DNA of 64,000 nt, taken from positions 141,610,001-141,674,000 of the forward strand of contig CM059431.1 of NCBI GenBank assembly GCA_030390025.1, written 5' to 3'. This document shows positions 1 to 64,000 of this stretch, piece by piece; the stretch's first letter is position 1, and every line of letters starts with the position of its first letter. The stretch comes from Squalus acanthias (Eukaryota). The notes beneath the pieces were generated by a model. The model was not told where the DNA came from and ran no database searches. It saw nothing but the letters and a program-made list of their open reading frames with translations. The translations under genes were made by a program, and so were the position numbers.

Positions 1-975
1 AACAAAGTGGATAACTTCAGATTTTTCCACAGTGAATTGCATCTGCCATCGTCTTGCCCACTCACTTAACCTGTCGATATCCATTTCCAGCCTCTTTGCA
101 TCTTCCTCACAACTTACTTTCCCACCTAGCTTTGATTCATCAGCAACCTTGGTTACATTACACTCGTCCCCTCATCTAAGCCATTGATATAGATTGTAAA
201 CAGCTGTGGCCCAAGCACTGATCCTTGCGGTACCCCACAAGTTACAGCCTGCCAATCTGAAAATTAACTGGTTAATTCCTACTCTCTGTTTTCTGTCGGT
301 TAACCAATCCTCTATCAATGCTAATATTTTACCCCCAAACCCATGCGCCTTTATCTTGCGTAGCAATCTTTTATGTGGCAACTTAATGAATGACTTTTGG
401 AAATCCAAATATACTGCATCCACTGTTTCCCCCTTATCTACCTTGCTAGTTACAACCTCAAAAGCTCTAATATATTTGTCAAACACGGCTTTACTTTCAT
501 AAATCCGTGTTGACTCTGCCCAATCATATTATGATTTTCTAAGTGCCCTGTTACCAAGTCCCAAATAATAGATTATTTGCTGGCATTTTCACTACTACTG
601 TTGTCAGGCTAGCTGGCCTGTCGTGAACAATTTTCTCGCTTGCTTCTTTCTTGAATAGCGGGGTTACTTTTGACACTTTCCAATTAGTGGGGATTGCTAT
701 TGAAAGTAGAACATTCTGGAAGTCCAAAACCAATGCATCCAATATCTCTGCAGCCACCTCTTTTAAGACCCTAGGTTTGAGGCCATCAGGTCCAAGTGAT
801 TTGTCGGTTTTTAGCCCCATTACTTTCTCCAGTCTATTTATTTACTAATACTAATTTATTTTAGTTCCTCATTCCCACTAGACCCGCGGTTCCCCACTAT
901 TTCCGGAATGCTTTTTTGTCTTTTCCGTGAATACAGATAGAAAGTATTTGTTCAATGTCTCTGCCATTTCCATAT
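1..975 (-). mobile_element. CR1 LINE RT fragment
   Basis: ORFs 172..486 (VDAVYLDFQKSF) and 551..820 (DKSLGPDGLKPRVLKE). Confidence 0.9.
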
Positions 976-1404
976 TACACATTATAATTTCTCCTCTCTC
1001 TGTCTGTAATGGTCTTTAATGGGGCGTTGGGAGGCCGCCAAGCGAAGGTCAGTAAAACAGTTTTTGATTGGCCTTAATGTGAAGTCAGATGGTGCAGGAT
1101 TGTGACCTGGGCTCACCCTCTTACCTTTGCCTCCCTCCATTCCCCAAGGACAGGCTCGCTGTCCGTGCAGCCGAATTTTCCTTTGTCTCGACCAACGATC
1201 TTCATCGGAAAATTGGGGTCGCAAGCTCGTAGATTTTAATTGTAGAAAACAAGAAGCCCAATTTTCAGTGACCTTCGGGCCCACGTCTTTGAGCGTATGT
1301 TCAAATTGGCGATCATTTCTGGCACTAGACCAATGTTTCCCCCAGATTAGACAATGTGTAACGAAAATCTGATGGTACTAATGAAGGACGGCTGATCCAC
1401 ATTA

Positions 1405-2000
1405 TCATCAACAACATCCTGCCTATACATCGCGCCTTTAACGTAGTAAAATGGTCCAAGGCGCTTCACAGGAGCGAGTATCAAACAAAATTTGATACGG
1501 AGTCACATAAGCAGATATTAGGAGAGGGGCCCAAAAGGTTGGTCAAAGAGGTAGATTTTAAGCAGCGCCTTAGCGGAGGAGAGAGAGAGCCTTACAGGTA
1601 AAGGATATGTTATCAGGGTTTAGCGCTTTTGCAGCTGAAGGGACGGCCGCCAATGGTGGAGTGATAAAAAACGGGGTGCACACGAGGACAGAATTGTAGG
1701 AGCTAAATATCTCGGAGTGCTGTAGGGACTGGAGCAGATTACAGAGATAGAGAGGGCGTGGCTATGGAGGGATTTGAAATCATGGATGAGAATTTTGAAA
1801 TCGAGGCATTGCCAGACCGTGAGTCAATTTAATTAAGTTTGTTCAGGGGGTGATGTGTGAACGGGAATTGGTGTGAGTTGGAATGCAGGAGGCGGAAGAT
1901 TGGATTAGCAGAAGTTTACGGGGGTCCAAGGTGGAGGGCCAGCCAGGAGAGCATTGGAATAGTCCAGACTGAGGTAACAAAAGCAAGGCTGAGTGTTTCA
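1405..2000 (-). mobile_element. L2-clade LINE 3' fragment
   Basis: Reverse complement of the tail seen at 30240-30998 ((CAA)n end, gcgcttcacagg). Confidence 0.7.
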
Positions 2001-3579
2001 ACGCCTGTTTTAGGCCCCTACATTTAGCTGGAAATCTATCACACAGAAACAGAAATAGGTGTGTGCAGCTGAATGATGCGTTGTGAGTCTAGCAATTACT
2101 GTTTGCGATATTACTACATTAAATCGTAATATTTACAATAGAATCCCTCTGTACAGTTTTAATGGTGGTTTTGACCTTTATATCATGAATGACAGGCGAA
2201 TTTGCTTGAAATGATTGAGTTAACTATTCCGATACCAATACTGTACAGCTAAACATCGGAGAGAAAGACCGGGCTAATCTTAACCTTATTTCAATGGAGA
2301 CGAAAATCGGGCGGAGTATAATACGAACGGGAACCCAGAACCCGTCCGTTTATCGAACAACCGGTTTGGTACAATTACCCGTCCTGGTGTGTTATCAAAT
2401 AATTTGATAAAGAACGCCAGTGCCATGCTGCTCCTTGTGAATAACTTTGTTGACTCGCTGGTAGTTTCCTAGCAAATTACCCAGCACCGTTCCATTTCTA
2501 CAGCATTCCTGAATAGCCCAATCATTCCCCTGTAGATTTATGTGTCTCTGTGAGCTGGAGGTCATCGCATGCGATCTTAGAGGAGGAATGGGACCTGTGA
2601 CATTCCTCTTCTTTAGCGTCTGCTGAGTGCAAGGCCTCTCCCCAGGCTTTCAGTCTAGAACTGAACATCAGCGCCAGTTCCTTATAACTCAAGACAGACC
2701 GGTGATATTGGATACAGGGATATGGGCACAACACGTGCACCAGCTAACGTCTGCATTTCCTATTCCATAGATCAGTCCGTTTAAGCAGCTGATTGCTAAT
2801 ACACACAGAGTAGGAATGTTCCAGGTTCTAGACTGGCTTAGAATTCGATGGGAGGGCGAACGGGAAAATGATTACCGCTCTTGGAGGCAATTTTCACTTA
2901 ACCTGGCGGTCTTGAAGCTGATGGAATCGGGTGAACGCGGGTTTTGCACCCCGCCTGAGTTTACTGTCATTGAAGACAACGAAGAGTAATATCGAGGGGG
3001 CGGGGGTGGGGAGGATGTAAAACTGGCTTTCCACCCGATCCTGCCAGTTTCCCGCCCGGCCTGTTATGTTAAAATTACCCCAGTGCGAGGGTTGTGTGTG
3101 TGCGGTGGGGAAATCCAGCTCCAGGTATGAGTGAACACTCATCTGAGAAATGTCGAGTTGACACCCACCCGATTGCCCGACTGATCGCCGCCACCAACAA
3201 GTAATGTAGCTCATTATGGGTGAAAGGTGAGGCGGGGGGATTTTCAGGAGGTGTAGGAAGAAAATAAGATCGTCTTAAGTCAAGAAAGTAATAGTGTCAT
3301 TGGTAGTTTATTTCAATCGTTTAAGCAACACATTCATTGCTGCATCAAAGATCAACAAGGTTGTTCACTACAGAAAGTCCAAAGAATAAGAGCTGGTAAC
3401 TGTTGTATTCCAGGGAAATTTTCCGAATATAAACCTTTGTGAGATGTCTCAAATTTCTCTTTATTCTGTTAATTTATGAGCTGTTTTGTCAGCTTAACAC
3501 GTGTTGTTCGACAGAAAAAATGACGTCATTCATTCATGAAGTGGATTGTGACGCCACTGCACCAAATACTCTTCTTGCT

Positions 3580-4380
3580 GAATCATAGAATCACAGAATG
3601 ATACAGCACAAAAAAAGGCCATTCGGTTCAATCGTGCCTGTGCCGAATTTCTGGAAGAGCGATCCAATTACAGCCACTCCCTGCTCTTTCCCCATAGCCC
3701 TGCATTTCTTTCCGTTTTAAGTTTATATCCACTTCCCTTTTGAAAGTTACTATTGAATCTGCTTCCATCGTCCTTTCAGGCAGTGTGTTCCAGATCATAT
3801 CAACTCGCTGTGTAAATACATTTCTCCTCATCTCCACTCTTGCTCTTTTGCTAATTACATTAAATCTGTTTCCATTGGTTACCGATTCTTCTGTTAGTGG
3901 AAATAGCTTCTCCTAATTTATTCTATCAAAACGTTTCATCATTTTGAACACCTCTATTAAAGCTACCCTTTTCCTTCCTTGCTCTAAGGAGAATAATCCC
4001 ACATAACTGAAACCCCTCATCCCTGCTAACATTCGAGTAAACCTCCTCTGCACCATCTCCAAAGTGTGGTGTTCAGAATTGGACACAATGCTCCAATTGT
4101 GGCCTAATCAATAATTTACAGAGATTTAGCATAACTTCCGTGCTTTTGTATGCTGTGCCTCTATTTACAAAGCAAATTATCCCGTATGCTGTTAACAGCT
4201 CTATCAGCTTGTCCTGCCCCCATCAAAGTTGTGTGTCACTGAACTCCCAGGTCTCTCGGTTCCTGCACCCCCTTTAAAATTGGACTATTTAGTTTATAAA
4301 TAAGCTCCTCGTTCTTTCTTTTAAAATGCATCAATTCACACTGCACTGCATTACATTTCATCTGTATGTGTCCCATTGTA
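3580..4380 (-). mobile_element. CR1 LINE 3' fragment
   Basis: ORF 3628..3837 (FTQRVDMIWNTLP); (catagaat) tail. Similar fragments at ~6345-6506/7272-7440, 7875-8330(+), 8960-9100 and 9620-10090. Confidence 0.85.
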
Positions 4381-4424
4381 AGATCTCCATTTGTACCACT
4401 GAAAACCTTTCTACAACGCTGGCA

Positions 4425-4499
4425 TCAGACTGTTGTAGGTTGGACCTTGGGGATTGGTGTTTGAGCGGGGTTGTTCTGATCAGTAGGCTCATGGGAAGG
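4425..4499 (-). CDS. MS4A-like gene last coding exon (Pro-rich C-terminal tail)
   Basis: Strong acceptor ctcttctccttcacag|CCT TCC CAT...GTC TGA; PSHEPTDQNNPAQTPIPKVQPTTV*. Confidence 0.75.
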   Translation of the reverse strand, partial: PSHEPTDQNNPAQTPIPKVQPTTV

Positions 4500-7400
4500 C
4501 TGTGAAGGAGAAGAGCATTTTTGGAAAACAGTAAATAAATAAACAGACCAATAAATAAAAAAGCAAACATCCAAGATGAGGTGAATGATGATGATTTCCT
4601 TCTCGTCATGTGTGAAATTCCTCGATAAATGAGAATCGTGCCATACGTTATAATGGGCTAGAATTTACTTTAACAACAATGGTGAGGCTGTTATTTATTC
4701 ACAAATCAGAGAGCTACTTCGAGCCAGCACAGATGCGCAGTTCAACGCGAAAACCTGGAGTTACTGTCCGAGATCCAGCGCTATTCGCTGAGCTGCTCGA
4801 AAATGGCATCTGCTGTCTGGTTCTCCATTCAATTATACTCAGCTCTGTGAATTTCCTGTACTTGCAAAGTAGAGAGAGACTTATATCGCCACAGAAAGCT
4901 AGGGATTGTCCATATCTGTATAAGTATCATTTTTAAAAGTGAGATAATTTTTAATTCCTGCCAAATTAACTTGTACGATTGTGGAGTCTCATTCCTTCAG
5001 ATTTTAATTGTTGATGGAGATTATTTTTAAAATTAAAAATGTAAAACAATTAGTTTATCTTTCTTTCTGTCTCTTTTCTCTTTCTCTCTCTGAATCCAAT
5101 CTTTCTTTCCCTTTCTTTATTTCGCTTTCAATACCTGATTGACGTTGAATAAACTATTCTAACTTAGACTTCCTGCTTCAGAATTTGCACTGTTCAATCT
5201 TCAGTCATTCAAAATGATTGGTGAAGGAGATGCACAGTTGCTTGCTCGGTTCACACAGGGCCAATATGCCCTGTAGTGGGCGCCACAGAGTTTTAATCTA
5301 CTACTGCAGCTTCCGGTACAAAAGGTCATAGAAATTAAATGGGCATGGGCAAGTCTAACGAATAGTGGTCGCCGATCGTCCACTGGCTTTAGTAAATCCT
5401 GGCACAGTATTTCTCATTGCAATATCTGTGGGAGGTGAATACCAATTTCTGAATTTTTAGAGTCCATACTCAGCAGAGCCGAGGAAAATACTTGTTAATT
5501 TGGCCTTGTAACTACATACCTTATTGACGAGTGTTTTGGAATGGTTCCAGAACTCCTTGCCTACGAAAATGGAAAGGACAATTGATACCAACAGCTCCAG
5601 CATTCCCAGCAGGTAGAGAACCAGTACGAGATGGAAACGGTATATCTGTGGATCAGTCGCAAGAACATGTTCAGGGCAATCAGAAATAACACGTATTTCA
5701 GACAACGAGAACTGTCGTACATAGAGCGACAGCACAATTCATGGAGAATTTTAAATCGAAGTGTAAAAATTAGCCAATTTTGGAGCAAGGAAGAATATTG
5801 CGAGTGAAATTGATCTCCACCAGTAGAGCTGAATGGGCATCAGAAATCCGTTTTACGCTGCTCCCGATTTTCCTCTCCAATTTACTTCACTGGAAAAGAA
5901 AATCGGGAAGAGTGTAACGCAGTTATTTCCAGCCCCATTGTCTCAATATTAGGCGACCTCCCACAGGGCATCAAGAAAATGTTTTCAGCTGAAATGTTAT
6001 TTCATTGTGCAGGAGGGAATTAATGGACCAAGGCGTAGAACTATAATTCAGCCCCCATTTGCAAGTCTGAATTTTGCCGCTAGATATCAAATCTGACTGC
6101 AATGTTGGAAGTCTAGAAGAACAATTCATTGAAGCTTTTCTTCACTCCAGGCTGAGGAAGGGGCAGCCGCAAAACGCAGGCGCTACAGCGCCGCCACAGG
6201 CCGGCTGGTGCAATGACCGCATGACGTCCGCTCATTTCAAACGTGAACAGATGGAAATATAACTTGAAATGTTATAGCAGGTTGTGCACATAGAATGTAC
6301 GAACAGACCGAAGATTGCTTTAATCTCCACAGTACCAATTAATAGACTCATAGAATGATACAGCACAGAAGGAGTCCAAATCGGCCCATTGGGCCCTTGC
6401 TTGCTCTTTGAAAGAGTTAACCAATTAAACACACTCCCCTGTCCTTTCCCCATAGTCCCGCATTTTTTCATTCAAGTATTTATCCAGTTCACATTTGAAA
6501 GTTATTGGCTCAGAAATTAAACAGTGAGGGTTCCCGCGGGGGTAAGGAATCCCCGCGATATCGCACTCCGCGCCTACCTTTTTGCTCCGGGCCGACACGA
6601 ACTTTAGTTTGAAACTCTCTCTCTCTTGGAACCGTGCAGTGCTTGCTTGCCCCAGAGACGCAATTAGTTCGTGCGAGCTCTGGGATCACGTGATTCAGTT
6701 AGAGCCAATGGCAGCACACCATCTTTCATTCATAGTTTTGACAGGAAGACCTGTCAAAGCTATGAATAGTACACCCCCCCCAAAAGAACAGCTAAACCTC
6801 AATTAAATTTAAAAAAAGCCATCACATTAATAAAATAAGTATAGTTAAATAAATTAACCACTATAAACAAAAAAATACATTTTTGAAAAAATTTAAAATC
6901 TTTTTTAAAAGTTATAAAAATAAACTTACCTTTCTTTAAAGTCTCTAAAAAAGATAAACCTGTTGAAAAAAAAATTAAATAACACTTAATTAACTACTTA
7001 CCTTGTTAAAAGGGGGTCCTACGCCTGCTTTCTTTATGTGTAAAATGTTCACCACTTACCTGCGCATTCAAAGCTGAAAAAATAACTAAGTGCACTGCGT
7101 GCGCACAGCCTGTAGCGCGCACGCGGTTCACTTAGGAACCGCCCCCTTTTGAATTCACGAAGTGCCGGTTTCCCGCGCATGCGCAGTGCATGCAGGAAAC
7201 CGGCAATTGGAGACCTGATACGCGAGAGTACACAGTGCGTACTCTCGCGTATTAGGTCTAATTTTCGGGCCTATCTGCTTCCACCACTTTTTCAGGCAGT
7301 GCATTCCAGATCATAACAAGCCGCTGTGTAAAAAACGAATTCTCCACATTTCTCCGCTGGTTCTTTTCCCAATTATCTTCAATCTGTGTCCTCTGGTTAC

Positions 7401-10400
7401 CGACGCTCTGCCACTGAGATCAGATTTTCCTTATTTACTCTTTAAATAAACATGATTCATACGATCCATGTAATACATTTTTTTCTTAGCTATTTGGAGA
7501 TGTTAAGCAGTTTATGTTGCCACTCTAAAGATTTATATTAACTTCAAGCTTGTTTCCTGTATACATGACTTCACAGGATGTCCCCTCGTCCCATTGAAAC
7601 GCTGAATTGACAGGGTATTGTGGTTACACTTCGTAAGATGGAAACCCAAAGCGGTATTAGAACGCCTCCTAAAGAGATTTCTCGCTGCTTCTCTCTCATG
7701 CTGATCCGCCGATTGGTTTTATTACGTCTGTTTGTGCCTGGGAAATGGAAAGTGACGCAAAGCTGTACTGTGAAGGGCAATCTCAATTGTTTTTTTGTAG
7801 AAAATTATTTAATTGTTCAATCAACAATAACACTGCCAGAGGGAGTACTGATTTAAAACTGTTATTCATGTATTAAGGGAGTTATGCTAATCCTGTATAA
7901 AGCATTGCTTAGGATTCATCTGGAACACTGTGGCCAATACTGGGCACCACACTTTCGGAAGGATGTCAAAGCCTTAGAGAGGGTGCAGATGAAATTTTAT
8001 AGAAAGTTACCTTGGATGAAAAACCTCAGTTATGTGGATAGACTAGAGAAACTGGGGTTGTTCTCCTTAGAGCAAAGAATCTTGAGGGGAAATTTGAAAG
8101 AAATCTTCAAAATCATGAAGGCGTTTGATGGATAAAATAAGGAGAAACTGGTTCAAGTGGCAGAGCGCTCGGTATCCAGAGACACAGATATAAGGTCATT
8201 GGAAAATTAACCAGAGGCGACGTCAGGACAAAAATTATGCAACGAGTTGTTATAATCAGGAATGCACTGTCTGAAAGGGAGGTGGGTGCAGATTCTATAA
8301 TATCTTTTTAAAGGGAATTAGATAGATACAGTTCTTTACTTACAGCCAAAGTAATGGGCCACGAATCGGAGTCACTACCAGAAGGCAAAGAATAAGTGGG
8401 GTACTAACCTCGATGTAAATGCAAAACAGGACCAGATTGACTACGCCAAGAAGGGCACTGAACATATTCAGCGCCAGACAGGTCGCCACCTTCGAAAAAT
8501 AAGCAAAAGATTATTTAAATATCTGAATTTGGTGAGATCTTCAGAAAGCCATTAGTTGTCTGGGCGGAAAATCTCATTCAAAGCTCCCATCTAAAGACAT
8601 TAATGAGTTCAAAATTCCATACCAACCGGATTTTTTGCAATAAAATAGTGTCATAGAATCTTACAGCACACAAGGCGGCCATTCCATAATGTCTGTGCCG
8701 GCTCTTTGAAAGAGTTGTCAAATAAGAGTCTTTTATTTTCTTTCTGGAAATAAAATTTGACCAAGTATGGCAGGATATGTAGTTGGCATGAAAGACAAAT
8801 TTACGTCAAACCCATTTGTAGAGGACGGCGTTTTTCTATTTTGGATTTCGCAGTGCAATCTGAGCAGTGTGAGTCCTGGGAAATTGAAGTGATCAGGGAT
8901 AGAGTCAAATGAACAAACAACGAAACAATTACGTAGACAATCTCGTCTAGACAGTCATTGGAACACAGGAGTTTAGGAACAGGCGTAGGCCATTCAGCCA
9001 CTCGAAACTGTTCCTTCAATCAGTTAGATTATTTCGGATCTTTAGGTTGACTCCATCTATCCGTTTTGGGTCCCAGTAGCTTTAATACTCTTGCCTAGTA
9101 AAAGTGCAATGAGAGCAAGTTTCTGGAATTACAACTGGAACTAATGGGTAAAAGGCATTGGGGCAGATCTCGAAATGGGCTGCCGACTCGTTTTACTACC
9201 TACGAATCCGAATTTACCCCCGGTGAGGGTAAAACTGGCATTATCGATTATGAAATCAATGGAACTGAATATCGGGCCGGCTGTCTAACGGGTGACTGAT
9301 GCAGGACCGTTTGTTTTACCACCCTGCTATTCTCCAATTTCACCCCCACGACCTACACAATGATACGGGTTACCACATATCTGAACAATCCCAGTTAAAG
9401 GTAACTTTTCCAATACGTCAATAATCAGCCCAGCAACCAGTATTTCAAATTAGAGCAGTATTCCGTGCAATGGACTGCGTTGTTTAAATGGAGAGTCATT
9501 GTGGAGATACTTACAAGGCCTGTAGATGATGTCTTTCCCACAATACACCACAGGCTCCCAGAAAGTATAAGCTGGGAAAGAAATGTGAGAAATCAATCCC
9601 ACATGATACTGTGTATAATTATTGGAACACAGAATCACACCCAGGTCATTCAGCCCCTCGAGCCTGTTCCGCCCGTTAATTAGATTATGACTGATCTGCA
9701 ACTTGACTTCATTTACCTGCCTTGGTTCCGTAACGCTGAATAGCCTCATGTAACATACATCGAGCATCCTCAGTTTTGAAATTTTCAATTGACCCCTACC
9801 CTCAACAGCTATTGGAGGGAGATAGTACCAGATTTTCAATATCCTTTATGAGAAGAAGTGCTTTCTGACATAACACATGAATGGCCGAGTACTAATTTTA
9901 AAGTTATGTTCTGGTACCCACACCAGAGGGAATAGTTTTTCTCTATCAACCATATTAGATAATTTAATCAACTTAAACATCTCAGTTAGATGACCCCTTA
10001 ATCTTCTATACTCGAGGGAATACAAGTGTAGTCTATGCAACCCGTCCTTATACTTAAAATAAGTTTAACCCCAGTATCATTCTGGTGAACTATAACAACA
10101 GTCTTAAATTCTGAAGCGCAATATTCTGGCTGATTATTCACAGACCATCAAACGTTGAATACGTTATCAATAAACAAATAACGATCTCGACACATGAGGA
10201 TTTTAAATAAATCTGGGCGCAGATATTATGGTTTCTTCCTTTAACTTAGGAATTCTCGTTCGTCTGACATCCCATTTGTTCGCTATTTTAACGGGAATGT
10301 TATTCGCTTTAGAATAGTTGATGCCTCCGGTAAAATAGCGACAATCAGAAGAATATTAAAGCAAGGCGCTGCAATTCAATGCATAAAATTGCAACAAAAA

Positions 10401-13400
10401 GTCTAACATCACATCCAATCAATTCTAACCAGATTTAAATTCCTCCAAACAGTTTCTACTACAGACATTGGACAGAAACTCACCGACAGCCCGCCACACA
10501 ACTGTGTTCTGTCTGCTCCTGCCACCAATCTCGGATTCAGAATTAAAGCGATCCAGATTATTATGAGAAGTATTCCCAACAGAATCTGCATAATCTAAAA
10601 GAAAACAAGTATCGCACTGTGGAATCAAGATAACATGTAGAAAACCATACAAAATATAACAGTGTGCGTGAGAGCGAGAGAGGGAGAGGTAGCGAAAGAG
10701 ATGGAGAGATGGATGAGAGACAGAGAGAGAGGGAGAGGAGGAGAGAGAGAGATCAAGGTAAGAGACAAGTGAAACTTTGTTGAAAGCTGACTGAGATGAT
10801 TCGATTAACACATTGTTAGAATGTTTTAATATCATTTAAATGGTCAAGGTGTCCCAGCATTACTTCCGTTTGTAGATTTATTGTTAGACCAGATGTGGGA
10901 GAAAGGGAAACGTGAATCTTGTTTCTTGTGTGAACCATAAACAGTTTGAAAACCCAAGGACACAAATTGATAAGAAACCCAGGTCGGGAAAATGGCTGAT
11001 AAGAGATTATTTGCCAAAACGCTATATACCACAGTAAAAGATAAAAATTGACCTACATACTGTATTATAAACAAAGATTGTAGAACAGAGGCAAAGTCCG
11101 AAAAATAACCTAGAAATTCCTCTCTGGGGGTGACACAAAACGGGCGGTATCGGAGCGGCGGCCCAGTTATACACAGCGCCTGATATTCAGCCATACTGAC
11201 TGCAATAGAACTGAATATCAGGCCCTGCGAATACCGCACCCGATCCGATACCGAGACGAATTTCTAGGAAAAGCGGGGTAAACACCAAAAAATGCGGCAT
11301 CAGCAAAACATGCAACTAAGTAATACGTAGACACAGACCAAGCTTTTACAAGGCACTAATAAAAAGTCTGATGGAATATGCTTCACTTGCATGGATGAGT
11401 GCAGCTCCAACAACACTCAAGAAGCTCGACATCATCCAGGAAAAAAGCAGCTTGGCTGGCCCCCCATCCACAACTTTAAACATTCACTCCCTCCACCACC
11501 AGGGTACCGTGGCTGCAGTCTGTACCATCTACAGGATGCAATAGAGGAACTCGCAAGGCTTCTTCGGCAGCACCTCCCAAACCCGCGACCTCTACCACGT
11601 AGAAGGGCAAAGGCAGCAGGTACATGGGAACACCACCACCTCCAAGTTCACCTCCAAGTCACACACCATCCTGACTTAGAAGTAAATCGCCGATCAGTCA
11701 TCGTCGCTGGGTCAAAATCCTGGAACTCCCTGACTGACAGCACTGTGGGAGTACCTTCACCACACGGACTGCAGTGGTTTGAGAAGGGGGCTCACCACCA
11801 CCTTCTCAAGGGCAGTTAAGGATGGGCAATAAATGCTGGCCTTGCCAGCGACGCGCACATCCTGGAAAGAATATTTAAAAAATAGAACCCAGTTGCCCCC
11901 AAGGGTTCTCGGATTGGTCAGGAGCCACGCAGCCGCGCGAAAGGCCTGGAGGGATGGAGCTGGTCGCCTGGGAAACACGAGCTGGGTGGTTCTCTTGGGG
12001 GTGGGACCGCTCTCTGTGCCACTTGGAAGCCCGCAGACATGCAGGCAGTCTAGAGCGGAAAGTGATCACTCCAGTCCGGGGAATCATGTTGCATTAATTA
12101 CGCTCAGCAGGTCAGGCAGCGTCCGTGGTGAGAGAAACAGAGTAAAAGAATGTGGATGTCATCTTGTCATTTACTATAACACTGTAGAACAGTTACATAA
12201 AACTTAATGGCCCAGAAATTAAACAGTGAGGGTTCCCGCGGGGGTAAGGATTCCCCGCAATATCGCACTCCGCGCCTACCTTTTTGCTCCGGGCCCACAC
12301 GAACTTTAGTTTGAAAGGCTCTCTCTCTTGGAACCGTGCAGTGCTTGCGTGCCCCAGAGATGCAATTAGTTCGTGCGAGCTCTGGGATCACGTGATTCAG
12401 TTAGAGCCAATGGCAGCACACCATCTTTCATTCATAGTTTTGACAGAAAGACCTGTCAAAGCTATGAATACTACACACCCCCAAAAGAACAGCTAAACCT
12501 CAATTAAGTAAAAAAAAGCCATCACATTAATAAAATAAGTATAGTTAAATAAATTAACCACTTTAAACAAAAAATTAAATTTTTGAAAAAATTTAAAATC
12601 TTTTTAAAAGTTCTAAAAATAAACTTACCTTTCTTTAAAGTCTCTAAAAAAGATAAACCTGTTGAAAAAAAATTAAATAACACTTAATTAACTACTTACC
12701 TTGTTAAAAGGGGGTCCTACGCCTGCTTTCTTTATGTGTGAAATCTTCACCACTTACCTGCGCGTTCAAAGCTGAAAAAATAACTAAGTGCGCTGCGTGC
12801 GCACAGCCTGTAGTGCGCACGCGGTTCACTTGTGAACCGCCCCCTTTTCAATACACGAAGTGCCGGTTTCCCGCGCATGCGCAGTGCATGCAGAAAACCG
12901 GCAATTCGTGATCTAATACGCGAGAGTACACAGTGCGTAATCTCGCGTATTAGGTTTAATTTTCGGGCCAATACTGTTACTGTTCAATGTAATATAGCTT
13001 GATTTTATAAAAAAAAACACACTCGTGCAAGAATCATGAGCTGAAGTATTGTCACTGGACTAACAACCCTTTTTTACGACAATAACCATGGATGAAATTC
13101 TCCAGCACACATATGCTTCTGGTCCACCACCACAAACATTCACTCCGTCCACCACCGTGGCTGCAGTGTGTACCAGGATGAACTGCAGCAACTCGCCAAG
13201 GCTTCTTCAACAGCACCGCCCTAACCCGTGAACTGCACAACCCAGAAGGACAACGGCGGCAGGCGCATGGGTACACCATCAACTCCACTCCAAGTCACAC
13301 ACCATCCTGACATGGGCAGATATCTGCCGTTCCTTCATCGTCACTGGGTCAAAACCCTTGAGATCCTTGGCTGACAGTACTGTGGGAGCACCTTCACCAC

Positions 13401-13943
13401 ATGGATTGCAGCTGTTCAACAAGAAGGCGCACCATGATTTTCTCAAGGGGAAATGGGCTGGGAAATAAATGCTGACCTTGCTAGCGAGGCCTATATCCCC
13501 AGCATTAATTTTAAGAAGTATAGCTCATAAATATACTCAGGAACATATCTCCAGGTTGGTAGTCGCAGTGAAATTCTACATGTGATCACACTGAAGTTAT
13601 TTATAATTTCGCTACGAGTAGTGGCGGGAACTAGCCTCCATCAGCTAATTGATGAAGTCCCTACACTTGCGGCTCCAACCCATTTTACGCAAGTCGTGTT
13701 GAAAGTAAAACATTGCATATTGAAATTGTGATCTATTTGAGAAGGAATAAATGAATAATATAAATGCTTTCGTCTTACCCCCAGAACTTTCGCTTTTCCC
13801 ATCTGAATTCCTGGACAGTTTACTCTTCTGGTTGGTGAATGAGTCTGGGAGCCTCCCCGTCTCACCAGGGCTTCCCTTGTACCGGATTGTGGGATAATAT
13901 TGGGACTGATGACGCTTACTTCTATGCCCAGTGAAGTTGCCAT
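4425..13943 (-). CDS. MS4A (CD20/FceRI-beta family) membrane-spanning 4-domain protein, 6 coding exons, 204 aa
   Basis: Exons on the minus strand: 13943-13779, 10594-10484, 9571-9515, 8489-8409, 5645-5520, 4499-4425. Total 615 nt, every intron GT..AG and phase 0. Spliced product: MATSLG...MGKAKVLG|IMQILLGILLIIIWIALILNPRLVAGADRTQLCGGLS|LILSGSLWCIVGKTSSTGL|VATCLALNMFSALLGVVNLVLFCIYIE|IYRFHLVLVLYLLGMLELLVSIVLSIFVGKEFWNHSKTLVNK|PSHEPTDQNNPAQTPIPKVQPTTV*. It shows MS4A hallmarks as I recall them: KxLG|xxQI, a 57-nt IxSGSL exon, LxLNxxS in TM3, LE in TM4 and a Pro-rich tail. Confidence 0.88.
4655..5405. mobile_element. Older Harbinger-type MITE in the last MS4A intron
   Basis: Imperfect TIR GGGCTAGAATTTACT / AGTAAATCCTGGCAC; GC-rich ends and AT-rich core. 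Confidence 0.55.
5520..5645 (-). CDS. MS4A-like gene coding exon 5 (TM4)
   Basis: gatccacag|ATA TAC CGT...AAT AAG|gtatgt; within track ORF 5457..5735; LLGMLELLVSIVLSIF. Confidence 0.88.
6507..7271. mobile_element. Non-autonomous DNA transposon (Harbinger-type MITE), copy 1
   Basis: Imperfect TIR GGCTCAGAAATTA/TAATTTTCGGGCC; near-identical to 12209-12969; splits a CR1 3' fragment; many internal palindromes. Confidence 0.85.
8409..8489 (-). CDS. MS4A-like gene coding exon 4 (TM3)
   Basis: cttatttttcgaag|GTG GCG ACC...ATC GAG|gttagt; VATCLALNMFSALLGVVNLVLFCIYIE. Confidence 0.88.
9515..9571 (-). CDS. MS4A-like gene coding exon 3 (TM2, 57 nt)
   Basis: tttctttcccag|CTT ATA CTT TCT GGG AGC CTG...GGC CTT|gtaagt; LILSGSLWCIVGKTSSTGL. 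Confidence 0.9.
10484..10594 (-). CDS. MS4A-like gene coding exon 2 (TM1)
   Basis: ttttcttttag|ATT ATG CAG ATT...CTG TCG|gtgagt; 111 nt; hydrophobic IMQILLGILLIIIWIAL. Confidence 0.88.
12209..12969. mobile_element. Non-autonomous DNA transposon (Harbinger-type MITE), copy 2
   Basis: TIR GGCCCAGAAATTA/TAATTTTCGGGCC; 3-bp TSD AAT (12206-12208 / 12970-12972). Confidence 0.87.
13779..13943 (-). CDS. MS4A-like gene coding exon 1 (N-terminal cytoplasmic region, ends GKAKVLG)
   Basis: ATG at 13943; upstream acceptor cttattcactaag (exon starts 13971); donor GGG|gtaaga at 13778. Part of track ORF 13641..14003. Confidence 0.85.
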
Positions 13944-15568
13944 GTTCCAAATAAGGACTGGGAAATCGACCCTTAGTGAATAAGAAGCTGGTTCCACAGA
14001 CATTAGAATGCCAACATTTCACCTAATAATGACTAAACAACACTCTATATAACTTTATCTCTGGCAATGGAAATTTGTGACATGTTAGCCATCCTGGCAC
14101 CGAATCTATAACAATTTTCCACTAATTCAATGCATTTCGATTGAAGCTATCAATTTGACACGTTCATGTCATGTTCATAAGGTTATTTTCTTTGAAACGT
14201 CAGGACTGCTTCGTTTTCACGAATCACATGTTGTGGATTTTAATAATTCAGTGAAAAAAAGAAAATAAACTAAACCTCTGAAGGAAACTTCTACCCAGTC
14301 GTGAAATTTAATCGGGGCAATGGATTTGGGCAAAATCGATGATCGTATTTTTCCTGCGGTGATGAATCGCCTTGTTCTGCCTGATATTCGAACTGAAATC
14401 GCAAGCACCTTTTTTGTATCGTTAATTTCGTTATAATTACAATCCATAATAAATTTCCAAGCACACCTAGGCAATTCTTTCAATCCAGCATAGCGCAAAT
14501 CTTCCCACTTAATTTTCATCCCGTTCTCTATATTTTTAACAATAAAGCACTGACCAAATATATATTATAAATGTATGAGGTTACACTGAGCTTTGAATTA
14601 AAATCAAACCTAAGTACATCAATGTAAAAATGTGTGTCTTATTTCGGCTGAATGCTAAGACGTAGTTTTAATTCTGCATTGTGTTCAATGCAAATTGAAT
14701 AATCAGTTATTAAAAATAATCTTACGGGACATGTTCCTTGTGTTTGCCGAACAGACACAGATTGCGGTGCAAATAGCTTTACTCTCTTCTAATTTCAAAA
14801 AGCAACATTACCTCAAGCAGGCATTGTAATTTACTTCTGTCGCTACAAAGGACATTGCTGCAATAACCAGTGGAGAAATATAATGCATAGAAGTTACAAA
14901 AAACAGGCCAGTCAGCCTAACGGGCCCCTGTCCGTGTTTAACCTCGAAACGAGCAAATGGCAGCAAAACAAAATTTGAGCGAAAATAACAGGTTTGAAAC
15001 CTGATAACTACCTTCAGTGTATCTACATCTGATCCATACATTCAGTCTCTGGCGCAGACTCGATGGGCCGAATGCCCACCTTCTGTGCTGTACTATTCTC
15101 TGATTCTATAAGCAGTTGTGAAGTTTACAGCCACAGCTCGGAATTTCTATCCATAATTATAAGCGCAGGAAATTCTTATCAATTCACATGGGATTTTCCA
15201 TCTGATCCCCTGGACTGCTATTGATCGACGGAGGGGTCCGCAGAGGGGTTATCCAGTTTACGTTTTCCTTATTGGCCCTTTGTTTTTTACGCTGGAGTTT
15301 TGCCTCTCCCAGGGGTTTACATGGCTGCCGGGGTGGGCGGAGGCACGGGCGATGATGCTCCGGCCAGCGTGGTGTGGGGAAGGCTTGACGGAGCATCTGT
15401 TCTTTTCCTGCCCACACATTTCGTATGTTTGTGTGATATTTTATGTAATGGTTGGACTGCATTTGAGTACAGGACCTCAAATGACAATTTCGGAATGAAG
15501 ATATCCATCAATCCGATAACATACCGTAATATATATGCAGATAAATTTGTCACTATTCTATATAAGTT

Positions 15569-15747
15569 GGGGCAATTTTAACTTTGACCGATCGCTTAAA
15601 ACGGGCGGTATCGAATGGGCTGTTTTCTGCCCTCGCTAGATTTTCCCTTCAATGGAACTCAATGGAAAGCAACATCTGGCGGGCGTGTAACGGGGGCTAA
15701 TTCCACATCGTCCATTGCACACCATCGCCCAGGGGTTAAATTGCCCC
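15569..15747. mobile_element. Short MITE (family also at ~2271-2380, ~2884-3081, ~5803-5936, ~9160-9346, ~44638-44777)
   Basis: TIR GGGGCAATTTTAAC / GTTAAATTGCCCC; family members share tcaatggaa / gcccgata-type internal motifs. Confidence 0.65.
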
Positions 15748-15819
15748 GCATTGATCGCAACAAAAGCCATGTCTCTGGTAAATGAATCACATGGACAATA
15801 TGAAGTCAGCTTAACTTAC

Positions 15820-16073
15820 CCGTGAGTATCGCTCACCGACCGGGACTCTGCGTCCTGCTTCAGAGCTCGCGAGCCTTTCTGACGGGACACTTGAGTAACA
15901 CTGCGGGGTGTGTCTGCTACAACCGGTTAGCCGGGGGTGGAGTTTGGCCTTGTTCTCTCACTCGCTTCTTAAAGCAACAGTCCAAACATCTTATCTTCTC
16001 TGCAGCTGTTTTCGTCAGCTCAGTTCCGAGGAGAACAGCTGATATTTGTAGGATAGAATGCGGGAATGCCGAC
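15820..16073 (-). other. Probable 5'-UTR exon of the MS4A-like gene
   Basis: cacattacag| ... |gtaagtt. Both junction motifs are conserved in the inverted paralogue (26522-26838), but no reading frame is shared. Confidence 0.5.
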
Positions 16074-17151
16074 CTGTAATGTGAGTCTAGATATTACACT
16101 TGGTCCTATAAGTGGAGAGACGCTCCGTGTGTCCGTCCTGATGGCTATTTTATCGGAACGTTAACCGTTTGAAGTGATTGATTAGGCGCAAAGATTGGAC
16201 AGTAGATTTTCAATAACCACTTGTTAATCAATTATCCCAAAATAATCTCCTAGTGATAATTTCTTATCTTGTTCATTGTTTCTTGAAACCAAGTACCAAA
16301 TTACCATATTAATCCGTTCAATTGTTTTTATTCATTCTAGGCATGTGGGTGTCGCTGGAAAGGTCGGAATTTAATGCGATCCCCAGTTGTCCTGGATACA
16401 GCTGACAGGCTCGCTAGTCCACTGCAGAGGGGCCGTTAGGACTCAGCCACCTTGGTTTGGGACTGGAGTCACGCTGAGGCACAGATCGGGTAAGAAATGT
16501 GGATTTCTTTCACTAAAGGACATCAGTGAACCAGTTGTGTTTTAAAACAACCCACAGCTTCATGATTAGTTTCACTGATGCCAGCCTTTTATTTCCAGAA
16601 CTTTTCAGAAACCGAATTCAAATTCTCAAGCTGGCATGGTGGGATTTCAGCTCACGTTCTCTGGATTATTACTCGAGGACACCAGTCATAGTCCAGTAGA
16701 ATAAGCATGACATTACCATATCCGAGAAAATTGGCTAAATTGTGATATTATTCTTCAAACACCAGAACTCGTGGCCCGTGCTGCCTGAATTTATGATATT
16801 CCGAGATTATGAGTTATGAATTGTGAGTATATATAAATCCCAAACACATTCTCTATAAACGGGTTAACGATTCGGCGAGACATAGGGAGCAGGGGAACCT
16901 TTTGGAGATTGCGTAATGTGTCCTTCCCACTAATGATCTAGAACAGAACCATGATCTCTGGAGTCAGTTCCTACTAGGACCGCAGTCTGACCGTGCAATT
17001 ATATTTTTCGGTGTCAATGTAGAATGGAAATTAGCACAGATGTATACAAACACTGGACAGAAATGTAGATGGGGACGATTAATTTATTAACCTTTCGGGC
17101 CTGGATGGATGAAGGAAATCAGTGCGTTGAATTCCCTTCTCTCCCTCTTTA

Positions 17152-17840
17152 GTGTCAGCCGCGGCTCAGCTGGGAGCACCCTCGCCTCTGAATCAGAAAT
17201 CCCACTCCAGAGACTTGAGCACCAAAATCTAGGCTGACACTCCAGTGCAGTACTGAGGGAGTGATGCACTCGAGTATCCTCCCGTCTATCCTCAACTAAA
17301 TCTGGCAGCACATCCCTCAATTCCCTTCTCCCTCATATGCTTGCCTAGCCTCCCCTTAAAAGCATCTATACTATTGGCCTCAATCACTCCCTGTAGTAGA
17401 GAGTTCCACATTCTCACCACTCTCTGGGGAAACAAGTTACTTCTGAATTCCCTATTTGATCTCTTTGTGACTATCTTATATTGATGGCCTCCAGTTATGC
17501 TCTTCCCCACAAGTGGAAACACTATTAAGTGGATACGTTAGCCCGAGGCCCCGTCAGCCCTCTCAAGTGACGTAAAATATGCCAAAGCGCTATTTCGAAG
17601 AAGAGCAGGGGAGATATCCCCGTTGCCCTGGCCAATATTTATCCCTCAATCAACATCACTGAAAACAGATTATCTGGTCATTATCTCAATGCTGTTTGTG
17701 GGAGCTTGCTCTGCGCACATTGGCTTCCGCCTTTCCTACATTATAATAGTGACTACACTTGAAAAAAAAACATTTATTGGATGTAAAGCGCTTTGGGACG
17801 TCCGGTGGTGGTGAACGGTGCTATATAATACAAGTCTTTC
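17152..17840 (+). mobile_element. Deu-domain SINE interrupted by a CR1 fragment (~17275-17522)
   Basis: Same head, core and tail as 29416-29834. Confidence 0.8.
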
Positions 17841-18913
17841 TTTTTGTTTCCATTTTTCTGCCCGGGCTGTTGTTGGAAGATGGTTTCTCACTGCCTGACT
17901 TCAGATGGTCGCTAATCTCAGTGTATTTCAGAGATATGGGCTGTCCAGAAAGCTGCCGCTGCATTTTACTTCGGCAGTTCAAGCGGGTCAAGTGGCGAAT
18001 ATCACTGTGGGGTAGAATCTCGGGAATAGGTATCATTGCATCATAATCTTTAGATTAGCTATTGAGAAGGACAATGAGCAATACAGAATAAAAAAACTTA
18101 ACTGGAGGAGGGTTATTTTCAGCGAATTGAGGAGGGAATCTGTCCCGGGTAAACTGGAGTCACAGACTGGCAGGCAGAAATGTAATGGAGCAATGGGCGG
18201 ACTTTAAAGAGGAGATGGTTCGGGTACAGTCGAGGTACATTCCCACAAGGGGGAAAGGGAGGGCGACCAAAGCCAGTGCTCCCTGGATGACTAAGGGATT
18301 AGACTAGGATGAAGCATAAAATGTATGACAGATGTCAGCTTGATAATACAAGCGAGAATCAGGCTGAATATAAAAAAGCAAAGAGGAGAAGTGAAAAAGG
18401 AAATAATAGAGGGAAAGTGACAGTGCGAGAATAGATTGCCGCCTAACATAAAAGGGAAACCAAAGGTCTCATATCGCCATACTAAAAAAATCATTTGTGT
18501 CATATGAGCAGTGGGGCCAATCGTGCAAAAATGTTGATCTATTGGTAGAGGCAGAAGGCATTGCTGAGTTACTAAATGAGTACTATGCATCCGTGTTTTC
18601 CAAGAGGAGGACTTTGCCAAAGCTACGGTAAACAGGAAGTATACTGTATGAGATAAAACAGATAAAGAGGATGTAATAGAAAGGCTGGTGTAGATAAAGC
18701 GGATAAGTCAGCCGATCTGGATGGGATCCATCCTAGGTTACTGCGAGAAGAAAGGTAGAAATTGCCGCGTTGCTGGCCACAATCTCCTAATCCACACTAG
18801 ATACATAGAATCATACAAGCATATCAATTAACAGCACATAAGGGGGATATTTGGCTAGTTGTTTCCGTGCGGCCGAAAAAGAGCGATCCAGCCTAATCCC
18901 ACTTTCCAGCTCT

Positions 18914-19354
18914 GGACTCAACATCGAGTTCAACAATTTTAGATCATAACCTAGCCCCTATCACATTAATATTTTATTTTTTCATGCACACTTTTGTTTG
19001 CCCCCCCTTTTTTTCCTCCCAGAAGCTGCCAGCTGTCCTTCATTCTGCCAGTGCATTTCACACTTCATTTAGCCTCAACCTGTCACATTACCACCTCCCC
19101 TTGCCATGATCCTCTCTTAATGTCTCTCAATGTCGCTTAATCTCTCCTTTTGGTCTTTCATCCCCTCCCCCTTTTCCCAGCTTTATCCTTGCCTTAAATC
19201 TATTTCATTTCCTTCTATTTCCAGTTCTGACGAAAGGGCTTCGACCTGAAACGTTAACTCTGTTTCTCTCTCCACGGATGCTGCCTGGCCTTCTGAGTTT
19301 TTTCCAGCGTTTTCTGTTGTTATTTCGGATTTCCAGCATCCGCAGTATTTTGCT
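18914..19354 (+). mobile_element. Penelope-like 3' fragment inserted in a CR1 3' UTR
   Basis: 18-bp TSD ATCCCACTTTCCAGCTCT (18896-18913 / 19355-19372); begins GLNIEFNNFRS* (GIY-YIG end); contains a hammerhead motif. Confidence 0.8.
19223..19259 (+). ncRNA. Minimal type I hammerhead ribozyme (Penelope-associated)
   Basis: AGTT-CTGACGA-A-AGG-gcttcga-CCT-GAAA-CG-TT-AACT. Confidence 0.75.
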
Positions 19355-21831
19355 ATCCCACTTTCCAGCTCTTGGTCTGTAGCCTTGTAGGTTACAGCAC
19401 TTCAAGTCTATATCCAAGTACTTTTAAAATGTATTGAGCGTTTCTGCCTCTACCGCCCTTTCAGGCAGTGAGTTCCAGAACCCCACCACCCTCTGGGTTA
19501 AAAAGCTTCTCTTCATCTCCCCTCTAATCCTTCTACCTAATACATTAACTCTATGCCCCCTTGTTATTTACCTCTCTGCTGGGTAAATAAGTCTTTTCTC
19601 TCCGCTCGATTTAGCATCCTCATAATTTTATACACCTCAGTCAAGTCTCTCCTCAGCCTCCTCTGTTCCAAAGAAATCAACCCCAGCCTATCCAATTTTT
19701 CTCATAGCTAAATTTCTCCAGTCCTGGCAATAGCCTCGTAATTCTCCTCTGGCTCTCTCCGGTACAATCACGTTATCCCTGTAATATGGTGACCAGATCT
19801 GTACGCAGTACTCTAGCTGTGGCCTAAGTAAGGTTTTATATAGTTCAAGCATAATTTCCCTGCTCTTATATTTAATGCTTCAGCTAATAAAGGAAATTAT
19901 CCCGAATGCCTTCTTAGCCAACCTTGTCTGCCTGTCCTGCTACCTTCAGGGATCTGTGGACATGCACTCCAAGGTCCCTCTTTTCCTCTACACTTCTCAG
20001 TATCCTACAATTCATTGTGTATTCCCTTGCCTTGTTAGCTCTCCCCAAAGACATTAATTCACACTTCACCGATTGCATTCCAGTTGCCACTTTCTGTCCA
20101 TCTGACCAGCCATTGATATCTTCCTGCAGTCTGCAGCTTTCATCCTCACCATCAACCACACGGCTATTGTTGTATCATCTGTAAACTTCTTCATCATGCC
20201 CCCTACATTGAAGGCTAAAACAATCATATATACCACAAAAAGCAAGGACCTAGCATTCAGCCCTGCGGAACCACACTGGAAACAGACTTCCAATCACAAA
20301 AACATCCGTCGCTCGTTACCTTTTGATTCCTGCCACTGAGCCAATTTTGGATCAAACTTGCCAGATACCGGGGTGGCGCCAGAGGTCAGGAGGATTGCAA
20401 ATGTTGCATCCTTGTTCAAAAAAGGGAGCAGGATGGCAATTACAAACAAGCCAGTTTAACGTCCGTGGTGGGGAATCCGGGAGCTGATTACCAGTCACTT
20501 GGACAAGCATGGACTAATAAAGGAGAGCCTGCACGGATTGGTTAAGGGCAATTCCTGTTTGATCAAGTTGATTGAGGTTTTTTATGAAGTAACAGAGAGG
20601 GTGGATGATGGCAGTGCAGCTGATGTTGTATATATGGACTTTCAAAAGGATTTGAGAAATAATACATATTTGTCTTGTTAGCAAAATTGAAATCCATGTA
20701 ATAAAGGGCAGTAGCAGCATGGACACAAAATTGGTTGAGGGATAGAAACCAGAGAGTTGTGATGAATGGCTCGTTTTTGTAATCGAGGAGAACTGTACTG
20801 TTGTTCACCAGGATTCAGTACTAGGACCACTCTTGTGTTTGATGTACATTAATGACTTGGACTTGGGGTTACAGGATTCGATGTCGATATTTGCATTTGA
20901 CACGAAACTTGGACGTGTAATAACCAGTGAGTAAGATAGTAATAGACTTCAAGAGGACACAGCCAGGCTGGTGGAATGGGCGGACACATGGCAGATGAAA
21001 TTTACCGCAGAACAGTGAGAAATAATCCATTTCGTTAGGAAGAATGTGTGCGACAAAAAAAACTAACAGGTACAATTTTAAAGGGGGTGCAGGAACAGAG
21101 AGTCCTGAGCGCATTTGTGCATAAATATTTGAAGGTGGCAGATTAGGTTAACAACGCAGTTATTAAAGCAAATGGGATCCAGGGTTTTATAAATAGATTC
21201 ATAGAGTACAAAAGCCAGGACGTTATGCTAAATCTATATAAAACACTCGTTCGGTCCCAGCGTGAATATTGTATCTAATTCTGGGGACAGCACGTTAGGA
21301 AGGAGCTGAAGACTTTGGAGAGGGTACAGAAGAGATTTACTAGAATTGTTCCAGGGATGAGGCATTACTGTCAAGTGAGCAGTCTAGAGAAGCTGGGGTT
21401 GTTCTCCTCAGAGCAGAGAAGGCGAAGCAGAGATCTGGTAGAGGTATTTAAAACCATGAAGGGTTTAGAGAGAGTAAATAAAGAGAAACTGCTGCCAATG
21501 GCTTATGGATCGATTACCTGAGGGCACAGATTTAAGGTAATTGTCGGAAGGACCAGAGGCGACATGAAGGTAAAGGTTAATGCAACACGTGGTTAGGATT
21601 TGGAATGCGCTGCCTGATAGTGTGGTGGAAACAGATTCAATAGTAGTCTTCAAAAGGGAATTTGATAAATACTTGAAGGAGAAAGATGTGCAGAGATATG
21701 GAAAAAGGGCGGATGAGTGGGAATAACTGGGTTGCTCTTCGAAAGAGCCGGTACAGAGTGGATAGTCCGAATGGCCACCATGTATGCTTTACAATTATAT
21801 GATGCTATTTAAACTTCAACTTCCATTGAAA

Positions 21832-22250
21832 TAAATAACTTGGATTTATATAGCGTCTTTCACGACCTCGGGACCAACGCACTTTACAGCAAATTAAGTA
21901 CTTTTGAAGTAAGTTCACTGGTGATGTAGGAAGGGTGACAGCTACTTTGCGCCCAGCAAGGACTCACGAACAGCAACGTGATAATGACCACATAAACTGT
22001 TTTTCAGTGATGTTGGTTGAGGGGTAAATATTGGTCCCAGGACACCAGGGAGAACTCTTCTGCTCTGCTTCGAAATAGACGGAGACTTTCTTTATCGTCG
22101 CTTGTGAAAGTCGGCACTTCCGACAATGCAGCATTCCGTCAGTACTGGCACGGGGAGTGTCAGCCTAGATTTTGTGCTGGAGTTGAAATCTAGTCCTCAG
22201 CCTTCTAACTCAACGGTGAATATGCAATTACTGGCCAAATGATGACTCTT
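21832..22250 (-). mobile_element. Deu-domain SINE, degenerate
   Basis: Reverse-complement tail (tttatatagcgtctttcacgacc) and core. Confidence 0.75.
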
Positions 22251-22630
22251 AGTTACCGAGAACGCTAAAAAAAACGACCTCTCCCTTTTCAGCAGCTAAA
22301 ACGCGCGGCTAATTCCCCTCTCGATGGGCCCAGTACGCTGTAGGTAGAAAATGGCGGAGTTCAAGGTGTCAGTACGCTGGCATTGACGCAATAATTGCGT
22401 ATTAGTTTAGTTATTTAGTTTACATAACAGATTTTGAGAGATATCTGCCGGCACGTGCACGATCAGCCGAATGGCCTCCATTTGTGCTGCACCATTCTCT
22501 GATTCCATTTAGTTGTGGAAATGATGCTGAGTGTGCCCGAGTGGTGGACGGTATACAGGAATATTTTTACCAAATAATTGTCTGACTGTGAGAATGAGTA
22601 AATGTTAATTTTCTTGCTTCCTGTTCTCAC

Positions 22631-22830
22631 CTCCACTTGTTACATTCGACCAGTCAATAACCCAACTGGGTTTTGGTGGTGATCGACAATGTGATTCTAA
22701 GACGGCGGGACTCGCACGTCCGCATGTCATTATCTGGGTCAGGCCTGTGCTTTGCAGCAGTTTCTGCACATTGTCAATAGCAACATAACCACAGCCAGTG
22801 GTTTCAGCAGCTGCACATCTGTTGGAGGTT
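22631..22830 (-). promoter_or_regulatory. Putative promoter / first non-coding exon of the MS4A-like gene
   Basis: Best-conserved block with the inverted copy at ~25260-25460. Donor GAG|gtgaga at 22630 (paralogue gtgaga at 25454); the paralogue has TATAAA at 25329-25334. Confidence 0.45.
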
Positions 22831-23099
22831 TACAATTTGAATTTAAGTTCTGTCGAGTCTATTACTGGGTTAGCTTTACCCGCAAAAAACAAACAGCGAA
22901 GGAGAGGGGAGGTTACTATTTGTTGTTCATTTCTTTGGATTTGAGTCAGTTTGTGTCCTTTTGAGACGCTGCAACGATTTCTGATTATTGGTAATTTTGA
23001 TCTGATGCCTCAGTTTGAGCCCATCTCCCAAGATGGGTCGCTGGTGATTGATCTGAACGTTGCACCAATCTGTAAACCGAGTCCAGAACAGTTAGTGCA

Positions 23100-25015
23100 A
23101 CGTCAGTTGTTGGGCAAACACTTCAAATCAAGAATCCGAGATAAAATTAGTGAGCATTTAGAAATTCACGGATTAATTTAATGGCTGTCTGCATGGAATT
23201 AAGAAAGTCAAGTCATGTTTGATAACTTGTACAGAATCTTTTAAAAAGTAACCGATTGTATAGATGGAGGGGATGAAGTTAGAACATAGTCTGAGTTGTT
23301 ATCACGTGTTTGAAAAGGTTATCCGCAAAAGGCTTGATAGGAATGTACGAAAAAATGGCGGACAGGAAGAGACCTACTGGTCCGTCCAGCCTGTCCCGTG
23401 CAGTTGTGATGCCCCGTGCTTCCCAGTATATAAACGCGACTCCACACCCAAAACCATATGAGCTACTGGAAGAGGCGACAAAACAGATAAAATTCCAGGA
23501 TCATAAGTGTTAAAAAACGTGAAAAATTGCTTTCCGAGCCGTTTAGGTGATTAAAATTATTTCATGAGACCACTCCGGCTCTGAGTAACCTTACCAGGTA
23601 CCTTCCCGTTGTACGAGATGACCTCTGCACCAGCCAGTAGAAGCTCCAGCCCTGATGGAATTCAGCGACTCGGCGTCCACTGCACAAGCCAGCAGTCTGT
23701 TCCACAGGAGCACTATCATTTGAGAAAATAACTACCTCCTGAAATATTAGCTAGATCTGTCAGTACACAATTGGAGATTGTGACACCTGGTCACCCCAAA
23801 ACTATTTAGTTGAAGCATTTTGTCCAGAAAAAAGGCAATTTAATTCCATCATCATCTTATAAACCTTAATCAATTCACGACTAAGTCTACGCTTCTCCAA
23901 CGTGTACAGACCAATCTCTTTGAGCCTATCTTGGTAACTAGGATGCTTCAAACAGGGTATTAATGGCGTGGCCTTCCTCTGCACAAATTCTATCCTTAAG
24001 TTCGCTCACCATGTGAGGGGACCAAAATTGGACACCGTTTTCTAACTGAGGCCTGACCAAGATCTTGTACAAGAACAAAATGGTTCGCTTCTTTTTGTAG
24101 TTAATTGCCCTGTAACTACATCCTAGAAAAATCAGACCACTGGGTCAGAAAAGACGGCGCAGCGTGGATATAACGGCGGCTGATGGACAAGTATCAAAAG
24201 TTAGCTTACATTGATGGTAGTTAGAATGCAGAATGTTGCAGCTGGGTTCGAAGTGTGCCACAGGAATCCAGTTTTGTGCTTAGTGTATTTAGATGATGTA
24301 AAGTTGAAAATAGCATGAACAATCTCGAAAATTGCTACAACACGAAAGTAAGTGGTTTGCTAAGTAGCGATGAGGACTGGCAGCAAATTCAGGAAAAAAG
24401 ATTGGAGGGAAGCGGATAGAGATAACAGATGTTGTTTAATGTCGATATGTGTGAATAATAGATTTGTCAGGAATGGTCGCATACCTTTAATGGAAAGACA
24501 CTGATTGATGTCACTGAACAGAGAGACCAAATGTTCAAAGACACGGTTCCTTTGAAATACCCATGTAGGTCGGTAAAGTCAGGAACAAAGACCAGCAGCA
24601 TTTTGCATTTAGGAACATAGGAAAAGGATGAGGCCATTCAACCCCTGGAGCCTTCTCCATCATTCCATTAGATATTGGCTGATCTGTATCTTAACGTCAT
24701 CCACCCGCCTTGATTCAATAACCCTTAATGCTGTTGCTAATAAAAATCTATTAATCTCAGTTTTACATTTTCAATTTACATAGACTCAACCGCTTTTTGG
24801 GTGAGAGAGTTCCAGATTTCCACTACCCTTTGAATGAAAAATTGCTTCCTAACATCAATCCTGAATGTTCCTAGCTCTAATCTTAAGGCTATGCCCACCG
24901 ATTTCTGGACTCGCCCACCAGATATTTTTTTTGTTTCTATCGATCCAATAAAATACTTTAAGTATCTTAAAAACCTCAATTGGTTCACCCTTCTTTATCT
25001 TCTATATTCAAAGGC
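23100..25015. mobile_element. Cluster of nested CR1 fragments between the duplication arms
   Basis: ORFs 23802..23984 (LYTLEKRRL) and 24776..24988 (FFIQRVVEIWNSL). Confidence 0.75.
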
Positions 25016-25971
25016 GTAGATTCCGAGAGTTGCGGTTCAGCACATCTGGATACTGACTCCAAGTCTTCGGATGATATCTCCAATGGACAGTTGTGAACGA
25101 GGAAGGGGAGAGGGCGAAGCTTAAATATTTGGTGAAACGCAGAAGGTAAAATTGCGGGGACAGGGAGGGCTGCCATTGCTGGAGATACTGCGGCTGTATT
25201 TGGATAGTTATAAATGGAATCAAGCGGGAGCAGTCCCATTGTGATGGAATCCCAACCTACACCAAAATATGCAGCTGCTGAAACCACTGGCTGTGGTTCG
25301 GTTGCTATTGACAATGTGCAGAACCTGCTATAAACACAGCCCTGACCCAGATAATGTCATGCGGACGTGCGTGTCCCGCCGTCTTAGACACACATTGTCG
25401 ATTAACACCTAAACCGAGATGGGTTATTGACTCGTCAGATGCACGGAGTGAATGTGAGAACAGGAAACAGAAAAATTAACATTTAGACTCTCTTGCAGTC
25501 ATGCACTTATTTAGTAAGAATATCCTCTTCACACCATCTACCGCTCTTTGATAGTCAACTTTATTTCCACAACTAAATGTATCACATTGTGTTATGGAAA
25601 CTAAACAAAACTAACACGGCAGTATTGTGTTCAGTAGCAGAGTGCTAATCCATTTACCTCTACCTAAAGTGTACTCAGCCCAGAGAGCGGTCGATTGCCT
25701 GCATAGACTAACCATTGTAAAGGTCATTTACTCTGAAGTCTCCATAATAGATGAACCAGAATTAAGCGACAGATCATCATGCGGTTCAAATTGAACATAG
25801 GCGGGAACAGAAAACAGGTGTAACTGATAATTGGACAATAGCGGGTGAACACTGCTTTCATTCGTATGACAATTCGCGTTCCAATTTTAGTTTGAGTACC
25901 AAATGCTTTCCTTGAAATGTATAACATTCCGATAAAATAACCATCTGAGTAATATTTTCAGGAAACTCGGA

Positions 25972-26468
25972 GGGGTGTAATATTGGCCTTGGGTGGGAAT
26001 AACAATCAGCTGGTATCGCATGGGTCGCCTGATATATGTTCCGCCCGATATTCAGTCCCATTGCCTTCAATGGTGGTATCGCATGGGTCGCCTGATATAT
26101 GTTCCGCCCGATATTCAGTCCCATTGCCTTCAATGGTGGTATCGCATGGGTCGCCTGATATATGTTCAGCCCGATATTCAGTCCCATTGCCTTCAATGGT
26201 GATGTCGCATGGGTCGCCTGATATATGTTCCGCCCGATATTCAGTCCCATTGCCTTCAATGGTGGTATCGTATGGGTCGCCTGATATATGTTCAGCCCGA
26301 TATTCAGTCCCATTGCCTTCAATGGTGGTATCGCATGGGTCGCCTGATATATGTTCCGCCCGATTTTCAGTCCGTGAGGCATCAAATGAAAATCACACGG
26401 TTCCTATAACAGTCCGGAAATGGGATTCCACCTGCTTTGCTTCACCTCACATGTCCTATTTCACCCCC
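25972..26468. mobile_element. Short MITE whose core is amplified into a 63-bp tandem array
   Basis: TIR GGGGTGTAATA / TATTTCACCCC; absent from the paralogous position in the other duplication arm (~16120-16140). Confidence 0.65.
26011..26373. repeat. 63-bp minisatellite, ~5.8 copies
   Basis: Unit TGGTATCGCATGGGTCGCCTGATATATGTTCCGCCCGATATTCAGTCCCATTGCCTTCAATGG. Confidence 0.95.
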
Positions 26469-28226
26469 GAAGCGTCTCTCCTCTGATAGGACAAAGGGTA
26501 ATTTCCAGACTCACATTGCAGGTCAGTAATTCCGGCCATGTTTCGTTCAAATACCTGTTGTTCTCCTCTGAATTGAAATGCTTAGAACAGGTCCAGATAA
26601 AATGAAGGGATTGGACTCATGCTGTGAGATGCGATTGACCCAAAGAATGCACAGAAGGTACGACATAAAAGCAGGCCAATAGAGTCCGAATTACAATACC
26701 AGTGAACATGTCCCAAACCGGCCCCGAACGCGAGCCAATCTAATTTCCGTTAGCTCCGGTAGTATTACCCATGTGTCCCTAAAGACTCTCGGCTCTAAAA
26801 CAGGAGGCAGAGTCCCGTTGGGTGATCGATAATCTCAAGTAAGTTATGCTGACTTCATATTGAAAATCTGACGGGGCCGTATAAAAGCCTTTTCGATATC
26901 GTCCGATTTTGCTCAAAGTTAAAATATATATAAAAATGTGATAAGTTTATCTGCATAAATAGTACAGCATTTTCTCGGATTGTTGCATATCTTCAGCCTG
27001 AAAGTTTCAGTGACGGTCATGTTTTAAATGTAATCCAACCATTACCCTGTGTAATGATAAGAATTTTCTGTGCTAACATTTATATATAGAAATTCCAAGC
27101 TGTGGTTGAATCCTTCACAACCGGCTGTTTACTGAATATAAGTACAGAGTTTGTAACAAGGTCCTTTTTTAAAAATTCTCTTTTCGGTAATTTGTCCGAT
27201 TTGAGGTTAAACGCCATCAGTGAGTCGTGAGGACGACAGGCCTGTTTTATTGTGTTGTAACTTCTATACGTTTCTATTTCTATACATTGTTTTTAGATGA
27301 TTGTTGTTTGGAACGTCAGAAGTAAATTAAAATGCCTGCTCAAGGTAATGTTGCATTTTTAAATTAGAAGAGAGTGAAGCTATTTGCACCAAAATCTCTC
27401 TCTCTCCGGCAAATAGAAGGATCTTATCCCGTCAGTTTATTTGTAACATCTGATTATTCAATTTCTACTTCACACAAAGTAGAATTAAAACAATTGCCTT
27501 AACTTGTATATGTTCAACCGAATTAAAACACTATTTTTTACATTGATGCAATTATGTTAATTTTTATTTAAATGGACAGTGTAACCTCATACATTAATAA
27601 TATTAAGTTTTGAAAAGTGTTTTATTATTATAATGATAGACAACAGAATGTAACTTAAGTGGGACGATTTAAACTCAGCTCTATTGGAAGATTAACCTAA
27701 ATGTGCCCCGGGAAACATTATTTTGGTTGATAATTGCAGCGAAATCTTCTTCAAAAACAAGACGCTAGCGATTTCAGGACGAATATCAGACAGCAAAAAA
27801 AAAACGAAGGCAGCAACAATATGCTGATCGATTGGGGCCCAAATCATCCCTGAGTCTGAATTTCAAGACTGGGGAACAAAGATTTCTTCAGAGGTTTCTT
27901 TTTTTCTGCTTTTATGAACTAACATGTTAAAATCCTCAACACGCGAATTGTGAAAACGAAGCACTTGTCCAGATTGAAAGAAAATAACTTTATGAACACA
28001 TCAAAAAATCATCACATTTATAAGTACAATTGAAATTAATTGAATTCGAAATAAACAATTGTAGATTCGGTGCCAGTTTGGTTAAAGCGTCACAAATTGC
28101 CAGTGTCAGGCTGTAATATCATAAAGAGTATTGTTTAATCATTATTAAGCGATATGTTGGCATATTAATGTGTGAAGCACTTCCTTATCTTCACTAAGTG
28201 TTTATTATCCGGTCTTTACTTGGAAC

Positions 28227-29892
28227 ATGGAGACTTCACTGAGCACTGAAGGAGGAGTCATCAGTGTCCATATTAACCCGCAATCCGGTTCAAGGAAAGT
28301 CCCAGTGAGACGGGGAGGCTCCCAGACCAGAAGAGTAACCGGTCCCGGAAATCAGGTGGGAACTCCGAAAGCACTGGGTGTAAAATTAAATCATTTCTAT
28401 TATTCTTTTACTCCTTCTCAAGTGGATCACAATTTCAATTGGCAATGGTCTAATTTCAAGACGTCTTGAAAAAATTGGGTCCAGTGACAAGCGAATGGGA
28501 CATCATTAATTAGCTGATCAAGATTCATTCCCGTCTCTATTCCTAGCGAAATTAGTGAATTTAAGGGGAAGCTAGATAAGCACATGCCCGAGAAAGGAAT
28601 AGAAGGATATGGTAATAAGATGAGCTGAAGAGGGGCGGGTGGAGGTTGATGTGGGGTATAAATGCGGGCTAGACCAGTTGTGCAGAATAGTCTATTTCTG
28701 TGTTCTAAACGCTCTGCAATTACATTTAATATAAATTATGAACACCTTCATTAAGATCGGATGTACGATTTCGCTTGGAATACTAACCCGGGAATATGGC
28801 TGCATTGGAAGTGAGTCGCGGGATATGGGCGTCACTGGAAAGGCTGGAATTTATTGTCCATCCCTAGTTGCCCTTGAGAAGATGGTGGTGGACCATCTTT
28901 TGGAACCGCTGCATTCCGTGTGATGACGGTATTCCAACAGTGCTGTTAGGGAGGGAGTTCCAGGATATTGACGCAGCGGCTTTGAAGGAACAGCGATATA
29001 TATCCAAGTTGAGATGGTATGTGACTTGGGGGTGATGCTGTTACCATTTACCTACTGCTCTTGTCCTTTTGTGGTGATCACGGTGTGCAGCTGAAGAAGC
29101 CTCGATGAGCTACTGCAGTTCAACCTGTAGATGGTACACACTGCAGCCATGGTGCGCCGCTGGTGGAGCGAGTTGATGCTTAAAGTCATACGTGGTTTTC
29201 CAACGATCACACTCACTTTTCTAGGAATTTTATTTGTCTCGATCCTTGATTACTCTCTTTCCCACCTCCTCTCCCTCTCTTGCACGTGCACATTTACATG
29301 TTGGTTGATTTTATATAGTTTGCGTTTATTTTGCATAGTACGATATTTGTTCTCTTTTAGGTCACTCTGATTATTTTGGTAATGTTTTATAATTTTCTGG
29401 ACGCCTATAATTCTGAACTGCATTTATATAGCGCCTTTTCACGACCAACGGACGTCTCAAAGCGCTTAACAGCCAATGAAATACTTTTTGGCGTACAGTC
29501 TCTGTTGTAATGTGGGATACGCGACAGCAATGTGATAATGACCAGATAACCTGATTTTGCTATGTTGGTTGAGGGATAAATATTGACCAGGACACCGGGT
29601 CTAACTCCCCTGCTCTTCTTCGAAATAGTGCCATGGGATCTTTTACGTCTACTTGAGAGAGCAGACGGGGTTTCGGTTTAAAGTCTCTTCCGAAAGACAG
29701 CACCTCTTCAAGTGCAGCATTCCACAGGATTGTCAGCCTAGATTTAAGTGCTCAAGTCCCATGGAGTGGGACTATGAACCCACAGCCTTCTGACTCAGAG
29801 GCAAGTGTGCTACCCACTGAGCCACAGCTGACACACCGTGTCCGATATCGGTGGCAGGAGAACACAGAACACACTGGTGGAACAGTCTGTCT
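28227..29892 (+). pseudogene. MS4A-like pseudogene (inverted paralogue; exons 1-2 only)
   Basis: Exon 1 28227-28379 (METSLS...GTPKALG|gtaaaa) aligns with exon 1 of the intact gene. Exon 2 starts at 29361, has an indel frameshift, is split by a SINE (~29416-29834) and ends ...VAGEHRTHWWNSLS|gtgagt at 29892. Homology stops ~30150, and I found no exons 3-6. Confidence 0.85.
29416..29834 (-). mobile_element. tRNA-derived Deu-domain SINE (SacSINE1-like) inside pseudogene exon 2
   Basis: Head GTGTCAGCTGTGGCTCAGTGGGTAGCAC, Deu-like core AAAAGATCCCATGGCACTATTTCGAAGAAGAGCAGG, tail AAAGGCGCTATATAAATGCA. Confidence 0.85.
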
Positions 29893-30239
29893 GTGAGTGT
29901 CCATCCAATGTCCTTAGCAAAACATGTTTGAAGGAATTTTGCTCTTCTTAAATTGAATTGTTGAGAGGATGCACTTTTTTGGACGGGTAGCTTCGTATAT
30001 TACTCTGATTGACTTTATTTCATCGGAGCAGTAAACTCTATTATAAAACGATTAACACTCCCGTTAAAATAGCCAACAGATGGAATGTCAGTAGAGCGGG
30101 AATTGCGATGCTAAAGTCAGAAACCATGGCAGAGAAATTGCGGTCGAAGCCGTAACCCCGGAATATGCTTCCGACCCAAGAAACATTTCAGAATTTCCCT
30201 CAATGCCTCCTGACTGCGGAGAGTTGCGGTTTCAGGCCT

Positions 30240-30998
30240 CCAAATGTCTGAGGCTAATCCAGACGGTTTGTAACACTGGTGTCATATTTGACACCGAGAT
30301 GAGCTTCCGAACACATAACCGCATCATCACTAAGACCGCCTATTTCCACCTCTGGAACGTCACCCGACCACGCCCCTGTCTCAGCTCATCTCCGGCTGAA
30401 ACTCTCATCCAAGCCCTTCTTACCTCTAGACTTGTCTATTCCAACGCACTCCTGGCCGGTCTCACACGTTCTACTTTCCGTTAACTTGAGGTCATCCAAA
30501 ACGCTGCTGCCCGTCTCCTAATTCGCACAAAGCCCTGTTTACACATTATCCCTGAGCTCTCTGACCATCATTGAATCCCGGTTAAGAAACGCCTCGATTT
30601 TAAAATTCTCATTCTTGTTCTCAAATGGGTACATGGTCGATCCCCTCCCTATCTCTGTGATCTCCTCAAGCCCCACAACCCCCGAGATATCTGCACTACT
30701 CCAATTCCGGCTTCTTGAGCTTCGCTGATGTTAATCTCTCAAACATTGGCGGCCGTGCCTTCAGCTGCTAAGTCCCTGAGCGCTGGAATTCCCTCCCTAA
30801 ACCTCTTCTCCTCTCTACTTCTCTTTCGTCCTTTAAGACGCTCGTTAAAACCTGCCTCTTTGATCAAGATTTTGGTTATCTGAACTAATATCTCCCTTTG
30901 TGAACTGTTGTTAATTCTTGTTGGATAACGCTCCTGCGAAGCGCGTTGGGAAGTTTTACTACATTAAAGACACTATAAAAATCAAGTTGTTGTTGTTG
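30240..30998 (+). mobile_element. L2-clade LINE 3' fragment
   Basis: ORF 30203..30484 (AETLIQALLTSRLVYSNALLAGL); (TTG)n tail. Confidence 0.85.
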
Positions 30999-31009
30999 TA
31001 AAGTGTTAG

Positions 31010-32835
31010 GTTACCACTAGTACCGTAGATTCACCTTCATCGCTGGTGTAAGTGTAGGAAACCACGAGTACAGGACGAGCTCGTTAACACTAGTGTAAGT
31101 GCAGGGGTAACACTCATACCGGGGAAGCAGGTACACTTCTAGTGAATGTTTAGGGTACCACAGGTACTGAAGGAGCACGGTCACTACTAATGTAAATGTA
31201 GGAGTATCACTAGTACCGAAGAGCACTGCTATATCTAGTTTAATTTTAGGGGTACCACTAATACAAGAGTAACATGCTGACACCTAGTGTAAGTTTAACG
31301 GTACTACTTGAACCGGAGGAGCCCGGTTACCTCTCGTGTAAGTGTAAGGGCACCACTGGTGTAGGAGGAGCACGCTCAACACTAGTGTTAGTGTAGGGGT
31401 TCAAACTAGTGTAGGAGGAGCACGCTCAACACTAGTGTTAGTGTAGGGGTACAACTAGTGTAGGAGGAGCACGCTCAACATTAGTGTTAGGTTAGGGGTA
31501 CCACGAGTGAAGGAGGAGCACGGTCACCACGAGTATAATTTTATTGATACGATAATTTATGGAGCACCATGCACCAATCTAGTGTAAATGTAGGGTTATC
31601 TCTAGTGAAATTGTAGAGTACCACTACTACCAGTTGAGAACTGTGACCTCTAGAGTCAGTGTAGTGGTACCACTAGTACAGGAGGATCCCGCTCACTGTA
31701 AGTGTAATGTAGGCATGCCACTAGTACGGGAGGTGAATGCTCATCTCTCGTATAAGTGATTGTACAACAAGTACCAGAGGAGCAAGATCACATATAGTGT
31801 CAATGTCGGTTACCTGAGGAGCACGGTCACATAAATTGCAAGTGGCACATTTTTAGCAACACGTTCACATCAAGTGTATGTTTTGGGGACCACATGTACG
31901 GGAGGAGCACTCTCAATCCTAATGTAAATGTAGGGGTTCCACTGGTGCCAGAGGAGCACGGCCACCTCTAGTATAATTTCAGTGTTACCAATAGTACCGG
32001 AGGAGCCCAGTCACCTTTAGTGCAAGTGTAAGGTTCCCATAATACCGGAGATACACAGTCACATCTAGTGTAAGTGTAGGGGTTCCCCTAGTACCGGAAG
32101 ACAACGTTCACCATTGGTGTAACTTTTTTGAGACCACTTTTACCGGAGCCGCTTGCACAAACCTAGTGTAAGTGTAGGGGTAACACTGGGACAGGAGGGA
32201 CACGGTCACATCTAGTGTAAGTGTAGGGGTAACACTGGGGCAGGAGGGACACGGTCACATCTAGTGTCAGAGTTGGGGTAACACAGGGACAGGAGGGACA
32301 CGGTCACATCTAGTGTCAGTGTAGGGGTAGCATTGGGACAGGAGGGGCACGGTCACATCTAGTGTCAGTGTAGGGGTAACACTGGGACAAGAGGGGCACG
32401 GTCACATCTAGTGTAAGTGTAGGGGTAACACTGGGGCAGGAGGGACACGGTCACATCAAGTGTAAGTGTAGGTGTAACACTGGGACAGGAGGGACACGGT
32501 CACATCTAGTGTCAGAGTAGGGGTAACACTGGGACAGGAGGGACACGGTCACATCGAGTATCATTGTAGGGGTACCACTGAACAGGAGGAGCACACAAAC
32601 ATCCAATATATGAGGGGGGTTTTCGCTAGTACTGGAGGAGCTCTGTCAATAGTATTGTTAGTTTAGTGCTACCACTATTACCATAGCAGCACGTTCAGCT
32701 CTAGTAATTTACTAGTACCTGGGGAGCACGGACACATCTATCGTAAGTGTACGGTGCCAGTATTACAGGAGGAGCAATGTCAGCTCTAATCTAAATGTAG
32801 GGTACCATTAGTACAGGAGGAGCACTGTCACCGCT
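31010..32835. repeat. ~49-50-bp satellite, degenerate with a homogenised core (32163-32580)
   Basis: Core unit CTAGTGTAAGTGTAGGGGTAACACTGGGACAGGAGGGACACGGTCACAT (49 bp). Confidence 0.92.
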
Positions 32836-33186
32836 AATGTTGCCAGACTGGGTTCATCACCAGTATTGCAGGATTTGTTCTACCACCTGTTCCTGAGGAG
32901 TTGGTGCACTAATCAATGGCAGGGTCATGACGAATATTGCCTGGACAGCTGCATTCACCAGGCCTGTCGGACTAAGATCAGCACCAGTACTGGGAGATTG
33001 CAATTCCTACTCGTAAATAAGGTTTTAATCGTGTATTTTTTTTAATTGTGCAATAACAATTTCACATATTTCTCTTAATCTGATTTATCAGATAAAAAAC
33101 AACTTACCTGTGTTTATTTGTTCAATGACTGTTAATAATGCTAATTATGATATAACCTGATTGACTCGCTGGCGGATTGTTGTGTA

Positions 33187-33196
33187 GATAAATATA
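33187..33196 (+). promoter_or_regulatory. TATA-like element upstream of the GPCR
   Basis: GATAAATATA about 80 nt upstream of ATG 33274. Confidence 0.35.
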
Positions 33197-33273
33197 GGTT
33201 CCCTTCCATTGCCTCAGCCGTGCGCCAGTCAGAGACTTTCATCTCCGACAGAATTCATCCATTCTCACAGAAA

Positions 33274-34639
33274 ATGGGGCAATCAACTATTCTGCTGATC
33301 AAAGAGATTTACTACCCGATTCTCGCGGCCGTCTGTGTCCCTGGTGAGCCATTTTATCTTGTTTGTTGTTAATCGGTGTTAATTGTATTCATGTACATAC
33401 AACCTGCTTTGATAATGTAACGAGCTTTCCAGATGTCAGCATTACACTTAATCCGATAACCTTACTATTTTTACAATGTTCTTCGAAGCTCCAACACAAG
33501 GATTTTCGCGGATTTCCGAAACCGTCTTGTTCCCAAGTGCAGAGTGAGCGCTGCAGCAGCTCATTAAAGTGTGTTGGTGGGTTTTCCAGGTAATGGCTCC
33601 AATACTAATCCTGTTCACACACTGCTCCGTGTGGATAATCACACTGAATGGAGTAAAATGCTCTCTGCAGGCATCTCCATATATATTTCACTGAGACACT
33701 GGAATATTATTTCTCTCCTCTCTCTTTCTTCCAGCGAATTTGGTGACAATTGTGATTCTCTCCCGAGGAAACTGCGGCCTTTCCAAGTGTATTTCTGTCT
33801 ACATGGTGGCCATGGCAACAGCAAATCTACTGGTCGTGATGTTCAATGTAATATTGTATCATATTTTCAATTATCGCTTTCCACTTTCATTCCTGTACCA
33901 CACTCCCGTGTGTAAGTTCATTCTATACATGACTGCTGTCACCCTCGATTTGTCTGTTTGGTTCACCGTCTCCTTCAGATTTGATCGATTTGTAGTTATC
34001 TGCTGCCAGAAGTTTAAAGCAAAGTATTGCACCGAGAGAACTTCGGCCGCGGTTAAAACAGCGTTCACGGTCCTAATCTTTTTAAAGAACATCCCTGATT
34101 TTTTTGCCTTTCAACCTGAACAATTAATTAACAAGGAGCAGTGGGGCTGCCGGAAAAGTGTGACTTTTGTTTCCTCACCTCCAGGTGTTGCCTACATCTG
34201 GTTTCACAGCGCCTGGGGCGTTTGGCTTCCTTTTACTTTAATTGCCTTTTTTAATTATTTGACAGTCAGTCTTATTTTAGTGGCCAGCAGAGCCCGCAGG
34301 GGTCTCCGGGGTCACAGAAGTGAAAATCAGAGCGATATAGAGATGGAGAGCCGAAGGAAATCCATCATTTTACTCTTCACTTTATCGGGCAGTTTTATAT
34401 TGTTGTGGCTGACAACTGCCGTGAGTATGGTAACTACCAGACTGACAAACCCCACCTATTATCGAGGTGACCGCACAGACCCTGGATATATCGCCACTGA
34501 AACCGGAACAATGTTGAAGTTTTTGAGTTGCTTTCAAAACTCGTGTATTTATGTAGCGACCCAAAGGAAATTCAGAGAAGAGCTGAAGAAGGTGCTTAAA
34601 TCCCCCTGGGCACTCATTCAGAGAATAGTTAGAAAATGA
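33274..34639 (+). CDS. Class A GPCR, GPR139/GPR142-like; two exons, 324 aa
   Basis: Exon 1 33274-33343 (MGQSTILLIKEIYYPILAAVCVP, G|gtgag); intron 33344-33734 (ctttcttccag); exon 2 33735-34639. 975 nt open frame with 7 hydrophobic segments, DRF in TM3, NSCIY in TM7 and FREEL helix 8. Confidence 0.92.
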
Positions 34640-35599
34640 GAATTAAAGATTCAATCAAACGGAAGCTCCCTCGTCACTAAATCTCCATTTCAACTCCTTT
34701 TTCACCGTAGAACGTCCTTCTTTCTGGTAATGTGATGAGAAATTGTGTGAACATTTCTCCATTTTGAAGCATGTGTTTGATGTCTGCAATGCTTAATCTT
34801 TCATGCTTCTTTCGTTGAGTAAACATATCCTATTCCTGCAAATTTAGCACATTTCAAGTTCAGGGATCAAAGATAACAATGATGAGATTCAGCAGTGGAG
34901 TCGGACATGTGAGCAACAGAGGAATCCACCTTACACTGCAGATACTGGGATCGGGCGCGGCCACTTTAAAATCATCAATAAGTTTCATTCGGTGCAGAAA
35001 CAATCAAAGGTCATGCGGTCGCCGATATTGGCAACTTTCCTGGAGGTTTGGTGTGAATATTGCAGGCGCGGGTCTCTCTATCGGACTCCATTCCTCATTG
35101 ACAAATAGCGCGGGCTCTTGTCACGTGATCGGTGTTCGCATGGAGGAAGCAGTCCGAACTCGGCTCATCGATGTGACCTTTCACCTCTTTTGTCCCAGAT
35201 ACTGACTTAAAATTTCGATTGTCCACTAACTGATTTCTCTCACTCAGCACAAAGATGGAGTCTGCTCTTGTTTTCTGCTTTCGATAAAAATATCATGAGT
35301 AATATTGTTGATATTCTATCTCAATCAGTCTCCCAAACAAAGGTTTAAACGAATGTAAAATGAATGACTTTACATGAAGTTATTAATTATTACAATTGTT
35401 GCAAGTGATATGTTAAAAAAACTGCCAGAAATTCAGATAAAATACAACTAATATTAAGTCTTCGGTGTTTCGATGAGCATTGGCAGACGGTCAGAAAGGA
35501 TCTTTGGTCATTACCGTCTTATTATGCGGTTACACATTGTTCCAAATAATAATTGAAAAATACCAGCAACTTTGAATCAGTTAGAAATCGTTCACCGGT

Positions 35600-37200
35600 G
35601 ATCTCACCTGATTGTGGGAGAAACGCCAAGGAATGGGAGCAGGCTCTCAATGGGAAGGAGCTGAAGGGTGTGGATGGACAGCGAGAGATAGGGATCCAGA
35701 TATTCAATTCCGAGAAAGTTAATGAGCAAACCAACAGTAATTACAGTTTTATTGACAGGGACATTAATCACAAGAATAAACAAGTGATGATGAATCTTTA
35801 GAAAATACTGGTGAGGCCACCGTTGGAAGACCAGGTACAGCTTCGGTCCCTCATTGTGGAAAGGCCATTAAATCCACCGAGAGCGGGCAGTGTACATACA
35901 GCAGGATGATGCCATGGATCAGAATTTTACTGGTGATGAGGGTCAAGATATTGGGACTACTTACACTGGAGCAGCGAAAGATAACAGGAGAATTAATAGA
36001 GGTTTTAAAAATTATCAAAAGTTTCGTTAGAGTGAAGAGGGAGAGATTATTCCATCTAGTTGGGTAGCGAGCAATAAAGAGTGATCGAACTAAAATGGTC
36101 AAAAAGGGAATGAGCAGAGAGATTATCAGAAACTTCTTTATGCAAAGGGTGCTGGAGCACGGAATGTTTGGCCTCAGATAATAGTTAAGGGAAAGTTAGT
36201 TGAATATTTTAAAAATATAAAAAAAATTTTGTGGAGAGAGGAGGACAGTGCGGATAGTTTTTGATTGCTGTCTCAAAGAACCCAGTACAGATAGAATGGG
36301 TCAAATTACATACTCCCGCTCAGTACATTTCTGTGGTTTTATAGTGTTGCATAGGCTGCTATAATTTTAATTGTTTTTGTGTCTAAGATACCCTCAGCCC
36401 CATTGAGCTTCTATTGAACAAAATATTATAAATAAACTGAGACCAAGGAAGATCCCAGAGGTTCAGTAGTCACCCGTCCCTTACTGATCTCCATTTGTCG
36501 ATAAGCTACTTTCATTTTGTAATTAACTGTCTGTGCAGTGCCAGTTCTCCCACCCATCCCATAATTTCTCACCGTTTGTAGATGTGGAAGCTTGTTCGTT
36601 GCTTCATTAAAATCCGACTGCATTTCCCCTGCCCTACAGGCCATATATGTGTTTCAGAAACTCCAGCAGGTTAGTTAAAGATGACACATCGCTCCTCAAA
36701 CCAATATAATTCCCTTTTACATTACTGCCCTCCCAGGAGCTCGCTCACTAGATCTCTCCTGGCCTTATTTTAAACACTGGGATTATTTCAGCCGCTGTCG
36801 GATCCTCAGGAACCTTCTCTAATTGAGGAAACTTGCAGCAGTGTCAGTAAACCGTCATTCCTGTCAGTCCCCATTTCTTTATCTCGCGGTGTCTGTGCCC
36901 CTGGATTCCAAATGCCCATGTTATGTGGTTGAACACTGTAATTATATTTAAATAACGCCTTGATCGCTGTCTCTCGTACAAGCCTTTAATGATTCACATG
37001 TGATCTACATGATTTATTTTATTCACCAAGCTGCCTTTGCTGGTCCTTACGATCTACCTGATAGATTCTTGAATAATTAAATAACTTTTTCTTAATCCTT
37101 AATATTGCTCCCGACATAATGACGTGTACCCACGATGCCTCCTATTCTCTCTTAAACAGATAAATATAATTAAATTCCACACCCACTAGCTGCTTTTTAA
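35600..37200. mobile_element. Old CR1 fragments (+ 35600-36340; - ~36480-37200)
   Basis: Degenerate RT / C-terminal motifs (LVRPPLE, LLTLEQR). Confidence 0.6.
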
Positions 37201-37519
37201 CTACTTTCCGCTTGTCTAATCTAGTGTTCGGATCTCCTGGACCCGCACCAGTGCCGGAGTCTCACACGCGCACGGGTGGATTATTGGAAAATTATGGAAG
37301 CGCTTCCTCATTGGCTGAAGGTCACGGGCAATGTTCGAGACATAGAATCATAGAATCAGAAATCCCATAAGGAGACCATGCGGCCTATCATACCTCTCTC
37401 GGCTATTTGAAATAGGTATCCAATTAGTCCAACTCCACTGCTCTTTCCCCACAGCCCAGCAAGTCTTGCTTTTTCAAGTATATATCCAATTCCCTTTAAA
37501 AGTTACTATTTTTATAAAG

Positions 37520-37962
37520 ATGTCAGCAGTGGCTCTGTGGTAGCTCTCTCGCCTCTGCATCAGATGGTAGTGGCTTAAAATCCTGCTCCAGAGACTTGAG
37601 CACAAAATCTATGCTGACATCTCAATGCAGTAAATAGTGTATGCTGCATTGCCGGAGGTGCAGTCTTTCGGATGCAACGTCAAACCGAGACCCCTACTGC
37701 TCTGTCAGGAGAGCATAAAAGATCCCACAGCACTAGTTCAAAGAAGAGCAGAGGAGGTCGCCACAGAGACCTGGCCAATATTCATCCCTCAACCAACATC
37801 ACTAAAACAGATTATCTGGTCCTTTTCTCATTGCTGTTTGTGGGAGCTTGCTGTGCTCAAATTGGTTGTCCCGCTTCCTACATTACAACAGTAACTACAC
37901 TTGAAGGAGTACTTCATTGACAGTAAAGCGCTTTGGGACGTCTGTAGGTCGTGAAGGGAGCT
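37520..37962 (+). mobile_element. Deu-domain SINE
   Basis: Head tgtcagcagtggctctgtggtagc; core aaaagatcccacagcactagttcaaagaagagcag. Confidence 0.8.
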
Positions 37963-38189
37963 GTATTCTGCTTCGGGTACCCTTTCAGGCAATGCATTCC
38001 AGATCATAACAGCTCGCTATGTAAAAATAAATTCCCATCTCCTCGCTGGATCATTTGCCAATTACCTTATACTGTGGCCTTGATTACCAACGCTCCCGCC
38101 AATGGAAACAATGCTGCCTTATTTAGTCAAAGTCCCTCATAATTTTGAACAAATCCCCCTGATCTTTGCATGCTAAATGGAGAACTATC

Positions 38190-40330
38190 CCAGGTTCTGG
38201 CCATGTCGACAGTTTTCAGGTCTTAGTTTCACATTGATCTCTTTCTTGCACAGTTTGGAAGATTATTCTTTCATGGTTCTGTTTAATCAAAAATTTAAGG
38301 TTAAGCAAAATACTTTGTTAGTTTGTTAACCAATTCCCCTTTGAAACGGATCCAATCTCTTCTTTCAACGAATTTATCGATTCGCTGTTAATATAATTTC
38401 ACCGATCGAAATTTAAAAGCGGAAACAAAATAAGATTGATATTTTATTAATTCAAAGTGGGGCTGTCTCCGCCTATTCATTTGATCGACTCTTCCCGCTC
38501 TCCTTCACATCATGGCCCCGTTCTCCTGGTTCCCTTTCTTTCTGTCGCATCCCACACTCTGCCAGTTCCCAGTCTCACGGGTTCCCGCAAATTGCCAGAT
38601 CCCAGTCCCATGGTTTCCCGCACTCTGCCAGATCCCAGTCCCACGGGTTCCCGCACTCTGCCAGATCCCAGTCCCACGGGTTCCCGCACTCTGCCAGATC
38701 CCAGTCCTATGGGTTCCCGCACTCTGCCAGATCCCAGTCTCCCGGGTTCCCGCACTCTGCCAGTTCCCAGTCCCATGGGTTCCCGCAATCTGCCAGATCC
38801 CAGTCCCACGGGTTCCCGCACTCTGCCAGATCCCAGTTCCACGGGTTCCAACACTATGGCAGATCCCAGTCCCACGGGTTCCCGCACTCTGCCAGATCCC
38901 AGTCCCACGGGTTCCCGCACTCTGCCAGATCCCAGTCCCACGGGTTCCCGCACTCTGCCAGATCCCAGTCCCACGGGTTCCCGCACTCTGCCAGATCCCA
39001 GTCCCATGGGTTCCCGCAATCTGCCAGATCCCAATCCCACGGCTTCCCGCACTCTGCCATATCCCAGTCCCACGGTTTCCCGCAATCTGCCAGATCCCAG
39101 TCCCACGGGTTCCCACACTCTTCCGGATTCCAGTGCCACGGCTTCCCGCACTCTGCCAGATCCCAGTCCCACGGGTTCCTGCACTCTGCCAGATCCCAGT
39201 CCCACGGGTGCCCGCACTCTGCCAGATTCCAGTCCCACGGGTTCCCGCAATCTGCCAGATTCCAGTCCCACGGGTTTCCGCAATCTGCCAGATCCCAGTC
39301 CCAAGGGTTCACGCACTCTGCCAGATCCCAGTTCCACGGGTTCCAACACTATGGCAGATCCCAGTCCCACGGGTTCCCGCACTCTGCCAGATCCCAGTCC
39401 CACGGGTTCCCGCACTCTGCCAGATCCCAGTCCCACGGGTTCCCGCACTCTGCCAGATCCCAGTCCCATGGGTTCCCGCAATCTGCCAGATCCCAATCCC
39501 ACGGCTTCCCGCACTCTGCCATATCCCAGTCCCACGGTTTCCCGCAATCTGCCAGATCCCAGTCCCACGGGTTCCCACACTCTTCCGGATTCCAGTGCCA
39601 CGGCTTCCCGCACTCTGCCAGATCCCAGTCCCACGGGTTCCTGCACTCTGCCAGATTCCAGTCCCACGGGTTCCCGCAATCTGCCAGATTCCAGTCCCAC
39701 GGGTTTCCGCAATCTGCCAGATCCCAGTCCCACGGGTTCCCACACTCTTCCGGATTCCAGTGCCACGGCTTCCCGCACTCTGCCAGATCCCAGTCCCACG
39801 GGTTCCTGCACTCTGCCAGATCCCAGTCCCACGGGTGCCCGCACTCTGCCAGATTCCAGTCCCACGGGTTCCCGCAATCTGCCAGATTCCAGTCCCACGG
39901 GTTTCCGCAATCTGCCAGATCCCAGTCTCACGGGTTCCCACACTCTTCCGGATCCCAGTCCCACGGGTGCCCGCACTCTGCCAGTTCCCAGTCCCACGGG
40001 TTCCCGCACTCTGCAGTTCCCAGTCCCACGGGTTCCCGCACTCTGCCAGATTCCAGTCCCACGGGTTCCTGCACTCTGCCAGTTCCCGACCTCCTCTTTG
40101 TTCGAGAATGGCCGCTAGAATATCAGAGCGATAGAGTTCAAAGGAAATTTGTGATTGTCGTCACGAGAAGTTTTGGGCTTGCCTCATTTGGACTGTGTGG
40201 ACACATCTGGCAACCTAATCATAGAAAGAATATTTCTGCACTTTGTATATCACACATCTCAGCCAGAGATTCTAGGATTTCACAATTCCAGTTTTGAAGA
40301 AAATCTAGAAAATCGTGCTTTCTAAATGTA
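38190..40330 (+). pseudogene. Heavily decayed GPR139-like remnant interrupted by a 33-bp minisatellite
   Basis: Ordered motifs across frameshifts: VLAMSTV (~MVAMATA), FNQKFKVK (~CCQKFKAK), INSKWG (~INKEQWG), HHGPVLLVPF (~HSAWGVWLPF), then the repeat array, then EYQSDRVQRKFVI (~ENQSD...RKSII). Confidence 0.45.
38550..40087. repeat. 33-bp GC-rich minisatellite, ~46 copies
   Basis: Unit CCAGATCCCAGTCCCACGGGTTCCCGCACTCTG; a variant unit recurs at 495 bp (15 units). Confidence 0.97.
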
Positions 40331-40719
40331 GAAAAGAGGAAACCTCCAGTTGACCTAATGTCAGTTAGGAGAATGCACAAATTGCTCAAATTCTTCGCTC
40401 TGGCAAGGAGTTCAATCATAAATATCTACAAGTACAGAATGTGAAATTAAGAGTTACAGGGAAGCCGGACGGAACATTTCAGCTCTGGGTAACTGTATTC
40501 TGTATGTTATTTACTGAATTACCAGGAGGGTCATTCGGCACAAAACAATTTATCTGCTTCTTAAGTTGACAACTATATTATCGAAAGTTTATCACATGAC
40601 AAACATAACTTTCTGTAAACAAACTGCAACATCCATGTGCTGCGTAACACAAGCAAAGGTAAACTGATTAACTTCAATCTGAGGAGTTTAACAGTAAAGA
40701 TATACAACGAAGAAAGCAA

Positions 40720-41160
40720 GAAAATTATCTTGAACGAAGCGAATAGCATCAAAAATGCACCTATAAATGGAGTACACCTGTCATTATAATTACTGCAGTT
40801 TAGGAGGCAATAATACGAACTCTATTATTTAACGTTATTTTGTTAAGTTGCCGATTTATCCTAATCATCCTCACAGTTGTTAATGGGATAATCTGCGGTG
40901 CCTGTCCCTACTGTAACAATCCAAAGCTGCAGAATCAGTTATATGCACACCATTGAATTTAAAAAAGGAATTCTGTTGTGTTGTGTTGAAGGGGCCCATA
41001 TCATCAAAAAATGCACAGAATGTCCTGTGTTGTGAATCCAAGTATCTTCCCAGGTCGTGGCGATCCCGTTGTTTCAAAGCTGGGTTTTATTATCCTGAAA
41101 TATATATACTGCGGAATCAGATGAATCCTCCATTCACTGCTTTAACACCTCACTGAGGAA
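40720..41160 (+). pseudogene. Heavily decayed GPR139-like remnant
   Basis: Ordered fragments: IILN..QKCTY (~VILSR..SKCIS), LLFNVIL (FNVIL as in the intact gene), SCRFIL (~VCKFIL), VICTPLNLKKEFC, PPFT. Confidence 0.45.
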
Positions 41161-41609
41161 TTGGACTGACGAGATGTAGGAGCGGGGTTATGCTGCATTG
41201 CAGAATTGAGAGTTACACAGAATGACGTGCACTAATACGTTGCTGCATTCTGGGAGTTGTGTATTGTAATGATTGGATATAGTACGTGATGCGCTTTAAT
41301 TGAACCAGTAGCATTAATAAAACATGCTCTACTTTTCTGATTTATTCTAATTTCTCTTGAAAAAAATAAAAACCCTTTCACCCTTACTTACCTGTTAGTT
41401 GTAATTGTTGAGAAAAGCCTCGTGTAGGGGTCACGTGAATTTATGTCTTTCTGTGTAGTCTGAGCTCTTCACTGTGAACCCATAATCTCCCAAAGTTAGT
41501 TCAAGATTCCATATCCGCTTCCCACAATCAGTCACCTCGCTTTCTTCATACAGCATTTGTTAAATTTACACCCTACACTGACACGCACTTAGAACAATGG
41601 CACGGGGGT

Positions 41610-42980
41610 CATACAATCATAGAATCCCAGACTTATACAGTACAGAAGGAGGCCATTTGGCCCAACTTGCCTGTGCCGGCTCTATGAAAGAGATAGCCAA
41701 TTAGTCCCACTCCTCTGCTACTTATTGTTTTCATTCATTTTTACCTCTTCTCCCCGCTGTTTTTTGTGCCATTTACCTTAAATCTGTCATATGGCGATAA
41801 GGCCGGTGAATGGAAATGAGACAGAAGATCAGCCATGATCTCCTTGAATGGCGAAGCAGGATCGAAGGGCTCCTTCTCCTATTTCTTATGTTCTTATGTG
41901 TCCTTTGGTTACCGAAAAGTCTGCCCCTGAAAACAGTTTCTTCGAATTTACTTCATCAAAACCCATCCTAACTTGTATTCAACTTGGTGTTCCACTGAAT
42001 TATTTACCTAACATTTATCTTAAGCTTCCTGTTTCTGTTTTCAATTTTGATTTAAATTTTGACTTCAATTGTGGTTTCAGTTTTGCTAACAGGTCTCTCA
42101 TGTAGTACTTCATCAAACGCCTTTTTAAAGTCCATATATAAAACATCAACTGCACTAACCTCATCAACCCGCTCCGTTACTTCATGAAGGGACTCGATCA
42201 AGTTAGTAAAACAAACCTTGCTGGCGTTCATTGATTAACCCACATTTTCCAAGTGCTAAATAATTTTCTGTCGGATTATTGTCTACAAATGTTTCCGCAC
42301 GACGTTAGGCTGACTGGCCTATATTTGTCAGGTTTATCCCTCTCCCCTTTTTTGAACAGGTGTAATATTTGCAATCCATTGCTACTCTGATAGCACTCCC
42401 ATATCTAAGGAGGATTTGAAGATTTTGTTCAGAGTCTCTGCAATTTCCACCCTTACTTCCATCAGCTACCTCGGATACAGCCCATTTGGACCGGGTGACT
42501 TTTCTACTTTGAGCGCTGCCAACCTTTTAAGTACCTCCTCTTTATTTATGTTTTTCCTATCCAATTTCTCAGCTATCGCTTCCTTTACTGTGACATTGGC
42601 CGCATCCTTTTTATTTAGTGAAGACACATGCAAATTATTAATTTAGTACCTAAGCCATGCCCCCTGCTTGCACAAGAAGATCTCCTTGTTTGTCCCTAAC
42701 AGTCCCCATTCTTGAGAGTGCCACAATCCCGGAGGATCCCAGCACCACCTGCCTCTTCGCACCCTGCCAACTTACTATCCTCCTGAACTCACTGTGGCTG
42801 CGGGGTGACCAGCTCCTGGAACATGTGGTCGAGCAAATTCTCAGCCCTGCAGCGACTCCAGCCGCTCCTCAAGCTCCGAAACACTGAGCTAAAGTTCGAG
42901 CAGATGGAGCCACTTCATGGACACGTGATTATCATGGACAGGTGAAGCGCCCTGGAGTTCCAACATGTCTCAGGAATATC
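41610..42980 (-). mobile_element. Rearranged CR1 fragments (3' UTR, RT, ORF1)
   Basis: Reverse-strand KSPGPNGLYPR and DVLYMDF motifs; ORF1 relic. Confidence 0.7.
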
Positions 42981-43289
42981 CACTGTTGTTATCAATGTAA
43001 GTTGCAGCATTTAAATTCAACAGTGACAGAAATCACAATGGAAGCTTAAAGAGAGTTTGAAAATAAAATAACATTAAATTAAATTTAACCAGAGTACATT
43101 AAACTAAATTAAATTGAAATAAATTAAATTAAATGATAATAAATTAATTACAGTAAATTAAATCTAGTTTGTTATATGGCACTTTAGGCATTACAGAATT
43201 ACCGTCCGATTTGCCTTGCACAGCGATATTTTTCCCAATTTTCTTATGTACTTTTCTTGTAGAGTTGCAGAGTGAACGGTTATCCTGGG

Positions 43290-44095
43290 GCTGACGCGCT
43301 TGGTGTTGTGTTTTACTCCCCTACCTTGGTGGTCCGTCGGAATTCCGGGACTGGGGTAACTAACATTTGGTCACTGAGAAAGCCGAAGCATTGTGACACA
43401 GACACTAATCGGCGGCAGCATTTCCTGTTGTAAGACAATCAGACTGTGACCTCACTTCCTGCGGCCCATCGCAAAGAGCGCCACAGTCTGGAGTAGGGGC
43501 TCCTGATGACGTATTGGGCCTTTCAAAGGTGAATCTGCTTCGCCACACTTCTGACACTAACAACCAATGGGTGCAACGCTCAGGCGATTCTGTGAAGTGT
43601 CACCAATTATATTCAGGAGCTACTGAATCTTTCACTCCCTGCAGTTTGTTTGTTCAGCAGCTTTGTTTTATTTTTTGCAGCTCAAGGATAACAAATACAT
43701 TGCTAATATTTATGCTTAAGGTTTTTTCGAGATCATTTGATTGTGGACATCGGCTCTGTGCATTGATTTGTACCTTTAATCTAAGGCAAAATGTATTAAT
43801 TCCAGCCAAGGTAAAGATCCCTTTACAATCTTCTAACATTGAATGGAACAATTGACAGATTCCAACGCTAAGTGCGGCCGTCAGACTCAGGACGGAACTC
43901 TGCAATCCTCCACTAACAGTCTACAGCCACAGAACTCTCTGCACTGTTATACAAACACATCCAACGTGATCATCGTATTCCGACTTATAGAACGGAGAAC
44001 TTCGCGTGAGTTAGAGTCCAACTATTCCAGTCTTTCTTTCTACCTCATTATGCAATAGATTGACAGCAAACATTTAAATCTGTTGCTGCGTCTAA
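43290..44095 (+). pseudogene. Heavily decayed GPR139/142-like remnant
   Basis: Ordered fragments with stops and frameshifts: LGVVFYSPTLVV/VGIPG (TM1), FHSLQF (ICL2), PFTIF/TLNGTI...SGRNSAIL (TM5-TM6), NYSSLSFYL and SK/FKSVAAS (TM7-H8). These resemble my recollection of GPR139 PCSIFFILN..GKTTAIL..NFFLY..SKRFRTMAA. Confidence 0.45.
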
Positions 44096-45149
44096 GAGTT
44101 TATGAGAGTCGGTTTCATCTACAGGAAGTGAAATCTGACCCACAATCCAAACGCTGCCACTGCCCAACTGACTGTGATAGTAGAGTCTTGAAACAATTGG
44201 TGGCTACTTCAGCAGTGTCGGCACATTATCAATTAGTATTCGGAAACTATGGAACAAGATAATAACTCTGTATCTACTGAACTTTGCTCCGCTTTAATTA
44301 ATTCTGCCGAATAAGGCACAGGTTCATTTGAATATTCCAACTTCGATGGGGTGTAAACTGCCGGTGGGATATTTTACACTCCGCCCAATGGTCTTTTTCA
44401 TTAGAGTCAATGGAAGGGAAATTCGGCGGCCTGTATGATTGGCGGACAGTCCGCTCCAGACAGATTTCCACCCAGTCCGAAATTGAAATTAAGTTTATTT
44501 TCAGGATATTCAGTTTCCATTAAACCCAAATGGATCGATAAGTTACTTTACAACTTGTGTTTAAAACAGCTTAAATTGGGGTCGCTGAAATGTTCCTTAC
44601 AACTAATACTGGAGGATTGGATGAAAATAATGAACTTGGGGTGAAATTAACCATGGGAGGAGGGTCCAAACCGGCGGAATCACATTGTTCTCCTGTTATC
44701 AGCTGCTATAGAACTGAATATTAGACGGTGCCTATAACAAAGAATTTTGCCTTATCGCCAAGACGAGTTTCTACCCCTTGCATTTCTATAGCGCCTTTCA
44801 AGGCCTCCGGACGTCCTAACGCGCCTCACAGCGAATACAGTACTTTTAAAGTGTAGTCACTGCAGTAATCTCAGGCAATTCGGAAGCCAAATTGCGCACA
44901 ACAAGGTCCCATAAACAACAATAAAATAAATCACAAAATAGGACAACATTGGGCATAGGCGGGGAACACGAAACGATCGGTCTTGCATCGATCGCCTGTT
45001 ATACATTGGCCCAATATTCAGTTACATTAACGTAACGAGAGCTGAATATCGGGCATGTTGTATAACCATCGGCAAATGCCCAACTGGGCGCAAAATAACG
45101 CCATGCAGACATTTGCAGGCATCAGTAGATGGGAGAAAGCGCACAAACC

Positions 45150-46420
45150 TTCTATGAAAAATAAAACAGATTCCAGCCAATACATTTTGACGGAAATTTG
45201 AACCAACAGAATAACCTATATATGTGATGCCCATCAATCACAGAAGGCGTTTAAACATCGAGTGGACACTATATACCCGGTTACACATATTCTATGTGTA
45301 ACCGGGTATATTGAAGGAGAGTGGAAGCAGTCCGCGGCATCACCTCTGCTGATCTTACACATCCTGCAATGTGAACGGTGGATTTGGCCAATCCCAGGGG
45401 CAGCCCGTCCTCCACATCTTCCAATCAATAACCCAAACACCGCTGCTTATATTGGAAAACAGTTTCAGTTGAGGCACAGCAGGAGGGCGGAAAAAATGTC
45501 AGTTAATTGGCTCAAGTATTCATCTGGTGTCTTTGAACTGAGCAAAGCTCTCAAACCCAGGTCTCCAGTGGGGCCGGGCGTATCTCCCAATACACCGCCT
45601 TGACTGGGGGATACCCGGTCAACACCAGTTGGTAAAAGGCAGGGGGTATTATATATTATTGTCTGTGTGCAAACACAGGCAGAGGATTGTTCCATCTCAA
45701 TACCTGGCTATTACATTGTGCAGATCGTTGAATTAACTGCCCCTATTATTTAGGATATTATGAATTCTTACACAGCGTAACCAGGTCGCTAATTCAGATT
45801 AACTGCAACCAGGTTCCCTGTGAAAAAATTAGTAAAAGCAAATATCAGCTTTACTTTAATGTAGCTGCAAAGCCTTCAACTTATTCTCAGTAATAGAGAC
45901 ATCAGAAAAAACAGGTAAAACGACGCAACGCGAGTTAACATTCAAAGAAATGCTGAACCATCGCGACACTGTGAAGGAGACAGCGGCACCGCTCCATATT
46001 CCCAGGAGACGGGATGAGGCGGCCCGTGCAGCTTCAATCAGTCCAGTGCAACATTTTCAGCAAACCTGCGAGAACAATTAAGGTCTCCAAGAGTTCTAAA
46101 CTGTCGAATCTTATCCTAAATCTGGCCGATATTCCTGTCAATTATACGGTAGAATTAATTTAAAGTCCTCGCTCTGTCAGATATTAAACACGTTGATCAA
46201 ATATTCTATTCCATTATTAAACTTCATTCATCACTGACACTTTTCATCCTAAAGGCGGAATGTCCTCATTGGGCAGGGGTCATCAGTTAACGAACTGTTG
46301 AAATCCAGGGTCAATGTTGGGTTAAATGCCACAGGGGACACAGATATAGCCACGTACCTGAGAGACTTAACAATAACCATCTTGATGTAGCTGTATGGAG
46401 AGAGAACCACAAATCTAAGC
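45150..46420 (-). pseudogene. Possible decayed two-exon GPR139-like remnant
   Basis: Donor CAG|gtacg at 46357 and acceptor ttttttcacag|GG AAC CTG GTT GCA GTT (GNLVAV) at 45817, which is the same phase-1 intron position as the intact GPCR. Later come FSNISSGVWVI and YSVGSNFRQNVL; many stops. Confidence 0.3.
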
Positions 46421-46464
46421 TGCAGTAGGAACTAACAGTGAATTCTAATGTTCCATAGCGAGCT

Positions 46465-47324
46465 CTAGTTAAAATTTCTTTGATTTTTAAACAATCTTCG
46501 AATCAGTGTCCAGGGAGATTTCAGCACCTTCTTCAGCTCTTCTCTGAATTTCCTCTGGGTCGCTGCATAAATACACGGGTTTATACAGGAACTCAAAAGC
46601 TTCAGCATGGCTCCGGTTTCAGTGGCGATATAGGCTGGGTTTGTGCGGTCACCTCGGTAATAATTGGGGTTTGACAATCCGGTAGTTGCAAAACTCACAA
46701 CAACTGTCAACCACAACAGTACAAAACTGCCCGAAATAGTGAAGAGTAAAATGATGGATTTCCTTCGATTCTCAATCTCTGGATCGATCTGATTCTCACT
46801 GCTGTGACCCCGGAGTCCCCTACGGGCTCTGCTGGCCACTACAATACGTCGGACAGTTAAAGAATTACACAAGGCGATTAAAGTAAAACGAAGCCAAACT
46901 ACCCAGACGCTGTAAAACCAGTAGTACGCTGCACCTGGAGGTGAGGTAAAGAAAGCCACACTTGACCGGCAGCCCCACTGCACCTTGTTAATTATTTGCT
47001 GAGATTCATATGCAAACATAAAGGGAATGTTCTTTAACAAGGTCAGAACAGAGAACATTGTTATAATCGCGACCGCGGTTTTCTTGGTGCAATGTTTTGT
47101 TTTAAACTTCTGGCAGCAGATAACTACACATCGGTCAAATGTGAAGGAGACGGTGAACCAAATAGACAAATCGATGGTGACAGTAGTGATGTATAGAATG
47201 AACTTACACACCGGAGTGTGGGACAGGAATGAAAGTGGAAAGTGATAACTGAAAATATGATACATCATTACATTGAAGATCATGACCAATAGATCTGCTG
47301 TTGCCATGGCCACCATGTAGACAG
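46465..47324 (-). pseudogene. GPR139-like GPCR, 5'-truncated (TM1 and exon 1 lost)
   Basis: Close paralogue of 33274-34639 from VYMVAMATADLL to the stop (DRC, NPCIY, FREEL). Homology ends abruptly at 47324, and upstream lies a CR1 RT fragment (FADDT on the + strand). TM5 LPF has become LRF. Confidence 0.8.
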
Positions 47325-47479
47325 TTTTCAGGTCTTTTTGCTGATGATACCATGATAGTTGGGAAAGCAAAGTGTGTGGAGGACGCAAAGAATCCCCAAA
47401 GGGATATAGATAGGCTGAGTGAGTGGGCAAAAATCTGCCAGATGGAGTTTAATTTCTGAAAATGCGAGGTTATCCACTT

Positions 47480-48030
47480 TGTGGTACTAGTCGAACCCTT
47501 AATATTATCATAGAGTGTACCGTGCTTATCCACTGTTAGTGGTATCCTACACTTATACGAGATGTAAGCGTGTTTCTCCTTCACTACTAATTACAATACA
47601 CCTACACTGGAGGTGACCGCGCTCATCCGATTCTGGTGGTACACAACACTAGAGAGAGGTGAATATGTGAAAGCTGATGAAGTGATTCCGGATGATGCAC
47701 ATGTTCACTGACGACACCCAGCTCTGCCTCCCCACCACCTGTCCCGATCCCTCCGCTGTCTCTAACTCGTCAGTTCGTGTCCAACATCCATTACTGCATG
47801 CGCAGAAATTGCCTCCAACTAAATATTAGGAAGACCAAATTAGTTGCCTACGGTCAACGCCAGAAACTCAATTCACTAGCCACCAACTCCCTCTCTCTCC
47901 CTACGATAAATGTAACCGTAACCTCCGATGCTCCCTACACTTAGACTAGAGGTGACCGTGCTGCTCCGGGACTAGTGGCACCTACACTTGCACGAGAAGT
48001 GTCCACCCTCCTATGGTACAGGGGGTACAC
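47480..48030 (-). repeat. Degenerate reverse-strand copies of the 49-bp satellite, split by an L2-like fragment (~47690-47900)
   Basis: For example 47934 cctacacttagactagaggtgaccgtgctgctccgggactagtgg is the reverse complement of the unit. Confidence 0.75.
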
Positions 48031-48034
48031 AACA

Positions 48035-49805
48035 TTTTCTTTCGTTCCTGGGATGTGGGCGTCGCTGGCAAGTCCAGCATTTATTGCCCATCCCTAATTC
48101 TCCATGAGAAGGTGGTGGGGAGCCGACTTTTTGAAACCTCTGCAGTCAGTGTGGTGAAGGTACTCCCAAAGTGCTGTTAGGGAGGAAGCTCCAGGATTTT
48201 GAGCCAGCGACGATGAAGAATCGGCGATATATTTCAAAGTGAGGATGGTGTATGACTTGGTGTTGAAGTTGGAGGTGGTAGTGTTCCCATTCGCCTACTG
48301 CCCTTGTCCTTCTAGGTGGAAGAGGTTGCAGGTTTTTGAGTTGCAGTCGAAAAAACCTTGACAAGTTGCTGCAGGTTTTCCTGTAAATGGTACACACTGC
48401 TGCCATGGTACGCCGGTGGTGGACTGTTTAAGGTGGTGAATGGGGTGCCAACTAAACGGACCGCTTTGTCTTGAATCGTGACGACCTTCTTGAGTGTTGT
48501 TGGAGCTGCACATATCTACGCAAGTGCAGACTATTCCATCACACTCCTTACTTATGCCTTGCAGATGGTGGGAATGCTTTAGGGAGTCAGGAGGTGAGAC
48601 ACTCGCCACAGAATACCCGGCCTCTGACCAGCTCTTATAGCCACAATATTTATGTGGCTTCTCCAGTTAAGTTTCTGGTCAAAGATGACTCCCAGGTTGT
48701 TATAGGTGGGAGATTCGGCGATTGTAATGCCGTTGAATGTCAAGGGACGGTGGTTAGACTCACTTTTTTTGAAGATAGTCATTGACTGGCACTTGGGTGG
48801 CACGAATGTTACTTGCCACTTTTCAGCCCAAACCTGGATGTCGTCCAGGGCTTTCTACATGCGAGCATGGGCTGCTTTTTTTTCTGAGGAGTTGTGAATG
48901 GAACTGAACGCTGTGCAATAATCAACGAACGTCCCCAATTCTGACCTTATATGAAGCAGCTGAAGATGGTTCGGCCTAGGACTCTGAACTCCTGCAGCGA
49001 TGTCCTGAGGCTGAGGTGATTGAACTCCAACAGCGACAGCAATCTTCTTTTGTGCTAGGTATCACTCCAGCCAGTGGAGAACTTTCCCCCGATTTCCATT
49101 GTCATCAATTTTACAAGGGCTCCTTGATGACACACTCGGTCCAATGCTGCCTTGATGTCAAGCGCAGTCACTCTCACCTCACCTCTGGAATTCAGCTCCT
49201 TTGTCCATGTTTGGCTGAAAGCTGTAATGAGGTCAGGAGCCGAGTGGTCTTGGCAGAACCCAAACTGGGCATCAGTGAGCAGGTTATTGGTGAGTAAGTG
49301 CCGCTTGATAGCACTGTCGATTACACCTTCCATCACTTTGCTGATGATTGAGAGAAGACTGATGGGGTGGTAATTGACTTCTTTGGATTTTCCCTGCTTT
49401 TTGCGGACAGGACATACATGGTCAGTTTTCCACACTGTCTGGTGAATGCCATTGTAGCAGCTGTACTGGAACTGTTTGGCAAGATGCGCAGCTAGTTCTG
49501 GACCACAATCTTCAGCACGAATGCCGGGATGCTATCGGGTCCGATAGGCTTTCCTTGTCCAGTGTGCTCATCCGTTCTGATATCAAGTGGAGTAAATCTA
49601 ATTGGCTGAAGACTGCGTTCTGTGATGTTGGGGACCTCAGGAGGAGGTCGAGATGGATCATCTACTCGGCACTGCTGACTGAAGATTGTTGCAAAATCTT
49701 CAGCCTTGTCTTTTATACTTGCACGCTGGGCTCTTCCTTTATTTAGGATGGGGATGTTCATGGAGCCTCCTCCTCCCGTTAATTGCTTAATTGACAGCAC
49801 CATTC
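48035..49805 (-). mobile_element. Non-LTR retrotransposon RT (family distinct from the CR1 copies); 3' fragments also at ~11365-11875(+), 13110-13510(+), 28820-29180, 52250-52530, 54520-55050
   Basis: ORF 49055..49435 (NYHPISLLSIISKVME, QFGF, ALDIKAALDRV); shared tail AATAAATGCTGGCCTTGCCAGCGACGC. Confidence 0.85.
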
Positions 49806-49809
49806 ACTT

Positions 49810-52180
49810 TCAGAAGAGGTGACAGTGCGGAACGTGCGCTGGGAAAGTCTGGCGCTGATTTTCCAACGCTCGAATATTTCCAGCACTCACGCTGTCCACT
49901 GCATGAAAATGGAAGTTGAATTCTGTTGGAATTTCCCGCTCTACCGTCCATAGCACGACTCACAAAACCCCATCAATGACAAGCTGCTTGTTGCTCGGTG
50001 GCGGTTGTCAGGAGCGATTCTTATTGGATCCATTTTATTGGGATTGTGCACGTGGGGAAAATTTCTTTCTGGAGATTCCATGTTTTTGGCCTTGTACTAT
50101 CGCCAGCTCACGAACGGTTTCTCCGTCACCACCGGTGCTGTGGGATATTTTGGACCTTCCCCTGCTCCTGTGTCTATGGAGAGCAGGAACAGGAAAATGA
50201 CGAGGAGCAGCAGGGCAAGCAGGCAGCTGGAGACTCGCTTCAGGAAGAAGTCGCCCAGGAGAGCCCAGTGCCCGCTGTCAGATATCTGTGACCGCAGGTC
50301 AGAGGTGGCACCGGAACTGAAATAAGACAAGAGACATCTGAAATATAAACTAGTCCGGTTATCCCGGAGCTCTGCTCCACAACTACCAAGCCTCCCATCG
50401 GAAAACATCCTGATTCTCTTTTAACGAAAAATTACCGAGAATCTACAGCACAGAAACAGAACATTCGGCCCAACTGATCCAGGCCGGTGTTTATGCTCCA
50501 CACAAGCCTCCTGCCACCCTTCTTCAGGTTGCCCTATCAGTACATCCTCATATTCCTCTCTCCCTCATGTACTTACATAGCTTCCCCTTAAATGCATCTA
50601 AGCTATTTGCTTCAATGATTCCACAGTAGCAGGTTCCACATGCTCACTACTATCTGTGTAAATAAGTTTCTCCTGAATTCCCTGTTGGATTTATTAGCGA
50701 ATATCGAATATGGTCCCTAGTTTAGGATACTCCAGCAAGTGGAAACATCTTCTCTACATCCCCACTATCAAAGCCCTTCATAAGTTTAAAGCCCTCTATG
50801 AGGGCACCCATCAGCCTTCTCTTTTCTTGAGAAAAAAACACCAGCCTGTTCAATTTTTCGTGAAAGTTATATCCTCTCAGTTCTGATATAACTCTTGTAA
50901 ATATTTGTTGAAACTTCTCCAGTGACTCTCTATCCTTTTAGTAATACGTCTATCTCACCGGGACAACCCATCTTGGCCTAATTATTTCCGCTTATCCAAA
51001 TAGAGTTAAAAATGAAAGGAAACCATTCTGTGTGCTTTCCTCTTTTGATAACCCGCGGTGTCCCTGCCGACTCCTACAATTATAGGCTCGTTCATTCCAG
51101 CCTCTCCCCTCTCCTCATTGGGCCTTCAGCACCAGGTGGTTCTGACCTGACTGACTGATGCTCTCCAGGACGTTTCTTGTGGGACTGAGGCGGCACATTC
51201 TTAGATTTGGTGTTGGGTTATTTCCCCTTTGAGAAGAAAGTGCAGAGTGTGAAGCCGCTCCGCTTGGCTTTATCCAGCAAGTAACTCAGGTTTCAGAAAG
51301 CGGTCCTTAATGTGGGTGATAACAGGGGCAGAAAGCAGATAATAAGCGTCATGTGAGTCTTTCACTGATTTCCGACATGTCCGTCTGATTGAAGGAAGGC
51401 CTGTCGGGACAGGACGGGGTTGGGTGAAGTGTATTGAGTACCCCCTGCACTTTGCTATCCAGCTCTTCTGGTGATCAATGCAAAGAGGCCCGGGGACTGG
51501 CAATGGTGAACATGGTTATTATAGCGCACTGTTACATGGGGCACTGACTCCTGTGACCTTGGCTGCTCCGAAGACGTCACTGAAATTCTTCCATCTTTCA
51601 GTAATCAAGCAAGCTCTGCTGGAGGTGACAATCACTGCCACGGATAACCTCCTCCCACTGGGCTTGGACTGTCCCCTCCGCGGCCCTCCTGCCCTCAGAA
51701 CCATGAAGTCGGTTGGTCCTTTGTTGTACTTCATACAGTAACAACAAGCTGAAGAGGGTGTGAATGTGAGGGCTCAGTGTATGAGGAACCAGCATCCTTT
51801 GACACTGCTGTAATCCAGCGAGTTTCACAAATTGAACCCTGCATTTCCCATACCATTGCTGCAGCAAGTTCGGCACCAAATTTCATGTTCAGCCCCAGCA
51901 CGAGGTGGGATCCTAATATCGGGTAAATGGGCCGAGTGTCTCCGCTAGATATTTGATTGGGGAAACCGGGAAAAGCACTGCCGGGATCACGGCGGGGTCA
52001 CTCAGATGGGTGTAATTTCCGGTCGCAGTGCACTTGGGATGTTTATGAGCCAGCGAATTAAATCGAGCCCCCTGGACAGATATTTGTCCGTCCGCACTCG
52101 GGCGTAACGTAGCGATTACACAAAGCGCACAGAGCAAAACAGGACGAGGAGGATTCGCGTGGAACCAGGGAATTCGCCCA
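49810..52180. mobile_element. Decayed autonomous PIF/Harbinger transposon (transposase +, Myb/SANT-like ORF -), interrupted by CR1
   Basis: Plus strand ~50230-50320 RL/RFRK/EVAQE..YL*PQVRGGT and ~51505-51560 GEHGY...LTP (transposase-like). Minus strand ~51560-51720 QAQWEEV and RWKNFSDVFGAAK (trihelix-like). Confidence 0.55.
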
Positions 52181-53604
52181 ATGTTCCCTCCATTGATTTT
52201 CGTCTAAGTGCACCGCCCAGGCACTCCTTTACTTTGTCAAAAAATATTTATGGGATCTGGGCGTCGCTGGCAAAGCCAGCATTTATTGCCCATCCCTAGT
52301 TGCCCTTGAGAACCGCTGCCGTCCGTGTGGTGAAGTTAGGGAGGGAGTTCCAGCATTTTGACCCAGCGACGATGAAGGATCGGCGATATACTTCTAAGTC
52401 AGGATGGTGTGTGACTTGGAGGGGAACTTGGAGGTGATGGTGTTCCCATGCGCCTGCTGCCTTTGTCCTTCTAGGTAGAAGTGATCGCGGGTTTGGGAGG
52501 TGCTGCCGAAGAAGCCTTGGCGAGTTCCTCAGTGAATTTCCCCAGCGCTATGAGGGCTCATCCACCCCCGGGGACTTTCCCTGCGGTGGTTCACTGTACC
52601 TGACTCGGGCTGGCGCGGCCCTCTGACGCCCGCTTCTGCCCCGCTATATATTGTAAGTTTGATAGTTGAGAGCTTTTATTCTGTCCGCTCACCACATCCT
52701 CCCAGCCCGACGGCCGCCGACTCAATGCCCATTTCGTTTTATTGTTTGGACGACAGGAAGCCCTACGATGCTTTGCTCTGAGTTTTATGGATCCACTGCC
52801 AGTGGACAGGGTTCTAGTGACTGAATTGGGCACGTTACATAACTACATATGATTGACCAATAAAACGGGGGCTCTCGGTTTTCCAACCATCAGGCGGGGT
52901 TTCAGTGTAAATTCATTCTTTCCCCCTGGCAGGTGAAGCGCATGCGCTCTTTATACGGAACACTCGGATATTCAGCATAACACCGCGAGCTGGAGCTGGC
53001 CTCATCCAAAGGGGGGAGTTCTCCACATCTGGATCCTTCCCATCACGATCCCGTTCATGCTCAGTGCTCTCGTTGCTCAGGAGGTTTATTCTCTTCCAGC
53101 GAGGTAGATCATCTGCACTGTGGGATATTAAAGTGAGGCGTCACATCCCGCCCTCTCGATTTAATCATTATCACAACCCCTTTCAGTGCCGCTGCTTTCC
53201 GTCTTCTCTACAGCACAGACCGAGTCCGGCCTGACATGGTAAACTTTGTAGGGAGCAGTTGAGGGTCCATTAGTTGAGAACAGTCACTGAGCTGTGAGAC
53301 TCTCTGCCCCACTGCTGATTACAGGTAAACGCGCTGTGAATCGGGATTGGATTCCTTTCCTGTGCTGACCCAGTAGACTGTGATGATCAGCGATTCAGCA
53401 CAATTAATGGATTCAGTACAACCCAACCCCACTGATCATTGTAAATGGACCGAACCACCTAGATACATGTGGGTGACGGGACTGGCCAGGATGGACTGAT
53501 CATTACAATAGATTGATCACTGCAGCCCAATCCCACTGATCATTGTAAATGCGCCATTTAGCTACATGTGGAAAAGGCCATTCACAAGGATGGACTGCTC
53601 ATTA

Positions 53605-54520
53605 CAACAACAATAACCTTCATTTATATAATGCATTTAATTTAGTAAAACGCCCCAAGATGCTTCACGTTAGCGGAATCAGACAAAACGGGATACCGAG
53701 CCAAAGAAGGAGATATTAGGACAGGTGACCAAAAGTTTGGTCAAAGACTTAGGTTTTAAGGAGCTCTTTAAAGGAGGAGAGATAGGTGGAGAGGTTTAGG
53801 GAGGGAATTCCAGAGCTTAGAGCCTAAACAGCTGAAGGCACATCCGCCAATAGTGGGGAGAAGAAAATAGGGGTGCACAAGCGGCCAGATTTGGAGCAAT
53901 GCAGACATCTCAGAGGACTGTAAGGCTGGATAAGTTGACAGAGATAGGGAAGGTGGGGGCAATGGAGCGAATTGAATACGAGGATGTATGTCTCTGAATC
54001 GAGACGTTGCTGGAGCGAGAGCCAATGTAGTTCAACGAGCAAAGGGTGATGTGTGAATGGGACTTGGTGCGAGTAAGGTTCTGGGCAGCAGAGTTTTGGG
54101 TGAGCTTATGTTTATGGAATGTGGGAGATGGGAGGCCGGACAGAATGTCTTTGGATAGTCAAGTCTGGAGGTGGCAAAAGCATGGAGGGTTCTGGCGGCC
54201 GATGGAGCGGAGCTGGCAGATGTTCCGCAGTCTTTGTGATGGAGACGATATGAGGTCAGTAGCTGAGCTGGGGCGCCGAGTTTGCGAACACGATGGTTCA
54301 GCCTGAGACATTGGTCATGGAGATAAATTGAATCGATGGCGAGTGAATGGAATTTGTGGCAGAGACCAACAACAATGGATTCAGTCTGCCCAATGTTTAA
54401 TTGAAGGCTCATCCACGACTGCAGGTCAGACAAGCGGTTTGACAACACAGAGGCAGTGGAGGTGTCGAGAGAGGTGGTGGTGAGGTAGAACGGTGTATCG
54501 TCAGCATACATGTGGAATCA
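53605..54520 (-). mobile_element. L2-clade LINE RT 3' half
   Basis: ORF 54032..54511 (MYADDT...TSRLDY); (CAA)n tail at ~53605. Confidence 0.85.
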
Positions 54521-55247
54521 TTCACGCCCTCCACCACTGGCATGTCGTTTTTTGGAAATATATTACCTTTCCTTCATCGTAGCTGGGTCAAAGTCCTAGA
54601 AATCCCTACCTAACAGGAATGTGGGAGTAACTTCACGACACGGACTGCAAGGGTTCAAGAAGGCAGAACTTGCAGGGGATGGTGACATTGATACATTCTG
54701 TTGTATTATTGGCTCCTCGCTCCTTTGTAATGTTAGGATGGTGTGTGACTTGGAGGTGGTGGTGTTCCCATGCGCCTGCTGCCCTTGTCCTTCTCAGTGA
54801 TAGAGGTCGCGTGCTTGGGAGGTGCTGCCGAAGAAGCCTTGGCGAGTTGCTGCAGTGCATCTTGTAGATGGTACACACTGCAGCCACGGTACGCCGGTGG
54901 TGGAGACAGTGATTGTTCAAGGTGGTGGATGGGGTGCCAATCAAGCGGGCTGCTTTTTCCAGATTGTGCCGAGCTTCTTGAGTGGTGTTGGAGCTAAGCT
55001 CATCCAATCAGGTGTAGACTTTTCCATCAAAATCCTGACTTGTGGCTTGTAGATATTTTAAAGCTGAGATTTTTGTTAACCAAAGGTATTCAAGGATCTG
55101 GAGCAAAGGGATGCAAACGGAGTTAGGTCGCAGAGCTCATTGAATGGCAGAAAGGCTCGAGGAGTTAAATGGACTGCCCCTGTTGCTATTCTCATTCTCA
55201 AATGTTCAGAGACGATTGTGGAGAAGAGAATCGCGATTTTAAAGCAG

Positions 55248-55320
55248 CGCCCGAACAGGGACTTGAACCCTGGACATAGACATTAAAAGTCTGATACTCT
55301 ACCGACTGAGCTATCCGGAC
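55248..55320 (-). tRNA. tRNA-Lys(TTT), degenerate / probable pseudogene
   Basis: GTCCGGATAGCTCAGTCGGTAGAGTATCAGACTTTTAATGTCTATGTCCAGGGTTCAAGTCCCTGTTCGGGCG. A and B boxes are intact, but the 3' strand of the anticodon stem is disrupted. Confidence 0.85.
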
Positions 55321-55499
55321 TCACAAAAGGATTTTCCTTGGCTGCCGTGCATCATTGCACCCTCTACTAATTCAATGTTCTTGTCCAGTAATTCCGCCTC
55401 TACAGCACATTTCACTCACAAGTCAGACTGACTGCCTCAAACCGGCTTCACTTCAGAAATATTCTCTCTCCCGCAAACGACACGCTCTTTAGCAGCGGC

Positions 55500-56780
55500 C
55501 TCAAATGTGAGAAGTGCGGTCCCCCAGATATCTGTATTGGATATTCAACTTTTCACCATATTTATTATTGATTGGATGGAGCAATAGAGCGCTGTAGATC
55601 CAAGCTTGAAGATCGCACTAAGTTAGGAGGCACGGTAGTAGTGCAAATGGAAACCGGACATAACCAAAGGGACTGAGGCAGACGAAGTAAGCGGGCAAAA
55701 TTATGTCAAATCGAGTTCATTGTGCGCAAGTGTGACATCATCCACTTTGGAACCAAGTAAGAGAGTTCTGAGTATTTTCCAAATAATGGGAAGCTATTAA
55801 CTGCTGAGGAGCAAAGAGGTTTGTGAGTCCTAGTTCACAAATCATTATCAGCTAGTAGAAATGGAGCGAAAGACATTTGATAAAGTCCCACATAAGGGAC
55901 TGTTAGGTAAAGTTAAAGCTCGTGGAAGTGAAGGCAAATTTTTGTCCTGGTGAGGAAATTGGTTGAGCGACAGGAAAAGCAGTGTACGGATAATGGGCAG
56001 CTACTTTAATTGGCAGGATATGTCTAATGGTGTCCCTGAGGGATCCATTTTGGGACTTGAACTATTCACCGTTTTTATTAACGACTTAGTTGGTGCGATT
56101 GAGAGCCACACTTCCAACTTTGACGCTGTCACAAAGACTGCCGGCATTATTAGCAGTTTAGCTGGAAGCAAGAAATTAGAACAGATATTAATAGATTAAG
56201 TGAATGGGCACAAATGTGGCAAATTGATTAAAAAATTAGCACTTGCGAGGTCATCCACTTCGGATCTAAAAAGGAGAGATCAGAATGCATTCTAAACGGT
56301 GAAGAGTTGGAAACAGTGGATGTCCATTGAGACTTAAGGGTCCATGTACATTTATCATTACATTGTCATGGGCAGGTACAGAAAAGAATCAAAAAGGCTA
56401 ATTGAATGGTGATATTTATATCTACAGGACTACAATATAAGGGGGAGAAATTAAGCTAAAGCTATACACAGCACTGGTTAGACCACAGCTGGAGTACTGT
56501 GTACAGTTCTGGGCATCACACATTAGGAAGGTAGTATTAGGCTGAAAGAGTGAAGCGTAGATTTACCACAATGATACATAGAGTCCAAGGGATCAATTAC
56601 AAGGGGAGATTACACAAACTAGGGTTGTCATCACTGGAATTTAGAAGCTTAAGTGGTGATTTGATTGAAGTATTCACGATATTAAGAGGAACTGATAGGA
56701 TAGATGGAAAGAAGCTATTTCCGATGATTGGCGAGTCTAGGACTAGGGGGCGTAGCATAAACATTAGATCCAGGACTTTC
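55500..56780 (+). mobile_element. Old CR1 RT fragments; this element resumes at ~60455 after the younger insertion
   Basis: ORFs 55963..56199 (GVPEGSILG) and 56550..56792. Confidence 0.8.
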
Positions 56781-58789
56781 ATAGAAACATAGAAACATAG
56801 AAAATAAAACATAGAAAAATAGGAGCAGGAGTAGGCTATTCGTCCCTTCGAACCTGCTCCACCATTCAATACGATCATGGCTGATCCTCTGTCTCAATAT
56901 CATATTCCCCTCTCTACCCATATCCCTTGATGCCTTTTGTGTCTAGAAATCTATCTATCTGCTTCTTAAATATATTCAGTGACTTGGCCTCCACAGCCTC
57001 TGTGGTAGAGAATTCCACAGGTTCACCACCCTCTGAGTGAAAACATTTCTCCACATCTCAGTCCTAAATGTCCTACCCCGTATACTGAGACTGCGACACC
57101 TCGTTCACGACCCCTCGGCCAGGGGAAACATCCTGTCTTCATTCAGTCTCTCTAGCCCTGCCAGAATTTTAAATGTTTCAATGAGACCCCCTCTCATTCT
57201 TTTAAACAGTAGTGAATACAGGCCTAGTCGGCCCAATCTCTCCTCATACGACAGTCCTGCCATCCCAGGAATCAGTCTGGTGAACCTTCGCTGCACTCCC
57301 TCTTGGCAAGTATATCCTTTCTTAGGTAAGGAGACCAAAACTGCGCACAGTACTCCAGGTGTGGTCTCACCAAGGCCCAGTATAACTGTAGTAAGACATT
57401 CTTGCTCCTGTACTCAAATCCTCTTGCAATGAAGGCCAAAATACCATTTGCCTTTCTAACTGCTTGCTGCACCTGCATGTTTGCCCACAGTGACTGGTGT
57501 ACAAGGACACCCAGGTCCCTTTGTACATCAACATTTCCCAATCTATCACCATTTAAATAATATGCTGCCTTTCTGTTTTCTCTACCGAAGTGGATAATTT
57601 CACATTTATCCACGTTATACTGCATCTGCCATGTATTTGCCCATTCACTCAACTTCTCTAAATCGCCTTGAAACCTCTTTGCATCCTCTTCACAACTCAC
57701 AATCCCACCTAGTTTGGTATCATCAGCAAACTTGGAAAAAATACATTTGGTTCCCTCATCCAAATCATTGATATAAATTGTGAATAGCTGGGGCCCAAGC
57801 ACTGATCCTTGCGGTACCCAACTAGTCACCGCCTGCCACCCCTAAAAAGACCCATTTATTCCTACTCTCTGTTTCCTGTCTGTTAATCAATTTTTAATCC
57901 ATGCCAGTATATTACCCCCAATCCCATGTGCTTTAATTTTGGACACTAACCTCTTATGTGGGACTTGATCAAAGGCCTTCTGAAGATCCAAATACACCAC
58001 ATCCACTGGTTCTCCCTTATCTATTCTACCAGTTATATCCTCAAAAAACTCCAGTAGGTTTGTCAAACACTTTTTCGCTTTCATTAATCCATGTTGTCTC
58101 TGTCTAATCCCATTGATATTTTCTAAGTGTCCTGTTATCATATCCTTTATAATAGACTCCAGCATTTCCCCTACTACTGATGTTAGGCTAACCGGTCTGT
58201 AGTTCAATGTTTTCTCTCTCCCTCGTTTTTTAAATAGTTGGGTTACATTTGCCACACTCCAATCTGCAGGAACTGTTACATAATCTATAGAATTTTGGAA
58301 GATGACCACCAATGCATTCACTATTTCCATGGCTACCACTTTTAGTACTCTGGGATGCAGATTATCAGGCCCTGGGGATTTATCGGATTTTAGTCCCATT
58401 AATTTCTCCAGCACTATGTTTTTACTAATACTAAATTCCTTTAATTCCTCCTGCTCACTAGGCCCTTGGTTCCCTAGCATTTCTGGGAAGTTATTTGTGT
58501 CCTCTTCTGTGAAGACAGAACCAAAGTATTTGTTTAGGTGCTCTGTCATTTCCTTGTTCCCCATTATAAATTCTCCCGTTTCTGAATGTAAGGGACCTAC
58601 ATTTGTCTTCACTAATCGTTTTCGTTTTATATACTTGTAGATGCTTTTACAGTCCGCTTTTAATTTCCTTGCAAATTTACTCTCATACTCTATTTTTCCC
58701 CTCTTAATCAGTCTCTTGGTCCTTTTTTGCTGAATTCTAAACTGCTCCCAATCCTCAGGCTTGCTTCTTTGTCTGGCAACTTTATATGA

Positions 58790-59303
58790 GAAGTCGCACA
58801 ACACCAGGTTATAGTCCAACAGATTTATTTAAAATTACAAGCTTTCGGAGCTATCGATCGAGCAGAAACTGATAGCCAAGTTCCGCACTCATGAGGACGG
58901 ACTCAATAGGGATATCGGGTTCATGTCACGCTACAGAACGTGACTTGACATCGTTGTCTGTCTTTCCAGTTTAAAAAAAAAACAAACACAAAAAACAAAC
59001 CCAAATGGAGAGGATATGCAGACAGCAGGATTTGACACGTTGGACCCCCTGGGACACATCTCATTGTCTTGGCTGTGCTCTTGGTGTGTCTTTGATGTAA
59101 GGAAAGATTGTATCTCTGCATTTTTCTGTGTTTATATTCTGTGAATTTTTGTAGATTCACTCATAGTAACTTTACCTGAAGAAGGGGCGATTGATAGCTC
59201 CGAAAGCTTGTAATTTTAAATAAATCTGTTGGACTATAACCTGGTGTTGTGCGACTTCTCATTTTTGTCCACCCCAGTCCAACACCGGCATCTCCGCATC
59301 ATG
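58790..59303 (+). mobile_element. Penelope-like element (5'-truncated, inverted terminal segment) inserted in CR1
   Basis: TSD AACTTTATATGA (58778-58789 / 59304-59315); 75-bp inverted repeat 58786-58860 / 59188-59262 with 1 mismatch; EQKLIAKFRTHEDGLNRDIGF resembles a GIY-YIG C-terminus. Confidence 0.85.
59172..59213 (+). ncRNA. Minimal type I hammerhead ribozyme (Penelope-associated)
   Basis: TTAC-CTGAAGA-A-GGGGC-gattgata-GCTCC-GAAA-GC-TT-GTAA: stem I TTAC/GTAA, CUGANGA core, stem II, GAAA, palindromic stem III. Confidence 0.75.
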
Positions 59304-60720
59304 AACTTTATATGACACCTCTTTGGATCGAATACTATCCTCAATTTCTTTTGTCAGCCATGTTTAGGCCGCTTTTCCTGTTGTGTTGTTGCGCCAGAAA
59401 GGAATGTATAACTGTTGCAATTCATGCCTTCGTTCCTTAAAATGTAGCTATTGCCTATCAACCATCATGCATTTTAATGAAGCTCCCCAATCTATCATAG
59501 CCTACTCACTGCTCATACCTTCGTAGTTTCCTTTGTTTAGATTTAGGACCCTAGTTTCGAATTGGACTACTTCACTTTCCATCTTAATGAAGAATTCTAT
59601 CATGTTATGGCCACTCTTCCCTAAAGGACCCCGCACAACAAGATTATTAATTATCCCCTTCTCATTGCACAATACCCAATTTAGGATAGCCTGTACCCTA
59701 GTTGGCTCGTCAACGTACTGGTCTAAAAAAGCATCTCGTACATTCTCCAGGAATTCATCCTCCACAGTATCGTTTCTAATTTGGTTTGCCCTGTCTATAT
59801 GTAGATTAAAGTCAACCATGATTACTGTAGTACCCTTGTTACATGCATCTCTAATTTCCTGTTTGATGCCGTCCCCTACATTACCACTACTGTTTGAACG
59901 CCTTTAGACAACTCCCACCAATTTTTTCTGCCCCTTGGTGCTTCTTAGCTTCACCCAGACTGATTCCACATCTTAATTTTCTGAGCCAAGATTCTTTCTC
60001 ACTATTGATCTGATTTCATCTTTTACTAACAACGCCACCCCACCTCCTTTTCCTTTTTGCCTGTCCTTGCTAAATATCGAATATCCTTGGATAATCAGCT
60101 CCCAACCTTGGTCACCCTGCAGCCATGTCTCCGTAATTGCAATTATATTGTATTTGTTTACATTTATTTGCGCTGTTAATTCGTCTACCTTATTAGGAAT
60201 GCTTCCTGCATTCAGATACAGTGCCTGTAGATTTGTATTTTTAACATTTTTAGACATCTTAGCATTGTTTTGTACTATGGCCCTATTTGTCTTATTAACT
60301 TTTTCTTCTTAACCAGACCCTATTTGTTCGTGAACTGTTTTGTTTGCACGCTCTGTACCTTCCTGACACAATCTGGTTATCCTTGTCTTTTCTCTTTAGC
60401 ATTCTAAATTTCTCTGCACCGGGACCCTTCCCCCCCCCCCCCTTATTTAGTTTAGTTTCTGGAATGAATTTATGAAAGAATTCTACATGGAATGGGTGGT
60501 ATATATTTGTAACTCACTTACACAAACTGTGTTAATATTGTACCTGAGATTGATAGATTTTTGTTAACCAAAGATATGAAGGGATCTGGAGCAAACACAG
60601 TTGGGTCACAGATCTCATTGAATGGCTGAAAGGGTCACGGGGTTAAATGGCCTACTCCTGTTACTATTCTCATTGTTAAAGGATCAGAGCACGAATGTGG
60701 AGATCAGAATCGCGATATAA

Positions 60721-60792
60721 ATCCCGAACAGGGACTTGAACCTGGAAACTCAGGTTAAAAGTCTGATACTCTACCGACTCAGCAATCCGGGC
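60721..60792 (-). tRNA. tRNA-Lys(TTT), degenerate / probable pseudogene
   Basis: GCCCGGATTGCTGAGTCGGTAGAGTATCAGACTTTTAACCTGAGTTTCCAGGTTCAAGTCCCTGTTCGGGAT; D-arm, T-stem and acceptor-end lesions. Confidence 0.8.
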
Positions 60793-61524
60793 TCACAGAA
60801 GGATTTTCATTGGCTGCCGTGCATCATTGCACCCTCTACTAATTCCATTTCCTTCTCCAGTAATCCCGCCTGTACAGCGCATTTCTCTCACAAACCCAGA
60901 CTGACTGCCTCAAACCGGCTTCATTTCAGAAATATTCTCCCTCCCACAAACGACACGCTCTTTAGCAGTGGCGTCAGATGTGAGAAGTGCGGTCCCCCAG
61001 ATATCTGTATTGGATCTTCAACTTTTCACCATATTTATTATTGACTTGGATGGAGCAGTAGAGCGCTGTAGATCCAAGTTTGAAGATTGCACTAAGTTAG
61101 GAGGCACGGTAGTAGTGCGAATGGGAACGGGACGTAACCAAAGGGACAGAGACAGAGGAAGTAAGCGGTCAAAATTATGTCAAATCGAGTTCACTGTGCG
61201 CAAGTGTGACACCATCCACTTTGGAACCAAGTAAGAGAGTTCGGAGTATTTTCTAAATAATGGGAAGCTATTAACTGTTGACGTGCAAAGAGGTTTGTGA
61301 GTCCCAGTTCAGCAATCACTATAAGCTAGTAGACATGGAGCGAAAGACATTTGATAAAGTCCCACATAAGGGACTGTTGGGCTAAATTTGAATCTCGTGG
61401 AACTGAAGGCAAATTATTGTCCTGGTTAGGAAATGTGTTGAGCGACAGGAACAAATTGAACTCCCGGGACGGGGCAAACAGAAGCCTCTCTGCAATAGGT
61501 GACAAGGACACAATGTCAAAACAA

Positions 61525-61597
61525 GCCGGACTTGCTCCGTTGGATGAGCGTAAAATTCTTAATCGCAGGTTCGTGGTTTCGAGCCCCACCTTGGGCG
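61525..61597 (+). tRNA. tRNA-Lys(CTT) pseudogene
   Basis: GCCGGACTTGCTCCGTTGGATGAGCGTAAAATTCTTAATCGCAGGTTCGTGGTTTCGAGCCCCACCTTGGGCG; 73 nt collinear with vertebrate Lys-CTT, followed by TTTT. Confidence 0.75.
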
Positions 61598-61622
61598 AAT
61601 AATTTTATTTTGGTTTACGCAA

Positions 61623-61718
61623 GTCGGGATGGCCCTGCGGTCGGAGACCCAGCGGTCGAAGGCGCTGCGTTCAGATTGCGGTCTCCGCTGTTGAGGCAGG
61701 TACGAATCCCACTTCAGT
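61623..61718 (+). tRNA. tRNA-Leu(CAG) pseudogene with an internal duplication in the D-arm
   Basis: GTCGGGATGGCC..GCGGTC(x2)GAAGGCGCTGCGTTCAGATTGCGGTCTCC..GAGGC..CGAATCCCACT matches the Leu-CAG layout. Confidence 0.7.
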
Positions 61719-62263
61719 CTGAAGGGAGGTGACAGAGGGTTAAAGGTGGATGGGGTTTAGGCAGGGAATTCCAGAGCATGACGCCTACTCAAATATTGCA
61801 TCATGTTCGCATGTGCCTGCTGTCAGACCGCAGTGTTTTACAACATTTTACATTGAAAAAATAGTTATTAGATGCGGGTAAATGATCATTAAAATGACCC
61901 AGCGTGTTTTAAATTGTTTTCCCTAATACCAGCTGTACAAATGCCACACATTCAATGTAGCCTCACACGGTGCGATGGCCTGCTCCAGTTCTATATATGT
62001 TGTTACAGAATCAATTCCCATCAGTTTCTTTGAAGCCAATAACTGAATATATTTCTAACGGGTTGGTTGGAGGAACATGATCCATCTGCATGTTTTTATC
62101 ATTTGATTTGAAATGAGTACTCATAAAAGTATTTGGGTGGGAATTTACTGGATAACAGCACAGCTGTCAATGTTTGCGTAATATTTTCCTGCAGCCAAAG
62201 CACACATTGATAACCTGGAACTGTGCGGCGAAGAATCATAAAGGGGAAAAAAGTTAAAAACTT

Positions 62264-62337
62264 CGTCCGTGGGTCGGCTCAAACCACAAACTTTGCGCTT
62301 AACAGCCGAACATGCTAACCGATTACGTCACAAAGAC
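62264..62337 (-). tRNA. tRNA-Asn(GTT) pseudogene
   Basis: GTCTTTGTGACGTAATCGGTTAGCATGTTCGGCTGTTAAGCGCAAAGTTTGTGGTTTGAGCCGACCCACGGACG; 74 nt, followed by T-runs; B-box mutated. Confidence 0.8.
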
Positions 62338-63129
62338 CGCCAGATCGGTTACTGCAAAATCCCCTAAACCAGGGTGTCAGAGAGTTAAAGTTACAGATTG
62401 CTGCGACCGGAGTAGCAATTGCCCACTCTCAGTTTTACATTTCCAAATTAAAGAATGGGACATTCATTGTGAGCACACAGAGACTGTCTGGTCCCGCACA
62501 CTGCAGACACACCCATGGCACCGTGAACCAGCTCTCCTGCAACCGGTGCCGTCTCCCTTCCAGACTTTCGGTGCCTTGTTTGATTGTGAAGTAATCTGAT
62601 TGTCCCGATTTTAATTTCTGATCAGGACTAATGAGAAACCATTAAATGGCTCGGAACAGTAAATTGCACAGATAAAATAATTACATTTTGTGGAAGATGT
62701 GTATAATATGATCCGTTGCTCCACTGGGCCAGGGCGGAACTTACAAACTTGGACAGGTGGAATAGTTGGGAGCAACTTTCAATGTTCAATGACCCACCGT
62801 AAAATATATTCTGGATAGAAGAAGGAGAACCCTTTTTTTTTAGTTTCAAGAATTAACAGATGATAAAAACATCCAAGGTGCCCCTTTGTGTGTTTATTGA
62901 GCTATAACTGCACTGTTCATGCGATGTACTCTGCCTTGGTCCGGATCTTATACTTAATAATTAATGGTGGCCTCAATCCGGTGTCAGGACTGAACCTAAC
63001 AGATTCAAAGGGGAGTGAGACTCTCTTGAGCAGGTTGTCTCATTTCATTTCCTATTGAATTCAACTTGAACACTGTTTCACAGTCCAAAATTCTCCTGTT
63101 CGGAACCCCCCACCCGACCGTGCTTTCCA

Positions 63130-64000
63130 CCGACACATTGAGAGCGCGGACCTGAGCGGGAGCGGAGGCAACGGCAGCAGCAGAAAGGGACGTGAGCGGC
63201 GAATCAAAGAAAACACAAGGCGTGACGTTACAGGATAGCTGGTAACTGATTGTTTTTTTTCTCTTCAATTACGGGGTGGGGTTAAATAGCTGCTTGGGGA
63301 TAAAGTAGGAGCTTGGAGATTAGCAACTGTTAATACTATGTTAAATTAGTAACTGTTAATACTATGTTAAATTAGTAACTGTTAATACTATGTTAAATTA
63401 GTAACTGTTAATCCTATATTAAATTAGTAACTGTTAATCCTATATTAAACTAGTAACTGTTAATACTATGTTAAATTAGTAACTGTTAATACTATGTTAA
63501 ATTAGTAACTGTTAATACTATGTTAAATTAGTAACTGTTAATCCTATATTAAACTAGTAACTGTTAATACTATATTAAATTAGTAACTGTTAATACTATG
63601 TTAAATTAGTAACTGTTAATACTATATTAAACTAGTAACTGTTAATACTATGTTAAATTAGTAACTGTTAATCCTATGTTAAATTAGTAACTGTTAATAC
63701 TATGTTAAATTAGTAACTGTTAATACTATGTTAAATTAGTAACTGTTAATACTATGTTAAATTAGTAACTGTTAATACTATATTAAATTAGTAACTTTTA
63801 ATACTATGTTAAATTAGTAACTGTTAATACTATGTTAAATTAGTAACTGTTAATACTATATTATTTTAATTTCTTGAATTAGATACATCTTAGTCTTAAG
63901 TTTCTGTAAAGTTAGTTAATAGTCGAATAAATAAAGGCATGGCAGGGCAGCTCGGTGGAATGCGCATGCTGTGCCATGTGGGAACTCCAGGACGCGTCCA
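63130..64000 (+). mobile_element. 5' end of a CR1 LINE (5' UTR + start of ORF1)
   Basis: GC-rich leader, then ATG at 63939 MAGQL/VECACCAMWELQDAS (frameshifted Cys-rich ORF1 start). A related ORF1 relic lies on the minus strand at ~42710-42980 (MLELQGASPVHDNHV). Confidence 0.65.
63318..63861. repeat. 26-bp AT-rich minisatellite, ~21 copies
   Basis: Unit ATTAGTAACTGTTAATACTATGTTAA. Confidence 0.97.

Follow-up and report, generated by a model that had tools for sequence, protein, structure and literature searches.

A gene on the minus strand of the window, the 64,000-nt stretch of Squalus acanthias DNA analysed here, is on balance probably a working member of a shark family of MS4A/CD20-like four-pass membrane proteins that has multiplied recently; its branch appears to have lost the second outer loop through a splice shift.

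Exon structure of the gene

The preliminary description had proposed six phase-0 GT-AG exons with an open frame of 204 aa, and the splice ends, phase and joined frame bear this out. All six exons lie on the minus strand, have AG/GT ends throughout and join to 204 codons and a stop. Exon 1 (13943-13779, 165 nt, 55 codons) encodes the N-terminal cytoplasmic tail, as far as the K-x-L-G that precedes TM1. Exon 2 (10594-10484, 111 nt, 37 codons) encodes TM1, the first outer loop and a hypervariable motif preceding TM2, and has 33 matches in the genome. Exon 3 (9571-9515, 57 nt) carries the end of TM2 (SGSL) and the inner loop, and the short form of exon 4 (8489-8409, 81 nt, 27 codons) carries TM3 and closes at an internal donor, GAG/GTTAGT. 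Exon 5 (5645-5520, 126 nt, 42 codons), stop-free in all 32 of its genome matches, encodes TM4 (LE) and the start of the C-tail. The last coding exon, exon 6 (4499-4425, 75 nt, 24 codons plus stop), ends in PTTV; its length and ending are kept in nine of the 12 copies compared, the remaining three being copies without exon 4. Lengths of exons 1, 2, 3 and 5 are constant across 15 of 15 paralogues fetched. On the same strand, 13944..14824 is likely the 5' non-coding part, judging from a CAG acceptor 14 nt before the ATG and a candidate upstream exon donor at 14811. The acceptor is kept in 12 of 12 close copies, and the donor region is alignable in seven of these, with the GT kept.

Hydropathy analysis of the 204-aa model revealed four peaks (Kyte-Doolittle 19-residue means 2.82, 1.50, 2.15 and 2.71), so that the four hydrophobic segments described earlier were recovered, the second being marginal. 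The peaks point to four TM helices, and both ends of the protein would lie inside. Tyrosine is absent from both tails; hence the protein has no ITAM of its own. The motifs named earlier (K-x-L-G/Q-I, SGSL and LE) are present, with L-G then Q-I at TM1, SG(S)L in TM2 and LE in TM4. The motif entering TM2 is Leu-Cys-Gly-Gly and not aromatic-Trp-x-Gly. It is Trp-Cys in many paralogues and Trp-Trp in a broken neighbouring copy and in a catshark homologue, and six MS4A-type exon 2 sequences from this genome all carry Trp. The RTQLCGG sequence singled out as unusual does occur, at a hypervariable site where many paralogues and the catshark protein keep Trp. The gene is indeed invisible to the ORF track, which merely reflects its short exons.

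Homology to the MS4A/CD20 family

The MS4A/CD20-like assignment made earlier is supported by catshark homology, by an exon-2 profile and by structure-sequence and Atlas matches. The catshark homologue is an uncharacterized protein of Scyliorhinus canicula (LOC119966860, XP_038654752.1, 227 aa). It is 36% identical to the 204-aa protein and colinear with it over 186 residues (pairwise E 3e-37) in the same exon-sized blocks, exon 1 aligning to residues 1-55; this alignment and the constant exon lengths place the exon model beyond chance. Unlike the window protein, it retains a 22-residue Cys-paired loop and the Trp-Trp motif, and its C-terminal end differs. An exon-5 profile found it as the only true match among 1.84 billion representatives; a repeat protein that also matched was dropped as chance. 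A database search with the exon-5 alignment gave no match among 8000 candidates and one with exon 1 none among 27, an Atlas query with exon 5 gave no usable match, and a search with the catshark protein returned only itself among 306.

Analysis of the catshark protein against Pfam CD20 (PF04103) revealed a match over profile positions 1-155 of 156 (E 5.6e-5; 23.7 bits, below the 27.9 cut-off). None of the six exons of the window gene matched this profile when each was scanned alone, and the window locus was absent among the 16 matches listed in a PF04103 genome scan. Against the six MS4A-type exon 2 sequences noted above, the exon-2 profile gave a match (probability 95.5, pairwise E 1.6e-8); against solved structures it found no MS4A in 11 rows. 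One MS4A-type exon 2 in this genome is 111 nt long and in phase 0. Among solved structures, CD20 (MS4A1) and Fc-epsilon-RI beta (MS4A2) were the best, weak matches of the catshark protein (E 0.13-0.14, five of seven rows). In these alignments the L-G/Q-I, W-x-G and SG motifs line up, as do the beta-chain loop cysteines. In the Atlas its features scored 0.94 to CD20-family clusters and its fold TM 0.60 to an MS4A6C-like model, the nearest clusters being named MS4A15-like and MS4A6C-like. A single-sequence model has four long helices at a mean pLDDT of 57, and a fold search with this low-confidence model returned nothing at E <= 0.001.

A phase-0 exon pattern with a 57-nt exon holds in the shark family and would also be expected of named MS4A genes, and the L-G/Q-I, SG(S)L and LE or LG motifs are taken to be family-wide. 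A Cys pair in the second outer loop is usual in MS4As, not universal. Unlike CD20 and Fc-epsilon-RI beta, the window protein is without the second outer loop and its cysteines and without tyrosine in its tails, and it has Leu-Cys where MS4As have aromatic-Trp.

A one-base deletion and an internal donor in exon 4

The ancestral exon 4 is 147 nt long and encodes the Cys-paired second outer loop. Its full-length homologue in the window extends to a GTAAGT donor at 8343 and is 146 nt long, a frameshift, and splicing at this old donor gives a frameshifted product of 187 aa. The 204-aa frame requires the internal GT donor at 8408, 65 nt upstream of the old donor. Use of this donor removes the second outer loop, whose 22 residues are the sole gap against the catshark protein. 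The skipped part (8344..8408, minus strand) is a vestige of the 3' part of the ancestral exon, 65 nt against 66 nt in intact copies, and alignment of 12 copies showed one base lost near 8382. The loop, encoded as Cys-x5-Cys in the 147-nt paralogues and present in the catshark protein, is missing in the 204-aa form. From a 147-nt copy on C1065 a clean 226-aa model was obtained, which is 43% identical to the catshark protein with one 3-residue gap and is separated from the 204-aa model by a single 22-residue gap.

All 21 copies found with a whole exon 4 were read. Sixteen are 146 or 145 nt long (six are 145 nt), and a GT stands at nt 82 in every one of them (15 GTTAG, one GTTTG); the five copies of 147 nt have ATTAGG (two) or GTTATG (three) at the corresponding site. 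In the tree, the deletion-class copies group together in a single clade with support of 96/96, and the deletion with the internal donor is one inherited event, not 16. At the old donor GTAAG is retained in 13 of these 16 copies. The old donor is damaged in three of 11 copies, with exons 1-5 otherwise clean. In the window copy it is still a perfect GTAAGT and would compete with the internal donor. A tblastn search of intron 4 for a distinct loop exon found none, the loop being encoded by the 3' portion of exon 4. The possibility that a shifted exon-5 acceptor rescues the old donor was discarded on reading the sequence, which has no suitably placed AG.

These results qualify two points of the preliminary description. 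The gene is not simply intact, its exon 4 being one nucleotide shorter than that of the five 147-nt copies. The very short TM3-TM4 loop holds for the 204-aa form, depends on the choice of the donor at 8408 and is a derived loss. Since the short splice bypasses the frameshift in exon 4, the 204-aa model is probably the form kept by selection, and we infer that the short donor is used and the product translated.

The branch may have arisen in the following order. An A-to-G change would first have created, 66 nt inside exon 4, a new GT donor. Loss of one base from the skipped part would then have shifted the frame at the old donor, leaving the short splice as the sole route to the full protein. 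The skipped 65 nt would since have decayed like an intron, and the branch would have multiplied in segmental duplications, many copies having died recently. The product would keep four helices, with about seven residues linking TM3 to TM4 instead of the Cys-paired loop.

Copies in the genome

Described earlier as a hidden gene, it is one of dozens of copies. Exon 1 has 25 close and 15 distant matches in the genome, arranged in head-to-head pairs, and some copies form near-identical pairs that may be assembly haplotypes. The window itself contains a broken head-to-head paralogue ('B type') on the plus strand at 28227..29892, with a 12-nt deletion in exon 1 and an insert of roughly 425 nt that interrupts exon 2; its exons 3-6 were not seen within the window. 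Exon 2 was considered as a piece of a transposon and this was rejected, its match at 29841-30127 being this paralogue and not a repeat. The catshark protein stands nearer to the B-type copies, at 61-68% across exons 2 and 5. In these copies exon 4 measures 139, 139 and 136 nt, and copies lacking exon 4 show a 14-nt deletion in exon 6.

The surroundings of the copies are a GPCR array, a 7TM family of very large size (130 matches scored among 4639 candidates). A pyrin-MS4A fusion was also rejected, no pyrin exon lying upstream of the four-helix exons; the genome has 11 pyrin matches, seven on C7 and none in the window, the nearest about 280 kb past the window end.

Constraint and decay

Selection tests compared 11 of the 16 deletion-class copies in full, leaving out four copies without exon 4, the 147-nt copies and the five deletion-class copies represented by exon 4 alone, under models that assume no gene conversion. 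Introns of the 11 copies carry 197 indel events in 4850 nt. Their coding sequence carries four gap calls in 540 nt against 15-22 expected (P 9e-4 to 4e-6), and these are two cancelling pairs with a net length change of zero. Stops number five where neutrality predicts a mean of 12 (P 0.016), and inner branches have none (P 0.002-0.004). The deficit extends to exons downstream of the frameshift, and function in the branch was therefore probably retained by way of the short splice. With the short model, six of the 11 copies, the window copy included, show clean exons 1-5.

Amino-acid constraint in the branch is close to nil. The dN/dS ratio is 1.46, a value matched or exceeded in nine of 518 neutral simulations; invariant residues number 67 against 65 under neutrality, and new charges in helices six against 11 (P 0.09). 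The p-distance is 0.126 in exons and 0.128 in introns. Site models favour M2a over M1a (P 5e-7); however, plain rate variation among sites explains most of this signal, and strong site-specific positive selection is not claimed. Copy comparisons and codon-rate analyses agree with the earlier view of a lineage-specific, fast-evolving gene.

Transcript evidence

None of the sequencing runs recorded as RNA contain the window stretch. Three contig sets of one study, taken as RNA by guess, were compared with 4300-10660, a span that excludes exon 1 and the first junction and in which exons 2-5 were without cover, and no listed joint equals a predicted intron; this absence counts neither for nor against the model. 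Exon 6 with its 3' flank (4305-4501) is covered by one 200-nt contig at depth 2.8 with a single mismatch, which breaks off at the point from which exon 5 and intron 5 sequences would part. Under this contig the nearest paralogues differ from the window copy at 3-5 letters or by a deletion. Being single, of low depth and with two letters unaligned, it was not counted as junction support.

Alternative explanations

The strongest competing explanation, which we hold to be unlikely but by no means negligible, is that the branch worked through the short splice while the window copy is a recent or dying pseudogene, silent or spliced mostly at the old donor to the frameshifted 187-aa product. The intact old donor, the broken state of all four nearest copies and the Trp-to-Leu change in the TM2-entry motif speak for it, and a copy dead since its split from the nearest copies would still look clean with a chance of about 0.16 (a rough value). 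Against it, the six exons of the window copy show no stop, indel or damaged splice site under the short-donor model, and exon 6 is whole, unlike that of three of the nearest copies.

It is far less probable that the frameshift killed the ancestor, the deletion-class branch being pseudogenes copied passively in duplications of the GPCR array and the open 204-aa frame a chance effect of a cryptic donor. Exons diverging at the intron rate, unmeasurable amino-acid constraint and the embedding of the copies in the 7TM family would fit, but this explanation is already strained by the deficit of indels and stops, with zero stops on inner branches, and by plainly dead copies that do take indels in the same exons (B-type exon 4 and the 14-nt exon-6 deletion). 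Slightly more doubtful again is a role for both donors, in which the long form matters because another hydrophobic stretch replaces TM4 and the tail, or because expression is tuned by decay. The long form is open for 187 aa in the window copy, its stop lying only 41 nt before the last junction, and GTAAG persists at most old donors of the class. However, in seven of the 16 copies the long frame meets a stop early in the skipped part, and in the six 145-nt copies it undergoes a second shift; thus it is not conserved.

Proposed function and relation to known MS4A expansions

For a functional 204-aa form, the likeliest job, put forward tentatively, is that of a membrane-embedded accessory subunit that, after the example of the Fc-epsilon receptor beta chain, would oligomerise or pair with a partner receptor through its helices. 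Its constant C-terminal T-T-V fits the pattern of a class I PDZ-binding motif and would serve as the anchor. A chemosensor or a regulator of calcium flux, acting via the variable first loop, is a less likely second choice, suggested by analogy with rodent MS4As, which are reported to have these roles. A wider and rather improbable picture would be a shark lineage with a loop-less MS4A class created by a frameshift-locked splice shift, with well over a dozen copies in an orphan GPCR array, serving as PDZ-anchored partners of those receptors, while diversifying selection acts on their helices and on the outer loop that is left.

The larger outer loop of MS4As carries the epitopes of CD20 antibodies. 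If confirmed, a multiplied loop-less branch with its reading frame kept would separate loop-dependent from helix-dependent MS4A functions, a natural test of MS4A action without the second outer loop. If the old donor alone is used, the window gene is an ordinary dying paralogue. For annotation, homology-based models would call such copies frameshifted pseudogenes and ab initio models would overlook the loop loss.

No literature on the present shark MS4A-like family was found in a search of articles without their supplements, where the gene lists of PMC2826416 could bear on it. Two published accounts describe lineage-specific MS4A expansions, comprising 21 genes in zebrafish, and ascidian clades under positive selection (PMC2826416; 10.1101/2022.08.15.492342). 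Like the shark family, these are clustered recent duplicates with fast change (PMC2826416; 10.1101/2022.08.15.492342). The second account reports the outer loops as variable and under positive selection (10.1101/2022.08.15.492342), and in such expansions selection is reported on outer loops with helices conserved. In contrast, the shark branch has one loop deleted and helices that change at the rate of neutral DNA. Conversion of exon sequence to intron by a new donor is a known process, intronization (PMC3538075, PMC3565874). The branch would offer a clear and dated instance in which a new donor truncated an exon. It differs from the process described there in that a frameshift appears to have fixed the shift in place, after which it spread by duplication through a gene family.

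Exon structure, copies and genomic surroundings

Analysis of the window gene, on the minus strand, identified six exons with AG/GT ends, all in phase 0: exon 1 (13943-13779), exon 2 (10594-10484), exon 3 (9571-9515), exon 4 in its short form (8489-8409), exon 5 (5645-5520) and exon 6 (4499-4425). The introns measure 3184, 912, 1025, 2763 and 1020 nt, in this order, and contain repeat fragments. Joining the exons gave 204 codons and a stop, so the open six-exon frame claimed in the preliminary description is confirmed, as are its four hydrophobic segments, seen as four hydropathy peaks with the second one marginal. A 777-nt element, which contains a palindrome near 7211-7259, occurs twice in these introns (6498-7274 and 12200-12972; 95% similarity between the copies). 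It is a young repeat, since its intron-4 copy is missing from the 11 paralogues compared and all three contig sets cover the element at high depth.

The window gene is not a lone gene. A genome search with exon 1 and its flanks revealed 40 scored matches out of 49 candidates, namely 25 of A type (85-100% identity) and 15 of B type (73-76%). Sixteen lie between 137 and 145 Mb on C7, the contig carrying the window, and the remainder on small contigs, where some copies are probably haplotype duplicates. Exons 2, 4, 5 and 6 gave 33, 24, 32 and 26 genome matches, respectively. All but one of the 15 B matches face an A match in head-to-head orientation, at a distance of 11-18 kb. The window holds one such pair, the B partner (28227-29892, plus strand) being broken; the two share about 1.4 kb of upstream sequence (13604-14976 vs 28554-27173, 73%). 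A candidate upstream exon holding an ATG is present at 14811-14824 (minus) and about 27333-27345 (plus). On the window-gene side a stop directly follows the ATG, and in the B-type sequence it could read in frame into exon 1, adding 9 residues.

The copies sit among a very large 7TM gene family (130 matches scored among 4639 candidates, with identities of at least 72%), which we take to be GPR139-like. Two rhodopsin-family members (Pfam 7tm_1) are found in the window at 33695-34639 (plus) and 46465-47448 (minus), the former seemingly with a short coding exon upstream, near 33275-33345. Seven of the genome's 11 pyrin-domain matches also fall in the region of the window-gene family (141.95-144.50 Mb of the same contig). 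Tandem repeats at 38417-40297 and 25858-26486, with repeat lengths near 30 and 63 nt and long open frames on both strands, are most likely minisatellites.

Exon 4 and the internal donor

Alignment of the window model with an uncharacterized catshark protein (Scyliorhinus canicula LOC119966860, XP_038654752.1, 227 aa) revealed one long gap, where the exon 4-5 junction of the window model lacks 22 residues. A missing exon was rejected as its source; the residues are encoded at the 3' end of exon 4. In five paralogues exon 4 is 147 nt long and encodes a loop resembling that of the catshark protein, with Cys-x5-Cys in four of them; the one on contig C1065 gives a clean 226-aa model. Exon 4 of the window gene is 146 nt up to the same GTAAGT donor (8343), one base being missing, and use of that donor would yield a frameshifted product of 187 aa. 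The 204-aa model requires an internal donor 65 nt before it, at 8408. The gene had been described as intact, with a very short TM3-TM4 loop; the open frame stands, but exon 4 is one base short and the short loop depends on this internal donor.

All 16 copies with the deletion (exon 4 of 146 or 145 nt) have GT at the internal donor. The position reads AT (two) or a weaker GTTATG (three) in the 147-nt copies, and AT in two of four B copies read. In the tree, deletion-class copies form one clade (support 96/96), those 147-nt copies included are its sister, and B copies and the catshark protein fall outside.

One B-type locus, L083 (137446500-137449300 of the window's contig), has an in-frame exon 4 of 108 nt: here a deletion has shortened the same outer loop a second time, independently. 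The last exon of this locus seems to be frameshifted. At L038, L039, L040 and L056, on two separate tree branches, exon 4 is physically deleted. Exon 3 would join exon 5 in frame to yield a three-helix product, and all four loci have other defects.

Probable survival of the deletion-class branch

After a deletion lethal to the gene, decay of the exons should match that of the introns. Eleven copies entered the full comparison, on a model without gene conversion; the branches of their intron tree sum to about 0.56 changes per site. Across 4850 nt of intron, 197 indel events were counted; the 540 nt of coding exon show 4 gap calls, cancelling in pairs, vs 15-22 expected (P 9e-4 to 4e-6). Stops number 5, fewer than the 12 expected (P 0.016), and none falls on an inner branch (P 0.002-0.004). 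Downstream of the frameshift, exons 5 and 6 retain frame; the skipped 65 nt (8344..8408) acquired a second deletion and stops; the GTAAGT donor is damaged in three otherwise clean copies; and in dead copies the same exons do accumulate indels. For these reasons we favour survival of the branch through the short splice. Six of the 11 copies are clean in exons 1-5, which suggests recent deaths within it.

That the deletion killed the ancestral gene and left the whole branch dead is disfavoured by these deficits of gap calls and stops, but it accords with exon substitutions as frequent as intron ones, with 67 invariant residues vs 65 under neutrality (no excess) and with a dN/dS of 1.46, only modestly past what neutral simulations produce (9 of 518 reached it). 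Rate variation accounts for most of the strong site-model signal, and the events are inherited rather than independent. Alternatively, the branch lived and the window copy itself may have died: its four nearest relatives are broken and its GTAAGT donor is still perfect, while a dead copy would stay clean with a chance of 0.16, by a rough sum. No junction was found in RNA data.

Family membership

A CD20-family profile match had been proposed as a check, and none of the six single window exons matched Pfam CD20. The same profile scanned against the 3.7-Gb genome listed other loci, the window gene not among them, including exons on contigs C10, C5 and C2617, which we read as sarcospan-like (C10) and MS4A-type exon 2s (C5 and C2617). 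The latter (L059, L060, L062-L065; C5 5.56-5.78 Mb and C2617) are conventional and clustered, elsewhere in the genome. An exon-5 profile built from 11 copies found two matches among 1.84 billion proteins, the catshark protein and a repeat protein that was dropped. The catshark protein, 36% identical to the window model (pairwise E 3e-37), aligns to 1-155 of the 156 positions of the Pfam CD20 profile, with a score below the cut-off (E 5.6e-5). Five of its seven matches to solved structures are CD20 or Fc-epsilon receptor beta chain (E 0.13 to 1.3), and the Atlas groups it with CD20-family clusters (features 0.94, structure TM 0.60). Independently of this route, the exon-2 profile matched the six MS4A-type exon 2s of the same genome (probability 95.5). 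The window gene is therefore best read as a divergent CD20-like family member, most likely MS4A, as proposed earlier.

MS4A genes are already reported in sharks, three from dogfish ESTs (PMC2826416), with recent expansions in zebrafish (PMC2826416) and ascidians (10.1101/2022.08.15.492342); MS4A ancestry has been called little studied (PMC7776563). Our literature search found no paper that treats the window-gene family or an MS4A branch lacking the loop. RefSeq already contained the catshark protein as an unnamed model.

Hypervariable motif and possible function

At the unusual motif reported in place of the GYPFWG type before TM2, paralogues are hypervariable, and the window gene shows one of several states. 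Many copies have Trp-Cys and several unrelated copies Leu; Trp-Trp is found in exon 2 of the broken B neighbour and in the catshark protein. Positions 85 and 86 rank with the fastest-evolving sites.

The predicted product combines four helices with a short first loop, has about 7 residues linking TM3 to TM4, and lacks tyrosine in its tails. Its C-terminal PTTV, a feature chosen after being seen, is unchanged in nine of nine full-length last exons, while the exon middle varies. Among functions, a membrane accessory subunit acting via its helices and a PDZ-type anchor would be the leading candidate, though short of an even chance. A chemosensor, by analogy with the role reported for mouse MS4A1 (PMC11026480), would rank behind it as a rather unlikely role. 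From its position, the product may partner with the neighbouring GPCRs.

Follow-up and report, generated by a model that had tools for sequence, protein, structure and literature searches.

Gene content of the locus

The window (the whole 64,000-nucleotide stretch of Squalus acanthias DNA that we analyzed) is vertebrate DNA with many pieces of LINEs and SINEs, and it contains two receptor genes that point toward each other. Gene A lies on the forward strand. Its first exon (33274-33343) encodes residues 1-23 plus one nucleotide, ends at a GT donor, and matches positions 1-25 of the family profile with a score of 54 bits. A predicted intron of 391 nt, placed from its GT...AG boundaries in the sequence (33344-33734), separates it from the second exon, which runs up to the stop codon (33735-34639) and completes a protein of 324 aa. 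The resulting frame is open over 975 nt, i.e., 324 codons and the stop, and both the splice sites and the upstream region are intact. The protein matches the Pfam family 7tm_1 (E 6.3e-15), in agreement with the initial annotation of a two-exon class A GPCR. Gene B, on the reverse strand (46465-47324), is a 5'-truncated paralogue that begins at residue 44, retains residues 44-324 in a frame open over 281 codons, and carries the substitution P5.50R. It is 71.5% identical to gene A in amino acids and 84.8% identical in nucleotides (over 841 nt), and the earlier description of a convergent close paralogue lacking TM1 is thus confirmed. The two genes score 55.8 and 73.9 bits against 7tm_1 (gathering cut-off of 30.5) and belong to the class A GPCRs: they keep the DR motif, both disulphide cysteines (Cys3.25 and the one in ECL2), W6.48, N7.49, and Y7.53, gene B being devoid of TM1. 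A simple hydropathy scan resolved four peaks, a search of the ESM Atlas returned 7tm_1 clusters alone, and an Rfam search of 31000-48500 gave no match.

Upstream of gene A is a degenerate tandem array with a period of 49 bp (31001-32840, forward strand; period given by TRF, with autocorrelation peaks at 49 and 98, and extent by blastn). A remnant of this array, 64-75% identical to it, is found upstream of gene B (47484-48040, reverse strand), oriented with respect to the gene as it is in front of gene A; it is broken by a repeat at about 47651-47924, and the middle piece matches 54308-54521. The window also has arrays of 26, 33, and 63 bp, none of which matches the 49-bp array. The locus very likely consists of two copies of a duplicated cassette in facing orientation, each originally made of the 49-bp array, a promoter, a short exon 1, an intron, and a long exon 2, and the DNA between genes A and B is non-coding flank and repeats. 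Such array-promoter-gene cassettes may multiply by duplication, and copies may be lost through deletion. The 3' flanks of the two genes do not align past the stop codon.

The broken 5' end of gene B

Gene B lacks the stretch that corresponds to 32841-33794 of gene A, which means that its promoter, exon 1, and TM1 are lost. Their place is taken by a filler of 12 nt at the deletion junction (47325-47336), followed by a 146-nt internal fragment of a LINE reverse transcriptase that is cut at both ends (47337-47482, forward strand) and shares 72-74% identity with the LINE copies found at 2-146 and at 57588-57730. We take this fragment to be of the CR1 type on the basis of its ORF2 motifs. The rest of the window yielded no convincing counterpart of 32841-33794 (best E 0.025). 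Since the matching upstream array is present and the equivalent of this stretch is absent, gene B is a copy of the cassette with an internal deletion. When up to 7 mismatches are allowed on both strands, the 24-mer at the breakpoint (47313-47336) has a single match in the window, at 38201-38224 of the forward strand, where 23 of the 24 positions agree. This site is a possible template for the filler, which may have been copied after annealing at a microhomology of 11 out of 12 nucleotides. Gene B was thereby probably inactivated not long ago, through a deletion that left a templated filler, i.e., by microhomology-mediated repair, and is probably a young pseudogene.

Several observations bear on the age and the extent of this event. 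Gene B has neither a stop nor a frameshift, and in 2000 simulation runs a B-like open frame survived in 4.7% of the cases at a neutral divergence of 0.03 and in 1% at 0.05. Because the frame is still open, the loss of gene B is recent. We also compared the region 40100-47900 with read contigs of relatives. These contigs stop at 47324 or start at 47484 and then run into other sequence: among the pieces listed, three from run X18 end at 47324, two of them with unmatched letters remaining, and two further pieces are from run X9. This fits with both junctions being private to the copy in this window. Could gene B instead encode a working variant that has six helices or a novel first exon? Its 281 codons are open and just three of its residues were never seen among 120 relatives, but position 5.50, now an arginine, is a proline in 117 of these 120, and the region equivalent to the promoter is missing. 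Furthermore, residues 1-43 have no profile match in the 16.7 kb that precede gene B on its own strand within the window, where the best score was 21.9 and shuffled sequences reached up to 28.0. We regard a functional gene B as very improbable. At 51033-52503, residues 13-42 gave a weak match, which we rejected: it had been picked after the fact, and the second half of it falls within an interspersed repeat.

Coding status of gene A

The status of gene A requires more caution than its open frame suggests. Nine of its residues are absent from all 120 relatives, and as many such residues are found in just 11 of these 120, so gene A may itself be decaying. It carries the changes D2.50N (D54N) and T105R, each at a site where the original residue is kept in 117 of 120 relatives, and 26 changes are derived on its side, compared with 27 in the broken gene B. 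The gene could thus be dead too, i.e., unbroken but non-functional, which would leave the locus without a working receptor. Against this stand the open frame of 975 nt, the intact splice sites and upstream region, and the retention of the DR motif, the disulphide cysteines, W6.48, N7.49, and Y7.53. The asparagine at 2.50 need not disable the receptor, since a conserved salamander relative also has it. Finally, the comparison of the two genes by a simple counting method gave a dN of 0.15 and a dS of 0.25, with dN significantly lower than dS (Fisher p 0.015), and the resulting ratio of 0.60 reads as weak constraint. Weighing these points, we find a dead gene A rather unlikely, though it deserves to be taken seriously, and gene A is probably a copy under weak constraint that is still functional.

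The DNA between the two genes

The initial annotation had placed up to four ghosts of receptor genes in the DNA between genes A and B, on the grounds of ordered receptor motifs seen in supposedly unique DNA. The uniqueness does not hold for ghost 1 (38190-40330), 70% of which is a minisatellite, a 33-bp tandem array of 46.6 copies (38550-40087). Ghost 2 (40720-41160), ghost 3 (43290-44095), and ghost 4 (45150-46420) have no second copy within the window. Ghosts 2 and 3 lie in non-coding flank, the former covered by several contigs of relatives at 86-91% identity, and ghost 4 is the 3' flank of gene B. We searched these intervals using codon profiles that include states for frameshifts and for long inserts, built either from 120 close relatives or from 59 divergent representatives (the 68 of 148 new rows that filled at least 230 columns, minus 9 from the distant tail). 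The two genes scored 480-870 bits and the ghosts 13-23 bits under strict gap costs. Relative to shuffled sequences, the ghosts reached p<0.05 in 11 of 126 correlated and uncorrected tests (1/30, 6/48, and 4/48); relative to real tiles of the window, they did so in one of 96 tests (ghost 1, forward strand, p 0.008, with the loosest gaps only). The commonest marginal case was ghost 4 on the reverse strand, with p of 0.015-0.04 against shuffles in six of nine settings of the close profile and of 0.058-0.38 against real tiles. A family-wise control, with 157-163 real tiles per length, resulted in P of 0.18-0.50 for the best ghost and of 0.18-0.67 for the sum of the ghosts over six settings. Hence, in a frameshift-aware alignment the four intervals score like background. 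The inter-gene region as a whole gave p of 0.024 (forward) and 0.049 (reverse) against shuffles at the cheapest cost of long inserts, a signal that was gone at the two higher costs.

Other searches led to the same picture. We mimicked the search by eye with ordered chains of 4-residue motifs of the family, whose lengths in ghosts 1-4 were 3, 2, 5, and 4, to be compared with medians of 4, 3, 4, and 6 in background tiles and with 53 in gene B. The ordered motifs reported in these intervals are therefore no longer than those of the background. None of the 24 reading frames of the ghosts matched the 7TM families of Pfam, a permissive tblastn search found only chance-level matches beyond the two genes (best E 0.2, with gene A as the query), and a six-frame hmmsearch with the family HMM retrieved the two exons of gene A, gene B, and nothing else. 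When the whole window was scanned in tiles, the top seven corresponded to the two genes and the next ones (23.5-25.0 bits) were located outside the ghosts. None of the four intervals resembled the family colinearly beyond chance, as a receptor pseudogene would be expected to do.

How old would a relic have to be to escape these searches? With the close profile, simulated relics of 450 nt were found in 40 out of 40 cases at up to 0.4 substitutions per site, in 33-36 at 0.5, and in 18-23 at 0.6. With the broad profile, the numbers were 23 out of 30 at 0.4 and 17 out of 30 at 0.5. The power drops from 0.6 substitutions per site onward, and very old relics could therefore be present. One or more of the ghosts, most likely 1 or 4, might be receptor pseudogenes decayed past this point, belonging to a family that is large and turning over. 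The low power of the profiles at such depth, the nominal p values of ghost 4 against shuffles, and the values of 0.02 and 0.008 that ghost 1 gave once on the forward strand speak for it. However, the signal vanishes against real tiles and under family-wise control, that of ghost 1 did not recur with the broad profile of 59 members, and the motif chains are as long as those of the background or shorter. Moreover, a relic hidden from a profile of 120 sequences would not be recognizable by eye. We thus find it improbable that these intervals hold such ancient genes and favor their reading as background.

The relatives offer a further view of these intervals. At sites spread over 40100-46400, as many as 15 contigs from runs X1 and X9 share one variant, and the pieces listed are mostly 86-91% identical to the window. 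The depth summed across this region is about 120-940 in these two runs and below 45 in runs X13 and X18, although depth is not the same as copy number. These results suggest that the ghost intervals are the flank of a cassette present in multiple copies in some relatives, i.e., in the two related species of X1 and X9.

The locus thus has two real receptor genes, with gene A open and gene B recently broken, and the ghosts have no demonstrable signal. The part of the initial annotation that described one intact and one truncated gene was upheld, and the four ghosts, whose scores resemble background, were not. Because no significant alignment to these intervals emerged over the controls, the outcome that the initial annotation had named as its refutation, an array of as many as six genes at this locus is unsupported. 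What survives of the proposed long-lived and rapidly turning-over array is the turnover of the family at large, visible in its 1278 relatives, its hypervariable pocket positions, the dN/dS of 0.60 between genes A and B, and the recent truncation of the latter.

A receptor family expanded in sharks

A protein search with the receptor identified 1278 relatives among 2098 candidates. The 120 of these that were listed are all from sharks, align to exon 2 over 87-100% of its length at 60-78% identity, and are mostly named automatically as "probable GPR139." Genes A and B belong to this shark-expanded family, given their high identity to its members and their nesting among them. In a quick 55-row tree, made without true GPR139 or GPR142 sequences, they are placed within a shark subclade of 13 rows (SH-aLRT 99), where they are not drawn as sisters (support of 87 for the inner branch). 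Human GPR139 has only 22 bits against gene A (phmmer E 8e-4), which fails to make them orthologues by identity, and the paralogues from the coelacanth and the salamander score higher (70 and 53 bits). The sequences therefore point to a family that was named GPR139 automatically, that is not its orthologue, and that appears as a distant relative of the human receptor. We searched the literature on GPR139 in sharks and cartilaginous fishes, on the expansion of GPR139/GPR142, and on orphan GPCRs of elasmobranchs, and found no description of this family in titles or abstract openings, with most subscription journals outside the coverage; nor is the shark family mentioned in the accessible text of PMC11979771. 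The family is greatly expanded in sharks and little studied.

Ligand pocket and putative function

Mammalian GPR139 and GPR142 respond to aromatic amino acids, and the initial annotation had invoked this pharmacology for the locus. According to the accessible text of PMC5430874, the residues critical for the activation of GPR139 are F109, H187, W241, and N271, and F109 is also covered in that of PMC6367278. When these residues are mapped via alignments, gene A keeps two of the four (H187 and W241) and gene B one (W241), whereas the position of F109 is an alanine in gene A and a threonine in gene B, and that of N271 a threonine and an alanine, respectively. W241 is a general residue of class A receptors. 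A transfer of the pharmacology of GPR139 is not supported, because the protein is a distant relative and the positions of F109 and N271 are not kept.

The variability of the family provides other hints on function. Among its 59 divergent members, the column entropy is 2.73 bits in the pocket (20 approximate positions assigned by alignment rather than from a model), 2.20 in the outer halves of the helices, and 1.12 in the inner halves. The pocket positions are thus hypervariable and the face contacting the G protein is conserved. An outer face more variable than the inner one is common in families of class A GPCRs and by itself is no proof of a sensory repertoire. Still, the family has the features of a repertoire, namely many copies, birth and death, and a variable ligand pocket. 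Many receptors with differing pockets and a shared G-protein face could detect a variety of small molecules or peptides instead of tryptophan or phenylalanine. On the basis of these patterns, we give roughly an even chance to the family being a ligand-diversified detection repertoire.

At the level of the locus, we think it very likely that this is a facing pair of cassettes of an orphan class A GPCR family expanded in sharks, with gene B as a young pseudogene, gene A probably functional, and the ghosts as background. The locus is in this respect an ordinary pair of gene and pseudogene within a large family. One can go further and tentatively propose, with somewhat less than an even chance of being right, that sharks turned an orphan GPR139-related receptor, of which amphibians have one per species and which is also present in sturgeon, into a large putative chemosensory or immune repertoire with hypervariable pockets and turnover by cassette duplication, in which gene B would be a death caught early, with a scar of templated repair. 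If so, this repertoire would be a further family beside OR, TAAR, V1R, and V2R, and if the family is sensory or immune, the counts of shark receptor repertoires omit a major family. The main value of the locus lies in this family, which is automatically named GPR139 without being its orthologue, greatly expanded in sharks, and variable in its pocket, and which has a conserved counterpart in Xenopus that is open to ligand and tissue tests.

Comparison with known systems

The closest systems are the elasmobranch models of "probable G-protein coupled receptor 139," e.g., P0002 of Pristiophorus japonicus and P0005 of Heptranchias perlo, among which genes A and B are nested in the 13-row subclade. 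Gene A differs from these models by N2.50 and R105, and gene B by its 5' truncation. Among solved structures, the best match of the family profile is human GPR139 (PDB 7VUG and 9M42; E 1.6e-17), followed by CCR1 (8.3e-13). The human receptor shares with gene A the positions of H187 and W241, and it is about a quarter identical to the family protein in a count made by eye. The two differ in the disulphide: the shark family has Cys3.25 and the ECL2 cysteine, whereas human GPR139 aligns an Asp at 3.25.

The GPR139/142-related subtypes GPR210A and GPR210B, described from coelacanth, gar, and fishes in the accessible text of PMC6504862, in which the word "shark" is absent, fall in the same wider group as the shark family. 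One of these two subtypes may be represented by the coelacanth protein P0213 and the catshark protein P0304 that corresponds to it. In the quick tree, these proteins belong to a second GPR139-like lineage, with copies in catshark and sawshark, that forms a clade separate from the shark expansion (SH-aLRT 98). The lineage that groups with the expansion is instead the GPR139-like orphan of amphibians and sturgeon (P0209 of Pleurodeles, P0283 of Xenopus, P0299 of Acipenser), which is 32% identical to gene A and makes one clade with the shark set (SH-aLRT 96). A search with the salamander protein P0209 retrieved 25 proteins, from 20 amphibians with one each, one sturgeon, and four elasmobranchs. 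The orphan thus has a single match per species in these amphibians, at 66-74% identity to P0209, whereas sharks have a large and diverse set.

Discussion

The coding regions of gene A, the receptor gene with the open two-exon frame (+ strand, 33274-33343 and 33735-34639), and gene B, its 5'-truncated paralogue (- strand, 46465-47324), are 85% identical, but this likeness stops at the stop codon (window 34636 and 46484), and the 49-bp arrays upstream of the two genes are just 64-75% alike. This contrast between coding regions and flanks could reflect gene conversion or the replacement of the flanks. Within the window, the degenerate 49-bp array occurs only in these two places (31001-32840 for A, 47484-48040 for B). 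Two young tandem arrays, at 63319-63863 (26 bp x 21, 95% matches) and 26011-26373 (63 bp x 5.8, 96% matches), are unrelated to it. The 3' flank of gene B holds a near-perfect 41-nt palindrome (45271-45311; 93% self-complementarity).

The breakpoint of gene B is bridged by a 24-mer (47313-47336) matching 38201-38224, 9 kb away, at 23 of 24 positions. The copy at 38201 directly adjoins a LINE 3' fragment, on the side where that fragment is truncated. The pair may be the scar of a templated insertion. A contig of a relative from run X9 skips 303 nt of the window (44258-44560), and a different contig leaves out 104 nt of the receptor's coding sequence (46997-47100). Such gaps hint that relatives carry more broken copies.

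A second GPR139-like lineage, represented by a coelacanth protein (P0213) and its catshark counterpart (P0304), includes catshark, sawshark, coelacanth, fishes, amphibians, turtles and squamates among the 120 matches listed, whose named rows include neither mammals nor birds. Three of its gene models are named as TMEM183A isoforms, which suggests that TMEM183A is a neighbouring gene of this lineage.
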